Source of the DNA: Schmidtea polychroa
Taxonomy: Eukaryota
Direction: 5' to 3'
Assembly (NCBI GenBank): GCA_044892525.1
Contig: CM097886.1
Coordinates: 130,882,001 to 130,946,000, forward strand
DNA length: 64,000 nucleotides
In this document: positions 1-64,000 of the stretch, piece by piece
Numbering within the stretch: the first letter of the stretch is position 1
How the letters are laid out: each line of letters begins with the position of its first letter
Translations under genes and position numbers: made by a program
The notes under the pieces: generated by a model
Seen by the model: the letters and a program-made list of their open reading frames with translations, nothing else
Told to the model about the DNA's origin: nothing
The model's database searches: none

Positions 1-384
1 GACAGAAGCGGTAAACATTCAATAATATTTTTCAAGTCAGGTAAATGTCGAATAATGGGATGTAAAAAATCGATCAAAGTTGAAGATTTAAAATATGAAA
101 TCAAGGATTTACAAATTCAATCGATTACAGTTACTGCTGATATTGAATCAAATGTTATTTTAAATGATTTATCAAAGTATATGAAATGTATTTACGAACC
201 AGAAATATTTCCGGCATTAAGATATATAAAATACAATCCAATGTGTGTTAACATATTCAATAGTGGTAAAGTAGTTATACTCGGTATAAAGACATTGGAT
301 TATCATTTACTTGTTTATAAAATTATTAAAGATATTAAATCAGTAATTGATGACATGGAATTTTTAAAATTTTTCCTAAACTAA
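1..384 (+). CDS. TBP-fold (TATA-binding-protein-like) protein, 5'-truncated by window edge
   Basis: Frame open from base 1: ...IIFFKSGKCRIMGCK (end of repeat 1) ...IQSITVTADI...YEPEIFPALRY...VNIFNSGKVVILGIK (repeat 2), matching TBP motifs YEPELFPGLIY and IF(S/V)SGK. Intronless and divergent. Confidence 0.75.
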   Translation, partial: DRSGKHSIIFFKSGKCRIMGCKKSIKVEDLKYEIKDLQIQSITVTADIESNVILNDLSKYMKCIYEPEIFPALRYIKYNPMCVNIFNSGKVVILGIKTLDYHLLVYKIIKDIKSVIDDMEFLKFFLN

Positions 385-570
385 AGTTGCAATCGTCCAT
401 GCATGAATCCAATTGGTTGATGGTGTGTATCGAAATAAGTATATATATATATATATACAATAACACTTTAATCATTTATTAAGTACTAGTTGAGAATGTC
501 AAATTTAACTGTAAATGGTATATTTTGATTATTGCTTTTTATATTTATAATTTTAAATGTTTTAGAAAAA

Positions 571-873
571 ATGATACAGATTCTGATTGGGAAAATGGGG
601 GAATTATATCCGAATATTTTAAAGGATCTAATCTATTGGGCACCAGAGATTATTCCATTCAGAATATGGATGTCTACCGGAATAGATTTGAATGTGGTTT
701 TGTTTGATCACTTGAGGACGTTAGAAGACGATCTTGGCCCTGTTGACAGCAGCAAGCCATCAGTATGCCCATACAAATGCGAAGGATGTATTGATAGAGA
801 GAAGAAGTATAATATATGGATATTAAGGAAAGAGTTGAGAAAAGCTCACTTTTCATTAATTGTAGATCACTAA
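571..873 (+). CDS. Hypothetical protein, about 100 aa, with a CPYKCEGC cluster (element accessory gene)
   Basis: ATG at 571 after AAAAA, within ORF 532..873; stop overlaps TAATAAATGTTTAGTT. Confidence 0.55.
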   Translation: MIQILIGKMGELYPNILKDLIYWAPEIIPFRIWMSTGIDLNVVLFDHLRTLEDDLGPVDSSKPSVCPYKCEGCIDREKKYNIWILRKELRKAHFSLIVDH

Positions 874-1209
874 TAAATGTTTAGTTATTATAATACAGTG
901 TTTTCTAATTTTATATTGTTACTTGTGATAGTACACTATTTTTATGTTACATGTATTAGTATAATATTTTTAATATCACACTAATTAGTACACGTTTTAA
1001 TTAACTAATTTGCAATACATCTGCAATACATATGCAAACCATGTATGACTCACATACAAAGGTCACAAATGTAAAGGTCACATACAAAGGTCACACACGA
1101 AGGTCAATGACACATGCATGTTGTTTGCAATACAAATGCATTCATTTGATTGGTTATACACAAGTATAAAAGAGAGATAAAATGACATCATAGTCATTAT
1201 TTTTAAAAA

Positions 1210-1683
1210 ATGCAATCCAAGAAGAACGTTTTTGGTGAGAAAACATTTTCTAATTTATTGAAAGAAACAAGCCCAATTAAGAAAATAACTGAGACGAAGC
1301 ATGCCAAGAATGATGTGAAACCAGTACAAATGTATCATAACCATAAGATATATTTCTTGGTAGACGAAATTCCATATAAATTCTCAAATGCAGTCAAATT
1401 GATCAAGTCGCAATATTCAAGTTTCATTGCTCATATAACAAAAGAAGATGTTGTTGCAGTAAATAAAGTGTTGGGGAAAATCAATAAGAATCTAAGTTGC
1501 AATGGAAATATAATCATCAACAATCGAAATTCTCGTTTTCATGATGCCTTTGAAGAAATTGAATATAAAGATGGTGAAAGCTGGTTTGTAAATATTTCAA
1601 TACAGGGATATAAAATGGATGAGAAAGATGTCATATCACCGATTTGGAAATTAGATAGTGCTCGAATTTCTCTGGGATTTTAA
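1210..1683 (+). CDS. Hypothetical protein, 157 aa (element accessory gene)
   Basis: Clean ATG ORF after AAAAAA; ends in the same TAATAAATGTTTAGTT signature as the previous ORF. Confidence 0.6.
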   Translation: MQSKKNVFGEKTFSNLLKETSPIKKITETKHAKNDVKPVQMYHNHKIYFLVDEIPYKFSNAVKLIKSQYSSFIAHITKEDVVAVNKVLGKINKNLSCNGNIIINNRNSRFHDAFEEIEYKDGESWFVNISIQGYKMDEKDVISPIWKLDSARISLGF

Positions 1684-2065
1684 TAAATGTTTAGTTTTTA
1701 ATACATCTTTTAATATGTCTTTTAATATAATTATTTACTATGAGTTAAGTATAGATGATTAATTTGTATTTTTTAAAAGTTGAAAATATGTGTGTATGTA
1801 AAAGTTGGCTGAAAAATACATTGTTTAAGGTGTTATGATTATGAATTTGAAGTAAATATTGATGTCATTTTATAGAGATTAAAATTCTATCTATATATTG
1901 TTTGAGTGAAAATATCTCAATTTGTTTAAAAAGATGTGTAAATTTAAAAATCGTGTACTAAAAATGAAATTTCAGAATTTTGATTACATCATAGTCTCAT
2001 TTAACAGAGAATTAAATTTCAAGTATAATGACATAAAAAATTCTTATAAAAAATTAAAATCAATG

Positions 2066-2282
2066 ACGTAATCGATGTTTTAAAAAAATTTTAAATTATT
2101 ACGTAATCGATGATTAAAAAATTTTAAATTATTACGTAATCGATGATTAAAACAAAAAATAAAATTATTACGTAATCGATAATTAAAACAAAAATTTAAA
2201 TTTAAAAAAAATATGGGGGGGGGGGTCTTTTAAAAAATTAAAAAAAAAAAAAAAAAAAGTAGGGGGGGGGTTTAAAAATTTT

Positions 2283-2313
<31 letters not shown>

Positions 2314-2354
2314 GGTATCTGGATCTAGAGTGCACATGGATCTAGAGTGCACAT
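2066..2354. repeat. Subterminal repeats of the Maverick-like end
   Basis: ACGTAATCGAT at 2066, 2101, 2134, 2170; poly-A/poly-G runs; 17-bp tandem direct repeat 2321-2337/2338-2354. Confidence 0.85.
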
Positions 2355-3045
2355 AACTACCTACTACACACATCTCCAACAATTTCAACCAATGAAAGAA
2401 AGAAAAAATATTTTAATTGAAATCTTAGTCAATGGCAACATCCAAAGGAAAAATGTCAGATTAAAAAAGACGGCCAACAATCAACACTGAGGAAGAGATC
2501 AATGAAATCATCAGTCTGACTAGTTATTGATTTTGAAAATATTTTCTTTTTAAAAAATAATATCTTAAAAATAATATAAATAACTAAATCAAAACTTATA
2601 AAAACCATTAGGAATAAAAATCAAAATATAATTATGATTAAAAATTTCTAAATTGCATATATAGTTATTAAAAAAATTTTATAAATATTTTATAATATTA
2701 TGTATTAAGAAAATTAAGAATTAGTTATAAAAGCTTTAAAAACTTAGAAATTCTTTATTGTTTTATTTTAAATTTTCAAATTTAATTTTAAATTTTTGGA
2801 AAAATGTTTCATATTGATTTTTTTTATTTTGAACCAATGAAAAGAGAGAAAATTTAAATAACAGAAAAGATACAAAAAGCATCTGAACTTTCAACCAGCT
2901 AAATTGATGAATTATTTTTATAGTTGAAAATATTTTCATGTCATTGAATATATACTTCGCAACAAAAGGCTTATATTTTCATTTAATTGTTTAATATTAT
3001 TGATAGTATTATTATTATAAGTAAACTTGAAAATATTAATTATAG

Positions 3046-6000
3046 ATAGTGGCGTTAACTAAGGATATGATCCGATCAGCTTGCGTTATTCAAGTATCGT
3101 CAATGAAACCAAATATATTTTTCGCACGAAGACTTGATTTGAAGTTAATTAATTTCTTGAAAACCACCATGGCTTCCAAGCTCGCGTACATAATATCTGT
3201 TAAATCCAGTTCGAGAAGAAGGAGCAATAGAATAAAGCGATCTTATTCACAAATATCCATTGATCACCTATCTAATAGACGAATTCGGCGTCAGTTGGCT
3301 CCTGATGACATTGTTGATGTGTTGATTGCTGTTTATAATGAAAATGAGCATCGTTTCTTCAAAAGCAGTGCCTTAGTTGATCGAATCAAGACTTTGATAT
3401 CGGATCTGACGAAAATTTTTCAAGCGAGCTCTGTAAAGATATTCAATAACGTATGTGATGATAGGCATATCTGCGTTGAGGGCCAATGTCAAACTACTAT
3501 TATGGTAAATCCAAAATTACCGCCAATAAACTTCCAAGTTCATGGGGTTACATTTTTGTCTATGGATTTTAGTTATGAATCTTCGTGTCTGTGCACAAAA
3601 CACTTTGAAGGGGTTCGATGCGAAATTCCTATGAATAAATGTGCTCACAAACCTTGCGGATCGGTAAGAATATGCCGTCCGGATCCTACAAAATCTCCTG
3701 GATTTGTGTGTGAATGTCCAGAGTTAAAATCCGGTAAGTATTGTGAGAAATCAGTAATTATAGAAGGCAATTCATCGTGCCTAGACGAGCAATGCATATT
3801 TGCAAGGGGTAATATTCAATTAAGTTTGATTTTTATCTTAGTTCTTTCTTAAGTATCGGAACCAATTCATTTCACTGGCGGCGGATTTATCATGTGGTAT
3901 CTGAGAGAAAAGAGTAATGCCTTACGAATGGAGGTTATATTCAGTTTTCGAGTGCTTCAAAAACCAGCACCGTTAATGGAAATTCAGTGGAACTCGATCC
4001 GATCAATTTTAATCGACATTAATTCTGATGGAAAGGTTCTAATATCTGCGGATCATAAAACGGTTCCCCTTATAGATATGTATGAAAGTGTTAATGCAAT
4101 GGCCGATGGGAAGTGGCATAATATTCGTTTGTCAATTCTTGGGGTCGTTAACATGCCTGATTGGTGGCTGCATGTTGTTATTGATGGACTAAAACCTCGA
4201 CTGTTGTCGTTAAGCTCTTGGGTCGAAGGTGATCATTTCAATCAGACTATTTTGATCGGTGCTAGAAATTACATATCAACCAGAGAATATAGTTTGGATA
4301 ATTCAGTGATATTAGACGAATCCATGACAGGTAAAAGTTTTATTTTTTGATATATTTCAATATATTGAGTGCATTTATAAGTAAACTCAGTCCATCGACA
4401 TCTGTCTTCGAATTTTTTTATGATATTTATTCATTATAACATATTATGGATGTTGAAATTAATTTCATTAACTCTGACAAGATATGTCGGAAAGAGTTAA
4501 ATGTTAACTTATAGAATGTGTACTGTGTGTCAGAGCGCACCCTTTATAAGCCAAAGCTAAAACTTTACTTCTGTACTATAATATTTATTTAAAAATTATT
4601 GTATTTAACTTATGTTATACTATATATTTTTTAAAAATATATAATTTTTTGTTCAAGAAAACGCTAGGGCATTGTATTCATGTAATCCACATATATTTCC
4701 ACATAAAGAACATAGTCAATTGAAAGACGTGAGTATGGAGAAATGTGTAAATGGATAACTAACTTAAAAGATTTCAAAATTTTATATAAAAAGTTTAATA
4801 ATAAGTGAGGAAGAATTGTATGTGAGGCATTGGCGATTAAATCGCAATCCCTTACAATTAATATTTAATCAGCAACGAATTTATTGAGATTAGTTAACTC
4901 ATAAATCATGACTATTGCGTGACTATTGTTTCCGTTTATAACTGTTGACATAGATTATGATGGCAGACATGATGGTGAGGATAATTTCCTTGAAATATAT
5001 TTCATCTATTTGGCGTTTTAGTGTTTTATTTTCAAATTTTTAAGAATATTTATTTTGATTATAATAAATTATTAATAACAAGTAATTAATTTTCCAACAG
5101 TAAACATTGAAAAATTCTGATCTAGATTCAATGGTTCATATAGATGGGTTGTTGATCTTTCTGGCAAAATTTATGATCCAAATTCTGGTGCAAATCCCGA
5201 TCATTTTTGATATCTGGGTCGCATGATAATAATAATAATACTATTTATTTTTGAATTATGACTTTACATCATTTATTTATTTAATTAAACATTTAGTTGC
5301 CTTTGTGTTGATATTAGGCAATTTCCCAACGAAAAAAAAGGCATGGGGGATTCAAAGTGGTCTGGTAAGAAAATTCAAATCCCCTTCCATAATTGATAAA
5401 AAATAACATTTAAACAAAAATTGATGTTCATTAATTAAATTAATTTATATTAATTCTCTCTCATTTGTGAGTAGGCTTTACGTAACTAAATATTTATTTA
5501 TCCTTTCTAATAAAAATTTTGGGCAATAAAGCAGTCAATCTGACAGATTCGCTACAGGCATCAGTTTCGGCCTTTTATGGAATTGGGCATATTTGTGAAG
5601 TGTCTAGAAATGATGTGAATCGAAATATAATAAAAAATAGACAATTCATTCAATAGGGTGAGGAGCATGAATGGTGGTGATAATTGGTAACTTTTGGTGA
5701 AATAGATATTTCCTTGGAATAATTTCTCATCTCTTACTAATTGCTATGAGATTTAGGAATCGTAAGGTTAGGAATTTCTATACCAAAAATGTTTGAAATA
5801 GTTGGAAACAAACAGACTAATTTTGGGTATTTCAAAAAAAAGAAATAATCCAAAAAAAATATTTATTTATTTCCTAAAGGATTTTTACTTGACTATTAAA
5901 ACAAATTCATTTTATTGTTAATGATAAAGATTTTTAAAAATTTTGAAATAAAATATTTTGTTTTATCAATAATTTGGAGGTGATATTGGCCTTGAATTTG

Positions 6001-9000
6001 TTTCCGAAATATGGAAGTTTGTTGGATTGGTTATATGTGGTCTTTACATAATTTGTCTGATCTCCAGTGAGCCTTTGGGTTAAGAATCACTGTTGTAACT
6101 TGTTTCATTAACGGTTATGGAAACTATTATATATTCATATGAGGCATGCGAAATGTGAATTTTGTTTAATCGCATTGATGTTAAATAATTATTACCTAAA
6201 TTTAAAAAATAATTTGGCCACATTTTATTGTTGAGTGATACGAGCATTTTTTTGATTTATATATTTAATAATTCACTTGAAAAAGGCAGTGCCGAAAATT
6301 CGTGAGTATCCACAAACATCGATATATTACTGATTTATAGTCTTCAAACTCTTTAATAAATTATATATTTAAATGACAAGAGATCAATGTAGAGGCATAA
6401 GAATAATACAATCATTTAAAATATATTTATCTTCTGATATAATACAGTTCTGGAGATTCAAATGGCGATCGTGAGAATCTGAAGTAATTGAGATTGCCAA
6501 AAGCAAACAAGTGGCTATAACTAAATGTAAAATCGGTGCACAAGGAAGATTTTCACGAATAAAACATGATATGAATCCAAAACAAACGTTTGGTATTTCT
6601 GTTTCAAACTTGAAATGCGAACTGATATTTCTATTAGTTGAACTTTGAATAGTGATGACACAGAAATATATTGAGAACAGAGAGATTGACGTTGATGCAA
6701 TTATACATTGGATGTTGAGGTGAAGCGGGACGATCTTCCACAAATTGTTGCGATTTACAGATTTCTTAATACATTTTTAATTTTCTTTTGATTAATTTTA
6801 AAAACAAAGTGGTCAGATAATGTTAATATTTAAACAAAAATTACATTATAAACATTACAAGTTTTGTGATACCCAGTGCAAATCCCAATAGTAGACTAGT
6901 TTCGAGCCTTTGGCTCTCATCAGTACTATGCAGGAGACGCGAAGATTTCTCTTCACGCCAGATAAGTATACAATATTGCTGAAAAAATATTTTGCTAAAA
7001 AAATATTTTACACCATTAAAAATTGCGCGGTAATGATATGTTTAAAATTTTAATTTTCTGTTTAAAAAGGAAATAAAAAACTATTGATTTATTAAATTTA
7101 TAAATTTAGTTATTTTTTATTTAATTATTTAATAATTTTAACAAATAAATTACTTGTTAACATAATTTCACAGACTTAGTGGTTATGAAATATGTTCCCA
7201 TGTGTATAATTTGCTATGTTAAAAATTATGACACGCTATTGGTTATTTCATGAATATCCCGTTGAAATGTCATTGGTCACAAGACCTCAATTACCTAACA
7301 TCTTTAAATGCAAAGATTTGGATATAATTTTTAATATTCTCAATTGGAAACCTTTTAAAATTTGTTTTATCTATATTGTTTTATATTCTTCTACTTTATA
7401 AAATAATATTGAAATAATTTTCAAGGATGTATACAAGATGTAATTTTAAACAATCAAAAGTTACCATATCAAAAATTACCGGTGCCGGTTATTGGTAGCT
7501 CTCTCAGTGTCGTATCAAAAAATCTCAATTACGGTTGCTCGGAGAGCCTGATGAGGAGTCTCTGTGCAGCTGGAGTTTGCAAGAATGGTGGCTTGTGTTT
7601 AATTCGAGATTATGAGAATGATAATAAGAGATCTTATGTCTGTCAGTGTCAGGAAACATTTACTGGTAGAAATTGTGAAATTCCCAATTCTATTTGTCGG
7701 CATTCTCCTTGCGTCCATGGTGGAAGGTAAATTTCATTTTCTTTTTGATTTTCTATTAATCGAATTTTAGGTGTGTTGATACAAAAAATGGATTTAAATG
7801 CATATGCCCAGATGGACTTTCTGGACCCCGATGTCAATGGGGGAAATCTTGCTCTTCACTTCTTAATCCTTGTCCTACGTTCGCAACATGTCTTGAAAAG
7901 ACAATTAATTCCCTATATAGCAGTGCGGTTTGTGATTGCTCCCATACCCTAAGGGGTTACATGTGTCAAATCGATGTTGACGAATGTCAGATTCAGCCTC
8001 CTCTCTGTAAGCCTGGCCGAGGTATTTGTCACAATCTTCATAGTGGTTATCAATGTAATTGTTCCCTTGGCTACCGTGGACAGCATTGTGAAATCGATGG
8101 TCTCATTTCCATTTATCCAGATAACTCGTCGTTTGGTTTGAGCCAGTTTCATATTTATGTGATTGTTGGAATTCTCGCATGTTTATTTGTGCTTGCACTC
8201 CTAACAGTTGTAGTTTTGGTTCTGAGGATGAAGCCAATCATTAGAATGAACTCTGGCCGTAAAAAAGACAGAAACGCAGCGCTTTCACTTGACCCCCTCT
8301 ATCCGTATAACGTAATTATCCATTTATTAATATTTTGATATTAAATTAGTCCTATTCATTTTTATACTTTTATTTCTATTTTTTTATTAAATTAAATAAT
8401 AAATTAATTATATTTGTATTAAATTAAAGAAATTGATTGCAGCAAATAAAATGTATCTATGCAAAGAAACGTTTCCAATTTGTAAATTATTTTCTTAAAC
8501 AATTAAGGTTTACACTGCTGAACAATGTTCGCGGTATTCTCCCGCATCTTCAATGATGGCTTCCAGTATGCATCATACTCTTGGATATGTTGGAGGTATC
8601 ACGGTCGAACCACCATCAACTCCAGGAGGTCGAAGTCAAATGAGTTTTCATCAGGTTCCTCCAACTCATTACGGGCATATGTCTCAAGATGCCATCGATC
8701 GCGTATCACTTTGCAGTTCTAACAACGAAAAGCGAGAAATTAATGCTCCTCCTCCTATGGTATTTTATCCCAATAACAGATATATAAGATCTAGTCGCGG
8801 ACAACTTTGTCTCAATCCAGCTGATCCCCGTCAAAGACTTCCTCATCATTCATCAACTTTTTCATTAGTTCCCTGTCATGTTGTTCCTCCGCAAATTATA
8901 CATTATGTACCAAACAGAAATTCCGCCATGTTCTATCCAGGTTCCAATCATCCGAGAATGGTTTATGATCAAATGCTTCATCGTGGCAGCAATCTGTCAT

Positions 9001-10033
9001 TGCACAGTTCAAAAGCAGCGTCAGGTGAGGATAATATATTATCTAAAATATAATTCAAGAGTCATTTCAGCTCAATGGGAGCCAAGTGATAATAGATTAG
9101 ATGAATCCGCAAATGATATGGTGCAATCAGACTGTCCTAGTCTTAATCAATTTCAAAACGGTAATATAGTGACCCTTATGAACGGTGAAATAGATCCTTC
9201 CGTATTGAGTTGGAATGGACCTTTTGTAGAAGATGGCATTTATCATCNNNNNNNNNNNNNNNNNNNNNNNNNNNNNNNNNNNNNNNNNNNNNNNNNNNNN
9301 NNNNNNNNNNNNNNNNNNNNNNNNNNNNNNNNNNNNNNNNNNNNNNNNNNNNNNNNNNNNNNNNNNNNNNNNNNNNNNNNNNNNNNNNNNNNNNNNNNNN
9401 NNNNNNNNNNNNNNNNNNNNNNNNNNNNNNNNNNNNNNNNNNNNNNNNNNNNNNNNNNNNNNNNNNNNNNNNNNNNNNNNNNNNNNNNNNNNNNNNNNNN
9501 NNNNNNNNNNNNNNNNNNNNTTTTACGTAAACTGTAGAATATTTAAAATAATTTCACTTTATGATTTTCTTTTGAAATTCAAATTGCTTAAAATAATAAA
9601 AAAATATGAATGATTTAAACAAATTATTTAAATTTCTTGAATTTAATGGTCAATTAAATTTAATTGGTTGGTTTCCATTCATGTTAATGTTTGATGATGG
9701 TGATGATGATGATGTTGGAAATCCAGATTTAGATATAACTCATGATCCTTTTGCTAGGAAATGATCAGCAGCCAAGAAATGTCTCTCACGGACACCACTG
9801 ATCGAAGCACTGCTCATCTATTACCAAAAATAACTCCAAAATTAAATTTCCGAGCGCAGCCCCCAGTGATCCATCAAATGAATATTGCAAAGCCCATAAT
9901 TTTAATTAATCAAAATGGCCATTCAGAATCACCGAAAACAGTTAGTCCTTCATCTGCTTCCATTCCCAGTGGGACTTCGTCTGATACAAAAGGAACTGCT
10001 CCTGAGTGTGAACCTCGAGGTAAATTACTCTGA
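3046..10033 (+). CDS. Fat-type atypical cadherin, 3' part (membrane-proximal domain, EGF x2, laminin G, EGFs, TM, cytoplasmic tail)
   Basis: In-frame GT-AG exon chain 3046-3808, 3854-4330, 7426-7726, 7771-8311, 8508-9024, 9071-(gap 9248), 9758-10033. EGF motifs (CAHKPCGSVRIC; DVDECQIQPPLC), LamG (HFTGGGFIMW...ADGKWHNIRL...GCIQDV), TM IYVIVGILACLFVLALLTVVVLVL. Cadherin repeats not in the window; linkage of the last exon across the gap is inferred. Confidence 0.8.
6888..6929 (-). ncRNA. Minimal type I hammerhead ribozyme (Penelope-like-element type)
   Basis: Minus strand reads AUAGUA-CUGAUGA-GAGCC AAA GGCUC-GAAA-CUAG-UC-UACUAU: intact core, 5-bp stem II, 6-bp stem I, palindromic ACUAGU helix III, GUC cleavage triplet. 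Confidence 0.8.
9248..9520. other. Assembly gap (N run) inside the cadherin gene
   Basis: 273 N. Confidence 1.
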
Positions 10034-11183
10034 ATTATTTATTCTGATTTATTATTGTCTTCCATTTTCATTTTGATATCCTTTCCGTAATATAATAAAT
10101 ATTTTCGGTGGTGAATTTTCTGTCTCATTTTTCGGCCATTTCTATAGTCTTTTATGGATTTTCTTTTTGGTTAGGTTCAATGGGATGGTTTGGTTGGATT
10201 TTGGAAAGGAAACCCATCGAATCGAGTTATTTTGTGTTTTATTTAATGCAAGGTGTTGAAAGATTGTAAGTGGAATTAAACATTGGAGAAAGATGGGCAT
10301 AATTATAAAGTCAAAAGATCACGGGGAAGCAAGTATTGCAAGTGATATGTCGTGTCACTCTTAGGAAAGGTATAAAACATTTCCTTCTGTTTTTATAATG
10401 CACGTATAAATACCGAGATATACAATATGTAAAAGGATAGGAATATTGATATAATGAATACATTTTCAGCTAAATATATTTAACCCATTCAGTATGGAGG
10501 ACGATTATGTTTCGTCATGAAAGTGTATTCCCATGTGCGACTCATCATGTTGTGTATTGCAGTGACGTAACTAATAAAATTACTTCGCACACTGAATTTA
10601 ATTGCTATCGCACACAGCACCAAAATAACAACATTTTTGCTATTTATAAACTATTTTTACAATGAAGTTTCTTGCAATTCATAATTTTTCAAATTTTTGT
10701 AACCCTGTGTAATTGTTATACATTTTATGATTTTGGTACACTGTGTAATTTGTGACATGTTGAATATATTTTGCATACACTGTTCTTTTTACACTTCAAC
10801 AATCTATGTGTACGGTGTTATTTTTTTGTGCAGTCTTTTGAACCCTATAAGTTTTATTATAAAAAAATGTTTTGTTTTAACCAAATTACATTACCAAATT
10901 ATCCTGTCGCAGACAGCATTTCTATATGGTCGCAGTGAAAGGACATTAATGCATTTAATGTTAAATGCCAAAATAGAAAGTTTAAAAAGTTATTTGAATA
11001 ATACGTTATTAAACGGAAATAAAAAAGAACCATGTTTTCGTTTATTTTTTAATTTTCATTTATTATCAGTTGTCAAATATGTAAAATTCACGATGGAAAT
11101 TGTTCCTTATTCTATTCATCCAGATATTTATAAAGTTTAGCTAGATTTTAAGTGACAATGCTTCAATCTTGATGCCCACACTA

Positions 11184-11731
11184 TCTTCTAATATATAAAG
11201 ATGAAAGTTTGTTTGTTTGTTACCCATAGAATTCTCCGCCGTTGGACCTGGGGTGCTGAAATTTTGAATGTGACCCTCATTTGACTCGGGACAGGCTATG
11301 TTTCAACCCCAGGTGACCACCCCTAGGGTACCCTAAGTCAGTTTGTCGGTTTGTTTGTCTGTCCGGTCAGCAATTTGCCATATAAATAATAATTTGTTAT
11401 ATGCTTGCTACTTGCAGTTGAAAGTAATATAATTTAGTCAAACGTTTTCAAAGCAGAATTCAAACATGGAGAATTTGAATTTTATTTGATTAGTGAACCA
11501 GTTTGCAATTGGAAAAATATTGTCAGTTATTTTTCGATTTAAATTGGAGTGCGTTTTCGATTTGACAAATTGAAATTTATTTTGAAAGCTTTTCCTATTG
11601 TAAATTAAACATGGAATTGATGCTGTTATAAAATTAATACTGGAACGTAATAACATCATTAAACAAAAAATTAATTTAAATGGATTATTATAATAAATGT
11701 AAACTCGGGCAAAGCCGAGTACAACAGCTAG
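11184..11731 (+). mobile_element. Non-autonomous Helitron-type element
   Basis: A|TC start (TCTTCTAATATATAAAG...GTTTGTTTGTTTG), 3' hairpin CTCGG-GCAAAG-CCGAG, CTAG|T end, no TSD; related copy at 41851-42262. Confidence 0.75.
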
Positions 11732-12456
11732 TTAATGATATTCATACGAATCATCGATATTCACAAACTTTTAATTCAAAAAATTGGAAACGGATTGGGC
11801 ATTATTCCGTTCTATGTATCAGTGAAGACTGTTTAGGTGCAACGCAAGAACTAATCAAGATTGAATACCAAAAGCTATGGCTTGATCACCATTCAATTGA
11901 AAGAAAGTAAATTATGAAGTTTTGATAAAGACAGTTCAAATGGTTTTGCCAAGATTGGTTTCAGACTGTTGGTAAGGAATAAATTTGTCCTAGGATACAT
12001 CTATAATGATATCAATCTTTTCCTATTGACGGAAAAATTCATTTTATATAGTTAACAGTCATACTTATTGCGAAATGTATTGTGTGAGGCTTGGAAAATT
12101 AAGTAGTTATTCCTTACAATTAATATTTAATCAGCAATGAATATTTCGAGATTATTTAATTAATTATAACTATGATGTCATTATGAGTTTCTGTATATAG
12201 TTTTTGGTACTGACAGCGAGAATGAAGATCATCCTCTCGAAACTTATTTTAATAATTTGATTTTTTCATTTATTCATTAAAATACGCCAGCTATAATAAA
12301 AAATTGGATATTGTAAAGTTTGGCAATAGCGTTGCACTGTACAATACGTTCCATAGATATCGGTTATCATAAAATCGGGTTAAAATAAGATATCTCTCTG
12401 GAAAAAGACAGAAGTTATATGATTAAATTTGGGAAATTAATAAATTTCAATGGAAG

Positions 12457-13516
12457 TGTTGGGTTTTAGATTACTTTAAGTCGGTTCCATCTGACTCCTC
12501 GTGTCCTTTAAATCAAAACAATAACGACCCAACGTATATTGAAATAACAAATTCACAATCCTTTATCACCACTTTACAATTAACAATCAAAATTCCGTTT
12601 AACCGATTCTCCGCTCGGTGTTGATGCTTTGATAAAGATAATATTCACCTTTTAGTTTCTTAGGTTCTCTTGACCAACGTTTTCCTCTTTTTCTGTTTGA
12701 TTTGATCCTTTTCACGCTTTTTATTCTTATTCTATCTCTTCTTTTTCCTTAATCTCCTAGATCCGTTTTCGCCTTTTCCTACGCTCAGTTTCTTCTTACC
12801 CTACCTGAGGCAAAATGCCAATTTTCTCTGATTTTCCCTTTCCTTATATACTCCTCGAAATCGGGATGACAAATGGTTATTGCCGAGCCAATCTTTCACT
12901 TGACATTTGCTTCCAAGTATCTGCTTCGGCTGTCACCCATAATGGTCCAACGAACCAAGATAATTAATGGCCCTTCCGGCCTTTCTACACGCACTATCTT
13001 CTCCTTGCTCTTTTCCAATTAATCATTGCGTCAAGCTAATGGGCCCAAATCTTCCTTTTGTTTACTTTTCTTCTTGTTTACTCAGCTCGGGTTTCCTTCA
13101 TCTCTCGGGTTCTCCACTGGCTCGGGTTTCCCATTAGCTCGGGTTTTCTATTAGCCAATTAATTAATTAATTAACATTTTCTGTTTTTACACATTTGAAT
13201 GCTTTTCGACCCTTCCTAACCATTTTCTGATAAATCCCTAATCATCATCTTGTTGACCATTAGCTAATCTATACCTGTCCCGTTTTCCCCATTCGATTTC
13301 GATGATTTTACCATTTATTGATTTTTCTCGGATTTCCGGATTCTTGCCTTTCGTAATTGCTTTTGGGCATTTTCTAATACTGCTTCCATCACACTTTCCT
13401 TTACTATCGATTCTGTGCATGATCATGCTTTTATTTGTCTTTTTCTTCACTTATTTTTTATTTAAATTATTAACCTAAATTTCATTTCAATTTATTTTAA
13501 TTTGCGGACCTCAACA
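12457..13516 (-). mobile_element. Solo LTR of the same family as the 26408-41041 element
   Basis: Reverse complement is colinear with the element's LTRs; TGT...ACA ends; 4-bp TSD GAAG (12453-12456 and 13517-13520); visibly more diverged and has 4 rather than 6 ACCCGAG motifs. Confidence 0.92.
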
Positions 13517-14133
13517 GAAGTGATGGAAGTCGGTGGTCACTGATGAAATTATTTCTACAAAGTAAAAGTTCCCTATAAGACTGGAACACAAAAATAAATT
13601 GACCAAAAAGTTGTTTTGAACATAAATCATTGCATTAGAACAGAAATATTTGTTTGACTATAAAAACAAAATATGAAATTGGCTAAATTAATTTCTTAAT
13701 GGGGAAAATTTGCCTATATATAAAGGCTGGAAAAGTTTCCTCACTTTTTCTATAAGAACACAGAAATCAACGAAGTTATAAAAGAAAGGCAAAGTAAAGA
13801 AATATGAAGTTAAAATTTATCAACCTGATTAAACAAAAAGTGTCTACCTTTATGTAAATTTGAAATTAAAACGTTGAACGCCGTGCGAATCGTATACGAT
13901 GCACAATACATTTGTTTTTTAGAATTGCGGCATTCGTCGTGTTAAATTGTGCCATGGATCAATTTAGTCTAAGCTCGTATTTAATTATATATTGTTAATA
14001 AAAATTTGGTATGGTTTGATCTTTGTATTTGCTTATCGAACACGGGGGTCAGGTTTAAGATCTTTCTTACTGACACTTTAATTGAGCTGGATCTGAAAAT
14101 GTAGTTGTGTTTTCACCTATTTGATTATACTAG

Positions 14134-16168
14134 GATGATCTGAGTTGCCTCGTACGACATTGGTAAGGTTTCCTTATTCCACTTATTAACTCCTCTTTGA
14201 TTCTTCGTTATGTAGCCATCTAACTTTCCACCCTACAATAAAAATTTACACATTTCAAAAAGACTTATTTAAGGTAATTGTTAATTTTTTAGCTTTTTTC
14301 TGTAAATTTCATTTATTAATTTGTGAATCCTTTCAAACTATAAAATTCGCTTTGTTTAAATATTCAAATTGGAAATTTTTATATTTAAAATAAAACCTTA
14401 CTTGATTTGTAATTTTTTATTGACATTATTTTGTCTTTTAAAAATTAATCGAAATCTTTTATTTCTTACTTGAAATCGAATTCATAAGAATTTGTGACTA
14501 TGAAAACATGTCTGTCAACCCACCCTTCTTTCTATCAGCTCCTCTTTGCTTATTCGGATTTGTCTTTTCCGTTGTAGGTTATTATTATTTTTGATGCTTC
14601 AATTTTTAAATCTTTGAGATTGGAATTTTCAAATTCACAATTATACAAGAATCTTACTGACTAAAGCATTGGTGGGTCAAGGGTTCCACTGGACCAATGG
14701 CAGGTCAAGGTCATCTAGTAAGAGGACGGTTTTTAGGTTTTAGTGATTTGTGTTATAAAATTAACCAATTAAGGTTGTAGATGCCTTTCTAGTCTGAAAG
14801 ACAAAATTATCAATGGTTTTAATATATTGAATTTCAATAACTTGAAATTATAATTTTGAAAATCATTTTATGACATTAAAAGTTGAAAGTTTTTGAAGAA
14901 ATGTCATCTTCCTTTTAAGCACTAATAAAGTACTGTAAAAATTTTTAAGAACAGTATGAAAAATTCTTGCTAAATATTATAAGGCGTGACCTTCTCCATT
15001 GCTCTACCTATGGATCCGTCAATGCACCGGACTTTGTTTGCCGAGGCTGCTTGCGTCCTAATTAACCCAAAGTCATAAACCCATAGAACTATATTTGCAT
15101 TAAAACAGCATTTAACTTTTTCTTAATCTTAAATCACATAATAGATGAAACATTAGAAATTGACTTGTTTTGAACACGAAAGAAGGCCAATCGTCCATTC
15201 CTCTTTCCTCCCCCTAATGTTGGACTTAGCCAAGTATATACCTAAAACAAAGACATTTTGACTTTCTTAATTTCTAACAATCATATTTATCAGAAAATAC
15301 TAGCATTATTTAGAAAAGAATTTTTTATATTTTTCTAATCTTATTTCATAAACCATTACAAATAATATATTCAGTGCTTTTTTCTGACGGAACGCTCCGG
15401 AACGGCGTTCCGGCTCCTTTTTTCGCTGAATGATTTTAAAAAATTGACATATGTTTTGGTTTTTTGTCATATTTCTATATCTGACATTTCAAATAGTCAA
15501 TTACAATCAAATTAAAAGTAGTAGTCGTACGCCAAAGCGAGTGAATCATAACTCCGTGCTTCCTATGTGTTATAACTATTATATAAAACATGCTCACGGT
15601 AAATATACGCCATTAAAATACTACGTCATTACTAATAACTAATAAGTGTATATTTTGTGTCCTGCATAATTATTTTATTTGTTAGCTAATTTCAGCGTTA
15701 TTTTTTTGCATATAAAGGATAGTACAGATAAGTTCTGGCACCTTTTTTCCATGAAATTGTTCATTGTTATTTTGTAATTTCCTTTATTTTCTTATATTTG
15801 TAGACTATCGATCAATATTTTGTTTCTTATTTAATACGAATTTTTAGCACTGCCTTTTTATTTGTTTTTGTTTATATTAATAATTATTTCCCTGGCAGCA
15901 ATTTTATTAATTGTAATTAATAATTGAAAGATTGCAATAATATTATTGGCTGTTTTTTTTGTAATTTTATATATTTTTAGAATTGAAAAAAAAATCCAAT
16001 AAAATATCCCCAGATTCCAATAGTGGAGAAGGTACTGAAAATGATACTGAAGATCTAGAAATGGATCATCCATCTCTCCATTCTACGGTATTCCCGACTA
16101 ATAAGCATTTACAAGAGGATGCAGAAGATGGATTGTCATCAGTTCCTTTACTTGATTCTATAAACTGA
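14134..16168 (+). CDS. Possible small spliced host gene of unknown function (partial model)
   Basis: Exons 14134-14162 and 14216-14273 join in frame over a 53-nt GT-AG intron (DDLSCLVRHCHLTFHPTIKIYTFQKDLFK); a last-exon-like ORF ends at 16168 after a TTTTAG acceptor. Middle exons not resolved. Confidence 0.3.
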
Positions 16169-17655
16169 TTGACTTTTTTCCAGTTCTGTAATATGTTTAG
16201 TATTTTTAAAAATATTTCGCTACCTCTTATTTATGAAATCAATTAAAATATTTGATTAACAGTTTGTAATAGATTCGTCAACCTCCGTTTCCCTTGAAAT
16301 TAGATGATTCGGTATTCGGTAAGGGTCTTGTGGTTACAGAGGAAATGAGTTTTATTTGGAAAACGGTCAAATTCACAAAGTTTAATAGCTAAGGAAATAT
16401 ATACCGATAATGACAATGTCAGGGGATATCTCATACCTTCATATTAGCTATAGCTAGGGGTCGGTTGTGGTTGTCAATGCACGGGAAATTCATATAAATT
16501 TTTTTAATTCTTTTTGAAAGAGTTGAATAGTAAAAAAATTAACAGTTTAATCTCATTCTAATGTTCGATTTTTGGGAAACTCAAATTGTAGTATAAAGCA
16601 GAAACGATATTTAAAATATGAGAAATCGGTAAAGAAATCGGAGAGAAATCAAAATAAGATGAAGAAATTGTAAAATTAAAAAATTAAATTAGAATATCAG
16701 AAAAAAAAATCTGAAAATAAATTTTATTAACAATCCATAATAATAATAATTTTCAATGCGATTTCTAATGGCAGACTAATTCGAGCTTATTTGTCTCTCT
16801 TGGGTATTATATAAAGAACACAATAGAACCCAATAACAAGGTGAATAATGGTAAACACATCTTTTTAAAAGAAATTAGAAAGTAAAAGTAGAGTGTCAGT
16901 GGGGCACCATATAATGCTCCCGTGGCCATGTTATTGTAAGTTTCTCTCTAGCTTGATATTTTAGGATGTGTGAAATCCCAGGAATAAATGTGATCCATAT
17001 TAGCATAAACGCTTTACAAAGTTTGGAGTCTCCACATAAAAGTAAAATTACAACCATTTTTATTTGTACGACAGCACATGAATATTAAAATTAATTTACC
17101 ATCAAAAGATAGATCACAACATTTAATCCAAGGTTTTCATAAATGCCAATACGATTTTCATGAGATTGATTTCATTCGCGAATACAAGTCATATATCCCT
17201 ATTGGAACTTGGTTTAGAACCAAATCGATAACTATTTGATGAGCATCATGTAATAGACAATATGCTTTGAGGATCCATTACAATGCAGTTATGAGAAGTT
17301 GAGAATTTTCAAATTTTCTTGACTAGGGTGAAATGATATTGAATAGTGGTCGGTGTGAGTTGATAGAGAAAAGTAGATTAGGAAAAATTTATCGATAATG
17401 ACCTAAATGACATTGATATAGTTTCAATAATATAAATAAAACGTACCAATAATAAATGTTTGTGTATGTGTGTGTGCTACTGCAAAAACTGAAATTAAAT
17501 AGTGGCTTATACACCCAGTTTCATTGGATTCCACTAAACTCCGCTGAGATACATCTATAATATAAGAAAAAAATCAATAACTTTGTGACTCTGATGTTAT
17601 TCTTTGTAAGTGCAATGAGTCACACTCTAGGGCAGTGTTTCTCACCGGTGGGGCA

Positions 17656-20600
17656 CAGTGGCGGATTTAGAATTTGGTGCGTGGGGGGGCGAGGAAAATT
17701 TTCAGGGGGCGCCACAAATTATGAAGATGGTACTACTTATTTTCGCGAGTATTGAGTGAATACTAATATTATTAAAAAGCATTATATAATATAATTTATA
17801 TTCAGTAAATTTATTGATGTAACAAACATACAAGTTTATTTATTATTTAAATTGCTTCCTGTGTGATTTCATTGAAGCAAAATGATTTATAGTCGATTCA
17901 AAGTCAATGTTCTCAGCCAGTTCGCGTTCTATTGAAATTAATACTAATCCAGACAGACGTTCGTTTGTCATTGTTGATCGCAAACAATTTTTAATGATTT
18001 TCAGTCTACTGAAACTTCTTTCAGCAGTAGCAGATGTAACAGGAAGAGTCAAGTATATTTTATAGAGAATTCCCAAATTGGGAAGTTCTGGCGTCATCTG
18101 TTTTTCAACCAAGAAAGGCAGCACCCTTTTAAGTTGTAATTCACAAGATAGTAATGGGGGTATTGATGCATACACGTATTTGAAAGTATCATATTCTAGG
18201 ATTGCTTCTTCAATATTAATATCGTTTTTGTAAATGTCGCATAAATTTTGTAAAGATTCTTTATTTTCTTCTGATATTTGTGATGGATCAAGATAGGAGA
18301 ATAAAGCAACAGTGTTATGAAAATCATTGAAACGTTCATTTAGTTGTGTTACAAGTGTATCCAAAACAGTGAAATACGTTTCACATTTGAAGCTTGTAGT
18401 TGGATCATCAACGCTTTCATCTCTGTTAAGTTCACCTGCCATGCGTTTCCTTTTTGCAACTCGCTTTTCTTTAAATTCTGTTTCAACATCTAGTAAGGAA
18501 CAATTTTTGATAATAAATGATTTTACAGCAACATTTAGACTTTCATAAGCTTTATCACTTCTCATATCAGCAAACTTATTTCTGGCAACATAAATCAATT
18601 GTTTTCCAAACGCAATATCAATGTCCTTTCGTTGCAAATAGTTTGATAACACAAAGATATTATCTAACAGCTTTTGTATAAATAGCATCAGAAAAACAAA
18701 AGAATATTTTGTTATCAAAATAGATAGTCCCATAGCTTTTGCTCTGACACTTCCTTTGTGTTCTTTTGATTCCCCAAAATTTATATCTTCTAGAGTAGAT
18801 ATAATAGGGGAGAATGATCCAACAACTGTATCAACTGCATGCTTTCGGCTTGCCCATCTTGTATCAGAAAGTCGTTTTAGAGTATCTACTGTCGATTCAT
18901 ATCGAGACTTCTGATGTTCTTCGAGAATATGTAGTCGTGGTAGACTTGATGTAAGGAAAGTATACAACTTTTCTGTTGTACCAAAAAACAACTGAACATC
19001 ACTGTTAAGAGACATTGCTTCAATAGTCACCAAATTCAATGCATGAGAACAACAGTGAACAAAGATGGCATTTGGTGAAAGTGTCTTTATCTTAGTTTGA
19101 AGACCATTTTTAATCCCAGACATCACAGAGGCACATTCATATGTATGTCCTCTACAAAGTGTAATGTAAATGTTTCGCTTTTGTAACTCCGTTAATAATA
19201 TATTAGAAAATGCTGCAGCATTACTGTTTTCCAACGTGTAGAAGCCTATAAATCGTTCAACAACTTGTCCTGATTTTAACACTAATCTTAAAGAAACTGA
19301 CATCTGATCTGGATATATCAATTGTTGAATCAACAATTAGAGAAAAGAATTGTGCAGACCTAACTTCATTATCGATATTTGCGGATAATTCTGAGGCAGG
19401 TGATTGAATTAGGTCATTTTGTACATCATGACATAAATAAAGTTCATTTTTCTTTTCAAACTTTAGATGATTGTCCAAAGTGGAATCATATTTAGCCAAT
19501 AAAAATAGCAATTCACGAAAATTTCCAGTATTACTACACCTGTCAGAGCCAGAATGTTCTCTGTGTCCTCTAAATGGCAAACCTTGTTTTGCTAAAAACA
19601 ACGTTGCATCTACCATTCATTTCAAAACTTCTCTATTTTTTCCCACTTGATAACGCTCCTGACTGATCAAACCAGATATCACAGTTTTATCATTTGAAAT
19701 GTGATATTTAGCCAGCAAATATTGACATATTGCACTTTGATGTTGATTGGAAGTTTCATGTTTAACGATTTTTTCCATGCCTTTTTTCCAGTTATAAACT
19801 CCAAAATTTGGGTCGGACCATTCCTTGCTATAATTTTCAGTTTTACAATCAGCGAATAACCAGCAAGCTTGGCAATGCATTTTTTGCTTTGTTGGTGAAT
19901 AGACAAGCCAATTTCTTTCCTCCTTCATACTACCTTTTCCAAAACATTTTGTGTACCAAGAAATTTGAAACTTGCGCCCCAATTCATCTGTCGGAAATTG
20001 AAATGGTTCATTGAGTCCAAGTTGACATGGTCCGATTTCAAACAATTTTCGTATCAGTTTCGAGCTTATGCTCATATTAATGTTGAATCCTGGATCTGTA
20101 GGAAAGTCGGATTGAGGAAGAAGTGGTTCTTGTAAAATATCTGAAGCAAGTTGTTTTTCCACTGTATCAAATTCTGAATCACCCTGATTATGTTTCAAGC
20201 CCTGAGCAGGTAATGTTACCGTCTCAGTATTCTCTGCACATGAATGTATAGCTGGGTGTTGTTCATCAACTATAGATAGTACTTGCTCGTATTCAACAAG
20301 AACTTCAAATGATGTTTCTGTCTCAGCAGGCTCAGGACAGGAACTCGAATGCGTAGATGGGTGTTGATCATCAAATACATGCTCATTTTTAGCAGAAACT
20401 TCAGTTGATTGAACTACTGGCAGTTTAGACTGTTTAGTTATAAATGATGTTAACTTAATATATTTGCTAGCATCTGCCTTGAGACTGGCTTCCTTTGCCA
20501 ATTTACGCCTAGATGATCCACTTAATTTGGTAACTGCTTTGCTTTTATTAGTGTCACCAGCTGACTCAGCCATGGCTCTAATTTAAATTTTATTTTAATT

Positions 20601-21223
20601 CAATATTGAATATTATTTTAATATTTCAATAGTAAAGCAATAATTTGTTTGTCAAAAAAGTCCAAATTGACAATAATTATTATGGTTAGATTTATGTACA
20701 AACACTATACAAGCTTAAAAACTTCAAACAGTCGCTCTTCACTGGAGCTATGTAATATTATTAATATAATGCAGCATAACAGCTGGAGTTGCTTAAATCC
20801 AGTTGAACTTTGTACACAGACAAAACTGTAATAAGAGAAAGGCCAGGCCGTCTGGTCAGTGGCAGTCTCAGCACTACTGAGTAAGCAGTAATCTGCACTA
20901 CTGAAGAATATGCCTGCTGCTGTGCTGCATCAACTATGTTTAACAACATAGCAGAGTAATAGGTACTATCAATAATAATAATAATCTATAAACGGTGACT
21001 CTGAGCAGCTGTATGCGGCAGTGATAGTAGAATACATTTCAATCCATTTAGCTCTTCCAAATCAAAGATATATTAAATTGTCAGTGTCAGTGATCGGATT
21101 AATCTTAATGCTTGTACACATTCATAAAAATTATCTTTGGGGACGCCAATTAGGATTCAACAGGGGCGTGGAGGGGCGACTCGCCCCCCCCCCCCCCCAC
21201 GCCTATAGCTAAATCCGCCACTG
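17656..21223 (-). mobile_element. hAT DNA transposon (ZMYM1-like transposase family)
   Basis: 15-bp TIR CAGTGGCGGATTTAG / CTAAATCCGCCACTG; decayed 8-bp TSD GTGGGGCA vs ATGGAGCA (6/8). Confidence 0.9.
17843..20573 (-). pseudogene. hAT transposase, disrupted (in-frame TGA at 19617-19619 and a frameshift near 19310)
   Basis: TTF-type zinc finger (WLVYS...CQACWLF), QGLPFRGHRE, VDSTIDIS, VHCCSHALNL, DTRW, and dimerisation motif LPVTSATAERSFSRLKIIK. Confidence 0.92.
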
Positions 21224-22200
21224 ATGGAGCATCGCAAGTGGTGGCTCGTACTCAAAAATGTTTTGAAAGCAATAAAAAAAATTCCAAAAAATTTTTTATT
21301 TATATAAAAACTCAATTCTTCTTGTTTTTCAACAAAATTCTTTAATTACTAATTCATAAAAATTGTCTTTGTAGCCAAAAGTTATTTTGAAAAGATATTA
21401 ACATTTTAAAATATAAAAATTCTCAAAATTTAAGTGCAAGGAATGCTTGCATTGCTTACATGGACGAGCCGCACTGGGTATCGCGCTTCAGAGGTAGTAC
21501 ACATTAGCAATTATCAACTATTCCACATATATTTTATTTAATATAATATGCTCATCCACGACTTAATATAACAACGTGCATACAGCAATTTCATCGACCG
21601 TTATTTTTGCATACTGGCAATACTGGTTATCAAAGTTTGTCAGCTCCTTCAAAGGGCCCGGTGGGGGATATGACTTTTAAAAATACTACGGTGGGCATGG
21701 TATAAAAATGTCGGGAAACACTGATTTAGATCAATAAATTCAAACTACATACAATTTTTTGATCTATTAATAAAGTAAAAGAAATTGAAATATTCGATAA
21801 ATGATGAATTAATTTTAGTTTCCACATTTTGATTTTACTAATGAGTAAAAATTTAAATACATTGTAAAATCATACTAGTCAAAATTAAAAATGATCAATG
21901 ATTTGAAAGTACATTATTTAATTATAATGATTTATAAAATATAATATTTAGGTTTTTACAATTAATGAACTAAGCTTACTATATACGAGGCGTTTTCATT
22001 GATATCCACACATAAATATTTCAAATGAAATTCTTATTAAATTATCATAACTAAAATTATTTAAATGAATAATTTTCATGTTAAAATTAAATAAATGTTT
22101 TAAACTTAAATTTGGTTTTTAATTATTAATAAAGTAAAACATTTTTGTTTAAATTTTTAAATTTCACATAATCTAGACTTATTTGAATTATTATTCGCAA

Positions 22201-22603
22201 ATGGTTAATAAAAATATAGATAAGAAATCTAGCAAGAAAGAGACTGCTACCAAAGAATGTACTGTTAACATCCACAAAAGAATCCATGGTATTGGATTTA
22301 AACACCGTGCCCCAAGAGCAATTAAAGAAATTAAAAAATTTGCTCAAAAACAAATGGGTACTGAAGATGTCCGTGTCGACGTCAGACTTAATAAGTAAAT
22401 TTTTTAATGCTAAATATTTTATATTTTAAAATATATTTAGATTTGTTTGGAGCAAGGGTATTAGAAACGTACCATACAAGGTTCGTGTACGATTAGCAAG
22501 AAAGAAGAATGAAGATGAAGACAGTCCTCATAAAACTTACACTTTGGTCACATACGTTCCATGCACCGATTTTAAAGACAAAGGCACTGTCAACGTTGAA
22601 TAA
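22201..22603 (+). CDS. RPL31: 60S ribosomal protein L31 (118 aa), join(22201..22394,22441..22603)
   Basis: [28 protein letters not shown]...[28 protein letters not shown]; 46-nt GT-AG intron; TAA stop. Confidence 0.97.
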
Positions 22604-23399
22604 ATAAATATATTTAAATTGGATTATTTAACCATTTCTTTTTTGGCTAATGTTATTTATTCTCAGAAATATTTTTAATGTTTTATTTTATTGTAAAATC
22701 GTTCATTGTCGAGATGATTTTATCGATTGTTGACAATATGATTTTAATATGCAGATGAAATCAAATGTCTGTTAAATAGTAAGTTGTTTTTTGAAAACGC
22801 AAAGAAAATGAGAAATTATTTTGATGATCGTCCATTAATTTTCACTAAGATAACGAATGCCAACTCTGTAGCATGATTATAAATTTAAGATTCATTTGTA
22901 TCTTGATAATCTTTCAAATTGTTTTTATTTGATTGTCTAGATTCATTATGTATTCTTTTATTATTAATTACTCATTATTGGTATCGTTTATTTGTGTTTC
23001 TGACAATGTTGAAAGAAGATATTCTATCTGTTGAATGAAAGTAATTATTATTGGTGACTTTTAACCCTTACTGTAAAACCGAATATAATCACTAAAAGAA
23101 TAGGACAACGAATAAGTAATTAATGCATTTTGTAGCCGTGGAATAGTCATGATCGTAGTCAATATTCAACAGATCGTATAAATAGGCATAAAATTTGCAA
23201 TATGAAGTATCAGCGACTTCTATCCTGCCTTTTCCAAAATGTCATATTGAAAACCACATGCTTTTATTTTACATAATTTATATTGGAAAAGAAATCCAGT
23301 ATCAGTTTGTTTGTATTAAAAATTTATTAACTTAGTGAGTTTGTCAGTTGAACCATTAACATATGAAATCTAACATTTATTGAATTTTACCCCTTAGAA

Positions 23400-23780
23400 G
23401 TTACAGCATTGTATGTGTCGTCTTGTTGACCTTGTGCAATTCTGACCTAGACAATTCCACATGGGCCTTGGGAAATTACCAAATTAGTTAATAACAACAT
23501 TGAAAGAGGAGTTTACAAGAAGAACTGAAGGAACTATTTCGAATGTCGACACTGACAGAATTCTATTCAGCTTTAAATGCCAGTAAGTTTAGCATGATAA
23601 AAAATTTTTCTAGTAAATATTTTCTCAATCTTTGGATCAACTTACATATGTGAACAAACATTCTCGTGTTTGAACACTAACAAGTCCAAAACCAGATGTG
23701 AATTTGAAATGTGCTACGAATTACAAGTAAATTAGAGCCTGATTATGAAGAACATGTAGGAATCTCAATTACATATATCT
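23400..23780 (+). pseudogene. Relic of a Buster/GTF2IRD2-type hAT transposase C-terminus
   Basis: FGSTYICEQTFSCLNTNKSKTR read from 23631; boundaries approximate. Confidence 0.65.
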
Positions 23781-24828
23781 CATTGAAATTAATTAAATTG
23801 AAATCCTCTTAATTCTCATGTTAAAATTACAAATGCCGCTAAAGATAATCAAAGCATTAATAGAACCTTTTAATTTTAATTAATAGCCATCACTACCGAT
23901 TTCATTAGCATTTTAGGAAGTCTTAAAACCGTTAATATACATTCTTAAAAAATCTAATTTCAATTTAAACTGAGCAGAAGCAGGCAATAAATATATCGGA
24001 AACTCAGGCTACAGTGTACTCAGTTGAAGTGCGGTAGAGGGTTTAGACAAATCTTTAAGGTCTTTAGTTGAAGGTCATATCAAAGCGATCTGCTAGAACT
24101 TAATTATCCCTATTCAATTATCCTTCTATCGTTTTGGTAGTTTAAGTATATTTTGTGGTCTTTTCATGTTTGATGTACTGAAATTGTGTGAATGTCCGGT
24201 TGCAAATGTTGGTTAACAACAGATTAAGTTTGATGATGTGATCAAGGAGAAGGGATTGCATGTGTGAATTTGAACATAATTTTTTGAAAAAGTTTTTTTC
24301 CCGATTTCTTAGATAACATGAACATTCTCCGATCAGGATCATAAACTTCCATAGAATGAATTGGAATTGTAAATTGAATCCTAATATGATTCGATTTAAA
24401 ATAGAGAATTAATAATTAATCAAGCTTAAGTTGTAACCATCATTCTGACATCCAAGTCTTCCTAATTGCATCCTTTTTTGATTTGATTTAACCTGTCGGG
24501 TCTTTGGGAACATTTCGGAACTTAGGCATGTAGATGTAACAAAAGTATTCCATTAGCTAGGAAGGATCCTATATTTGGCAAATTAAATAATACTACACAA
24601 TTTTTAACTTCAAGTTTCACAGAAAGTGATGGAAAATTTTTAAACTGGTTTTCAAAGAGGTCTTGATTATTTTTACGAGAGCGTTTCTTGAAAGCACTTT
24701 CATACAGAATCCTAATTATACCATGGGTAATGTAATTATATTCATATTTTTTCTATCATTTATTTTTCAGCAATTGTTTCATTTTGGTTTATGGCCAGTC
24801 AATTTTGTTATTTAAATATTTTAATATG

Positions 24829-24829
<1 letters not shown>

Positions 24830-24916
<87 letters not shown>
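24830..24916. repeat. (TA)n microsatellite
   Basis: Direct reading. Confidence 0.98.
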
Positions 24917-24918
<2 letters not shown>

Positions 24919-25462
24919 CCCCTATTATAAACCTGGATTTGTATTTATTCTTTCGGGAGTTTTTGCAAAAAATTGGCAGGCATTTTCAAACATTTGCTGG
25001 ATGTACTGTGGGGAAATCATTCCTACACACTATCAACCACTTTAGTCTTGATGGCCATCGCCTATGGACCCCATAATATTCATTGACCAATATGTAACCG
25101 TCGTAAAGACAATAACAGGTGGCCGTCATTAAGAAGTGAGTCTTATTTTTAGAGTTGATGCGCTATAAACCTGCATTCAAAGTAGGGCAGTCTCAAGCCA
25201 GCCAGAAATGAATAATTCAATGCATGGAGATGGAATGTACTGTATGCCTGTGACAACATTATAAAAAATTTAATACCAGATGCAATTTTGTAGAGACTGA
25301 TACTCGTGACTTAGATTCAGTCTGATCCAGATACCAATTTCTAGCCTTTGCTTTGATGAATCACTTATGTTTTATCGTTAAATTTTCATTTTGGTTGATT
25401 TTTTTCGGATATTCGCGTTGCCTCCGAAATTCCTATCGTTAATCGCATGATGTGACCAAACA

Positions 25463-25570
25463 CCAAATATTGAGAAAATGCTGTATATTTTAAGTGGATT
25501 TAAATATTTTAGCTCAGTAGATTTGGGAAGTGCGTATTACCAGGTATAACTTGAAGAAAAATCGCCAAGC
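25463..25570 (+). pseudogene. Relic of Gypsy-type reverse transcriptase
   Basis: PNIEKMLYILSGFKYFSSVDLGSAYYQV*LEEKSP matches the RT segment P.I..L...G..YFS..DL...YYQ; internal stop; lies outside the TSD-bounded element. Confidence 0.65.
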
Positions 25571-26407
25571 AAATCACGGCTCAATTTTAAACGTGAAATA
25601 ATTTTTTGGATGGTCTTCAGAACAAGTTTGTTGGGTTTATTGGATCGGTGATGAGTTATAAATTCTTCAATTACAGCGTGTTTTATCACTTCACAAATTT
25701 ATAAATTCGAGTAAGATAACTTTTATTAATAATCACAATAAATTGTACATGTTGTAATTACAGCCAATCAATTTTAATATAGACAATTATCCAGAGCTTA
25801 TTACGTCACTACGTGAAGAATAGCTCTCCGTGTACAATTCGCCAATAACAATAGTAATCACTAATCGTTGATCGATTTAATCACAGAAATACATTACTCT
25901 ATTGCTTTGACCACAATTATTTACTCCTTTTCCGCCTTTATAATAGGTTTTCAAAGATTCTCGTTATCCTCTCAATCAATATATTTTCTTAATTCTGAAC
26001 TCTTTTTATTCAACCCTTTAACTCTCCTTTTAACTTTTAATTCTCCCTTTTTATTAACTCTTTTCTAACTAACTCTGAACTAACTCTTTTCTAATTCCTC
26101 TCTAACTTCGTCTGGTCTCGGCATCTTTCCCTTTTATAGTTTGTTACATTGATGTATTTCATATAATTTTGTTTTAACATTTTTTCCTTCCCGCATTTTA
26201 CACTGTCCCTACCTTATCTCTGACAGATGTCGAGATATGCCGGCTTTTTCCTTTTTCTGTTGGGCGATTTTTTTGAAATTTCGATATCTGTGACAAACTG
26301 TCAAGATATTAATTTTTCTCTGTTTTGTTTATGGAATTTGAAATTCTTTTTTCCCCATTTGTACTTGTTAATTAATAATGACCTTTGTTTTAATTTCTTG
26401 TTTGCTT

Positions 26408-27489
26408 TGTTGAGGTCTGTAAATTAAAATTAAAAATTTAAATAAAATTTAGGATAATAATTCAAATGGAAAGTAAGCGAGGAAAAAAGGCAAATAAAAG
26501 CGGGATCGTGCACAGAATCAATAGTAAAGGAAAGTGTGACGGAAACAGTAATAGAAAATGCAAAAAGCAATTACGAAAGGCGAGAATCTGGAAATCCGAG
26601 AAAAATCAATAAATGGAAAAATCATCGAAATCGAATGGGAAAAACGGGACAGGTATAGATTAGCTAATGGTCAACAAGATGATGGTTAGGGATTTATCAG
26701 AAAAGGGTTAGGAAGGGTCGAAAAACATTCAAACGTATGAAAACAGAAAACGTTAATTAATTAATTAATTGGCTAATGGAAAACCCGAGCTAATGGGAAA
26801 CCCGAGCCAATGGAGAACCCGAGAGACAAAGGAAACCCGAGCCAATGGAGAACCCGAGAGACAAAGGAAACCCGAGCTGGGTAAACAAGAAGAAAGGCAA
26901 ACAAAAGGAAGATTTGGGCCCATTAGCTTGACACAATGATTAATGGGAAAAGAGTAAGGAGAAGATAGCGCGCGTAGGAAGACCGGTAGGGCCATTAATT
27001 ATCTGGATTCGTTGGACCATTATGGATGACAGCCGAAGCAAACACGTAGGAGAAAATGTCAAACGAAAGATTGGTTCGGCAATAACCATTTGTCATCCTG
27101 ATTTTGAAGAGTATATAAGCAAAGGGAAAATCAGAGAAAATCGGCATTTTGCCTCAGGTAGGGTAAGAAGAATCGAGAATAGTCGAGAGGTAAAAACGAA
27201 TATAGAGAAGTAGGGAAAAGAAGAGATAGAATTAAGAATACTAAAAGGTAAAAAGGAATCAAACCAAACAGAAGCCGAGGAAAACGAGAGTCAAGAGAAT
27301 CGAAAGGATCGAAAGGTGAATATCATTTGTTTGCAAAGCATCAACGCCGAGCGGAGAATCGTATAAAACTTTGATTGGTAATTGTAGCGTGATAATAAAT
27401 TGTGAACCTGTTGTTTCAATATACGTTGGGTCGTTCATTGTTTTGATTTAAAGAACACAGGAGTCAGAGAGAACCGACTTGAAATAATC
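26408..27489 (+). repeat. 5' LTR (last 12 bp missing)
   Basis: Colinear with 39948-41029; lacks the terminal CAAAACCCAACA; six ACCCGAG motifs with CCAAT boxes, TATATAA at 27112, AATAAA at 27394. Confidence 0.95.
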
Positions 27490-27770
27490 GTGATTGCAAG
27501 TCGGTGGAAAATTATTGAAAGTTAGTGAAAAAATTAATTGTTGAAAAAAAATAGTACCGACGTGATAGAAAGTCGGAGGAAATTATTGAAAGCTACTGAA
27601 AAAGAAATTATTAAAAATTTAGTACCGACGTGATTGAAAGTCGGCGGAAAGTTACTAAAGTTAGTGAAAAAGTTAATTATTGGAAAAGTACTACAGAAGT
27701 GAGTGAAAGTCGGCTGAGAATCATTAAAAGTAGTGAAAATTTGTGAAAATAGTGCTAACGAGATTATTAA
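27490..27770 (+). repeat. Leader tandem repeat (about 68 bp x4) with CCGAC-N10-GTCGG stem-loops
   Basis: Units begin GTGA(T/G)..(C/A)AAGTCGG; perfect hairpins at 27557-27576 and 27625-27644. Confidence 0.75.
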
Positions 27771-27886
27771 AGAATATTATTGGGAGATTTAAAAGAAGTT
27801 GAAAAGTAATTTTAAATTATTGTTTAACGTTTGAAGTTTAGCTCAAAGTGAACCGATACAACCTCAGAAGTCAGAAACAAGTAGAA

Positions 27887-30157
27887 ATGGCAAATGATAA
27901 TGCTGTTATGCCTCTCAATAGAGAGATGATTGATTTTGCAAGTTGCCAGAAATTACCCGTCAATCAATATGGAGGAGACCCTGTTGAATTTGCAGATTTC
28001 ATGGGAGATTATTATATGTACGCCTCAGCATACGGATGGACACAAGCCATTATGGTTCAGAGATTCCCACTCTATCTGAAGGGTGTGGCAAGAGAAGCCT
28101 GGCAGCAAGTCGACAAACGAAATGTTGGCAATGATTGGACAAAATTGAAGGATGCAATGGCACTGAAACTGGTTGGTGGAGATATCAAAAGAATCATGCG
28201 ACAGAAATTTTATAATCGAGTTCAAGGTCCAGATGAATCGGTCAGTGAGTTTGCTTATCATCTGACCACTTTAGCAGATAAAGCCTTCGAAGTCAAACCA
28301 GATCAAGCGGATATGGCCAAGCAGGTTAAAGAGCTGTTAGAAGATCAGTTTATAACCGGAGTCCACTCCGAAATTAAAAAGGCCCTATGTTATGTGGATT
28401 TTTCCAATTTCGATGAGCTCGTGAAGAAAGCCATGAAGATAGAGCTGAATTTAAAAAGTGCAAAAAGATCAGATGCTTTTGGAGTTAATGTGGAGAGACG
28501 TGAGCGATCAATTACGCCTGTGAGAGCACCATGGGATGAAAAGAAAATAAATCAAATCAGTAGTCCAATTTTGAGACCAAATAATAGATTTCAAGCCAGT
28601 AGATCAGCCATGAACGTACAATCAAATGGACAGGTAAATAATCCTCAATGCGAACATTGCAAAAAGTCTGGACACTACTCAAATCAATGTTGGTTCAAAT
28701 ATGGGAAAAATCCCAGCCCTAACAAGAGATTCACAGAAAACAAAGGGATCAGCAGTGATGTCGAATGCTATCGATGCGGAAAGAAAGGGCATATTAGCAG
28801 AAACTGTTTCACCAGATCAAGATCATCGTCAACGTCACCTTCACCACAAAGGGACAAAGTGAATACAAATGGACAGATACAATGTCATTCGTGCAAGGGA
28901 TACGGCCACATGGCGCGATCATGCCCAAGGAACTCAGAAAGATTCAACAGACCTATTTTAAAGAAATCAATCAGATTCCAAGAAGATATGCCAAACATTA
29001 GTAACATGACATATGCTCAGAGAGAGGAATTTCAAGACAAAATGGAAAAGGAATTTCGAGAAATGCGACAGAAGCTGAACAAACTAGTGGCTAAATTTGA
29101 ATCAGATGAGGAAACTGAATCTCATATGATAATTGGAACCGTGTCAGAAGGTGAAGGAAAACCTGCCATGAAAGTGCGAAAGCTCGCATCAGATGAGAAT
29201 CCGACTGCACTGTTAGCCCGAGTCGAAAAATGGCTTGAGAAAATGGAAGCTGACAACTCCCAGTTGAAACGATGGATCGCAGAACTCAGTGTGATGTCAC
29301 TAACCCAAAGTGAACTAAAGAGAGCCATAAATTTATGTGCAAAGTTATTCAAAGGAAACAGAGACGATGAGATACTTAAACAAATGCAAAAGTTTGGCAA
29401 GGCTTTACGGTCAACAAGGGATTTAGCTGATATCATAGTGGAAACGACGGGACTTGATAATGTGAAGTGCCAATTCCGTGTAAATGCCTACGGACAAATC
29501 AAAGACCTAAAGGAGCGAATACTGCGTCAATACAGTGGATGGCAAGTGCAACTAAAATTTGAGAATCGATGTCTGGAAGACGAAGAGTACTTAGTAGATT
29601 GCGGTCTGATACCAGGCTGGAAAAATAAAGTAAATGTCGTTAATGCTGTTAATACTTTGAATTCAGACAGACAAAATTGGGAAAAGATTCTAGCAGATTT
29701 ACAAGATACCCTGTGTGCAGGGAATAGAGATAAAATTAATGCGAGTATCGACTTCATAAGGAGCATCGAAATGGATCGAGACATGAAAGAAGGGTTGTTT
29801 GAATGTATCGTACCGTATACGAATAAACCGACGAGTTATCAGGCAAAGCTAAAAGAGGTAATCCGAAAACTAGGACATGATTATGAGGCGGCAGACGATA
29901 GTGCGAAGTCTTTGATAATAGCGTTAAATATTGCGGATCAAAGGATTGAATATTATCAGGAACATTGGAGTGTAAAAGCAAAGAAAATACGACAAAAAGC
30001 AGCGGAGATATTAGGTAATGACGGAATTATCGTGTTGACGTTCAAAGGACGAGAATTGGATGATGACGAATATTTATTAAACTACGGATGTAACCAAATT
30101 GTATTAATAATGTGTACGCAACAAAACAAAGTGATGAAATGGAAAGAGATGCGGTAA
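27887..30157 (+). CDS. gag: Gag with three CX2CX4HX4C knuckles, followed by coiled-coil/helical segments and two ubiquitin-like domains
   Basis: YGGDPVEFADF...W..LKDAM capsid-like region; knuckles at 28649, 28766, 28883; Ubl1 about 29429-29641 and Ubl2 about 29909-30123. The frame opens at 27842; first ATG at 27887. Confidence 0.9.
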   Translation: MANDNAVMPLNREMIDFASCQKLPVNQYGGDPVEFADFMGDYYMYASAYGWTQAIMVQRFPLYLKGVAREAWQQVDKRNVGNDWTKLKDAMALKLVGGDIKRIMRQKFYNRVQGPDESVSEFAYHLTTLADKAFEVKPDQADMAKQVKELLEDQFITGVHSEIKKALCYVDFSNFDELVKKAMKIELNLKSAKRSDAFGVNVERRERSITPVRAPWDEKKINQISSPILRPNNRFQASRSAMNVQSNGQVNNPQCEHCKKSGHYSNQCWFKYGKNPSPNKRFTENKGISSDVECYRCGKKGHISRNCFTRSRSSSTSPSPQRDKVNTNGQIQCHSCKGYGHMARSCPRNSERFNRPILKKSIRFQEDMPNISNMTYAQREEFQDKMEKEFREMRQKLNKLVAKFESDEETESHMIIGTVSEGEGKPAMKVRKLASDENPTALLARVEKWLEKMEADNSQLKRWIAELSVMSLTQSELKRAINLCAKLFKGNRDDEILKQMQKFGKALRSTRDLADIIVETTGLDNVKCQFRVNAYGQIKDLKERILRQYSGWQVQLKFENRCLEDEEYLVDCGLIPGWKNKVNVVNAVNTLNSDRQNWEKILADLQDTLCAGNRDKINASIDFIRSIEMDRDMKEGLFECIVPYTNKPTSYQAKLKEVIRKLGHDYEAADDSAKSLIIALNIADQRIEYYQEHWSVKAKKIRQKAAEILGNDGIIVLTFKGRELDDDEYLLNYGCNQIVLIMCTQQNKVMKWKEMR

Positions 30158-33100
30158 TAGTACCGTTTTGGCCTCTATATGAGGAAATGGATAATAATAA
30201 TGTGGAGATTAAAACTGAAGTTGTAGATGACCCAGGAGAAATTGATCAAGAAATTAATGAATTGCAGAGATTAGAAACAATGGAAAATGAGGAAATGGGA
30301 TCGGAAAATGAAGTTGCAAGGGATATCGAGGAAATGAGCACCGATAATAAGGTACTACCGAGCATAGATGAGATGAAGAGCGAAGAGAACTTCGTTGAAA
30401 CGAAAAATGACATTGAGATATGTCGGAAAAAACAGAATGATGCGGAAATTGAATCTTTGAGTTTAGATGAATCAAGCGAAACTGAACGTTTAGATGAATC
30501 AAGCAGGACTGAGCGAATATTAAAAAGTTTAGTTACGGAATTGTACTTGTTAGATGAAACTGAAACAGAAGGAGATGACACTTCGGAGGGGGAGAAAAGA
30601 GTTGTAAAAAGATTGGCAACGGAATTAAAGAGGAGATTACCGTCGATAATTAAAAGAAATTATGAAGAAAAGGAATTTTGTGAGGAAGCAGTAATTGAGG
30701 ACCTAACACGAACTGAGTTAGATCGAGATGTAATATTGACAGTGTTAGCCTATATAATATTGGAGATTGGTATTTATGGTTGTCTGGAAAATGACAATTC
30801 AAAATCATTGATAAAGAAAGCTACTGAAATGGTGAATAAATATTTGACTAAGTGGATCACAAACAATGGCGGATGGGAAAAGTTGATACAAAAGGCTGAG
30901 AGCCCAAAAACAGAGACAGTGAGGAAAAAGGGAAAACTCGCATTTCCATGGTTGATGATTTCTATTATTATGTTATTGGGAATAATAAACACGACGAATT
31001 CATTAGTGGCATACGACTGCTCCCAAACCGAAATGGGAAGAGTATATTCGTTGGTAAACGTAGCAGAGTGTTCGGATGCATATCCAGTAAAATTTAAAGT
31101 GACAAATCCAGTAAAATATTATGTATATCAAGAATCGGAGTTTCGACGAGCAAAGGTGAGAGAGTGTACAGTGAAACGAACTACTTTTGTATTTTATTGT
31201 GGAAAATGGAGCCACTCATCGATGGTGAAAATGCAATCGATACCTAGACCGATAGAAATGATTCCAGAGAATTGTTTGGCAGCCTTTCAAACAGGACAGT
31301 TGAAAATCAATGCAGATATCAAACTACAAGCAAAGCTTAACCATAAAATCCGTGAGACTGTAACCGTGCGAGGGATAATAAAGTCGAATGGTGATTGCCA
31401 AGGCGAGCCATACAAAGTAGACGATGCTATAATTGACAAAGCCGTGGTTGTAGAAGAGTACATGTCAGAATTAAGAGAATTTGATGGATCATTTGATGAT
31501 GATACTGGTAAACTACAAACACATCCATTCTGCACCATGAAACAATCTAGCTGTCAGACAGGAGAATCAATATTGGTGTACGATGTCGATACCAAAAAGT
31601 GCAATTTAGTGCAATTGAAGTCAATGAGTTTTAAAGAAATAACGGGAGAACAGATCAGGGAAAAGCCTGAGAAAATAAGAATGGATCCAGCAACGAGTAC
31701 AACAACAAGAATCACACCTCTACGGATGAAAGATACTCCAACAGTGTTAATGTCAACCTCGGAGGAAGATGGGATGCGATTCCTGAGAAAAGAAACTAAA
31801 ACAAAGTGTGGACAAAATGTCTATGAGACAAATTATAAAGGTATATATGTATCTCAGAAGATGATTACAGAGGCCCAAACAAACATACATGCCGGAGATA
31901 TTAAGTTGACAAATTACTTTAATAACAAAATAGATTATTTATTTCACTTTGGTCAAAATACTGTTGAAAATGTGTACCGAGAAGTTATAATAAATGATTG
32001 CAATCTCAACAAAGAAATACTCCGAAATCGGATGGCAATGGCTATAACCAATCCTAATTTGATAGCACCAATGTTAATTACAGAAAATGGGGTGTTTGCC
32101 AGAATCTTCGGTGAAGCACTATATAGCTATAAATGTAAAGCGGTACCAGTTAAACTGACAAAGTATGACCAATGCACCAACGAGTTACCAGTGAATTTAA
32201 ATGGAAAGTTGCGATTTATGGAGCCTGTAACACGAATCTTACTGGAAGAGGACGTGAAACCGAAAGTGTTACAGTGCAATAGATTGTTGGCACCACTATA
32301 CAGACTAACACCAGAATCTTGGATTGCATTACCAGATCATCGAGAAGTAAAGACACCGGAAAACTTAGAATTGACAGAATTACAATATCTGGTAAATTTT
32401 ACGTCGTTAGAGAAATTATCGCAAAGTGGAATTTACTCGAACGAAGACATTGAGGAAGCTCGCAGAAACTTGTTATTTCCATCAAAGAAAGAAAGAGTAA
32501 TAATGGAAATGGTAGATACAATTCTCCCAAGCGGAAGTGGGAAGGTAAATTACGAGTATTTGTTAACTCCAGATCATTACAAGAAAGCGACGTATAATAC
32601 AATGAAAAAGATCTGGGGAAAGTTTATGTTTATTGGACAAGCGTGTGCCGGATTGATTGGAATTTATGTAATATGTGTTGTAATCAAAGTGATAATATCG
32701 CAGGTCCTGTCAACACACAGGTTATACGCGATCACAGGTTGGTCGTGGAAACTAGTAATTGGGTGCATACCATTATTGGCTAGATTCTTCATTACTCATC
32801 ATCAATATCAGGAGTTGGAGATACTCAAGGCGCGAATATTAAAGAAGAAAAAGGTGAGCTACGCTAGTACTACCCCTTCAAGGGACGAGAATAATGACAA
32901 TGACAACGAGGGTGATAGTGCACCGTTATATGTTGACAATCAAGAACTAAGTGGAATGAATAAAGAAGCGTTGAGAACTTATCAAATCTTAAAAGAGCCA
33001 CTGTTGAATGCGAGTAGCGTAGACACGTTTACAAAATTGTGTATACCAAAATCATTTATGCAACCAGCACCAGTGTATCCAGTTGATCGATTACGAGAGA

Positions 33101-34950
33101 TGAAACCAGTGGAAAATATCGCATTACAATGTGAAGGAATAGTAGGAGAGAGAATCGAGCCTTCTAGCGCAGAGATCGAGAGAAAGAATATGTTAGGCTT
33201 ACCATGCAACTACTCATTGATGACATTAACAAAAAGAGGAAAGCAACCCCGAATATTTATACAAATGAACAAACATAAAGTGGAAGCTTTGGTTGATTCG
33301 GGATCTAGTCACACAATAATATCGGAAAATGTATTAAACGCGAAGGAGAAAATGCGAATAAAGCCTACCGACGAAATAGTGAGGTCATTATCAAAAAATG
33401 AATTAAACATAATTGGACAACTTAACGTCATATTCCATATTGGAGATCGAATAATAGCGCACGATGCGCTCATAATGAAGGGAAGTCCAGTACGATGTCT
33501 GATCGGCATGGATATATTAGAGCAGCTGGATGGAGTCTCACTTGATTTAAAGACAGGTAATTTGATAGCAGGAGAAACAGGAGAAATAATTCACAGGGCA
33601 GGTGAGGTGTTTGGGAATCAGACATTGACAATACCAAAACAATCGGAAATGGTGTATTGTGCAAATACCATGAGTATGGATAGTGGCGATTTTTTAAATG
33701 AGCCAAACCAGGCACTAGTCGAAAAATATGAAATACCGAGATGCGACCAAATAGTCAAAGTGGAAAATCAGATAGAGTCTGTACATGCAATGAAAAGTAG
33801 TAATAAACCAGTCAGCTACATCAATAAGATATTATATGTAGCAATAATGCTGATGTTAGTAACAGTTGCGAGCGGCAAAAAGATCGACTTACCATATGCG
33901 GTAAACAAAATCCGAGGAATGGAGAAAATACATATATATTCCACTCTAAAAAATATAGTATGGAGCTGTAAATGCGAGATCGCAGACCAAATAGAAATTA
34001 TTGATTTACTAGACAATACGGTACCAGTGGTAGAACTAAATTATGATAAAGATATATTTGCGGTACGAAAGTTAAAGCCAAATTTCAAATACCAATGGCT
34101 GTTGAGACAGAACATGTCAAAGTGGTACACGCAAATTCCGATAGAAGTGCACACAAAAGAGATGCGAAACTTGATTGAAATAGAACCAGAGATAAATGGA
34201 ATCAATATATCTTGGAAGCCAGTGGACTTGGTGAAAGTGCGAATCACATTTCAAGGGTTAAATGTCGACACCCTTAACTCGCGAAAATCATTTATCCGCT
34301 ATGAGAAATTGAAAATGAATCAAAATTATTCAGTTAATGCAAACTACTACGAGAACATATGCCTCGAAAATGGAACGGTAGTGAGAAACCAATGGTCACG
34401 ATTTAAGAGCGAGACCCAGTCTATCTATCTCAGAGACGAGTCAAATCGTATAACCCTGAGTGTTGGAAATGGACCGGTAACGATATATAGAAAATCAGGA
34501 AATGATGAAAGAGTTGTTATTATCTACAAACAAAAAACCCTGACTATATTAGATGCCGGTAATCATTTTTTTACACTTTACACTTCTGATTTAGAGACGG
34601 CATGGGAATTAACAGTTAAATATCAGCGATGGATAACCGAACCAGGCAGATGGCAAACAGTTTTCGTGGAAGTCAAGACAATCAATGAAACGAAACGAAA
34701 ATCATATACAACCACATCACCTTTCCAATTACCGACCCAAGAGACGACAAAACCTAACTCAAACAAACTAATGATGATAAATTCGGATTTGACAGTCAAC
34801 TATTGTGAATATCTCATTTACATTCTAATAACAGGTTTTCTTATCTTATCAATAACATTCATAATCATCACCATCTTGATATGTGTAAAAGAGAGACAAC
34901 TAACTATCCTTCAACCACCATCATATTCATATTATGAGACAAGACTATAA
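30112..34950 (+). CDS. Polyprotein: acidic linker, Bcl-2-like domain, TM/signal, class III fusion glycoprotein, TM, retropepsin, FN3-like membrane protein
   Basis: 1612-aa uninterrupted ORF in the -1 frame relative to gag. WITNNGGWE (BH2-like), AYDC/FYCG..SH/NELPV env motifs, LVDSGSSHTII plus LIGMDIL protease, second signal-like segment and C-terminal TM. Confidence 0.9.
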   Translation: MYATKQSDEMERDAVIVPFWPLYEEMDNNNVEIKTEVVDDPGEIDQEINELQRLETMENEEMGSENEVARDIEEMSTDNKVLPSIDEMKSEENFVETKNDIEICRKKQNDAEIESLSLDESSETERLDESSRTERILKSLVTELYLLDETETEGDDTSEGEKRVVKRLATELKRRLPSIIKRNYEEKEFCEEAVIEDLTRTELDRDVILTVLAYIILEIGIYGCLENDNSKSLIKKATEMVNKYLTKWITNNGGWEKLIQKAESPKTETVRKKGKLAFPWLMISIIMLLGIINTTNSLVAYDCSQTEMGRVYSLVNVAECSDAYPVKFKVTNPVKYYVYQESEFRRAKVRECTVKRTTFVFYCGKWSHSSMVKMQSIPRPIEMIPENCLAAFQTGQLKINADIKLQAKLNHKIRETVTVRGIIKSNGDCQGEPYKVDDAIIDKAVVVEEYMSELREFDGSFDDDTGKLQTHPFCTMKQSSCQTGESILVYDVDTKKCNLVQLKSMSFKEITGEQIREKPEKIRMDPATSTTTRITPLRMKDTPTVLMSTSEEDGMRFLRKETKTKCGQNVYETNYKGIYVSQKMITEAQTNIHAGDIKLTNYFNNKIDYLFHFGQNTVENVYREVIINDCNLNKEILRNRMAMAITNPNLIAPMLITENGVFARIFGEALYSYKCKAVPVKLTKYDQCTNELPVNLNGKLRFMEPVTRILLEEDVKPKVLQCNRLLAPLYRLTPESWIALPDHREVKTPENLELTELQYLVNFTSLEKLSQSGIYSNEDIEEARRNLLFPSKKERVIMEMVDTILPSGSGKVNYEYLLTPDHYKKATYNTMKKIWGKFMFIGQACAGLIGIYVICVVIKVIISQVLSTHRLYAITGWSWKLVIGCIPLLARFFITHHQYQELEILKARILKKKKVSYASTTPSRDENNDNDNEGDSAPLYVDNQELSGMNKEALRTYQILKEPLLNASSVDTFTKLCIPKSFMQPAPVYPVDRLREMKPVENIALQCEGIVGERIEPSSAEIERKNMLGLPCNYSLMTLTKRGKQPRIFIQMNKHKVEALVDSGSSHTIISENVLNAKEKMRIKPTDEIVRSLSKNELNIIGQLNVIFHIGDRIIAHDALIMKGSPVRCLIGMDILEQLDGVSLDLKTGNLIAGETGEIIHRAGEVFGNQTLTIPKQSEMVYCANTMSMDSGDFLNEPNQALVEKYEIPRCDQIVKVENQIESVHAMKSSNKPVSYINKILYVAIMLMLVTVASGKKIDLPYAVNKIRGMEKIHIYSTLKNIVWSCKCEIADQIEIIDLLDNTVPVVELNYDKDIFAVRKLKPNFKYQWLLRQNMSKWYTQIPIEVHTKEMRNLIEIEPEINGINISWKPVDLVKVRITFQGLNVDTLNSRKSFIRYEKLKMNQNYSVNANYYENICLENGTVVRNQWSRFKSETQSIYLRDESNRITLSVGNGPVTIYRKSGNDERVVIIYKQKTLTILDAGNHFFTLYTSDLETAWELTVKYQRWITEPGRWQTVFVEVKTINETKRKSYTTTSPFQLPTQETTKPNSNKLMMINSDLTVNYCEYLIYILITGFLILSITFIIITILICVKERQLTILQPPSYSYYETRL
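30937..32800 (+). CDS. env: Env-like glycoprotein domain, chuvirus/Monjiviricetes-type class III fusogen
   Basis: Signal FPWLMISIIMLLGII, then LVAYDCS, C..K.TTFVFYCGKWSH, GDCQG, CGQNVYETNYKGIY, YFNNKIDYL, GEALYSYKC, CTNELPV, FMEPVTRIL, SGIYS, and TM FMFIGQACAGLIGIYVICVVI. Family assigned from recalled motif pattern. Confidence 0.75.
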
Positions 34951-35131
34951 ATTGTGATCTGCATGCTATAAATAGTGTATAAAAATATATTATATTTATA
35001 TCAACAATGTGCATGTTTTATAAGTACCATAGGATGAACTGTGTAATTTGTTTGAGATTCGAAGCGAGGTGTTGATGCTTTGCGAATAAAGAGTGATACA
35101 AAAAAAAATAACTATCATTTAATTTCAGAGA

Positions 35132-35377
35132 ATGCAAGAAACCTCGGAGATGACATGCAAAGAGTGTAAAACAAGTACGCAAGAACTAAAGCAAAGGTTT
35201 CGTAGCATGCAGGGCAGAATAACAGATTTGGAGGAAGAAAACTTCCGTCTAAAAAGGCGGTTGGACCGTTTGGAAATCTTATTGTTTCAACACGAAGCCG
35301 ATTTCGCGATGTTTCGAATGAGAGTAGAAGAAATAGAGGAATCGGAAGATGATGGTGAGATAAATCAATTAGACTAA
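35132..35377 (+). CDS. Small coiled-coil/acidic accessory ORF (81 aa)
   Basis: ATG ORF just after a TTTAATTTCAG acceptor-like site; heptad pattern LKQRFRSMQGRITDLEEENFRLKRRLDRLEILL; GC-richer than flanks. Confidence 0.55.
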   Translation: MQETSEMTCKECKTSTQELKQRFRSMQGRITDLEEENFRLKRRLDRLEILLFQHEADFAMFRMRVEEIEESEDDGEINQLD

Positions 35378-35926
35378 AAAAATAAATTATTTAAACGGAC
35401 CCTGTTGGTGTTTTTTCGTCCTCGAGAGAAAAAAATAATAGTAAATAAATATAAGTAAATTAACAATCAAAGGAATAAACAAATTGATATAAAGAAATAA
35501 TTGGCAGTGATAAATAATAGTTAAATAAAAATAAGTAGATTACCAAGTAAATAATCAAATGAATAAACAAATTGATATAAATAAATAATTAAAAAAGTGA
35601 TAAATTAAATAAATGAATAATAGATAAAAATGAACAAAGTTAAACGAGCAAATAGAATAACTCAAATAAATGTTGCAAATAATGAAATGACTACCTTAAA
35701 TGAGCATTAGAAATAAATAATATTAAATGACTGATTAGTAATTAATGAATTAGCATAACTATATAGCAATGGGTAACCCACTGGGGCGAGAGAACAAAAT
35801 TATAAATAAGTAAGGAATAATTTCACATTAGTAGTAACAAAGACTAATCACGAAGAGGGACACAATTACCCCACCCTTTCTAGCATAAATTGAAAACAAA
35901 GGTATGCGGAACATTTATTCAAAGTT

Positions 35927-36229
35927 TTATTCGTCATCAGAGTCCAACAGAACGGGACTTTGAATGCCACAGTCCCATTCCCTGCGTACATTGCAAGGCG
36001 GGCGTCGTTCAAACCTACTGCCTGTATCCACACAGGCAAAGGTACGTTTCAATCCCTTTCGACGCGGTAACAAAGGGACCCTGAAAAAGAAATTAAAAAA
36101 CCTGTTAGTATAGCAGTCAAATAACCATTGCATAACATCGAGATGCTCAAACTTAGGTTCTGGGACAGCCTAAAATAGTAAGGGTTGAAAAGAAAAATGA
36201 AATAAATACTATGTAAAACTCCGTACCAT
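35927..36229 (-). CDS. Antisense spliced ORF inside the LTR element (about 66 aa if the ATG at 36229 is the start)
   Basis: Exons 36229-36227 (ATG), 36169-36126, 36080-35927; GT-AG introns of 57 and 45 nt; reads MAVPEPKFEHLDVMQWVPLLPRRKGLKRTFACVDTGSRFERRPPCNVRREWDCGIQSPVLLDSDDE*; AATAAA at 35919-35914. Confidence 0.55.
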
Positions 36230-36760
36230 GGCGCCCTCGACAAATAATTAGTGCAGGGAAGTAATTGATTTTAAGAATTACGTAATAAATTAATAAGTAT
36301 AAATACGGCTAAAATTGTCAGAAAAATACGAGTAGCTGTAATTAGAGGTTTGCTTTTAGTATAAATACAAAATCAAAAATCAAAAATATATGACCCAAAA
36401 CATGAGTGTGGTATAGGTAGTTGCATAAACAAATTAAAGTTAAAAAGTAAATAAGTTAATTTAATAAGCATCAATAAGTTAATTTAATAAGCAACACGAG
36501 CACTTGCAATCACCGGGGTTTGGCTACCCTGGACAGCGATTGCAAATGTTCGGTTACTATGAGGGTAGTTGAGGACAGCATGGTAAAAAGAATCACAAAT
36601 ACAAAAAATAACAAAAGATAAGTAATCACTTACGTCCATAGTAATTGAGGGATGGCGTTACTAAAATTCAAAAAAAAATATGAAAAAGAAAATATAAAAT
36701 GCTTACTTCAAGATGGGCAAGACAAAACTAACGAAAAGTGGTAAAGCAGAAACTTATATA

Positions 36761-36900
36761 GAACGCTTATCAGTACAGACTACGTTGACAAACTACAGGG
36801 TAATTAATTAGAAAGCTTATCAGCACGGCTACGTAAGAAACCACAGGGTAATTAATTATAGAGCCTATCGGTATCGGCTACGTCAAAAACCGCAGGATAA
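36761..36900. repeat. Degenerate tandem repeat, about 49 bp x3
   Basis: GCTTATCAG.AC.GCTACGT...AAAC.ACAGGGTAATTAATTA units. Confidence 0.7.
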
Positions 36901-37734
36901 GTAAAAATTCATTCGGAATATTAATGTTCATCGCAGATACCTTATCAGGCTGAGTAAACAAGTGATATCATGAGTCGGTCGGTGCGGGGGAGATTAACTT
37001 TTTACCATGCTGCGAGCGAAATAAACCAACAAGTTATTAATAACAAAAAATTATTTTTAAATCATATTATTAATAATAATGGTAATAATGATGAAAGAAA
37101 AAATATAAATAAAAAAATAAATAAATTACCTTGCGACTGGGAATAAATTAGACAAATATTTTGCACATAAAAATCGATCAAACCGTAAAGACACACACAC
37201 AGACAGACACACAAGCATATCCCATCAACTGCTCAACTCTGTTATTAACCACAATTTTATCCATATTCTTGGTAAACCGTATTCATCTTGAACAATAACA
37301 ACAACCACAGCTAATATCATCGCGCTACTAACAATATAGTATAAGAAATTTTCAATAAATTTTACTGTTGATTTCCACCAAAGTCACCAGTCTAATCAAT
37401 TAATGAATTCATAAACTCTCACACAAAAATTGTAAAAATGCAAATTGTAACAAAATATAATTTAATCAGATACTATTAAAAAATTTCTTTTTATTCTCAC
37501 CACATAACCAAAATAGGAGCAATATACACTTTCAAAATGCAGGAATATCTTTTTAATATCCTGAAATAATAAACTAAATGTACTCTGTAATATCCTAAAA
37601 TAATTAATTTCAATACTCTGAAACTACAATAACCTTAACAGACTGTCGTTAGTCTACTCAATTTATTAATTTTTAATAGACGTCAGATAAAAATTATTTC
37701 CCTCAATTAATAGACGCCCCGATAATCGGATAAA

Positions 37735-37821
37735 TAATAATAATAATAATAATATTGATAAAATAATAATATTGATAATAATAATGGTAATGATAGTGGT
37801 AATAACAGTAATAATTATAAC

Positions 37822-37867
<46 letters not shown>

Positions 37868-37895
37868 TTGATAGTAGTAATAATAATAGTAGTAG
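37735..37895. repeat. (AAT)n/(AGT)n compound microsatellite
   Basis: Direct reading. Confidence 0.9.
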
Positions 37896-39935
37896 TAGTA
37901 ATTTTTCAAGTTTATTTCTCATTTAAATTGATATCTCTAACATTTCAGGGAACTGCAAATATTATTACTCTTTCGTAATTTTCAAATAATTTCCAACTAT
38001 AATTTGCAAGCATTACACAAATGCCTAAATATTATTTTAAATGCTCAATTATATCCACTCAAATCCTCATGCTAATAAATAACAAGATTAATAACAATTT
38101 TATACAAATCATTGAATTGCTTTATAATTGCCGATATTTCATAACATCACATATAATTGTTACATAAAATGAATAAATAATAAACCTACTTCAATCTTAA
38201 AAAATATAAATTAATAAACCAAAAAAAAATCATTTGCTAAAAATATTTCAGAATATAAAAAGATTTTCATTATTTTATTGAACCTTCGATTTGAGCTGGA
38301 ATTCTGAGATTTGATCGACAGATTATAAATATATATCTCAAACCTGTGCTATAATTTTCATAATTCAATGTTGTCAGTGCATATCGATTTTTCCCCAACT
38401 TATCAATCATCGGTTTTAAGAATCAATGACTAAGAATAATTCGAATCTTTATACAATTAATACAAAAAAAAATAAAAATTAATCTAACCATTTTGTGTTT
38501 CTTCTTCAACGTTTTGTAGCATGCATGGTTTTTATAACCCAATCGTCAACCATAAATAAGTGTGAATGAAATTTAAGCCAAACTCTAATATAAAAAATAA
38601 ATATATTGTTGTTAAATTCGTTTAAATCAAGTGATTGAATTTTCATTTCCTGCTTTTAAAAAGCTATATTTTCTCTCTTTCAGCCGTTGACAAATGGCCA
38701 ATCAAATTGAAGAGAGTGTGTGTCATCAAAATTATTAGAGACACGACAATAATGATTTTATAAGCATCTCTTGTACATGTACACATGGAGAGAAATAATT
38801 TCATTACCATTACATACATACAACTGCAAACTGATTGGGTGTTGTATATTTTATTTACTTTCTGACAAAAATTAATCAGCAAATCCCATTAATCACCTCT
38901 ATTTTGTTTACATTGGCCAATCTCGGTTTACACGAGCAATTACGAAAAAGATTTATCTTATCTCTTTTTCAAGGCGTTTTGAGTCCATGATCGGCAATTG
39001 CCCGAAGCCGAATATATCGAAGAGAAAAAAAAATCCCCATTGATTAGAAATGTCTGATAACGACAGAACTAATACAATTAGAATATATTTAAAATCAAGA
39101 CCATTTTTTCAATTCAAACAGAAAATGTTTTTGGGTTTATAACAAAGGTATCGAAATGTTATATTTCTCTACAAAAAAATATATATATATATAATTACAC
39201 AATGTGAAATTTATCCTGAAGCTTATAGGATTGAAATTTTTAATTTATAAATTTTAAATCAAACTTATAATTTTAAAATGTATTATAAAATAAGGGGCAA
39301 ATTATAGTCGACACCATAAATAAGTCTTTTGAAAACTGTATTACTAAAAATGAAATGAAACTGTGATAGTACATTTTTATTTCAGTGAAACAAAAATAAA
39401 ATAAAAACAATTGCGCAAATAAGATTTGGACCGTGGATCCATTTCAGAGTGACGTTTTGGCTACGGGAATATCAACAAATGCAAATGGGAAATTAATAGG
39501 TCTTTTGGAAAATGAATTTTGAAAGTCGATTATTGCAATTTATTTGATTTACTATAAATTACCTGAAGTTATTGGGCAAATATTTGTTTGGGAAATATTT
39601 AAATAATTAATAATTTAGCCTTATTTTATTTAATGTATAATATATAATAAGTTAAACTAAAATCTTTAAATATAATTTAAAATAATTAAAACCAATAAAA
39701 TCAATAATTAATTAATTCATAGAGCAATTAAAATATAAAATTAATCTGAAAAATTAAAATGTCACGGTTGAATAAAAAAAAATATATCTTGAAGTAATAA
39801 TTCGGATAAATAGTAATAATAATAATAAGGGTAATATTAATAATAATAATAATAGTGATAATAATGACAACAATAATAATAATAATAATACATAATCACA
39901 GCAAAACATAGATTTCGAGAACGAAAAAATTTTTT

Positions 39936-39945
39936 AAGGGGGAGA
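39936..39945 (+). other. Polypurine tract
   Basis: AAGGGGGAGA, 2 nt upstream of the 3' LTR TGT. Confidence 0.85.
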
Positions 39946-39947
39946 TA

Positions 39948-41041
39948 TGTTGAGGTCTGTAAATTAAAATTAAAAATTTAAATAAAATTTAGGATAATAA
40001 TTCAAATGGAAAGTAAGCGAGGAAAAAAGGCAAATAAAAGCGGGATCGTGCACAGAATCAATAGTAAAGGAAAGTGTGACGGAAACAGTAATAGAAAATG
40101 CAAAAAGCAATTACGAAAGGCGAGAATCTGGAAATCCGAGAAAAATCAATAAATGGAAAAATCATCGAAATCGAATGGGAAAAACGGGACAGGTATAGAT
40201 TAGCTAATGGTCAACAAGATGATGGTTAGGGATTTATCAGAAAAGGGTTAGGAAGGGTCGAAAAACATTCAAACGTATGAAAACAGAAAACGTTAATTAA
40301 TTAATTAATTGGCTAATGGAAAACCCGAGCTAATGGGAAACCCGAGCCAATGGAGAACCCGAGAGACAAAGGAAACCCGAGCCAATGGAGAACCCGAGAG
40401 ACAAAGGAAACCCGAGCTGGGTAAACAAGAAGAAAGGCAAACAAAAGGAAGATTTGGGCCCATTAGCTTGACACAATGATTAATGGGAAAAGAGTAAGGA
40501 GAAGATAGCGCGCGTAGGAAGACCGGTAGGGCCATTAATTATCTGGATTCGTTGGACCATTATGGATGACAGCCGAAGCAAACACGTAGGAGAAAATGTC
40601 AAACGAAAGATTGGCTCGGCAATAACCATTTGTCATCCTGATTTCGAGGAGTATATAAGCAAAGGGAAAATCAGAGAAAATCGGCATTTTGCCTCAGGTA
40701 GGGTAAGAAGAATCGAGAATAGTCGAGAGGTAAAAACGAATATAGAGAAGTAGGGAAAAGAAGAGATAGAATTAAGAATACTAAAAGGTAAAAAGGAATC
40801 AAACCAAACAGAAGCCGAGGAAAACGAGAGTCAAGAGAATCGAAAGGATCGAAAGGTGAATATCATTTGTTTGCAAAGCATCAACGCCGAGCGGAGAATC
40901 GTATAAAACTTTGATTGGTAATTGTAGCGTGATAATAAATTGTGAACCTGTTGTTTCAATATACGTTGGGTCGTTCATTGTTTTGATTTAAAGAACACAG
41001 GAGTCAGAGAGAACCGACTTGAAATAATCCAAAACCCAACA
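39948..41041 (+). repeat. 3' LTR (complete, 1094 bp)
   Basis: TGTTGAGG...CCCAACA followed by TSD GCTT; AATAAA at 40934. Confidence 0.97.
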
Positions 41042-41850
41042 GCTTTATTTTGTTTGATTTCTCATTTCATGCTTCTTTTTACTTCCGTTTTCTTTTCTGA
41101 ATTCCCATAGATCGTCCCGTTTGCCAGGTAATTTTATTTATTTTTCATATTATTTATTATTCAGGTATCCTCAACAAGTTCAACAATAATTGAACCCATG
41201 CGGAAAATCATTACCATATAAGTAAGAATTAAAATATTCACATAGAGACATTAATTGCGATTTTCCATAAAAATGCATAAGTAAAATAGTAGATTCTATA
41301 CTGCAGATAAACTAATATTTCTAGAAATCATTTAATTCAACTAAAAGTATTCAGACATTCAAACGGTTAGTAGATTTAAAAACTGATACTTATCTTCCAA
41401 AATCACCAGCTTCGAAATTATGTTGAGCATTCGTCATCTTGAGATTTATTTGATTCAAAAACTTTGAGCATAAAGTGTGAACATCTCGATATTGGAGAAT
41501 CCGTTTAGTGTAACACTCGAGCATATACGGTTTGATTGAAAAAAAACCTTGAGCAATTGTTAATTAACTTCATCTGATTCAAAAGTTGGGGGGGCATATA
41601 ACATTTGAGTTTAAAAACTTCGAACATATAAATATTTAGCTTCATTCGATTCAAAAGCTTGCATATGGAATTTAATTTAAAATACGTGACCATATTGATA
41701 TCTAAAACATCTTTTGTTTTTCAAACTTCCAATCACTTGAAATTATAAATTAGAGCCTGCCTATAATTATCAGACTTGGAGCTAAATAAAAAATCATTAA
41801 AATTTTCTAAAATTATTAGATAAGAAATTGAATATATAATTTATAAAATA

Positions 41851-42262
41851 CTAGCTGGGGTACCAGGCGTTGCACGATTTAAAAAATAGTAAACAGAGTT
41901 TTTCTTTGGGGCATGAGTTCTCTGAAGAAAAATTGTAATTGCTTATATATAAAAATGGTACTTACAAATTAATTTAGTATTTTAAAAAATTAAAAAGAGG
42001 AAATTGTTAAATTAATATTAAATATTTAATATCAATATTAGAATGATTTTATATTACAAACAAAATTTTGTATTGAAAATGTATAAAAACGGAATAAATA
42101 TAGGGTTAAGGTACCCTAGGTGTGGTCCTCTGGGGTTGAAACATAGCATATGACTTGTCCCGAGTCAAATGAGGACCACATGCAAAATTTCAGTACCCTA
42201 GGTCCAACTGTGGGGTATTCTATGGGTAACAAACAGACAAATTTTTCACCTTTATATATTAA
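41851..42262 (-). mobile_element. Second copy of the non-autonomous Helitron-type element
   Basis: 42110-42262 is the reverse complement of a close match to 11189-11335; CTAG|T end at 41851. Confidence 0.7.
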
Positions 42263-43096
42263 ATTTATTTCAATCTCAAATTTTCACTTTTTCTTCGAAT
42301 TGACTTCGGTTGCAGTTTCAAGGGTATTTTTCTGTATCTCAATAATTATGGTGGGGTTTTCAAGTTGCCTGGTAGCTTATTTGTAGCTTATTTTCTAGTT
42401 TCACTGTGAAATTCATTTATTTCTCATTTAACAGAAGCTTCAACCTTCAAAAATAGAGTCTGCTGAGTGAATTGTTGAATTGAGTCCCGAAAGTGTTCAG
42501 TTGAAATTCCTGGTAATTCTGTCCTTCCTTTAAATTTACATTTTAAATTCTTGTTTTTTCTTCATTCAGTGTATATTTTGAATATTTTTTATTCGTTTTC
42601 ATTCTATCTTTGCTCTTTGTATTTTCCACGAAATCTATTATGGTTTTCCCTGTTGGGTAAATAACTAACTGATTTTCCTCAGTTTCTGCTCAACACACGG
42701 ATGGTAAAAAGTAAAATAATCATGAAGATTTCTAGGAAATAGTTGATGACAAATCTATCAGCAACCATAGAACATTTAAACGACACCACACTATACGCCA
42801 GCAGTACTTGTGTTAGCATTTATACTTAATTATTGTTCCTACCCCAAACATATTTTGTAAAATAAAATTCACAATAATCAAATTGTTATTTATATTACTA
42901 AATAAAATTATATTTAAGTAAAAATAAAAATTTATATGATTTAAGCTGCATATTGTTTTAATGGATCAGTTAATATAATATATTCCGAATTTGAATTCGT
43001 TTTGTACATTTCTTTGATATTATTTAACTTTATTTTTACCAGAAAAATTATTCCAAATTTGATGGAGTAAATTATTATTTGTATAATTCTTATTGA

Positions 43097-43813
43097 ATGC
43101 CAAATAGCGAGGAATTCGAATTATTCAAGGATGCAATCAGATCTGGATCGACAGAATTATTCAATAGATATTTCAAAGAGGAATATTTAGAGCGAGAGGT
43201 TGATATCAATTTTTATTTAATGAATTCGAATTTGATATGGGGGATAATTACTATCATATTATTACCAGTACCAATACGAGGCCAATACGAGCACTGCTCC
43301 TACTCAATGTATCTCAAGGTGCACAGAAACCATAATCAATTTTAATTAATTTTCTAAAATTTTCGAATTTTGACTTAAGTTATTTTCCTATAGTTTATTA
43401 TGATTTTTAATAAGGATAATTTATTTGTATCTTTATTGTTCTTTTCTATAAAAATATTGTTACAAAATCATGCATTTATTATTTCACTGTATTTGAAAGG
43501 TCGTAAATTTTGTTCCTTGCCTAGGGGGAAAGTTTGGATTGTCCTGACTGTGACTGCTGATTTACTTTCTATTAAATTTTAACTATTTATTATTCAGGAC
43601 TGGGATTTGAAACGGCCAATTCATCACGCATGCGAATGTGGACAGACAGAAATTGCCAAAATACTTATTGATTACAATTGTAATATAAAGGCACTTGATA
43701 AGGTACATTTTGCTGGTAATTTAATGGATTTTATTTATTTAACATTTCATTTACTTTCATTACAACTGTAGGTAAATTAAGTTTCATGTGTAACATAAAT
43801 TTGACCTATGTCC

Positions 43814-43893
<80 letters not shown>

Positions 43894-46800
43894 AATTCCT
43901 CAATTTACGCTGTAGATACGTTCCAAGAAACTAATGGGCAAATCGAAACCGCGTAAATCGAGGCTTCAAATTCATACAAAAATAATAGATGGGTTCCAGA
44001 AAATCGCGTAAAACGAGGCATAAAAATACAATTTTATTTAGAAATAGATTTAAAAAATCGACATTTAAATTTTAAAATCGCTACTATCTTCGGATTCAAA
44101 CCCAGCAGCGTGCTCTTCTTCTCGTTTTATTAAATAGTCTGTAAACAATTTTTGTGTTTTGTTTTTTTAAAAATCTTTGTAAATTTCACTGTATTGCACG
44201 CAAAGGCTTTTAATGTCTAGCTGAAATTTAACAGCACGGTCAATATCAGGATCAGTGGCCAAAACCTTATTTTCTAAGTTACTGGCCAATTGTAAATTAT
44301 AAACAAGCAAATCTTGGGCGAAACACGTGCACTCCACAACATAATATTTGACGTACTGCAGGCGTAATGGAGTGGGTTACAGACGTCTAGTCGTTGTCAT
44401 GCATTTGAGAGACACTTGCCACTAAATATGTTTGATTTAATTAAAAAAATATTATTTTGTATGACCGTGTAAAATGGGTAATATTATACTGTAATATTAT
44501 ACTGTATGTGATATTCTTATTTTTGTTATTTGGTGATGCAATTATCACTGTCACTTACACATGATCTAGGTCATCACTACACACAAAATATGCACATAGC
44601 GCCGATGAGCCCTATTCCGGATTTACCTATAGGCAGACTAGGCACTGCCTAGGGGCCCGCAGTTTTGGGGGCCCCAAAATCGAAATCATCTAAGGGGCCA
44701 CAAAAAAAATATTTTTTTTAATGTATTTTTTATATACTAAAATATAAAAAAATTAAAATACAGTATAAAATACATGTATTATATAAAGAATTAAAAAAAC
44801 ATTGTACGTATTTTTTTATTTAAGGAAATTTTCTAAAATATCAACAATTTGGGGCCCCAATAATTTTAAAAGTTATTATAGTTGAAAAAATATTTTTTCT
44901 TTATTTCCGCAACCTCCAAGGGGGTTATAATTAGTGGAGTTTGTCGGTTGAAATTTGCGAAGGCGGGAATCGAATTGTTATTTTGTAGAAACATATTTTT
45001 TTGGAGTGTTGGTAAAAATTTTATACACAAAAGAAAAAAATTATTTCAAAGGAAATCGGCTTAAAAATAAAAAATTTAAAATAAAGCAATTTTAGGACGA
45101 AGTGAGGCTTTTTTTTAATTGATTAATTGTTAAGATCTAGGTATAGTATAAAAATATTAAAATTATTTAATCAATTTAATTAAAAAATACTTTAATTAAA
45201 TTTAAGATAGAATGAAACGAAACTACGCAAGCGGAGCGTTTAAAAGGAAGAAAAAAGCAGAGAGAGAAGAAGAAATTAAGAAAATTCCTAAGCTAGATTG
45301 TTTTTTCACTAAAGATTCTGCAACTGAAAGTGAATTTGTAGCACAAGAAGATCGGCACCAAAGCGACCAAATAGAGGTCTCTTCCAGTACTTCAAATCAA
45401 CCTATTTTCACTGGAAGTTCAAATCAAGTTTTTAATTATTTCGAAAATAATTTGGAGCTGGTAGATAACATTAATAATGAAAATTTAGTGGAATCCCTGA
45501 TTGAATCATCTCCAAATGCAAATCGTGAGAATGACGTAGGATTATGGAGAGAATTGTCTTCTGAAGACACTTTGTACTGGATTGAGAAGGGCCCTGAAAG
45601 TTGCCAACATTCAACAGAAAACTTTCATTCTTCCAAACAGCTCTATAATGACAATACTGTTCGATATTGCTCTAAGACTTTATTCTTTGATGAAAAAACA
45701 AATGGAGAAAAGTACACTCGCGAATGGCTTGTATATTCGCCTAAAATTGGAAATGTTTTTTGTTTTGTTTGCAAATTACTCACTGCTTCAAATTTCAATT
45801 TAGCAACCAATGGCCTGCGAGATTGGAAAAATGCTGGTTCCTCAATCAAAAGCCATCAAAACTCTTCTGAACATCGTAATGCTTTAGTTACATAGTTAAC
45901 TAGAAAAAGTAACTATTCTGTGTCGGATCAATTGCAAAAAGAAATACAACAAGAAAGGATTTACTGGAGAAAAGTCTTAGAACGAGTTGTAGCTGTTATT
46001 TGCACCATTGTTGAACGAAATTTACCATTTCGAGGATCAAATGAAATTTTTGGAATGGAAGGAAGTGGCAATTTCATTGGACTCTTGGAACTTATTGCAA
46101 AATTTGATCCATTTTTAGCAGAGCACATTAGAAAGTTTGGTAATCCAGGATCTGGAAAAACTTCTTATCTCTCTAAAACAATTTTTGAGGAATTGCTCGA
46201 TCTGATGGCAAAAACAGTATTGAAGTCGATTTCTGATGACATCAAACAATCAAAATATTTTGGAATGTCTGTGGATTCCACCCCTGATATATCACACAAA
46301 GATCAATTGTGCATGATTATCAGATACGTTGATCAAATCAATTTTAAACCAATCGAGCGATTCTTAAACTTTATTGAGATAGAGAATCACACTGGAGAAT
46401 ATTTAGCTGACATTTCATTGGAATTTTTTGAAAAGGATATTGGGTTAAATTTTCAAGATTGCCGATCACAATCGTATGACAACGCTATGAATATGGCCGG
46501 AAAATACAAAGGAATGAGGGCAAAAGTTCTTGAAAAAAATGATAAAGCAATTTTTTTACCGTGCAGTGCTCATTCTTTGAATTTGGTTGGAAATTCAGGT
46601 GCGGACTGTTGCATAGAATCAATCAATTTTTTCGGATTAATTCAGGAAATTTACAATTTTTTTTCATCGTCTACTAAGAGATGGAACAAGTTAGTTGAAT
46701 TTTCAAATAGAACGGTAAAATCGTTATCAAAGACTAGATGGAGTGCTCGTTCTGAGTCAGTTAAGGTCATTCACAAAAACTATGAAAATGTAATGGAAGC

Positions 46801-49270
46801 ACTAAATGCCATCATTGAAGATGCAAATTTTGATGGAAACACTAGAAATGAAGCAAATAATTTATTGAATAAAATGGAGGAGTTTGAATTCGCACTTCTC
46901 GTTATATTTTGAGATCAGGTTCTAGAGAGAATGAATGCAGTTTCAAAAAATTTGCAAAGTCCTAAAGTCACATTAGACGTTTGTTCTTCGTTATATGCAT
47001 CTCTAGCTTCATATATTACAAATTTGAAAAATAGCTTTGATGAAATTAAAATTGAAGCTAAAAAATTGTTACCAAACACTGACTACACTGTCAAGAGAAA
47101 GGGATTTAAAAAGAAATTTCCAGATGAAGATCAAACTACCACAGAACCAGAAATTAGTGCTAAAGAGAACTTTCTAAACAACGTCTTCATGAAAATTTTA
47201 GAAAACATCGAAAATAATTTGATTCAGCGCTCTGATTGTTACTTGGAAATTTCTAAAGTGTTTGGTTTTTTGACAAATATTGAATTGTCGCAAGAAGATT
47301 TGAAACAACATGTGAATAACGTTGTTGAAAAATATCCAGATGATATAGACGATTCACTTTTTTTCGAGTTACTACAATTTCACGAATATATCAGGAACGA
47401 TTGGCCAAATGATCATCCAAATCATTTGAGTTTCTACGAGATAATTAAGGAAAAAAATTTGGAAATTGCTTTTCCAAATTTGGAAACAATTTTAAGAATT
47501 TTTTTGTGTCTAATGATTGCTAATTGCACTGGCGAAAGAAGTTTCTCAAAATTGAAGCTGATTAAAAATTTTTTGAGGTCAACGATGAGTCAAAAAATTT
47601 TGAATAATTTGGCCTTATTATCTTGTAACATTGATAAATTGAAAGCTATTGATTTTGATTCATTGATTGATCAATATGCTCTAGAAAAATTTAGAAAGAA
47701 AGTTTTGTAAAATTATATTTTTGACATGACATATGTATCTTATTTTTTAACGGAATTATTTAATAAATATATTTCAAAATATAAATAGGTAGTAAATAAT
47801 TATTTCTTAAATACTTTTAGCAAATAAAATAACCTACATAATTTCCTTGAAATATACTAATTAATTTTGAGGGCCCCAAAAAGCTCCTTTGCCTAGGGCC
47901 AACAAATGCTTAAATCCGGCCCTGGATGAGCCACACACTCACAAATATATCATACCAGCCTTACTGTGGAAAGTATATCCAATCTAATGACAATAAATTT
48001 ATTGGGGAAACTAATAGAAAATTTTGATGCCATTCCCTTTGTTACATCTTGGATGAACCAGAATATGCATATACAAAGCATGGTGTGTTAAATTTGAACT
48101 TATCAGCTTTTGTGCAATAAATGTTTGACTTTGTTATATATATAAAATAAAAGATTTAATTTATCTTGCAGTGGGGTCGTGAGCCAATTCATTTCGCATG
48201 CAGTGCAGAGCATATAGAAATTATGAAGTTATTGATTGATCACAATTGTGATATTGAGTCACGTGATAAGGTTATGTTTTAGTTAATATTAATTGATTTT
48301 TAATTATTTACTCTACAGTGGAATCAGCGGCCAATTCACTATGCAAGTGAGCGTGGACGTACAGAAACAGTCAAACTGCTGATTGATCATCATTGTGATA
48401 TTGAGGCACGAGATGGGGTGAATTTTGTTGATTATTTAATATTTTTTATTTACTTACATTCCAGTGGGATCGGGCACCAGTTCATCGCGCATGTGAGCGT
48501 GGACACACAGAAATTGTAAAATTACTAATTGATCAACATTGTGATATAGAGATAAGTGATAAAGTATATTTTGCCAATTATTTAATAATTTGTATTTATT
48601 TACTTTTCAGTTGGGTTATCGATCCTTTCATTACGCATGCAAATCAGGGTGCATAGAAACAGTAAAACTGTTGATTGATCACCATTGTGATATTGAAGCA
48701 TGTGATATGGTGAATTTTGCTGATACTTTACTAATTTTTAATTATATACCTTTCAGTGGGATCAGCGGCCAATTCATTGCGCATGTGAGCATGGGAGGAC
48801 AGAAATTGTAAAATCACTTATTGATCACCACTGTGATATTGAGGCACGTGATAAGGTGCATATTGTTAATTAATTAATAATTTTTATTTATCTACCTTTC
48901 AGTGGAATCGACGGCCAATTCATCTTTCATGTAGTGCATGTCGCACAGAAACAGTCAAACTTCTCCTTTCTTGCAATTGTGATATTGAAGCTCGTGATGA
49001 GGTACATTTTCACATTATTTAGTGATTTATATTTATTTACATTTTAGTGGGATCAGCAACCAATTCATCTCGCCTGCCACGCGGAGCGCACTGAAACAGT
49101 CAAAATACTAGTTGAACACCATTGTGATCTTGAGACGCGCGATCGAGTAAATTTTGCTTTCAATCCAGCTGATAACTAATCTCTTTCGTTCATTTCTTTA
49201 GTTTGGTAATACCCCTTTGGAAATCGCTATGAAAACAGGCAATGAAGGAATTATTCATATTCTGAATGGG
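43097..49270 (+). CDS. Ankyrin-repeat protein with one repeat per exon
   Basis: Phase-0 exons 43097-43198, 43598-43702, then 99-nt exons 48172-48270, 48319-48417, 48465-48563, 48611-48709, 48757-48855, 48903-49001, 49048-49146, and 49202-49270; consensus [25 protein letters not shown]. Confidence 0.88.
43816..43891. repeat. (TA)n microsatellite
   Basis: Direct reading. Confidence 0.98.
44612..47924 (+). mobile_element. hAT DNA transposon inserted in an ankyrin-gene intron
   Basis: Perfect 8-bp TSD GATGAGCC (44604-44611, 47925-47932); right TIR TAAATCCGGCCCTG; left TIR CTATTCCGGATTTA with damaged outer bases. Confidence 0.92.
45212..47710 (+). pseudogene. hAT transposase (ZMYM1-like), one frame with two nonsense codons (TAG 45893, TGA 46910)
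   Basis: WLVYS...[37 protein letters not shown], and [19 protein letters not shown]. Confidence 0.93.
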
Positions 49271-49818
49271 GTAATTTCTATCGTTTGTTATTTTGAATTA
49301 GTATAAATTAGTTTAAATTAGCTAACTATAACATTTTTAAAAAAAGTTTTTTAAATTATCATTATTGCTAGTAGTATATTGTGAACCCTTAACATCAAAG
49401 AGAAAATGCCGCCCACCACCCTACTATTTTTACCCCCTCCCCCTCATCTTTCCCCCCACAGTTATCTTGGCGGATTTCAAAGATTTATAGCTAATTCGAT
49501 TTACAACAACCTCCTTTACAAATTATTACTAGTGGTTTACAAAATTAAAAGAAATAAATAAAAATTTATTGAAAAACATAAACAATTAATTTTTATTCTT
49601 ATCAATCTCCTCCTCCGATTTTGGCAACTAAATTTGTCAAGTAATGATTTAATTGAAAAAATCTTTTAATTTTTTCGACTACTATTAATTCTTTTTTAAT
49701 TCATATCGACAATTATTATCTTTTTTTAAGAATCAATTTTTCCATTCGCCATTGATAATAATTTGATCAATTCCATGTATAAATGTATTTTCAGAAATAT
49801 TAAATATAAAACCAACAC

Positions 49819-49819
<1 letters not shown>

Positions 49820-49887
<68 letters not shown>
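49820..49887. repeat. (AAT)n microsatellite, left half of the insertion site (right half 55583-55642)
   Basis: Same-strand AAT tracts on both sides of the fold-back element. Confidence 0.9.
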
Positions 49888-49888
<1 letters not shown>

Positions 49889-50399
49889 GTAGTATGATTG
49901 GAGCTCCCCCGGCCAGGAGCTCCCCGGCCACATATACCCCCTCCCTCCCTCCCCCCCCCCGGGAAAAAATTTTTTTTTAAATTTTTTGTTTTAATTAATT
50001 GGCCGGGCGGGCTCACACTTTTTTTCATCCCAAAAATTAATGTTCCTGCCAACAGATTTTATTGACCGATACCTCATCTTAAAGCTCAGTCCAAGACCTT
50101 TCGAATGAGCTATAGGTATCTTATATATCTTTAATAGTTTTAATGTTATTAACGTTTGATGACCACCATCTTTTCAACATTAAATTATTATTATTTTCCA
50201 AAATATTATTAATTGGCCTGGCGGGCTCACACTTTTTTTCATCCCAAAGATAAATGTTCCCACCAACAGATTTTATTGATCGATAGCTTATTTTAAAGCT
50301 CTGTGCAAGAACTTTCTAATGAGATATAGATTTTTATCATACGATGACTCATCACATTTTTAGAACAAAGACAATGACTCATCATATTTTTAGATTGAT

Positions 50400-50960
50400 T
50401 ACGTCATATTTTTAGAACGATGCCTAATATTTTTAGAATGGTGCCTAATATTTTTAGAACGATTACGTCATACTTTTAGAACGATGTCTAATATTTTTAG
50501 AACGATGTCTAATATTTTTAGAACTATTACGTAATCGATGTCTAATATTTTTAGAACGATGCCAAATATTTTTAGAACGATGCCTAATATTTTTAGAATG
50601 ATTACGTCATAATTTTAGAACGAAGTCTAATATTTTTAGAACGATGCCTAATATTTTAGAACTATTACGTAATCGATGTCTAATATTTTTAGAACGATGC
50701 CAAATATTTTTAGAACGATGCCTAATATTTTTAGAATGATTACGTCATAATTTTAGAACGACGCCTAATATTTTTAGAACGATTACGTCATACTTTTAGA
50801 ACGATGCCAAATATTTTTAGAACGATGCCTAATATTTTTAGAACGATTACGTCATACTTTTAGAACGATGCCTAATATTTTTAGAACGATGCCAAATATT
50901 TTTAGAATGATTACATCATACTTTTAGAACGATGTCTAATATTTTTAGAATTAATAATTT
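50400..50960. repeat. About 20-bp tandem array (AATATTTTTAGAACGATGCCT variants) with bZIP-like TTACGTAA/TTACGTCA cores; mirrored at about 54300-54860
   Basis: Direct reading; the same variants occur in mirrored order in the right arm. Confidence 0.9.
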
Positions 50961-51089
50961 TGTTTTAATTATCGATGATTATATAATTTTGTTTAAATCA
51001 TTGATTATATAATTCTTTTGTTTTAATTATAGAATACGTAATAATATAATTTTGTTTAAATCGTTGATTACATATTATTATTTTCTAAG

Positions 51090-51164
<75 letters not shown>

Positions 51165-51293
51165 CATATATACACCGAGTCTATCCGACAAAATATTCTG
51201 TCCCCCTATGGGTACTGCTCACAAATGTACTACTCACATTCAACAAGTCACAAGGGTACTGTTCACACTCAATATGTCGTAAATTAATATTAA

Positions 51294-51369
<76 letters not shown>

Positions 51370-51751
51370 TATTACGCGCACCGGGAATATTATTATCATA
51401 TATACTCTTAATCTATCCGACAAAATATTCTATCCCTTTATGGGTATTGCTCATATGGGTAATGGTCAAAGGTGTACTACTCACATTCAACATGTCTCAA
51501 AGGGTATAATATAATTATTATTAAATTCTGACCAACTTAAATCAATGAAGGGGTAGAACAAAAATATATTAAGTTGCGGTATTTTAAATTTAAAAATATT
51601 TTAAAAACTTATTTTGACACTAAAGTTTACTTAATTAACAAAGACATAATTATTGCACATGCTTTGCATAAATATTATTATTTTTTAAATTTTCAATATT
51701 TTCTTTTAAAGTATTAACATGCGCGGGAGTTATTATTATTATTATTATCAA

Positions 51752-51788
<37 letters not shown>

Positions 51789-52479
51789 GTTAATGAAAAA
51801 TCTAAAATATTTTCTACACACACACTCACACAACCATTAACCATTATTATTATCATTATTAGTGAAAACCTAAAATATTTTTTACACACACACACAACCC
51901 ATTAACCATTAACCATTATTATTATCAATATTAAAAACCTAAAATATTTTTACACACACACATACAACTCATTAAACTTATTATTATTATTATTATTATT
52001 GCAAATATTAGTCAAAAACCTAAAATATTATTTACACTCACACAACCCATTAACAATTATTATTATCAATATTAGTGAAAACCTAAAATATTTTCTACAC
52101 ACACACACACACAGCCCATTAACCATTATTATTATTGCAAATATTAGTCAAAAACATAAAAATACTCATAAACCATTATTATTATCAATATTAGTGAAAA
52201 CCTAAAACATTTTCCACACACACAACCCATTAAACTTTATTATTATTATTATTAAAATAATTTTTACACACTAGGTTATGGGGTAGAGAATTATTATATG
52301 TTTGCAGTATTCTGTATTTGCCTTTACATGAAATTTTCAATAAGGAGCGATAATTTTACACACACATTCTATATACACCCATGTTAAACAAGGTATGTGT
52401 ATATAGAATGTGTGTGTAAAATTATCGCTCCTTATTGAAAATTTCATGTAAAGGCAAATACAGAATACTGCAAACATAT

Positions 52480-53420
52480 AATAATTCTCTACCCCATAAC
52501 CTAGTGTGTAAAAATTATTTTAATAATAATAATAATAAAGTTTAATGGGTTGTGTGTGTGGAAAATGTTTTAGGTTTTCACTAATATTGATAATAATAAT
52601 TGTTAATGGGTTGTGTGAGTGTGTGTGTGTGTGTAGAAAATATTTTAGGTTTTCACTAATATTGATAATAATAATTGTTAATGGGTTGTGTGAGTGTAAA
52701 TAATATTTTAGGTTTTTGACTAATATTTGCAATAATAATAATAATAATAATAAGTTTAATGAGTTGTATGTGTGTGTGTAGAAATATTTTAGGTTTTCAC
52801 TAATATTGATAATAATAATGGTTTATGAGTGTTTTTATGTTTTTGACTAATATTTGCAATAATAATAATGGTTAATGGGCTGTGTGTGTGTGTGTGTAGA
52901 AAATATTTTAGGTTTTCACTAATATTGATAATAATAATTGTTAGTGGGTTGTGTGAGTGTAAATAATATTTTAGGTTTTTGACTAATATTTGCAATAATA
53001 ATAATAATAATAATAATAAGTTTAATGAGTTGTATGTGTGTGTGTAAAAATATTTTAGGTTTTTAATATTGATAATAATAATAATAATGGTTAATGGGTT
53101 GTGTGTGTGTGTGTGTAGAAAATATTTTAGGTTTTCACTAATATTGATAATAATAATTGTTAATGGGTTGTGTGAGTGTAAATAATATTTTAGGTTTTTG
53201 ACTAATATTTGCAATAATAATAATAATAATAATAATAAGTTTAATGAGTTGTATGTGTGTGTGTAAAAATATTTTAGGTTTTTAATATTGATAATAATAA
53301 TGGTTAATGGTTAATGGGTTGTGTGTGTGTGTAAAAAATATTTTAGGTTTTCACTAATAATGATAATAATAATGGTTAATGAGTTGTGCATGTGTGTGTG
53401 TAGAAAATATTTTAGATTTT
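52480..53420. repeat. About 55-65-bp CA/AAT-rich minisatellite, expanded in the right arm relative to the left (about 51790-52280)
   Basis: Repeated GTGTGT(G)TAGAAAATATTTTAGGTTTTCACTAATATTGATAATAATAAT units. Confidence 0.85.
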
Positions 53421-53428
53421 TCATTAAC

Positions 53429-53465
<37 letters not shown>

Positions 53466-53828
53466 TTGATAATAATAATAATAATAACTCCCGCGCATGT
53501 TAATACTTTAAAAGAAAATATTGAAAATTTAAAAAATAATAATATTTATGCAAAGCATGTGCAATAATTATGTCTTTGTTAATTAAGTAAACTTTAGTGT
53601 CAAAATAAGTTTTTAAAATATTTTTAAATTTAAAATACCGCAACTTAATATATTTTTGTTCTACCCCTTCATTGATTTAAGTTGGTCAGAATTTAATAAT
53701 AATTATATTATACCCTTTGAGACATGTTGAATGTGAGTAGTACACCTTTGACCATTACCCATATGAGCAATACCCATAAAGGGATAGAATATTTTGTCGG
53801 ATAGATTAAGAGTATATATGATAATAAT

Positions 53829-53969
53829 NNNNNNNNNNNNNNNNNNNNNNNNNNNNNNNNNNNNNNNNNNNNNNNNNNNNNNNNNNNNNNNNNNNNNNNN
53901 NNNNNNNNNNNNNNNNNNNNNNNNNNNNNNNNNNNNNNNNNNNNNNNNNNNNNNNNNNNNNNNNNNNNN
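53829..53969. other. Assembly gap (N run) in the right arm
   Basis: 141 N. Confidence 1.
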
Positions 53970-54076
53970 TGAGTGTGAACAGTACCCTTGTGACTTGTTG
54001 AATGTGAGTAGTACATTTGTGAGCAGTACCCATAGGGGGACAGAATATTTTGTCGGATAGACTCGGTGTATATATG

Positions 54077-54163
<87 letters not shown>

Positions 54164-55009
54164 CTTAGAAAATAATAATATGTAATCAACGATTTAAACA
54201 AAATTATATTATTACGTATTCTATAATTAAAACAAAAGAATTATATAATCAATGATTTAAACAAAATTATATAATCATCGATAATTAAAACAAAATTATT
54301 AATTCTAAAAATATTAGACATCGTTCTAAAAGTATGATGTAATCATTCTAAAAATATTTGGCATCGTTCTAAAAATATTAGGCATCGTTCTAAAAGTATG
54401 ACGTAATCGTTCTAAAAATATTAGGCATCGTTCTAAAAATATTTGGCATCGTTCTAAAAGTATGACGTAATCGTTCTAAAAATATTAGGCGTCGTTCTAA
54501 AATTATGACGTAATCATTCTAAAAATATTAGGCATCGTTCTAAAAATATTTGGCATCGTTCTAAAAATATTAGACATCGATTACGTAATAGTTCTAAAAA
54601 TATTAGGCATCGTTCTAAAAATATTAGACTTCGTTCTAAAATTATGACGTAATCATTCTAAAAATATTAGGCATCGTTCTAAAAATATTTGGCATCGTTC
54701 TAAAAATATTAGACATCGATTACGTAATAGTTCTAAAAATATTAGGCATCGTTCTAAAAATATTAGACATCGTTCTAAAAGTATGACGTAATCGTTCTAA
54801 AAATATTAGGCACCATTCTAAAAATATTAGGCATCGTTCTAAAAATATGACGTAATCAATCTAAAAATATGATGAGTCATTGTCTTTGTTCTAAAAATGT
54901 GATGAGTCATCGTATGATAAAAATCTATATCTCATTAGAAAGTTCTTGCACAGAGCTTTAAAATAAGCTATCGATCAATAAAATCTGTTGGTGGGAACAT
55001 TTATCTTTG

Positions 55010-55470
55010 GGATGAAAAAAAGTGTGAGCCCGCCAGGCCAATTAATAATATTTTGGAAAATAATAATAATTTAATGTTGAAAAGATGGTGGTCATCAAAC
55101 GTTAATAACATTAAAACTATTAAAGATATATAAGATACCTATAGCTCATTCGAAAGGTCTTGGACTGAGCTTTAAGATGAGGTATCGGTCAATAAAATCT
55201 GTTGGCAGGAACATTAATTTTTGGGATGAAAAAAAGTGTGAGCCCGCCCGGCCAATTAATAATATTTTGGAAAATAATAATAATTTAACGTTGAAAAGAT
55301 GGTGGTCATCAATTGTTAATAACATTAAAACTATTAAAGATATATATGATACCTATAGCTCATTCGAAAGGTCTTGGACTGAGCTTTAAGATGAGGTATC
55401 GGTCAATAAAATCTGTTGGCAGGAACATTAATTTTTGGGATGAAAAAAAGTGTGAGCCCGCCCGGCCAAT
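55010..55470. repeat. About 214-bp tandem unit; one more copy in the right arm than in the left
   Basis: AAGTGTGAGCCCGCC recurs at about 55020, 55234 and 55448; only two such sites in the left arm (about 50005 and 50215). Confidence 0.8.
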
Positions 55471-55581
55471 TAATTAAAACAAAAAATTAAAAAAAAATTT
55501 TTTTCCCGGGGGGGGAGGGGGGGAGGGGGTATATGTGGCCGGGGGAGCTCCTGGCCGGGGGAGCTCCAATCATACTACTAC

Positions 55582-55643
<62 letters not shown>

Positions 55644-56315
55644 GGTTTTTGATCCTTCAAGGCATGACCATCAAAAGTCAGACCCTCGCCATTGTATTTT
55701 GCATGCGAAACTCTATTTTTATGTAAAAATAAGTTATTTTTAAAATGTGAACCTTTGAATGTTTTAAACCCTTGAAACAAGTAGCCAATTTATTAAACAA
55801 GCAAAATTATTTGAATGCAAAAATAAATATTTTGAAATATCTCTTATCTACCTCAAAACTTGAATAAAATTCTAAGGATATTGGTTATAGAATATGTTTA
55901 AAAAAAGTGATCCTCTTCCCACCCAGCGTGAATGTATTGAATTCACATGAGATGTAGAATATGTCTTACACAAAAAATTTCTTATCTCCATTTTCAAAGA
56001 TCGACATCTTCCAAACTATGTGAATAGATATTATCAGTAACATAAAATACATTATTCTCATCTCACCTTTCTTCTTTATCTCTATCTTCATCCTTTTTCT
56101 GTCTCCATCACAGAAATAATTTTATCCAAGCCACCGAATCGCTTCGCATCTTACAGTTCTCCATTATGTCTCTCCATTGTCTCTCTACATTGTCTCCATT
56201 ACTATGGGTGAGTAATAGAATTATTATTTTTGATTCATTCAAATCCGAGGGACCATTAAAGAAAGCTCTGCCTATTTTGATATATTATCATTTCTATTTT
56301 TCCATCCGCATTCAG

Positions 56316-56695
56316 GCTAGATTGCGACGGGCATGTGAAAATGGCGACGTGGAGAAAGTTTCCTTGTTGCTAAATGATGCCACCATTGAATATTGTGATA
56401 AGGTAATTGATTGTTTGACTGGAAGAGAATAAAAACATTTTTAGGACAAAAGGCGGCCAATTCATTGGGCATGCGAGAGCGGCAAAATTAAAATTGTCAA
56501 ATTACTGATTAAAACAAAATGTGATATTACTGCAAGAGATAAAGTAAATGTTTTGAACAAAGAAATAACTTATTAATTGCAATTCAGTTTAATTTGTCCC
56601 CCATGGACATCGCTGTAAGGAACAAGAATAAGAAGCTTGTGATGATTTTGAAGGCAGCGGGAAAAGAACAGGAGCTGAAAGAGATAAATCAGCAA
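56316..56695 (+). CDS. Further ankyrin exons (continuation of the 43097 gene or a tandem paralog)
   Basis: Phase-0 exons 56316-56402, 56445-56543 (DKRRPIHWACESGKIKIVKLLIKTKCDITARDK) and 56588-56695. Confidence 0.8.
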
Positions 56696-57559
56696 GTATG
56701 TTTTCCCGTATTTATTGCTATAATTCTCATCATTGAAAGGTTTTAAATCAAAAATCGCATACATTAAAAAAATTCTTTATAAAAAATCTTTGAAGAAAAA
56801 AATTAAAAAGCATGAAGAATACAAGAACCGGAAGTACCATTGCGTAAAATAATGTCAAGAAAAAGGGTAGAATTTCGGGTGTGCAGATTAGCGGTCTAAT
56901 GTTAACTCAATGTTTTTAAGAAATTAAGATAAATGCAATTGTAAATGAAAATAAATTGATGATTAAAAATTGATGGTGATTAAGCCATTGTCATTTTGTG
57001 CAATAAAATCATAAAGTAATACTAATAACTGTCTAAATGCAGATATTTTCAAAGTTCGGGTCGTAGGCTTAGTTTAGGTAGATGGGTCAAGAAAATTTTT
57101 CCAAATATATTCACCGAGAAATATATTTGCATGTAAACTATTATTTTTACTTGTTTACTTTGAGTTTGTTGTGATAGTTTAGTAATTCTAAATTAAATAT
57201 ATTAAATATAAAACACGAATTAAGTCGATATTTTTAATTGTCCTTACGCCCCCTTTTTCTAGTCAAGTTGGTCGCGAAAAGTTTCCAATTTCAAAAACAT
57301 CCGTCCCGATAGCATAAAGTTTGAGAACCCCTAGTCTAAAAGTGTTAATGCCACAGAAGTCCAGAATTCTAATATTCTACAAAAAGTGAAAAACTTTAAC
57401 ACAAATATAATTTTGAAAGTGCCGGGAGGATATCTGTACTTATGTGAGTGCAAAGTTGTATGTTTTGAAGTGATACAAAAAATAATAATGGGTTGAAACA
57501 TAAGTAATGGCAGTTTTTTAATTAAAAAATTTTTATTTTAACAAATCAAAAAACAATAA

Positions 57560-58170
57560 TATATTAGTCAATAATATATTCTCCGCCGTTGTTTACGACT
57601 TCTTTTCAACGTTCAATAAGTTTTTCAATGCCTCGGTGATAGGAATTTGCCCGTTTCGACTCGAAAAACTTCTCCAACCCAGATCGCAATTCTACATCAT
57701 TGTTGAACGAAAGTCCATGCAAAGTATTCGAAAGTGACCGAAAGAGGTGGAAATCTGAAGGTCCCAAGACCGGAGAATACGGAGGATGAGGCAGTACTTC
57801 CCACCCGAGTGTTAGAATGACTGTTTTGGTCACATTGGCGATATGAGGACGAGCGTTGTCGTGTAGCAGAATAACGCCATATTGTTGATCGGATCGTTTT
57901 TGTTGAATAGCGTTGTTGAAGCGGTGCATCTGTTAAACATAATGCTCTGAGTTCACTGTTGGTTTCGGTCAAGCAATTCATAGTGAATAATGCCTTTCCA
58001 GTCCCTCCTATGTGGATGAAGATCTTTTTTTGCTCACAGTGTTGCTTGTTCACCAAGGCGTAACCATCCTTTGTGCTGCTTCATGTTGACATACATACAC
58101 CATTTTTCGTCGCCCGTAACAACTTGGTAAAGAAAGCGCTTTTTGTGTCCATCAGTTGCGCAATGATGGG
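57560..58170 (-). pseudogene. Mariner transposase fragment
   Basis: FLYQVVTGDEKWCMYVN, LLHDNARPH, HPPYSPVLGPSDFHLF; frameshifted and 5'-truncated. Confidence 0.9.
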
Positions 58171-59710
58171 CAAGCAAACTGGCTGAAATCGGCTGATATT
58201 TATTAAATACAAAATTAAATTCTTCCTTTTTTGATATTATTTTAACAACTGTTAATATGATTAATTATTATTTAAATATAACAATTAAAGAAATTGAAAA
58301 ATTAATTATCAACAAATCAACTCATAAAAACAGTTTTTAGTATAAATCCTTTATATACGAAATTCAACCATTTCAAATTATTTTCCAGTTCATAAAATTT
58401 TTTCAAGATTCAAAAAGCCGTTAAAATTTCAAGTTTTAGTGCTGTAAAAAACAATTTTTGTATTAGTGTGTTTGTATGAGAGAAACTTTGGAAACAAAAC
58501 TTAATAAAATGCATTGTCACAGGCAATGAGTCCATTCACCAAGTTTCAGCTCGATTGGATGACTGGAATTGGGTTAATTAGTTTTCGCGAGATTTGCGTG
58601 CCAAATCATTCAACACCAGCGAAATCAATATAAAGGATTTAATAAAAAATGAAATATTACTAATTATGTTGACAAAAAACATTTTTTTGTTTCTCAGAAA
58701 CAATTTAAAATACTACTCTTACGTTTATTTTTATCTTTTAGTGTAGGAGGTACATCATTATTTAATTAATTTTAGTATTTTTATAATTATGTTTAATTTA
58801 TTATTATGTTGAGTCCTTTGATTTTAATTGAAATTGAGTTAATTATAAATTAAAATAATAAATTAAATATATTTAAGAATGATTGAAAATTAAAATATAA
58901 AATATTTATTGAATGCTTGTGTACGAATATTCCCTATTCAAATATTAACTCATGCTTGCGAAAATATCCTCTAAGCTAAAAACAGAGATTGTTTTAATAA
59001 GAGAGATTTTGTGATGTTTTTAAAAAATATAGTTTTGTTTTCTTTTTAAAATATGGATCTGATTAATTTAAGAAATCAAACATCTAATAATATTGTTTAT
59101 AAATTAGGAATGCCTAAAATAAAATTCAATTTTTTGTTTGAATGATAATCAATTTTAGTTTACTTAGTTAATGTCATTTAGAATATCAAATAAGCATTTT
59201 TAACTTGTTAACATAATTCAGTCTCAACCAGCCAGGATGAATCCTATTGTACTATTGTACCTTACACTCCAATTATTATTATTATAATTATTATTAATAT
59301 TTTATATTGAAACTAAGAGCCAATTTCTAAATAAAATCAGATCTTTCCATTAAATAATAAAATCACATTTAAATAAACCAATTATTAAATGATAAAAATT
59401 TGGAAAGTGAAATTTTTTTATGACAAATATTCATATTTGACATTATCTATTTTTTTTAAAAACATTTGATATAAAAAATAACCAATGTTTATCCATATTT
59501 TTAGAGTATTTTTCTTTAATTTGTTCTCTTTAATTAGATTTCTATGACGGGCCTCGAATGCAAATGGCGCTGTAATCACAAACTGTGCGTGAAATGTAAG
59601 TGATTAACAATTTCGTAAGCCGGTTTTCAATCATTAAGGTACATCAAGCGGTTTACCTGAACTTGATCAAAAATTTTTATTTGGCTGATATGATTTTATA
59701 TACTAATATT

Positions 59711-59900
59711 TTTATTGTATTCAAAAGCTTGACTATGAATGAATAAATATATCGATGTTTTTGATATTCACAAATTTTCGGCACTGTCCTTTTCAAGTGA
59801 ATTTGATTTTGAAATTCACTTGAAAAATGCAATGCCGAAAATTCGTGGATATCAAAAACATCGATATATTTACTGATTCGTAGTCAAACTTTTTAATAAA
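59711..59900. mobile_element. Palindromic MITE; partial copies at about 6272-6360 and 61490-61612
   Basis: About 90-bp imperfect inverted arms around 59807; right arm GCCGAAAATTCGTG...AACATCGATAT...ACTGATT..TAGTCAA recurs at the two other sites. Confidence 0.7.
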
Positions 59901-62149
59901 TACGATGTCAATGGAAAAGAAATCAGTAGTGAAATTTGAAAAAAAAGTTCTTTTAATAATATTTTTATGTTTAGAAAGTAGTAATTTTAATATTTTTAAT
60001 TTAATAAAAATATTTTAGATATATTTCAGATGCTTAGAATTATTCCTCTTTAGATGTAATTTATTTTAATTAAATAATAACTTTTTTCAAGTTAATTTTA
60101 TTTTATTTCCGCCAATTTCATCTAGATATTTTAAAAACTAATATTTTATGGGTCCCCCTTCCTCTTCTTTGTGGTAGTTACCCGATTTGCCTGTATCTAG
60201 ATATTATATTTCTAACTGTATTTCAAGTAATTGCAAAATTATATATTAAAATTTTCTCCATTTTCCATAACATGATTAATCTTTATTGTATATAAAATAA
60301 ATTCTAAAAAAATAGTTTAAAGTTGTAAATTCAAATTCCAAAAACTTATGATTTTCATGTATGATTTTTTAAAAGGTAATTTCAACGAAATCAAAGCATG
60401 CGATTTGAATTTTTTATTATGAAGCGTGTATGGTTGGTGACCTGACAGAATAGCCTCGAAAAATTGTTTTCTTCAAATAAAATACTTTAAAAATCAATGT
60501 TTACATTGTCTGCTACTTTGTTCGACTCTTTCATCCTAGTCACTAATCAGAATTTTTTGAAGACATTTAAATAATAAAATTAAATAATTATTAAATGGAG
60601 CAAAAGGAGTAGGGAAAACTGCATAAAATGAAATACAAAATCGATAGCTATTCCACAATAATGTATAAGTCACAAGGGAAGTCGGAGAAAAAGAAGGCAG
60701 AATCAAGTGAGATTTTGTATCGTAACAGTTTGAGATAATAAAACAATATTAAATTATCTATAAGTGACAATGAAAGAGAGATAAATTGAGTCGGACAGAA
60801 GAAAAATTGTAGAAAAACTCACCGAAGTGGAGAGATAAAAACGGTAAAACGGATTCTAAATTATTATGTTTGAGTAACTATCAAAAAAGATTTCCCAATT
60901 AGCAAAGTATTTCAAAATTCATTATTAAGATGAATTTCTGAGTGGCAATTTATAAACTGTGGATCTTTTAGGTTTCCTTCATATCCCTAATATCCGGGAT
61001 TTAGATAACGAGAATTTGTGACCAAGTCTCAGTAAGAATTTTTATAACCAAAATTGCCGACCTAGAAGAACGATTATGTATAACCGAAGAAACATTAGTC
61101 ACAGATTCAAATACAGAAATAGTAGGTTATGATACCAGCGAACAACAACAGGAAGAACCCACTTCTCTCAAGGATAGACTTCAAAAAAGAATTTTGGAAT
61201 GATCCACACGTCAAAATACAGGACTTCCACAAAAAAGTTCAAGAAGGATTTATTTAAAATAAAAATTAAAAACAAAATAAAGAAGTATTTCGAAGGTGAA
61301 GTCATCAGGGGAAAGTATTGTCCATTCGACCTACAAACGTTGATTCTGAGATGACTTTCTTCGCTGCAGGCATGTTGGTCACGAAAATCATATCAATACT
61401 TTCAGACAAAAACCTCTACAATTTACGCTTCTTAAGATCATGTTTTCAAAATTTAAATTTATTTTATTTTATTATAAGGAATTTTTTATATTATATATTC
61501 ACGAATTTTCGACAGTCTTTTCAAGCGATTTTGAAAAAGGCAGTGCCGAAAATTCGTGAATATCAGAAAGAACATCGATATCTTTACTGATTCATAGTCA
61601 AGTTCTTTAATAAATACAATGTTATTTTATTTTATTTATAATTAATCATTTAATAAAGTTGAATTAAAAATGAATTGAAAAAACAATTATTTAGCAAAAT
61701 TTTATTTAACCGTTTGCGGACGAAATTAATTTATTAATATATTATTTTTTAGCATAAAATTTTTTAGTCTACGAATGCTTGATATCGTGTTATGATTTTT
61801 TTAAAGTTTGGCCAGCACAGCTGGTCATTATACATTGTTAAACATCTGGAACCAAATTCGTAGCCAAAATCTCTGGCCTACCGTTCGCAACCGTATAAGC
61901 AATTTAAGGCCAGCACTGCTAGCCTACCGTCCGCAAACGGTTAAGATAAATTTACACGATGATCTGCTGTCTTTTCACATGCAGTCACTAATCCAGCTCA
62001 CAACTGTATTGTGAATAGCAATATGTTACAATTAAGAATGAAATCTGAATAATGTATAAATGTGAAGTGTAGATAAAAAATTTACCGAAATTTACTGTAT
62101 TACCAGTTATTCATTTGCCATTGTTTAATAGCAGATGTTTTATCAAAAA

Positions 62150-62260
62150 AATTTAGTGAAACCAGTTATGATACTTCTTGTTGATTGGGGTCCTGACGAA
62201 AATCCTTGATACCAAAAAACCATTGAATACCAACTTGATGTCTTGATTGTTACTATAAAT
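62150..62260 (+). pseudogene. Degraded DDE-transposase relic, possibly Zator-like
   Basis: Plus strand reads VKPVMILLVDWGPDENP*YQKTIE, resembling the DGGPDENPRY motif I recall from Zator-type transposases. Confidence 0.4.
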
Positions 62261-64000
62261 GTGATTGATGTGAGTGATGGTTTTTCCAATGTAGTGATTG
62301 TGGCTGCGATACAGTGGATGAATTTAGTGATAAAAATTTTTCGGAAATCGATAAAAATGACATAATAAAGAAATCTGAGGAGTGATTTGCAAATCATGTT
62401 AGACCATCTCAATATATGCTTCAAATCGTGAAATGTGTAAATTTGAGGAAATTATTTGAATGTCATCAAATCACGATTCCTTTCAGCATTAATTCCGTTA
62501 TCTTATTCACCTTCAATTCAACTTATAGCTAGTGAAAAAGAACAAATCAAAGATACTTCATTATTTTAAAATTTATCTTTTGCATCACCATGATTTGCTT
62601 ACAACAAAAATTGTACTAGTGTAAAAGAGAAAGTTATCAAACGAACAAGCAAAAAGTGAATATATATTTATCGCGTCTCTGATATTATTAAAGAATCACT
62701 GTAAAATTCATAAGTGGTACAATAAACAACAAAAAATCAAAAATCAAACTGAAAAAGTTATTAAAAAAGGGGTAATGAGATGATGGTAATACTAGAAGAG
62801 CAAACATGATTGGAAACATGTGAATGGATTGATAAACATGAATTGCAAGAATTGCTGCTACCAAATAATTCGTCACATTCGTCTAGTGGTCATTGAGTTT
62901 GCGCACTGGGTGTTGCAATAAATCTTGAGATTTGAGGGGTGAATTTTTGCGTAATTGTAGTAAGATGAATCAAATCGATTGTTAATTTCACCGACTACCA
63001 TCAATTTTGTTAAGTGGTTTTATTAGGGCTATTTTGCCGGTTCTCATTTCATTGAACTGTTTTGTCGGGGCTACACCATACTTGTTTGTTTTCAATGACT
63101 CTCTTTATTTTTTTATACTGAAATAAATTTTCGATTTGTTTTGTAAGTGAAAGAGTATGGGACTTTTATTTTTGAATCAATTTTCTTATATTATAGAATT
63201 TATTCAATGTAGATTAATGATTGAAAGCCGGTCTATAAATTTATATAATTATATTTGTTTTTTAAATAATGCCAACATATTGATGAAAATTATTTTAGGA
63301 AAAATAGAAAAAATGACCGAATAAATAAAATGAAGCATAATCTTGGAGCTTAGGGGTGTGTCATTTTAAATGTGTTAGGGGTACTGATGGATTTTGAATC
63401 GACTCCTTCCTAAACGCCTTCATTATTATTGTATTTTATACCATCTACGTACCAATGGTGGTAACCGCGTTGGTGCTGTACACAATGGTTGAAAATCAAT
63501 GAGCAGGTGAGATATAATGCTAAAACTACTCCTCATTGTATTTTCGTTTTCGGGTTCTGGACTGCCGATAGAAGGTCCTACGTCATTTTTCGTTATCTAT
63601 CTCTTTCTTAGATTGTTGTTATTGATTCATCTAATTATGGTCCTCATTACTGGATATTTTCAAATGCCATTTTCGCAAATTTTGCGCATGGATGTGCCTT
63701 TATTTCCCAGTTAATAAATTTCGTTCTATACTTATACAATACCTGAGGATTTTCGGCTTATTCTTTGAAAAATTTAAGCAGGGGTCTACCTATGTTTCCA
63801 CTTCTGTGCCCTACATCACATTTCTATCAAACTCCTGATACCAGTGACAAACTCGTTGGAGGCCCTACGAACGAAATCCAATCAAGTGAGTGCTGACATC
63901 CAACACGATGCAAATACGTGAGGTATCTGCATACAGCGAACGTACTCAAGTCTTATGACACTTTCTACCAAATAAAATCGAATAAAATAACATTCCCTAC

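Follow-up and report, generated by a model that had tools for sequence, protein, structure and literature searches.

Organization of the element and its cis-acting signals

The window, the whole 64-kb stretch of planarian DNA that was analysed, contains an LTR element in the plus orientation, flanked by the 4-bp target-site duplication (TSD) GCTT at 26404..26407 and 41042..41045. Its 3' LTR (39948..41041) is complete (TG...CA, 1,094 bp), the 5' LTR (26408..27489) lacks its last 12 bases, and the two differ at 3 of 1,082 bases. A leader with a 69-bp tandem repeat (3.6 copies) was found at 27489..27739, and a polypurine tract (PPT) at 39936..39945. The preliminary description of a TSD-bounded element with near-identical LTRs and a PPT was therefore correct. 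No match to Rfam was found anywhere in the window.

Sibling copies have a primer-binding site (PBS) complementary to tRNA-Trp genes, which rules out self-priming as its replacement. The window copy is missing 32 bases, corresponding to the 5' LTR end and most of the PBS, that are present in all ten retrieved copies of the deletion subfamily described below. It also contains two ORFs of 771 and 1,618 codons where siblings have one. The frame break, near 30,094, was absent from 9/9 informative deletion copies and from the one informative full-length tile (1/1), and a programmed frameshift between the two ORFs was ruled out because siblings have a single ORF. Judging from the copies compared, the split is damage private to the window copy, whose long ORFs had been called pristine. 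With most of its PBS gone and a private frame break acquired after insertion, this copy is likely a dead end.

Gene content of the polyprotein

The Gag region (27887..28950) encodes a capsid domain and three CCHC knuckles (28649, 28766 and 28883), with Pfam matches to PF03732 (E 5.6e-9) and PF00098 (E 2.4e-10), and its pN/pS values were 0.16 and 0.12; here and below, pN/pS pools non-independent pairs from 13-17 ungapped rows, gapped and tile-edge rows being excluded. Gag is followed by two ubiquitin-like (Ubl) domains. The first (29414..29656; pN/pS 0.17) matched PF00240 with E 2e-4 in the window copy and 1e-4 in a sibling, and profile and fold searches found ubiquitin and ISG15. The second (29930..30150) is the one broken in the window copy, and its profile and fold support was obtained with the unbroken domain of a sibling as query. 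A single-sequence search of the PDB with the Ubl region was unsuccessful. The structure model from the Ubl to the Bcl-2-like region was poor (pLDDT 43.5), and the acidic linker at 30160..30480 is predicted to be disordered (pLDDT <35).

A divergent Bcl-2-like domain maps to 30574..30915. The phmmer match was marginal (E 0.027), but a profile built from the elements only matched 142 PDB sequences at E<=0.01 (best 6.6e-5), and the 60 of these that were listed all belong to the Bcl-2 family, the profile homology extending across the BH1-BH2 helices. In sister families the domain matched PF00452 with E 2.6e-5 and 4.7e-5, below the curated cut-off. A BH2-like W..GGW motif is retained, and the BH1 NWGR of BH3-binding members is replaced in 9/9 aligned rows, from which weak or non-canonical binding of BH3 peptides would be predicted. 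Helices are predicted in the model at pLDDT <50, with no Bcl-2 among the Foldseek rows listed, and pN/pS was 0.41. The hydrophobic segment that follows (30931..30993) could, by hydropathy, be the Env signal or a Bcl-2 tail anchor.

The Env ectodomain and its transmembrane (TM) anchor (32623-32715) occupy 31003..32715. Homology to the chuvirus-type fusion glycoprotein is strong (PF24664, E 1.2e-94) and pN/pS was 0.13; together with the published family this assigns Env, at the sequence level, to the class III fusogen type (gB/G-like). A phmmer search of the PDB with Env matched no viral glycoprotein. A retroviral-type aspartyl protease (PR; 33241..33534, DSGS at 33295, pN/pS 0.32) was recognized by Pfam and motif.

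Downstream lies a second membrane protein (33829..34950) with a signal-like segment, predicted tandem FN3-like beta-sandwiches, a Thr/Ser/Pro stalk, a TM segment (34804-34896) and a short tail. Its model is all-beta, with pLDDT 51 overall and 70-84 in the middle domain, and the top Foldseek matches were fibronectin type III tandems (E 7.5e-5, TM-scores ~0.2). Pfam gave no match, and a viral fold search returned generic beta-sandwiches only. Homologues exist in sister families and pN/pS was 0.28. The two Ubl, the Bcl-2-like and the FN3-like calls are supported, each lying below a Pfam curated cut-off or depending on a low-confidence model. The order Gag-Ubl-Ubl-acidic-Bcl-2-like-TM-Env-TM-protease-signal-FN3-like-TM that had been read from the window was recovered, each module being backed by profile or fold searches, and the Pfam search found no RT or integrase (IN) in the window copy, as had also been reported.

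Accessory genes had been proposed on both strands. A candidate small coiled-coil ORF of 81 codons (35132..35377, plus strand) is open in 12/14 copies matched; its pN/pS is 0.35 in its own frame and 0.49 and 4.1 in the shifted frames, and no Pfam match exceeded the cut-off. A weaker antisense candidate, an ORF or exon of 80 codons without a start codon (35927..36169, minus strand), is ungapped and open in 9/14 copies matched (pN/pS 0.27 vs 0.50 and 0.92), and no intron-like joint was seen in sequencing runs guessed to be RNA. Both have modest support only, the antisense one less. Contigs cover the element region, but the nature of the runs being a guess, they carry no weight for or against expression. 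Two contigs from two studies pass from the deletion-specific tract across the junction and stop at 33,836, short of the 31-base bridging threshold, and two of the four runs searched for contigs gave no match.

Complete siblings and family identity

The full-length siblings that had been anticipated are present in the genome. They measure ~17.7 kb (17.4-17.8 kb) and contain a single 3,334-codon ORF that includes RT, RNase H and integrase; in one sibling RT, RNase H, H2C2 and integrase exceeded Pfam cut-offs. Env lies between gag and pol, and pol has the PR-RT-RNase H-IN order of Ty3/gypsy, from which the window copy retains PR only. All 131 Env matches scored were 97-100% identical, ten of them in unbroken frames of 3,334-3,361 codons.

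The window Env is identical to that of Smed_errantivirus_2 at 246 of 251 residues in domains I-II, a single stretch aligned by eye on which the family identity rests. For this family, ~215 intact copies with a GAG-ENV-POL layout and an HSV/gB-type Env are reported (Chary & Hayashi, eLife 2026, PMC13524379), and the sister Smed_1 is given as 64% from Smed_2 in the supplement table of that paper. By sequence, then, the element can be assigned to Smed_errantivirus_2 as a defective member of this compact, Burro-like Gag-Env-Pol errantivirus family, in line with the proposed origin from a Gypsy lineage that resembles retroviruses and carries Ubl, Bcl-2-like, class III-type Env and second membrane protein modules.

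A subfamily sharing one enzyme deletion

The absence of RT, RNase H and integrase is due to an in-frame deletion of ~2.9 kb whose junction is at 33807..33820 (plus strand). Pattern counts across the genome found this junction at 28 loci on four chromosomes, vs 229 loci with the full integrase-tail junction, and one further, diverged copy brings the deletion copies to ~29, or ~11% of the family. The junction was present in 28/40 scored DNA matches. Since it recurs at so many loci on different chromosomes, a mis-assembled LTR-to-LTR span, which had been named as a possible flaw, can be dismissed as the reason why RT and IN are absent.

Deletion copies keep the LTRs, PBS, PPT, Gag, protease, Env and tail protein. 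Ten of the 29 were retrieved, picked among the best matches to the window, and the PBS was found in 10/10. Five of the ten have matching TSDs that differ from one another, three end outside the retrieved segment or are truncated, and two have complex ends. At the breakpoints, no convincing splice donor or acceptor was seen by eye, which led us to reject splicing as the source of the deletion. A Polinton as retrotransposed cargo was ruled out, because the two such copies share the flanking DNA over 6 kb on either side.

The bases to the left of the junction mark the subfamily. In the 40 bases adjoining it, each of the ten deletion rows has 10-11 differences from the full-length reference tile, against 0-1 in the other seven full-length rows. 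This block belongs to a diverged tract (33601..33806, plus strand) of varying length among copies, in which pS reaches 0.35-0.38 vs 0.04-0.08 elsewhere in the element. The best 28 genome matches to the tract were all deletion copies, and no surviving full-length donor was found among the 40 best matches. Additional matches were one more deletion copy and two older RT-bearing copies, the latter resembling the tract slightly more (84% vs 81-82%). Within the tract pN/pS was 0.34 (15/36 differences synonymous, binomial p 0.002).

Outside the tract the two forms are intermixed. In gag, env and tail no fixed difference separated 11 deletion copies from 5-7 full copies, and the trees interleave them. 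LTR pairs differ at 1, 1, 3, 4, 9 and 19 positions in deletion copies (window included) and at 0, 1, 3, 3 and 3 in full copies.

Discussion

We consider it highly probable that the element is one of ~29 Smed_errantivirus_2 copies that share a single in-frame RT/RNase H/integrase deletion and were likely mobilised by the enzymes of complete copies. Mobilisation in trans is likely, judging from genomic traces (TSDs and recombination tracts). The polyprotein would cross the ER membrane four times, with Gag-Ubl-Ubl-Bcl2 and PR-RT-IN on the cytosolic side and Env and the FN3-like protein in the lumen, and its parts could be freed by the viral protease together with signal peptidase. This topology would survive the deletion. 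The prediction is based on hydropathy, and the signal segment of the tail lies under the 19-residue threshold. The deletion RNA may be co-packaged with full-length RNA and then reverse-transcribed in trans, and template switching would swap in current family sequence except for the 40-200 bases beside the junction. Replacement of the backbone in this way would explain a single old deletion within young backbones. DNA-level gene conversion among copies could also homogenise them. The junction-adjoining block common to all ten deletion rows points to a single origin, and the subfamily is probably defective and parasitic.

An alternative is that the deletion subfamily is a helper that supplies surplus capsid and surface proteins and is copied in exchange, excess structural protein being needed because a complete single ORF would yield Gag, Env and Pol one-to-one. 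The deletion spares every structural module and the protease, the old junction (tract pS ~0.37) lies within young insertions, the tract is constrained, and RLG_Quinta is a precedent for a Gag-supplying partner (PMC11302176). However, the frame is unbroken in only 1/10 retrieved deletion copies, no better than 10/131 overall, and such copies form a small minority of the family. The tract has the same pN/pS as the protease beside it, and the constraint may therefore be older than the deletion; the RT-bearing older copies are also a little nearer to the tract. We regard a helper role as unlikely. Its bolder form, in which the Gag:Pol balance is met by an old, recombination-maintained enzyme-less subfamily supplying capsid, gB-type fusogen and FN3-like attachment protein, so that a stem-cell-rich animal would harbour an endogenous virus in two parts with two glycoproteins, is if anything more doubtful.

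Recurrent deletion is conceivable, as a short imperfect repeat at which template switching could act is present at both breakpoints, and the dispersal of deletion copies among full copies in the gag, env and tail trees would suit independent accidents with no subfamily. The shared tract argues against it, since the junction-side block occurs in 10/10 deletion rows and 0/8 full-length rows and the 28 best tract matches are all deletion copies, and we hold recurrence to be very improbable. A window without RT or integrase might suggest a mis-assembly or an enveloped element of a wholly new, RT/IN-less kind, but either is scarcely credible given the complete siblings, the integrase-tail junction loci, the published family and layout, and the many loci with the deletion junction.

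The combination of domains, thought to be undescribed, is in print. Burro and GYPSM1 are giant Gypsy-like elements of planarians (PMC6431247, also our source for Grohme 2018 and Jurka 2007), and Burro has the layout Gag-CCHC-Ubi/SUMO-BCL2-Env-PR-RT-RH-IN in one polyprotein, with an in-frame, mononegavirus-like Env (Arkhipova & Yushenova 2019, PMC6431247). The studied family likewise has Ubl and BCL2-like domains preceding an Env in the same frame, but measures 17.7 kb and 3,334 codons vs >30 kb and 4,873, has two Ubls, and gave no MATH, BIR or ankyrin Pfam match; on these grounds it is described as Burro-like and not filed as Burro1. The dUTPase-like region of Burro likewise had no Pfam support in the family. 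The family itself appears as Smed_errantivirus_2 in the supplement of PMC13524379, with env between gag and pol and an intact-copy number (~215) close to our 229 junction matches. Unlike that family as described, the window copy lacks RT, RNase H and IN, and the tRNA type is given there as 'none', vs the tRNA-Trp PBS of the siblings. The terms 'Bcl', 'ubiquitin', 'fibronectin', 'Burro' and 'non-autonomous' do not occur in its main text. Nor does the Burro description, in the part of PMC6431247 available, mention an FN3-like membrane protein after integrase; we did not find this protein in the literature, and figures or supplements of Grohme 2018 may already name both it and the family.

Mouse IAP 1-delta-1 is also a non-autonomous form with an in-frame internal deletion and proteins supplied in trans (PMC6466679), as would be the case here. 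It is described as lacking env, with gag fused to a pol remnant, whereas the planarian form keeps Env, protease and a second surface protein, has lost RT, RNase H and IN wholly, and is a minority of copies. In the wheat RLG_Quinta/RLG_Cereba pair, the non-autonomous partner also keeps Gag and is a proposed contributor; according to PMC11302176, RLG_Quinta is a separate family without env, 28-35 million years old, whereas the planarian deletion form appears to still recombine freely with its parent.

Since the headline combination is already published, it carries little weight as a discovery. What is new is the ~29-copy enzyme-less subfamily; no paper on an RT/IN-less planarian subfamily was found among the titles and abstract openings surveyed. 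Sister families also encode the FN3-like membrane protein, which evolves under purifying selection; it is a candidate to partner the gB-type Env. For an enveloped invertebrate retroelement, the deletion subfamily would preserve a natural trace of co-packaging and template switching: the silent-site divergence of its marker tract is ~7x that of the remaining family sequence, and the tract lies within insertions whose LTRs are 98-99.9% identical. A form that keeps Env and lacks Pol makes the question of parasite versus structural helper testable with existing types of data.

Structure of the window element and its complete siblings

The element at 26408-41041 is a real LTR element, as its preliminary description held: it is flanked by a 4-bp TSD, its two LTRs are identical except at 3 of 1,082 bases, and the polypurine tract occupies 39936-39945. 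Two ORFs of 771 and 1,618 codons were found. Pfam assigns Gag and zinc knuckles to the first; in the second it detects an aspartyl protease and a Monjiviricetes-type fusion glycoprotein (E 1.2e-94). Neither RT nor integrase was detected by Pfam in these ORFs. The long ORFs had been called pristine, but this copy has a frame break private to it inside Ubl2, near 30,094, and lacks 32 bases comprising the 5' LTR end and most of the PBS.

Candidate LTR matches in the genome number in the thousands (40 scored of 3,097), and the Env matches (131 scored of 2,475 candidates) were all 97-100% identical, 10 of the 131 showing unbroken frames of 3,334-3,361 codons. Four of five complete siblings measure 17.4-17.8 kb and one 15.1 kb, and four of the five carry a single ORF. 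The sibling segment absent from the window copy codes for RT, RNase H, H2C2 and integrase, each of which exceeds its Pfam cut-off. The sibling PBS lies 7 bases after the 5' LTR and is complementary to tRNA-Trp genes of the same genome. A tRNA-Trp(CCA) tandem array with a period of 284 bp extends from G000:C4:55.02 Mb onward (L064); the tRNA-Trp pattern has 821 matches genome-wide and, among the first 100 listed, nearly all lie in this array. A solo LTR of the same family, with its own 4-bp TSD, was found at window 12457-13516 (-); it is 1,060 bp long and 84.6% identical to the LTR of the element.

Domain content

The domains originally proposed for the element were largely right, with the Ubl, Bcl-2-like and FN3-like calls supported, though each is sub-threshold in Pfam or depends on a low-confidence model. 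Pfam gave sub-threshold matches to ubiquitin (E 2e-4) and Bcl-2 (E 0.13). A Ubl profile built from element copies only retrieved 52 sequences at E<=0.1, with matches to polyubiquitin and to ISG15, including single-domain ISG15 at E 7.5e-5, and a low-confidence model (pLDDT 43.5) contained two beta-grasp units whose Foldseek matches were ISG15 and di-ubiquitins. Profile homology supports a Bcl-2-like region before Env: a profile of nine element rows matched 142 PDB sequences at E<=0.01, of which the 60 listed all belong to the Bcl-2 family. This predicted domain retains a BH2-like W..GGW, and the NWGR of BH1 is substituted. No viral glycoprotein was found by PDB sequence search with Env.

The second membrane protein (33829-34950), which follows integrase in the siblings, was modelled as an all-beta protein (pLDDT 51), and the best Foldseek matches of the model are fibronectin type III tandems (E 7.5e-5, low TM-scores). 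A sister family has a clear homologue of this protein (E 4e-54), and one of its two database matches is a stand-alone homologue (E 1.5e-9). A PPxY sequence at its predicted cytosolic end (34920-34935) resembles a viral late-budding motif.

Every domain showed pN/pS of 0.09-0.41 (13-17 copies, with non-independent pairs). The small sense ORF is open in 12 of 14 copies (in-frame pN/pS 0.35) and the antisense one in 9 of 14 (0.27), lending modest support to both as candidate genes.

Related families and other features

A second family (L067 and L069, G000:C1:210.86-210.87 Mb) has ~3,050-codon frames in the order Gag-CCHC-one Ubl-Bcl-2-like-Env. Its signal-to-TM tail is shorter, and a separate ORF of 722 codons is without Pfam match. 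A sister family (L075-L077, G000:C2:120.41 Mb and C52) shares the Ubl-Ubl-Bcl-2-Env order of the window family and has a homologous tail, at 32-38% protein identity. Env precedes protease or Pol within a single ORF in metagenome proteins P0001-P0007; in P0001 a weak Bcl-2-like segment (E 0.2) precedes Env, and P0005 has a hydrophobic segment and an extension after integrase. Host-type Bcl-2 genes (L031-L042), of which several form a duplicated cluster (G000:C4:89.9-90.8 Mb), are only weakly similar to the domain of the element.

Two family copies (L003-L005, G000:C3:40.97-41.00 Mb; L006-L008, G000:C1:130.82-130.85 Mb) carry a ~16-kb Polinton-like insert with type B polymerase (E 9e-15) and A32 ATPase (E 1e-8). 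The two loci have 6 kb of flanking DNA in common on either side (99.9% and 98.9%), indicating a segmental or assembly duplication.

Elsewhere, the window contains a gene-less ~5.7-kb inverted repeat (49900-55650) with near-perfect arms made of 21-, 64-, 69- and 214-bp tandem units, a 146-bp tandem repeat in six diverged copies (48233-49134) with a related unit at 43613, an EGF-repeat exon (7760-8335, +), and broken ORFs that by eye are hAT-type transposase-like (17846-20582, -; 45206-47707, +).

The deletion subfamily

One old deletion sits in many independent, young insertions. With 120 bases spanning the junction (33807-33820) as query, 28 of the 40 places scored, distributed over four chromosomes, matched end to end. 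Whole-genome pattern counts gave 28 deletion junctions versus 229 integrase-tail junctions which, with one further, diverged deletion copy, puts the deletion share at ~11% of the family. The deletion is in frame and removes ~2.9 kb, with both breakpoints within a short imperfect repeat. All ten fetched deletion copies have the PBS, one has an unbroken frame, and five have matching, mutually different TSDs; of the others, three have one end truncated or beyond the tile and two have complex ends. LTR pairs differ at 1-19 of about 1,060 sites in deletion copies versus 0-3 in full copies.

In gag, env and tail, no fixed differences were found between 11 deletion and 5-7 full copies, which are intermixed in the trees. 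In contrast, in the 40-base stretch adjoining the junction on its left, each of the ten deletion rows has 10-11 differences from the full-length reference tile, and each of the other seven full-length rows 0-1. The diverged tract spans 40-200 bases depending on the copy. In the window (33601-33806) its pS against five full copies is 0.35-0.38, versus 0.04-0.08 elsewhere, and its pN/pS is 0.34. No full-length copy carrying the whole tract was found among the 40 best matches.

On the simplest reading, the deletion copies form a defective subfamily comparable to mouse IAP 1-delta-1 (PMC6466679). Deletion RNA would be co-packaged with full-length RNA, RT and integrase from other copies would act on it in trans, and template switching would renew all but the neighbourhood of the junction, which would stay old. 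Hydropathy, together with what is generally known of polytopic viral polyproteins, suggests four membrane segments, with Gag-Ubl-Ubl-Bcl2 and PR-Pol on the cytosolic side and Env and the FN3-like protein on the lumenal side, an order that the deletion would leave unchanged. The in-frame join and the age of the deletion would also permit a bolder reading, a structural helper comparable to wheat RLG_Quinta (PMC11302176); however, it is not favoured, since intact frames are no commoner in deletion copies and the constraint on the diverged tract may predate the deletion.

Relation to published elements

The family and its layout are already known. According to PMC13524379, gB-type errantiviruses of flatworms have the order GAG-ENV-POL and Smed_errantivirus_2 has 215 intact copies; by eye, its Env stretch differs from that of the window at 5 of 251 residues, a match that points to a Schmidtea-type planarian as host. 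Planarian Burro elements, termed possible proviruses in PMC6431247, combine Gag, CCHC, Ubi/SUMO-like, BCL2-like, in-frame mononegavirus-like Env and Pol in a single polyprotein. BURRO1 and BURRO4 are under PIWI control (PMC8532177). The domain combination, previously thought undescribed, is therefore already in print. The window family does not reach the length of Burro1, and by Pfam it has none of the MATH, BIR and ankyrin modules of Burro1. The modest additions are the FN3-like protein downstream of integrase and the subfamily without RT/IN that retains Env; neither was found in the literature covered. The Ubl and Bcl-2-like modules would probably modulate the ubiquitin and cell-death pathways of the host, as has been proposed for Burro.

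Follow-up and report, generated by a model that had tools for sequence, protein, structure and literature searches.

Why does an LTR retroelement of the planarian Schmidtea polychroa encode, just ahead of its envelope protein, a stretch resembling a Bcl-2 protein, and what is the hydrophobic segment that joins the two? The original prediction, made from the 64,000 nucleotides of DNA analysed here (the window), placed a Bcl-2 fold within the polyprotein of a retroelement and proposed that its tail anchor had been reused as the Env signal peptide, so that signal peptidase would release a membrane-anchored anti-apoptotic protein. The fold and its setting hold up under profile searches, shuffles, AlphaFold and Foldseek; the account of the anchor and of the release fares less well. 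The features on which our argument rests are collected in Table 1.

Table 1. Features of the retroelement and its polyprotein, in window coordinates
Feature	Position	Strand	Evidence
Whole LTR element, planarian GAG-ENV-POL errantivirus/Burro type, defective copy	26408..41041	+	LTR ends, 4-bp target-site duplication either side
5' LTR	26408..27488	+	LTR comparison
Gag (capsid, three CCHC knuckles) and ubiquitin-like domain, N-terminal part of polyprotein	27842..30157	+	Pfam PF03732, PF00098 x3, PF00240 below cut-off
Acidic linker upstream of Bcl-2-like domain, weakly constrained	30181..30489	+	37 D/E in 106 aa; N:S 15:8
Bcl-2-fold domain	30505..30891	+	Pfam, PDB sequence, profile, AlphaFold, Foldseek, shuffle tests
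Bcl-2 domain, helix 1	30505-30546	+	AlphaFold model
Bcl-2 domain, long helix 2/3	30586-30666	+	AlphaFold model
Bcl-2 domain, helix 4	30682-30705	+	AlphaFold model
Bcl-2 domain, core helix 5 (BH1 position, no NWGR)	30724-30786	+	AlphaFold model
Bcl-2 domain, helix 6	30799-30843	+	AlphaFold model
Bcl-2 domain, BH2 helices 7-8	30847-30885	+	AlphaFold model
Predicted internal signal peptide of Env	30919..31002	+	PF24664 start, (-3,-1) rule, TxS
Env: gB-type/Monjiviricetes fusion glycoprotein ectodomain and TM helix (32641-32697)	31003..32697	+	PF24664 E 1e-94; TM scan
Retroviral aspartyl protease	33241..33534	+	PF13975, PF00077
Junction of missing ~2.9 kb (RT, RNase H, integrase), in frame	33776..33812	+	Comparison with sister copies
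Second signal-peptide-like segment, ectodomain and C-terminal TM helix (34822-34881)	33820..34950	+	TM and signal-segment scans
3' LTR, 1094 bp	39948..41041	+	LTR comparison

Within a 1618-aa frame (30094-34950), the segment 30505-30891 is a real homolog of the Bcl-2 family, diverged and constrained. All five peptides quoted in the original prediction are present (30505-30546, 30601-30639, 30718-30762, 30841-30885 and 30943-30987), as is LVAYDC, the start of Env, at 31003. The proposed check against the PF00452 HMM returned the expected family as the best match (E 0.006) but at 17.5 bits, short of the gathering cut-off of 31.4; the equivalent domain of a second element family scores up to ~30 bits. 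Word-based protein searches with the domain gave no match at E<=0.001, and in a PDB sequence search the 52 matches listed at E<=10 consist entirely of Bcl-2 and Bcl-xL (best E 0.03). A HMMER library search yielded 15 matches, from which P0012, an unrelated repeat protein, was dropped in later counts. Profiles connect the element domains to the family in both directions. Built from 17 element sequences only, a profile retrieved Bcl-xL at E 6.6e-5, and the best 60 of its 98 matches all belong to the Bcl-2 family; one built from 11 element domains ranked Bcl-2 ORFs at the top of 953 ORF segments (best E 3e-11), these segments having been drawn from loci selected for containing Bcl-2. Conversely, a profile of nine host or Maverick Bcl-2 domains from the same genome scored the window domain at 23.4 bits, a value reached by none of 1988 scored shuffles (maximum 11.6; reversed sequence 1.4). 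Given these reciprocal profiles and shuffles, we rejected a chance resemblance to Bcl-2.

The predicted structure agrees. AlphaFold returned a seven-helix bundle with the anticipated central hydrophobic helix 5, here of 21 residues (pLDDT 79, pTM 0.74), from an alignment that included two non-element rows, one host and one Maverick; an element-only alignment gave a pLDDT of 69 and Foldseek matches to the same family. Every row listed by Foldseek against the PDB is Bcl-2, Bak, Mcl-1, Bcl-xL or Bok (probability 1.00, TM by query 0.59-0.73), with a best E of 2.7e-3 and no listed row at E<=0.001 for the full or the element-only model, and in the viral library viral Bcl-2 models predominate among the highest-ranking named rows. 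The ESM Atlas ranked Bcl-2-like 15 and BID first (0.91), a recognition below threshold and useful as a lead only.

Selection appears to have maintained the domain. Among variants shared by at least three of 30 copies, its N:S is 6:15 (ratio 0.11; binomial p 1e-6 against neutrality), a figure biased downward because these copies are the best protein matches to the domain itself. In the same copies the domain resembles Env (6:27) and differs from the acidic linker (15:8; Fisher p 0.02); late Gag stands at 4:24, and the signal segment, at 0:1, has too few changes to inform. The independent evidence of constraint is conservation across families.

The element that carries the domain is 14.6 kb long, with 3 differences between its LTRs over 1082 bases. 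Several defects mark the window copy: it has a frameshift near 30095, it has neither RT nor integrase, and its primer-site junction is damaged, with ~32 bases absent at the end of the 5' LTR relative to a sister copy. Of 29 other copies inspected, 24 could be compared at this place, and none of them has the frameshift. The original prediction had treated the Bcl-2-like domain and Env as part of a unit of its own, 'ORF2'; because sister copies run from Gag to integrase in a single 3,334-aa ORF, we consider this unit an artefact of the break in the window copy and reject it as a separate gene. The sister copy L031/L032 (~17 kb) holds Gag, CCHC knuckles, a ubiquitin-like (Ubl) domain, the Bcl-2-like domain, Env, protease, RT, RNase H, integrase and a terminal membrane protein in one frame inside its LTRs; the window copy derives from this arrangement but is broken. 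In this 781-Mb genome (four large contigs), 150 of 1703 candidate matches were scored; their identities range from 91 to 100%, and nine lie in frames of 3,333-3,336 aa. The junction left where RT, RNase H and integrase are missing recurs at 28 genome places (22 exact, six with one mismatch; control 0), which defines a non-autonomous subfamily retaining Gag, Bcl-2, Env and protease. No joint that would produce a separate Bcl-2-Env message occurs among 15 of the 17 joints listed for four contig sets, contigs being silent on splicing and expression.

Several other features of the element and its surroundings were recorded. Between Gag and the Bcl-2-like domain there are a ubiquitin-like domain (~29435-29614) and a probable second one (~30030-30110), and by eye neither has a diglycine end. 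The ectodomain beyond the integrase position (33820-34950; L032:796-1890 in the sister copy) has no Pfam match, and the ESM Atlas offers a weak fibronectin type III lead for it (0.88, below threshold). Downstream of the polyprotein, still within the element, a short ORF (35133-35378) has the look of a coiled coil. Elsewhere in the window there are an inverted partial copy of the same LTR (12790-13364, 91-95% alike) and a large, near-perfect palindrome of tandem repeats (49931-55537).

As originally proposed, a single hydrophobic segment separates the Bcl-2-like domain from Env, and cleavage by signal peptidase directly before LVAYDC is likely. The segment is built like a signal peptide, with a basic n-region, a 17-aa h-region (30937-30987) and a polar c-region, and the predicted cut falls between 31002 and 31003. 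The match to the Env profile PF24664 begins on the hydrophobic stretch itself (profile position 5 at window 30955, and positions 4-8 in the eight relatives with a listed start), a start that is not fully independent evidence, as PF24664 may contain retroelement sequences. At one register, 15 of the 19 sequences compared (five from the same genome and 14 of the 15 library matches) satisfy the (-3,-1) small-residue rule and the other four miss it, while at eight shifted registers 0-7 of the 19 do so; among genome copies, these positions read TxS in 28 of 29. Of 29 copies, 27 keep an open frame over this junction, and the length of the h-region varies between 12 and 22 aa among relatives. The same order of Bcl-2-like domain, linker, basic stretch, hydrophobic stretch and xAYDC is shared with the sister family (40% identical to the window family), the second family (24-25%), a Burro1-like element (18%) and public relatives (within 18-40%). 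In PMC13524379, a signal peptide or TM is described as bordering gB-type Env ectodomains. Together, these features make it likely that the segment is the signal peptide of Env itself.

The surface that a Bcl-2 protein would offer to its partners has changed. In the part of the original prediction that concerned BH motifs, the BH2-like assignment stands: WIxNNGGW is retained in 29 of 29 copies, and across 17 sequences G130 is invariant and W131 nearly so. The BH3-like assignment does not. The helix in question (30601-30639) has no Asp of the Bak/Bax type and is not conserved between element families, and a functional BH3 was rejected for these reasons. Canonical BH1 carries the NWGR signature and BH3 a conserved Leu and Asp. 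The prediction had already remarked that NWGR is missing at BH1, and the alignment extends this from the window domain, where DRDV stands instead of the pro-survival motif, to all 11 element domains, in which both W and G are absent; the basic residue is kept in nine of the 11 and lost in the window family. In the same alignment, W is retained in eight of nine host or Maverick Bcl-2 domains. Judged by these residues, the binding groove of the element domains is non-canonical.

How would such a protein be processed? Taking the observed fold, domain order, conserved junction and single ORF as given, and drawing on known membrane-protein biogenesis for insertion, cleavage and topology, we infer that the internal signal would insert at the ER during translation, that signal peptidase would cut before LVAYDC to deliver Env to the lumen, and that the TM helix of Env would bring protease and polymerase back to the cytosol. 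The cut signal peptide would then stay behind as the ER-membrane anchor of the Gag-Ubl-Bcl-2 half. Since this half amounts to ~1,050 residues in intact copies, Gag and the Ubl domains included, a free Bcl-2-like protein would need a further cut, and the release by signal peptidase envisaged at the outset is not what the polyprotein would yield. The element protease would likely make that cut later, freeing the anchored Bcl-2-like piece from Gag; no protease site was identified ahead of the Bcl-2-like domain.

We therefore give a probability of roughly 60% to the reading that a Bcl-2-fold module and an Env signal/anchor together would provide a membrane-bound, host-modulating function, likely promoting survival through a non-canonical surface and probably not through the textbook NWGR/BH3 contact. 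We favour a survival-promoting role because related elements carry IAP/TRAF cargo, because of the Burro1 IAP, and because viral Bcl-2 proteins are often motif-less. The neighbouring Burro1-like element also encodes BIR-RING and TRAF/MATH proteins, the IAP of Burro1 is reported to protect stem cells (as cited in PMC13465017), and according to PMC7022251 it is common for a viral Bcl-2 protein to function without BH motifs or to act outside the groove. A more elaborate version, with the odds clearly against it, would give one helix two jobs: the cut Env signal would also anchor a captured Bcl-2-fold protein fused to Gag, tether the capsid at the Env membrane and, once the protease has acted, leave an ER suppressor of cell death working beside the Burro IAP.

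Tethering could also be the whole purpose. In this alternative, which we consider unlikely, the Bcl-2 fold would be a structural, matrix-like spacer, and the retained signal anchor would keep uncleaved Gag at the Env membrane so that capsids are enveloped in cis; core and capsid anchors in HCV and flaviviruses work as such membrane tethers. It would fit the position of the domain, always directly ahead of the Env signal in the families examined, the retention of core helices and BH2 alongside the loss of groove residues, and the persistence of Gag-Bcl-2-Env-protease in the 28-copy subfamily that has lost RT and integrase. However, Gag is separated from the domain by the Ubl domains and by a long, weakly constrained acidic linker, an architecture to be expected of an accessory protein released separately, and other Burro cargo is apoptosis-related.

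The original view of the junction, that a host Bcl-2 was captured together with its tail anchor, that the anchor replaced the signal peptide of Env and that the product is a canonical anti-apoptotic Bcl-2 binding the BH3 helices of Bak/Bax, is improbable. In the window family the anchor does lie 20 aa past BH2, near the normal Bcl-2 spacing, and the host gene nearest the element domains (L047/L092; E 3e-11, HH probability 91) has an apparent C-terminal tail exon; canonical activity could likewise draw on the many viral Bcl-2 proteins that work without BH motifs (PMC7022251). Yet the segment is registered to Env and not to BH2: its distance to BH2 ranges over 20-56 aa in the 12 sequences that allowed a measurement, whereas that to the first residue of Env is short and similar. 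It also bears the signal-peptidase pattern and lies inside the Env profile, and although it follows BH2 it is internal, has the anatomy of a signal peptide and would become C-terminal only if cleaved. Its hydrophobicity (best 12-mer KD 3.04) exceeds that of four host or Maverick Bcl-2 tails from the same genome (2.10-2.25). A second internal signal-like segment follows the integrase, with no Bcl-2 ahead of it. A canonical mode of action is further opposed by the loss of NWGR in all element domains, and signal peptidase alone would leave the domain joined to Gag. A tail-anchor origin of the segment is thus disfavoured. We stop at this verdict because a free-standing viral outgroup was not found: an Env protein search returned four proteins, none of them a free-standing viral glycoprotein with its own start, and a literature search for an independent viral outgroup of the signal peptide gave nothing useful.

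The phylogeny suggested for comparison with host Bcl-2 genes bears on the donor. In a tree of 20 domains, the element domains fall on one side of a branch (97/92), while the tie to the host gene L047, in a grouping that also takes in Maverick L058, reaches 93/93, short of the starred level, in an unrooted tree with long branches. With insufficient support, long branches and no root, we name no donor; L047/L092 is a candidate relative of it. This host Bcl-2 gene (L047/L092:6051-6485; G000:C1, ~268.54 Mb) has an intron after BH2 and matches the element domains better than any other cellular gene does. Next best against the element profile is a set of small, multi-copy Bcl-2-like genes (L058-L063, L051-L056 and L090/L091); L058 adjoins a TBP-like ORF and lies near integrase- and capsid-like ORFs, surroundings that we take to resemble a Maverick/Polinton. 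Seven near-identical host Bcl-2 gene copies with NWGR intact form one cluster (L036-L042; G000:C4, 89.9-90.8 Mb).

That the domain is a decayed, functionless passenger or a chance resemblance is very improbable: single-sequence scores do lie under cut-offs and the canonical BH1 and BH3 residues are lost, but the reciprocal profiles and shuffles, a fold preserved in families 18-40% identical, a frame kept open over the junction and the low N:S all oppose this, and cross-family conservation appears largely to refute it.

The Bcl-2-like domain and its position before Env are already known for Burro/errantivirus polyproteins. Burro elements are giant, gypsy-like LTR retrotransposons described from Schmidtea mediterranea (GYPSM1; Jurka 2007 and Grohme et al. 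2018, each as cited by Arkhipova and Yushenova 2019, PMC6431247). That paper describes a single polyprotein with Gag and three CCHC knuckles, a Ubi/SUMO-like domain, a BCL2-like domain, Env in frame between BCL2 and the protease, and then a dUTPase-like domain, RT, RH and IN, a plan that the window family closely resembles; it credits the BCL2-like motif in Burro-2 to -4 to Grohme 2018 and calls for experiments. A signal peptide or anchor at the junction is not discussed for Burro in that text, and Burro is mentioned without Bcl-2 in the portions seen of PMC8532177 and PMC11410931. In the literature searched we found no functional test of the domain and no discussion of the signal/anchor junction, which Grohme 2018 and Lee 2026 may cover. 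The window family differs from Burro in being compact (~17 kb and 3,334 aa, against 4,873 aa for Burro), in having no MATH, BIR or ankyrin match in its scanned ORF, and in having a second membrane protein after integrase. Identity with Burro1 proper (>30 kb; MATH/TRAF, BIR, ankyrin) was rejected on the lengths of the window copy and its sister (14.6 kb and ~17 kb) and on cargo, which is of this kind only in neighbouring L033/L034. That locus is the Burro1-like element, which lies on the minus strand beside the sister copy; it has BIR-RING, TRAF/MATH and ankyrin ORFs and repeats the junction of Bcl-2-like domain, signal and Env.

The closest described relative is Smed_errantivirus_2, an HSV/gB-type GAG-ENV-POL errantivirus (Chary and Hayashi, eLife 2026), whose Env segment, in the supplement to PMC13524379, differs by eye from the window Env at 5 of 251 residues (~98% identical), a closeness that points to a Schmidtea-type planarian as host. 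That paper lists 215 copies, with the order GAG-ENV-POL and an Env flanked by a signal peptide or TM; a word search found bcl, apopto and ubiquitin absent from its main text and bcl absent from seven supplements. Unlike Smed_errantivirus_2, the window copy is frameshifted and belongs to a subfamily without RT and integrase. What we add is modest: the segment can be argued to be the signal peptide of Env, likely to serve afterwards as an anchor, and cleavage would tether Gag and not release Bcl-2.

With cellular and viral Bcl-2 proteins (PF00452; Bcl-xL, Mcl-1, Bak, and those of herpes-, pox-, irido- and asfarviruses) the window domain shares a helical bundle, a hydrophobic helix 5, a BH2 of the form WIxxxGGW and a hydrophobic segment C-terminal to it. 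It differs from them in lying inside a polyprotein, in having neither NWGR nor the BH3 aspartate, in scoring below the Pfam cut-off, and in an anchor that is a predicted cleavable internal signal and not a C-terminal tail. Bcl-2 homologs are a classic cargo of large DNA viruses, and an LTR retroelement that carries one at >100 copies would represent the same logic of host control in a transposon. The conserved signal/anchor junction offers a concrete, testable model of its processing, one that bears on how planarian cells may tolerate, or benefit from, these elements.

Follow-up and report, generated by a model that had tools for sequence, protein, structure and literature searches.

The window, i.e. 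the whole 64,000-nucleotide stretch of Schmidtea polychroa DNA that was analysed, contains a 14,634 bp (14.6 kb) LTR element (26408..41041) that is flanked on both sides by a target site duplication (TSD). The best overall explanation, which we regard as probable, is that this element inserted recently, is non-autonomous and derives from a Burro-like Ty3/gypsy element with the GAG-ENV-POL plan, whose precursor would be threaded through the membrane. The element encodes, in this order, Gag, ubiquitin-like (Ubl) and Bcl-2-like regions, a class III fusion glycoprotein (Env), a protease (PR) and a C-terminal membrane module, and reverse transcriptase (RT), RNase H (RH) and integrase (IN) are absent from it. 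Coordinates are those of the window, and features lie on the forward strand unless marked otherwise.

An env that is located in frame between gag and pol has been known since 2019, and on that point the locus is confirmatory. By structure, the analysis assigns the Burro-type env to the class III family of Monjiviricetes and gB glycoproteins, and it places this env in a clade with strong support whose glycoproteins are embedded in polyproteins. The remaining interest lies in the derivative without RT and IN and in a possible second glycoprotein. The locus points to a topology, apparently new to testing, in which the Env signal would hold Gag-Bcl-2, the Env tail would hold Pol, and another membrane protein would follow IN; the intact ORF2 of this young RT/IN-less derivative offers itself for assays of topology and processing.

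Element boundaries and insertion

The 5′ LTR (26408..27489) starts with TG, and the 3′ LTR (39948..41041, 1094 nt) features TG...CA termini and begins 2 nt downstream of a polypurine tract (39936..39945). The left copy of the 4-bp TSD GCTT (26404..26407) abuts the start of the 5′ LTR, and the right copy (41042..41045) directly follows the terminal CA of the 3′ LTR. A solo LTR from a related subfamily is located on the reverse strand at 12457..13516; it is 84.6% identical, has TG...CA termini, and is flanked by its own 4-bp TSD, CTTC. The two TSD 4-mers, GCTT and CTTC, each occur in the window at a frequency of 0.2-0.35%. The LTR end at CA is confirmed by the solo LTR, which ends likewise. TG...CA LTRs, a TSD and a polypurine tract, the features of an LTR retrotransposon, are found here, with the exception that the 5′ LTR is 12 nt short at its end compared with the 3′ LTR and the solo LTR. 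The shortened 5′ LTR runs into a leader of ~70-nt imperfect tandem repeats (27509..27750), and this arrangement (27489-27750) is either a deletion or an assembly artefact. By eye, a TGG-type primer-binding motif is not visible directly after the 5′ LTR, where the end of U5 is missing.

The insertion is young, since a comparison of the two LTRs (26408-27489 with 39948-41029) shows mismatches at 3 of 1082 sites. This bears on the suggestion that the host has domesticated the locus and retains it as a fusogen gene or an antiviral decoy. The two long intact ORFs without RT and IN and the damaged U5/PBS junction would suit such a role, but a young insertion explains intact ORFs without host selection, and domestication is considered very unlikely.

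A decayed RT-like fragment from another element is located just outside the 5′ LTR (25463-25576; tblastn E 0.004), and two stop-interrupted hAT transposase genes with Dimer_Tnp_hAT and DUF4371 domains are found at 17843-20582 (reverse strand) and 45206-47710. Pieces of a host gene at 3046-9053 feature EGF, laminin G, EGF and a transmembrane (TM) segment and resemble the C-terminal region of a Fat/cadherin-like protein. The start of the window (1-384 and 1207-1683) carries a compact TBP-like ORF (PF00352, E 2.5e-15) and a 158-aa ORF without an assigned identity, which we guess to be DNA virus-like or Maverick-type. A 146-nt unit is repeated in tandem approximately seven times at 48131-49190, and a related copy lies at 43613. 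This array is followed by a large, near-perfect nested inverted repeat (49931-55537) that contains tandem units of 21 and 64 nt and has arms of up to 100% identity; the inverted repeat is a foldback-like element or an assembly fold.

ORF1 and its relation to ORF2

ORF1 (27842..30157; 771 aa from stop to stop, first ATG at 27887) encodes Gag and accessory domains. The capsid is represented by a Retrotrans_gag match (28064..28321; PF03732, E 5.6e-9), which is followed by three CX2CX4HX4C zinc knuckles (28649..28924) that start at 28649, 28766 and 28883. A first ubiquitin-like domain (29435..29614) matches PF00240 with E 4e-5 to 2e-4, below the curated cut-off; the match recurs in relatives P0001 and P0008, and a Ubl domain is common to P0001, P0008 and P0017. 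A second, weak ubiquitin/SUMO-like domain is located at 30032..30112 (PF00240, E 0.084; PF11976, E 0.085-0.15).

ORF2 lies in the -1 frame relative to ORF1 and overlaps it by 64 nt. The two frames could be expressed separately, with gag produced alone and Bcl-2-Env-PR produced from its own start, by splicing or by a non-canonical frameshift, which would set the Gag:Env stoichiometry. Both frames are long and stop-free, ORF2 has an ATG at 30139, and four relatives (P0002, P0004, P0006 and P0007) begin 149-164 aa upstream of env. However, these four records may be incomplete or broken, no XXXYYYZ slippery heptamer, the site of a programmed -1 shift, is found within 29900-30200, gag and env are joined in one record in seven relatives, and ORF1 of Burro is a single frame of 4,873 aa (PMC6431247). 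Two-ORF expression is treated as a possible but somewhat doubtful reading. The overlap of the gag and env frames may be programmed, or may stem from a mutation or an error in the assembly. The sequence-only reading had proposed a single gag-env-pol polyprotein; this stands for the seven relatives with gag and env in one record, but not for the window copy as assembled, in which gag is out of frame.

ORF2: the Bcl-2-like region, Env and the protease

ORF2 (30094..34950) encodes 1618 aa without a stop, with the first ATG at 30139. At this composition, a run of 875 codons without a stop has a probability of ~1e-31, so an open frame by chance is excluded. The N-terminus consists of an acidic region followed by a Bcl-2-like BH1-BH2 stretch (30685..30876) that ends in WITNNGGW and scores below the curated cut-off. 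The Pfam match has an E of 0.011 in the window, 9.6e-4 in P0007 and 2e-5 in the non-seed relative P0013, and the region is conserved just upstream of env in P0002, P0007, P0013 and P0017. At E<=10 there are 38 PDB matches, every one of them to the Bcl-2 family, and a profile built from five sequences reaches Bcl-xL with E 0.005. A single-sequence model of the region has low confidence (pLDDT 56) and matched generic helical bundles, Bcl-2 not among them, which at that confidence does not speak against a Bcl-2 fold. The assignment of this region to Bcl-2, drawn from sequence comparison, is weak but consistent.

Env begins with a predicted internal signal peptide (30931..31002), of which 30931-30996 is hydrophobic; cleavage would occur just before LVAYDC, and the AYDC motif is located at 31009. 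The ectodomain (31003..32619) is a class III fusogen of the gB/chuvirus G type. PF24664 (Monjiviricetes_fusion) matches ORF2 with E 1.2e-94, and the predicted model matches herpes gB and chuvirus G structurally at a sequence identity of ~20% to chu-like proteins and 10-12% to gB. A profile of the Env alignment searched against PDB sequences returned no gB and one spurious huntingtin match, so the likeness to gB is purely structural. After a TM helix (32620..32718), assigned by hydrophobicity, comes another conserved segment of weak hydrophobicity (32722..32802), which is probably amphipathic rather than transmembrane, and then a basic stretch with a net charge of +5 in the window.

The linker (32803..33240), which is presumably cytosolic, spans ~146 aa when counted from the end of this weaker hydrophobic segment (aa 877-903) and ~175 aa when counted from the TM helix. 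It leads in the same frame to a retropepsin protease (33241..33534) with LVDSG at 33289 (DSG at 33295) and LIGMDIL at 33499. Four aspartic-protease Pfam families match ORF2 downstream of Monjiviricetes_fusion, the best with E 9e-8. A spacer stub (33544..33804), which is homologous to P0071, P0003 and P0008, occupies the PR-RT position of the dUTPase-like domain of Burro; no dUTPase match was found in it.

The sequence-only reading had described an Env ectodomain and TM, ~150 aa of linker and LVDSG...LIGMDIL in one frame, and had called the ectodomain a class III fusogen. The uninterrupted frame at 30094-34950, with its linker of 146-175 aa, agrees with the former, and the profile search and the model agree with the latter. 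The same reading overlooked the Ubl and Bcl-2-like domains upstream and the second signal-ectodomain-TM module downstream.

Relatives and gene order

Sixteen of 151 relatives carry env together with a Pol-type marker, and env comes first in 15 of these 16; this count is biased and shows recurrence and not frequency, since PR was part of the query and an env in its own ORF further downstream would not show up in protein records. The order Gag-Env-PR-RT-RH-IN is found in the single record P0016, and Env-PR-RT-RH-IN is found in P0004, P0008 and P0015; these four members of the env clade carry full RT and IN. The relatives carry the Pfam domains RT_RNaseH and Integrase_H2C2, and the Pol of P0008, the one tested, best matches Ty3-G (E 5e-119). 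Several relatives (P0001, P0002, P0004, P0005, P0006, P0010 and P0011) feature between two and four protease domains in tandem downstream of env, and P0004 has a further protease domain after integrase. P0019 joins mitochondrial ribosomal protein L47 to an env start of 67% identity and is probably a gene-model chimera.

An env tree was calculated with FastTree from 56 sequences, i.e. 20 chosen records, the first 35 other matches with spans >480 aa, and the window. The window clusters with 17 polyprotein-embedded relatives with a support of 1.0, while stand-alone glycoproteins and P0096 fall outside this clade. Env comes first in all 12 Pol-bearing members of the clade; of the remaining env-first records, P0035 (env and RNase H only) lies outside and two fragments were left out of the tree.

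The order could in principle be a one-off rearrangement, or the element could be of the Anakin type, a BEL/Pao element with env originally after integrase. The Pfam family is shared with Anakin-type glycoproteins, and the one exception to the env-first order, P0096, carries the BEL/Pao domain DUF5641 upstream of env. This explanation is contradicted by the env-first order throughout the clade, by the position of P0096 outside it, and by the Ty3-type Pol of the relatives, and it is extremely improbable. Env before pol is thus a plan of the family. The earlier inference of a Gypsy rather than a BEL/Pao capture, made from the 4-bp TSD and the CX2CX4HX4C knuckles, both of which are present, is borne out by the Pol domains of the relatives, by the env tree and by the Ty3 match of P0008. 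BEL/Pao elements have TSDs of 5-6 bp.

Absence of RT-RH-IN and the C-terminal module

RT, RNase H and integrase are absent from the element. A six-frame Pfam scan of the element (stops as X) returned no RT/RH/IN family in any of the six frames, and tblastn with the polyproteins of five relatives found no RT/RH/IN inside the LTRs. Homology to the Pol of the relatives stops at ~33760-33804, within the PR-RT spacer and right before a second internal, signal-like hydrophobic segment (33811..33876). This segment is followed by a putative luminal ectodomain (33877..34800) with five N-glycosylation sequons, and by a strong C-terminal TM helix with a short tail (34801..34899). Downstream are a small 84-aa ORF (35123..35377), a possible accessory ORF with weak coiled-coil-type matches only, and an AT-rich non-coding region (35378..39935) that contains no RT/RH/IN and no match in Rfam and tRNA scans.

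A signal...TM pair also ends three of the four integrase-bearing relatives, with signal-ectodomain-TM modules after IN in P0004 (2484-2740), P0008 (2256-2566) and P0015 (2777-3196) that resemble 33811-34899 of the window in layout; the fourth relative stops at IN. The modules of P0004 and P0008 show an L.P.T.Y motif, which we take to be FN3-like, and have no Pfam fn3 match. No pairwise similarity emerges among the ectodomains, with z 2.0 (21 of 500 shuffles) for P0008 versus P0004 and z -0.9, -0.7 and -0.1 (500 shuffles) for the window versus the post-IN modules of the relatives. The window ectodomain also returned nothing at E<=0.01 among 1293 candidates, no relevant Pfam match and no PDB match. 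Its look-alikes by Atlas features are chordate FN3-TM proteins, e.g. FNDC4/5 (0.88-0.89), a lead that lies below Atlas's own confidence marks (0.89, recognition 2037). Domains of transmembrane proteins are reportedly listed in a Burro figure by Grohme from 2018.

The in-frame loss of RT-RH-IN, most likely through an internal deletion between the PR-RT spacer and the last module, would be the simplest history for this layout. It is the layout that suggests a deletion at the junction, as the C-terminal ectodomain lacks similarity to the post-IN modules. An element of the same ancestry might instead have captured the signal-ectodomain-TM module and the 5-kb tail from the host by transduction, so that host sequence replaced RT-RH-IN. 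That missing homology, the chordate look-alikes (as a lead only), and the tail, which is AT-rich like host DNA and loses the strand skew of the element after ~37 kb, would fit a capture. Against it, the module is intronless and in frame, its GC3 (0.37) and A-skew (0.21) are like those of the element's other domains (0.33-0.39 and 0.20-0.28), and the same ending is found in three of the four IN-bearing relatives. Host capture is regarded as unlikely. Under the preferred deletion history, the window copy would have needed the RT and IN of a helper for its mobility, because its own RT-RH-IN are lost.

Proposed membrane topology

In the parent plan a long precursor would be threaded through the ER, like the polyprotein of an RNA virus. 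Gag-Ubl-Bcl-2, or in the window copy the N-terminus of ORF2, would be cytosolic and anchored by the internal signal peptide of Env, much as Bcl-2 proteins are held by a tail anchor. Cleavage by signal peptidase would leave the gB-type ectodomain with a free N-terminus in the lumen, and this enzyme probably opens Env inside the precursor, since a hydrophobic stretch lies directly before the start of env in all 16 relatives displayed, most of them with a small-residue site at its end. One TM helix would then return the chain to the cytosol, where the protease, together with RT-RH-IN in autonomous relatives, would be held on the Env tail. A single crossing with a cytosolic, Env-tail-tethered protease is the likeliest arrangement on a crude hydrophobicity scale, because the post-TM segments of the window and its relatives score +4.7 to +8.1 kcal/mol versus -0.9 to +3.2 for the TM helices, and the positively charged stretch follows. 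A second signal would open the last ectodomain-TM module, and the protease would then release Gag and Pol. Such tethering would bring capsid, enzymes and fusogen together.

In a further proposal, the precursor of Burro-like elements would be anchored in the membrane twice and contain two surface glycoproteins. The first would be a class III fusogen upstream of Pol, and the second an FN3-like, fast-evolving type I protein downstream of integrase, which might act as the attachment partner of the fusogen. The Env signal would double as the tail anchor of the Bcl-2-like, anti-death domain, and the window copy would be a helper-dependent satellite that keeps capsid, Bcl-2, fusogen, protease and attachment protein. 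Fusogens of the gB type often need an attachment partner. The proposal as a whole is speculative and rather unlikely.

Comparison with known elements

Arkhipova & Yushenova 2019 (PMC6431247) described the planarian elements Burro1-4/GYPSM1 as giant Ty3/gypsy elements of Schmidtea mediterranea with a relative in Dugesia tigrina. Burro/GYPSM1 features Gag(3xCCHC)-Ubi2/SUMO-like-BCL2-like-env-PR in frame, with an env between BCL2 and PR that matches mononegavirus fusion proteins and a dUTPase-like region before RT (PMC6431247). An in-frame env between gag and pol was therefore already published, and GAG-ENV-POL elements are reported from three phyla (PMC13524379), so the novelty implied by the sequence-only reading falls away.

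The window element shares with Burro a Gag with three CCHC knuckles (2-3 at the N-terminus in Burro), a Ubi2/SUMO-like domain between Gag and BCL2 (PF00240, E 4e-5, below the curated cut-off; PF11976, E 0.085), a BCL2-like domain upstream of env that is weak by sequence, an in-frame env flanked by BCL2 and PR, and a spacer that follows PR. In contrast to Burro, which exceeds 30 kb and carries RT/RH/IN in one giant ORF with gag, the window element is 14.6 kb with 1.1-kb LTRs, has no RT/RH/IN, and has gag out of frame with env. The MATH, BIR and ankyrin cargo of Burro has no Pfam match in the window element, and the signal-ectodomain-TM module after PR is unlike the Burro description. The size and the missing RT/RH/IN class the element as a Burro-like derivative and not as Burro proper. 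With the likeness judged by published description rather than by sequence alignment, the element works in the manner of a GAG-ENV-POL Ty3/gypsy element of the Burro type and very probably derives from one.

The text of Chary & Hayashi (PMC13524379) describes gB-type GAG-ENV-POL Ty3/gypsy 'ancient errantiviruses' in Nematoda, Bryozoa and Platyhelminthes, cites Sacco et al. 2022 as the first nematode report, and gives full RT and IN as a requirement for its set. The window element shares with these the HSV/gB-type (class III) ENV and the order of gag, env and pol between LTRs, pol being PR only; unlike them, the window copy lacks the full-length Ty3/gypsy RT and IN. The words 'Bcl', 'ubiquitin', 'fibronectin' and 'Burro' are absent from the main text of PMC13524379. 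A post-IN membrane module is not described in the text of section 7 of PMC6431247 or in the text of PMC13524379, whose figures and supplements may show the module or non-autonomous copies.

Troyka was rejected as a match, as the CG termini and 3-bp TSD given for it in the text of PMC12440569 do not fit the element. Anakin, according to the text of PMC7642597, is a mosquito BEL/Pao element with a chuvirus glycoprotein. It shares the glycoprotein superfamily (PF24664) of the window Env; however, the relatives of the window carry Gypsy Pol, the DUF5641-env record P0096 lies outside the env clade, and no BEL/Pao Pfam domain was found in the window copy or its env clade. Chuvirus/xinmovirus G and herpesvirus gB feature the same ectodomain fold, which in the window element is embedded in the precursor of a retroelement.

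Follow-up and report, generated by a model that had tools for sequence, protein, structure and literature searches.

A conserved module with predicted FN3-like domains behind the integrase of a Schmidtea polychroa gag-env-pol element family

Introduction

What would a retroelement that already encodes an envelope fusogen gain from a second membrane-type segment at the end of its polyprotein? The question is raised by a stretch of 64,000 nucleotides from Schmidtea polychroa (GCA_044892525.1, contig CM097886.1, positions 130,882,001 to 130,946,000, forward strand), hereafter the window. An earlier note on this DNA had read the segment from 33790 as a probably once-separate ORF for a type I glycoprotein, with two FN3-like units and a PPxY tail, acting as a receptor-binding or decoy partner of the fusogen. 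Here the segment is placed in its element, compared among relatives and modelled, and its possible role is weighed.

Architecture and age of the element

Window positions 26408–41041 are occupied by a gag-env-pol Ty3/gypsy element that matches the published Smed_errantivirus_2 (Table 1). The near-identical LTRs, the polypurine tract and a 4-bp target-site duplication (GCTT at 26404–26407 and 41042–41045) mark a young insertion. A comparison of the ends shows that the 5' LTR lacks the last 12 nt present in the 3' LTR.

Three defects distinguish the window copy: a frame break, the 2904-nt loss of RT, RNase H and integrase, and the absence of the PBS-like stretch that follows the 5' LTR in siblings. 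The break separates Gag from the next frame, with an overlap at 30094–30157 and one gap relative to the RT-bearing copy L016, whereas in siblings a single continuous frame crosses the Gag/Env boundary. Because of the deletion and the frame break the copy is a non-autonomous member; it is a young non-autonomous derivative in which the module is still in frame. The deletion junction shows short microhomology and no GT-AG ends. A reverse-transcribed splice product, considered as the origin of the deletion, is ruled out by the microhomology and the ends TA..AC.

The frame at 30094–34950 encodes 1618 aa, comprising the gB-type Env, the aspartic protease and, as its last 386 residues, the module. 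Hydropathy places a hydrophobic segment near 30937–31000 ahead of the Env ectodomain and a transmembrane segment near 32623–32715 after it; a mildly hydrophobic stretch behind the latter falls under the threshold and is assumed not to cross the membrane. The ubiquitin-like match in the window (E=2e-4) is below the Pfam cut-off. In RT-bearing copies, Gag, the ubiquitin-like domain (Ubl), Env, PR, RT, RH, IN and the module all lie in one frame, with the Pol order PR-RT-RH-IN in L016, L018 and L020. The Pfam order in L018 is Gag, then the gB-type Env, then Pol, and that of the window agrees.

A search of the same genome with the module returned 1343 candidates, and the 107 that were scored are 95–100% identical; by our own count 14 of these 107 lie in frames >3000 aa, and in 20 the match begins at residue 1, as in the window. 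The small coiled-coil-like ORF downstream of the module is 37–47% identical in lineages D and E (lineages as defined below), and an ISG20-like ORF is found in lineage B.

Table 1. Features of the element in the window
Feature	Position	Strand	Basis or remark
5' LTR	26408..27489	+	Starts TGTTG; 99.7% identity to 3' LTR over 1082 nt
Gag frame	27842..30157	+	Pfam: Retrotrans_gag, three CCHC knuckles, ubiquitin-like domain
Bcl-2-like domain, weak match	30691..30876	+	PF00452 E=0.13, below cut-off
Env ectodomain, HSV/gB-type (Monjiviricetes_fusion)	31009..32607	+	PF24664 E=1e-94
P-x-x-P-x-Y-P-x-x-x-L, candidate ALIX-type (YPx3L) late domain	33064..33093	+	Env cytoplasmic linker
Aspartic protease (LVDSG)	33241..33534	+	Pfam
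ATG taken as start in the earlier note	33790..33792	+	Derived; RT-less subfamily, shortened region after the protease
Junction of 2904-nt in-frame deletion	about 33805..33820	+	RT, RNase H and integrase removed
Internal signal-like segment	33829..33876	+	Hydropathy; h-region and small residues
FN3-like domain 1 (predicted)	33913..34164	+	Model residues 13-96; identity between lineages 0.55
FN3-like domain 2 (predicted)	34165..34434	+	Model residues 97-186; identity 0.51
Third β-sandwich, FN3- or Ig-like (predicted)	34435..34695	+	Model residues 187-273; identity 0.35
Thr/Ser-rich stalk	34678..34800	+	Predicted disordered, pLDDT under 50
Transmembrane helix	34810..34881	+	KD up to 3.1; found in 8/8 rows
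PPSY (PPxY)	34915..34926	+	Lineage A only; every family-A tail compared
C-terminal ETRL-stop, class I PDZ-binding motif (putative)	34936..34950	+	Tail comparison
Small coiled-coil-like ORF, accessory	35123..35377	+	Kept in family A; outside module
3' LTR	39948..41041	+	Ends CAACA; polypurine tract just before

Membrane layout and predicted fold of the module

By hydropathy the module has a type I layout, in which a signal-like segment is followed by an ectodomain with five N-x-S/T sequons, one transmembrane helix and a short tail. The signal-like segment contains the hydrophobic stretch ILYVAIMLMLVT at 33829–33864 and is kept in all 8 rows of alignment A5, being weaker in the damaged F1 copy. 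Small residues occupy what we take, by eye, to be the −3/−1 positions of the signal peptidase rule. The stalk, at 41 aa with 16 S/T/P, had been described as Thr/Pro-rich and is Thr-rich with 3 Pro only; its mean identity between lineages is 0.18. These features support a type I-like membrane protein, and the signal-like segment, the several sequons and the strong transmembrane helix reported in the earlier note are all present.

With a 17-row alignment, AlphaFold predicts an all-β structure to residue about 273 (pLDDT 78.5, pTM 0.68), compared with a pLDDT of 36.7 from the single sequence. The top Foldseek matches are three-domain fibronectin fragments (E 7e-10), with structure-match identities of 8–18%; whole-model TM-scores are low (0.2–0.3) because the domain angles differ. 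In VIA, fibronectin FN9-10 is matched with Z 9.7–9.8 and rmsd 4.6–5.1 over about 165 aligned residues, and single-domain matches for the three parts have rmsd 2.0–3.3. Domain 2 is matched by fibronectin EDB (Z 8.5, rmsd 2.5, 77 aligned) and the third domain by 7kwc (Z 9.7, rmsd 2.0, 81 aligned) and 2vtf (Z 8.2, rmsd 2.8). Matches in BFVD are generic FN3/Ig-like proteins of phages and large viruses. ESM features indicate fn3 at 0.93, with recognition below the safe level, and serve as a lead only.

Sequence searches gave no such assignment: the module has no Pfam match, fn3 (PF00041) included, the window's place is absent from the listing of a genome-wide fn3 search, and PDB sequence searches with the module returned no real match. 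For the module, three FN3-like sandwiches are predicted, and domain 3 may belong to another Ig-like type; the FN3-like character proposed before is borne out by the model, with three units in place of two. The FN3 fold in itself shows no function.

The module is the C-terminal part of a single polyprotein

The ATG at 33790, which had been taken as the start of the module, is in frame, as residue 1233 of the 1618-aa frame, and lies upstream of the deletion junction. It is not the module's own start: all three RT-bearing copies compared (L016, L018, L020) have ACG (Thr) at this site, and ATG is found in 11 of 11 deletion-type loci, as a derived codon of the deletion subfamily. Within the 45 residues before the hydrophobic segment, none of the seven RT-bearing family-A loci (two of which are one genomic place) carries Met. 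Across lineages, RT-bearing loci have no Met there in A, C and D and one or two in B, E and F2 at unshared positions, so no upstream Met is conserved. The module is fused in frame behind the integrase in all six lineages compared (A, B, C, D, E and F2).

Reads from two raw-read RNA runs, which represent related copies in runs labelled as another species and not the window locus, fill 30/30 bins along an RT-bearing copy; most fall on a single strand, taken as sense from the poly-A ends. Depth over the module is no greater than over Pol, the six joints listed all lack GT-AG ends, and the sole joint into the module among them is the genomic deletion. RNA molecules start in the LTR at 40194 (43 and 101 in the two runs), and no start pile that would mark a subgenomic RNA is present before the module among the 11 of 23 and 10 of 15 such places listed. 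None of the indexed holders was listed as RNA.

Given ACG in the RT-bearing copies, the lack of a shared Met, the lack of GT-AG joints among those listed and the flat depth, nothing points to a separate or spliced ORF; the membrane-type segment is the C-terminal module of a single polyprotein and not a separate gene. On the other side stands a distant homolog, P0001, whose annotation is that of a free-standing protein of 410 aa with Met at its start; its DNA context had no match in the metagenome contigs searched.

Lineages, relatives and selection

Seven lineages of the module (A–E, F1 and F2) are present in this genome, reached by searching with PF24664, with a divergent copy and with P0001, and their identity to the window's module is 31–46%. 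Other family members thus carry this second type I-like membrane module too, and a β-sandwich fold is predicted for it, so that neither of the two outcomes named in the earlier note as refuting its reading applies. The sole homolog found outside the genome is P0001 (21% identity, E 2e-9, a single JGI contig), recovered by a HMMER search over 1.84 billion representatives. A repeat protein, P0002, also came up in this search (E 3e-4) and was dismissed as a chance match. A word-indexed protein search with a single module protein found no match, at near or longer lengths, and with the profile, which itself included P0001, it found P0001 only. The window protein had no match among viral contigs.

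Of 13 pairs compared for ectodomain dN/dS, five had saturated dS. Six of the eight measurable pairs gave 0.15–0.33, which indicates purifying selection; the other two gave 0.65 (a pair with a damaged copy) and 0.99 (a close pair). Invariant Trp/Tyr positions run through the module across 8 rows. Over 15 lineage pairs, Env is 69–90% identical compared with 34–64% for the module, and the two trees, built from different copies for lineages B and D, have the same shape, ((A,(D,E)),(F2,(B,C))), the module tree having about 4.9 times the length of the Env tree. The RT-less deletions of lineages A, B and C are three separate ones, and each leaves Env and module in one frame, although in-frame deletions could be favoured simply since translation must continue.

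Capture of the module from a host gene is plausible from the predicted fold. No donor emerged among the best 30 of 90 host fn3 loci, against which the module profile reached no better than E 0.087, in a test that exon-split genes weaken.

Tail motifs and late-domain candidates

The tail of the module ends QPPSYSYYETRL-stop. Apart from ETRL in lineage A, the tails end in ETWV in B (ETLV in one variant), ETFV in C, ETTV in D, ETFV in F1 and ETWV in F2, and P0001 ends in STLV. A class I PDZ-binding end of the form ETx[VL] is thereby found in six of the seven lineages, and a class I end also in P0001; lineage E has lost it through an early stop at VHRQ and still keeps long open frames. Among six alignable lineages the last four residues are 0.70 identical, versus 0.17 for the rest of the tail. 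The end [ST]-x-[VLI] is seen in 7 of 8 rows, whereas in 200,000 shuffles of the tails no more than 4 rows show it; the rows share ancestry and are not independent. Residue −1 varies (R, W, F, T, L) and residues −2 and 0 hold; in the class 1 consensus x-[ST]-x-hydrophobic, as given in passages of PMC9987997, −1 is free to vary. Judging from these tails, the conserved feature is the class I PDZ-binding end and not PPxY.

The PPxY that the earlier note stressed does exist in the window, as PPSY. It has a 1.5% chance of arising in the shuffled residues of the lineage A tail, so a lineage-A-specific role, such as turnover driven by ubiquitin, is possible. None is found in the tails of lineages B–F (6/7) and P0001, nor in the window's Gag, and by this comparison PPSY is not the family's signal; a use as a family-wide late domain is not supported. 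The PPxY-Nedd4 route is itself an established late domain, and the late domains described in passages of PMC8402826 sit in Gag or other structural proteins. YPx3L is conserved instead behind the Env transmembrane segment in 6/6 lineages examined (one B copy lacks the P), and PTAP overlaps it in lineages B, C and F2 (absent from two C copies). YPx3L is an ALIX-type and PTAP a TSG101-type late domain (PMC8402826, in part), and together they are more likely than PPSY to be the late-domain candidate of these elements.

Comparison with known systems

The closest published relatives are Smed_errantivirus_2 and the other flatworm GAG-ENV-POL errantiviruses with an HSV/gB-type Env (Chary & Hayashi, eLife, PMC13524379, in part), which share the gag-env-pol order, the gB-type Env and a length of about 14.8 kb. 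For Smed_errantivirus_2, 215 copies are listed there, and its Env stretch (domain I-II), compared by eye, is identical to that of the window at 246 of 251 positions; unlike Smed_errantivirus_2, the window copy has no RT, RH and IN. The main text and 7 supplements of PMC13524379 never use the word 'fibronectin', and its passages on these elements and its Discussion make no mention of a post-integrase membrane module.

Burro/GYPSM1, giant gypsy-like planarian elements, resemble the family in that a single polyprotein holds Gag with CCHC knuckles and, in frame between Gag and Pol, an Env (PMC6431247, in part). Burro also has ubiquitin-like and BCL2-like motifs, to which the window offers matches below the Pfam cut-off. 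Burro, however, is larger than 30 kb, and the same passages give it an ORF of 4,873 aa together with MATH/BIR/ankyrin motifs, whereas the present family measures 14.6 kb, its frames run to about 3,330 aa, and Pfam shows no MATH, BIR or ankyrin match. The description of Burro in PMC6431247, as far as its passages go, makes no mention of an FN3-TM module.

Among host proteins, Drosophila Stranded at second (Sas) has three FN3 repeats, one transmembrane segment and a short tail, and it targets vesicles carrying capsids of dArc1, which is Gag-derived and of Ty3/gypsy origin (PMC10289811, in part). Sas is encoded by the host, has VWFC domains and binds dArc1 through an NPxY-type motif in its tail (PMC10289811); the module, in contrast, is encoded by the element, has neither VWFC (by Pfam) nor NPxY and terminates in a putative PDZ-binding end. 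The Sas–dArc1 pair would be a precedent for mechanism, as an analogy only.

The class 1 PDZ-binding motifs of HPV E6, HTLV-1 Tax and influenza NS1 have the same x-[ST]-x-hydrophobic end (PMC9987997, in part). Those proteins are soluble and their binding has been tested, whereas the module's putative motif has Glu at −3 and terminates a predicted type I membrane module of a retroelement. Herpesviruses likewise place a class III-type fusogen, gB, beside other surface glycoproteins (gD/gH/gL), and the Discussion of PMC13524379 calls cell entry by gB-carrying elements unknown, as herpes gB needs partner glycoproteins. No structural match of the module to gD or gH/gL is among the matches listed, an absence that is not an exclusion. 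No description of a post-integrase FN3/PDZ module was found in the literature, figures and subscription papers being beyond the reach of the search. The element family is known; the conserved extra module has apparently not been described before.

Proposed role of the module

The module is fused in frame behind the integrase, retained in seven lineages, under purifying selection, conserved at its tail end and represented in sense-strand RNA. On balance it is probably an adhesion or targeting type I glycoprotein that enters the ER by an internal signal, is released by signal peptidase, carries an FN3-like ligand and docks on PDZ proteins. It would likely help the element's particles, or host cells, to adhere to neighbouring cells or to take up a position beside them. 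The internal signal would thread the module of the Gag-Env-PR-RT-RH-IN polyprotein into the ER, and signal peptidase would free it; the module would be made 1:1 with Gag and Env. The expected topology, with Gag in, Env out, Pol in, the FN3 module out and the tail in, fits the four hydrophobic segments, which would give four membrane crossings and keep Gag, Pol and the tail cytosolic. The C-terminal motif likely docks on host PDZ scaffolds, a putative binding that may gather the module at the polarised or junctional membrane from which particles bud. The three FN3-like domains may then attach particles or vesicles to a target cell before gB-type fusion, and ESCRT recruitment more likely rests on YPx3L/PTAP behind Env than on PPSY. 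A bolder form of this proposal is conceivable but doubtful: the FN3 module would be the partner that the lone gB-type fusogen lacks for receptor binding, so that a single polyprotein would yield both glycoproteins of an entry machine. The elements would then bud at cell contacts defined by PDZ proteins and be directed to a particular cell type, for instance stem or germ cells.

Alternatively, the module may act in the producing cell and not on particles: by mimicking a receptor it may tie up or reorganise PDZ polarity and junction scaffolds, keep related particles from re-entering, or serve as a decoy. This is an unlikely but serious alternative, since viral class 1 PDZ-binding motifs (HPV E6, HTLV-1 Tax, influenza NS1) target intracellular Scribble/Dlg (PMC9987997, in part), further domains of a host-meddling kind are present in these elements (Ubl, Bcl-2-like and the lineage B ISG20-like ORF), and evolution faster than that of Env fits host conflict; yet the module shares one chain with Gag and Env and persists in RT-less derivatives of the packaged type, which suits a particle component no less well. 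It is improbable that the main task of the two hydrophobic segments is to hold Pol/integrase and the polyprotein at the budding membrane, with the ectodomain as a captured spacer of little role of its own. Such tethering would agree with Env lying within the chain, which puts Pol between two membrane anchors, and with RT-less lineages retaining an anchor, but three predicted folded domains, purifying selection, invariant Trp/Tyr and a conserved C-terminal motif exceed the needs of a tether, and the module is retained where Pol has been lost. Least probable of all, and largely refuted for the family as a whole, is an ORF that was once separate and began at its own ATG, with a PPxY that brings in Nedd4-family ligases as the late domain for budding.

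If the module is an adhesion or targeting glycoprotein, the retroelement would encode its own version of Drosophila's use of host Sas. The conserved and fast-evolving FN3-TM-PDZ module offers a concrete candidate for the step of attachment or of polarised release, in an animal where RNAi and single-cell methods make such a role open to test.

The conserved motif behind the Env transmembrane segment

A P-x-x-P-x-YPx3L motif follows the Env transmembrane segment in all six lineages compared (the window copy and the same-genome loci L075–L079, L022, L023, L062, and L069), and it is overlapped by PTAP in lineages B, C, and F2. Judged by sequence, the motif is a candidate ESCRT late domain, situated on the Env tail instead of on Gag. 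Since the sequence flanking the motif is likewise conserved in the lineages compared, the region may have a structural role.

RT-less subfamilies and accessory ORFs

RT-less subfamilies also exist in lineage B (L023/L025, L027–L029, and L033) and lineage C (L062, L063, L069, and L071), with breakpoints other than that of family A, located inside PR and before PR. The two subfamilies arose independently, and in both of them Env and the FN3-like module still share one frame.

Downstream of the module, the accessory ORF of the lineage B locus L023 contains an exonuclease domain resembling that of ISG20/ISG20L2 (PDB 7yw5, E 2e-9). Lineages B, C, and F all have an ORF of this type at that position. 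The N-terminal part of the L023 ORF recurs in loci of C and F, whereas the window contains no match to this ORF. In family A, the corresponding position is held by a small ORF of coiled-coil-like character. Of the 16 family-A loci tested, 15 carry it (one shortened and one extended), and it is 37–47% identical in lineages D and E.

Coordinates of features in the window and in locus L023
Feature	Position	Strand	Remark
P-x-x-P-x-YPx3L motif	window 33064–33093		behind Env TM
Small coiled-coil-like ORF	window 35123–35377		downstream of module
Exonuclease-domain accessory ORF	L023:6068–7525	(-)	downstream of module; PDB 7yw5 match
Broken hAT-type transposase frame	window 17843–20582	(-)
Broken hAT-type transposase frame	window 45206–47710	(+)
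Large inverted-repeat structure, foldback-like	window 49800–55650		arms 99% identical; tandem repeats inside

LTRs and RNA reads

The 5' LTR of the window element continues into tandem repeats of 68–69 nt (window 27490–27740), where the copy lacks the LTR end and the PBS-like stretch that are both present in its siblings. A second LTR copy, 85–91% identical and probably a solo LTR, is located on the opposite strand to the element (window 12454–13520, (-)).

Almost no RNA reads from the runs X23 and X24, which derive from related copies, cover the AT-rich part of the element's 3' region (window 37092–39947), whereas reads do cover its flanks; this part may be variable between copies or may have been inserted later. 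At window 35307, 74 and 113 RNA reads carry a loose 5' part, with low mutual agreement.

The module tail in lineage E

In lineage E (L057, L058, L072, and L073), the tail is shortened to 10 residues, without the PDZ end, the class I PDZ-binding motif closing the module tail. This absence is a derived loss, because the sister lineage D retains ETTV. Lineage E thereby provides a natural control for the PDZ end.
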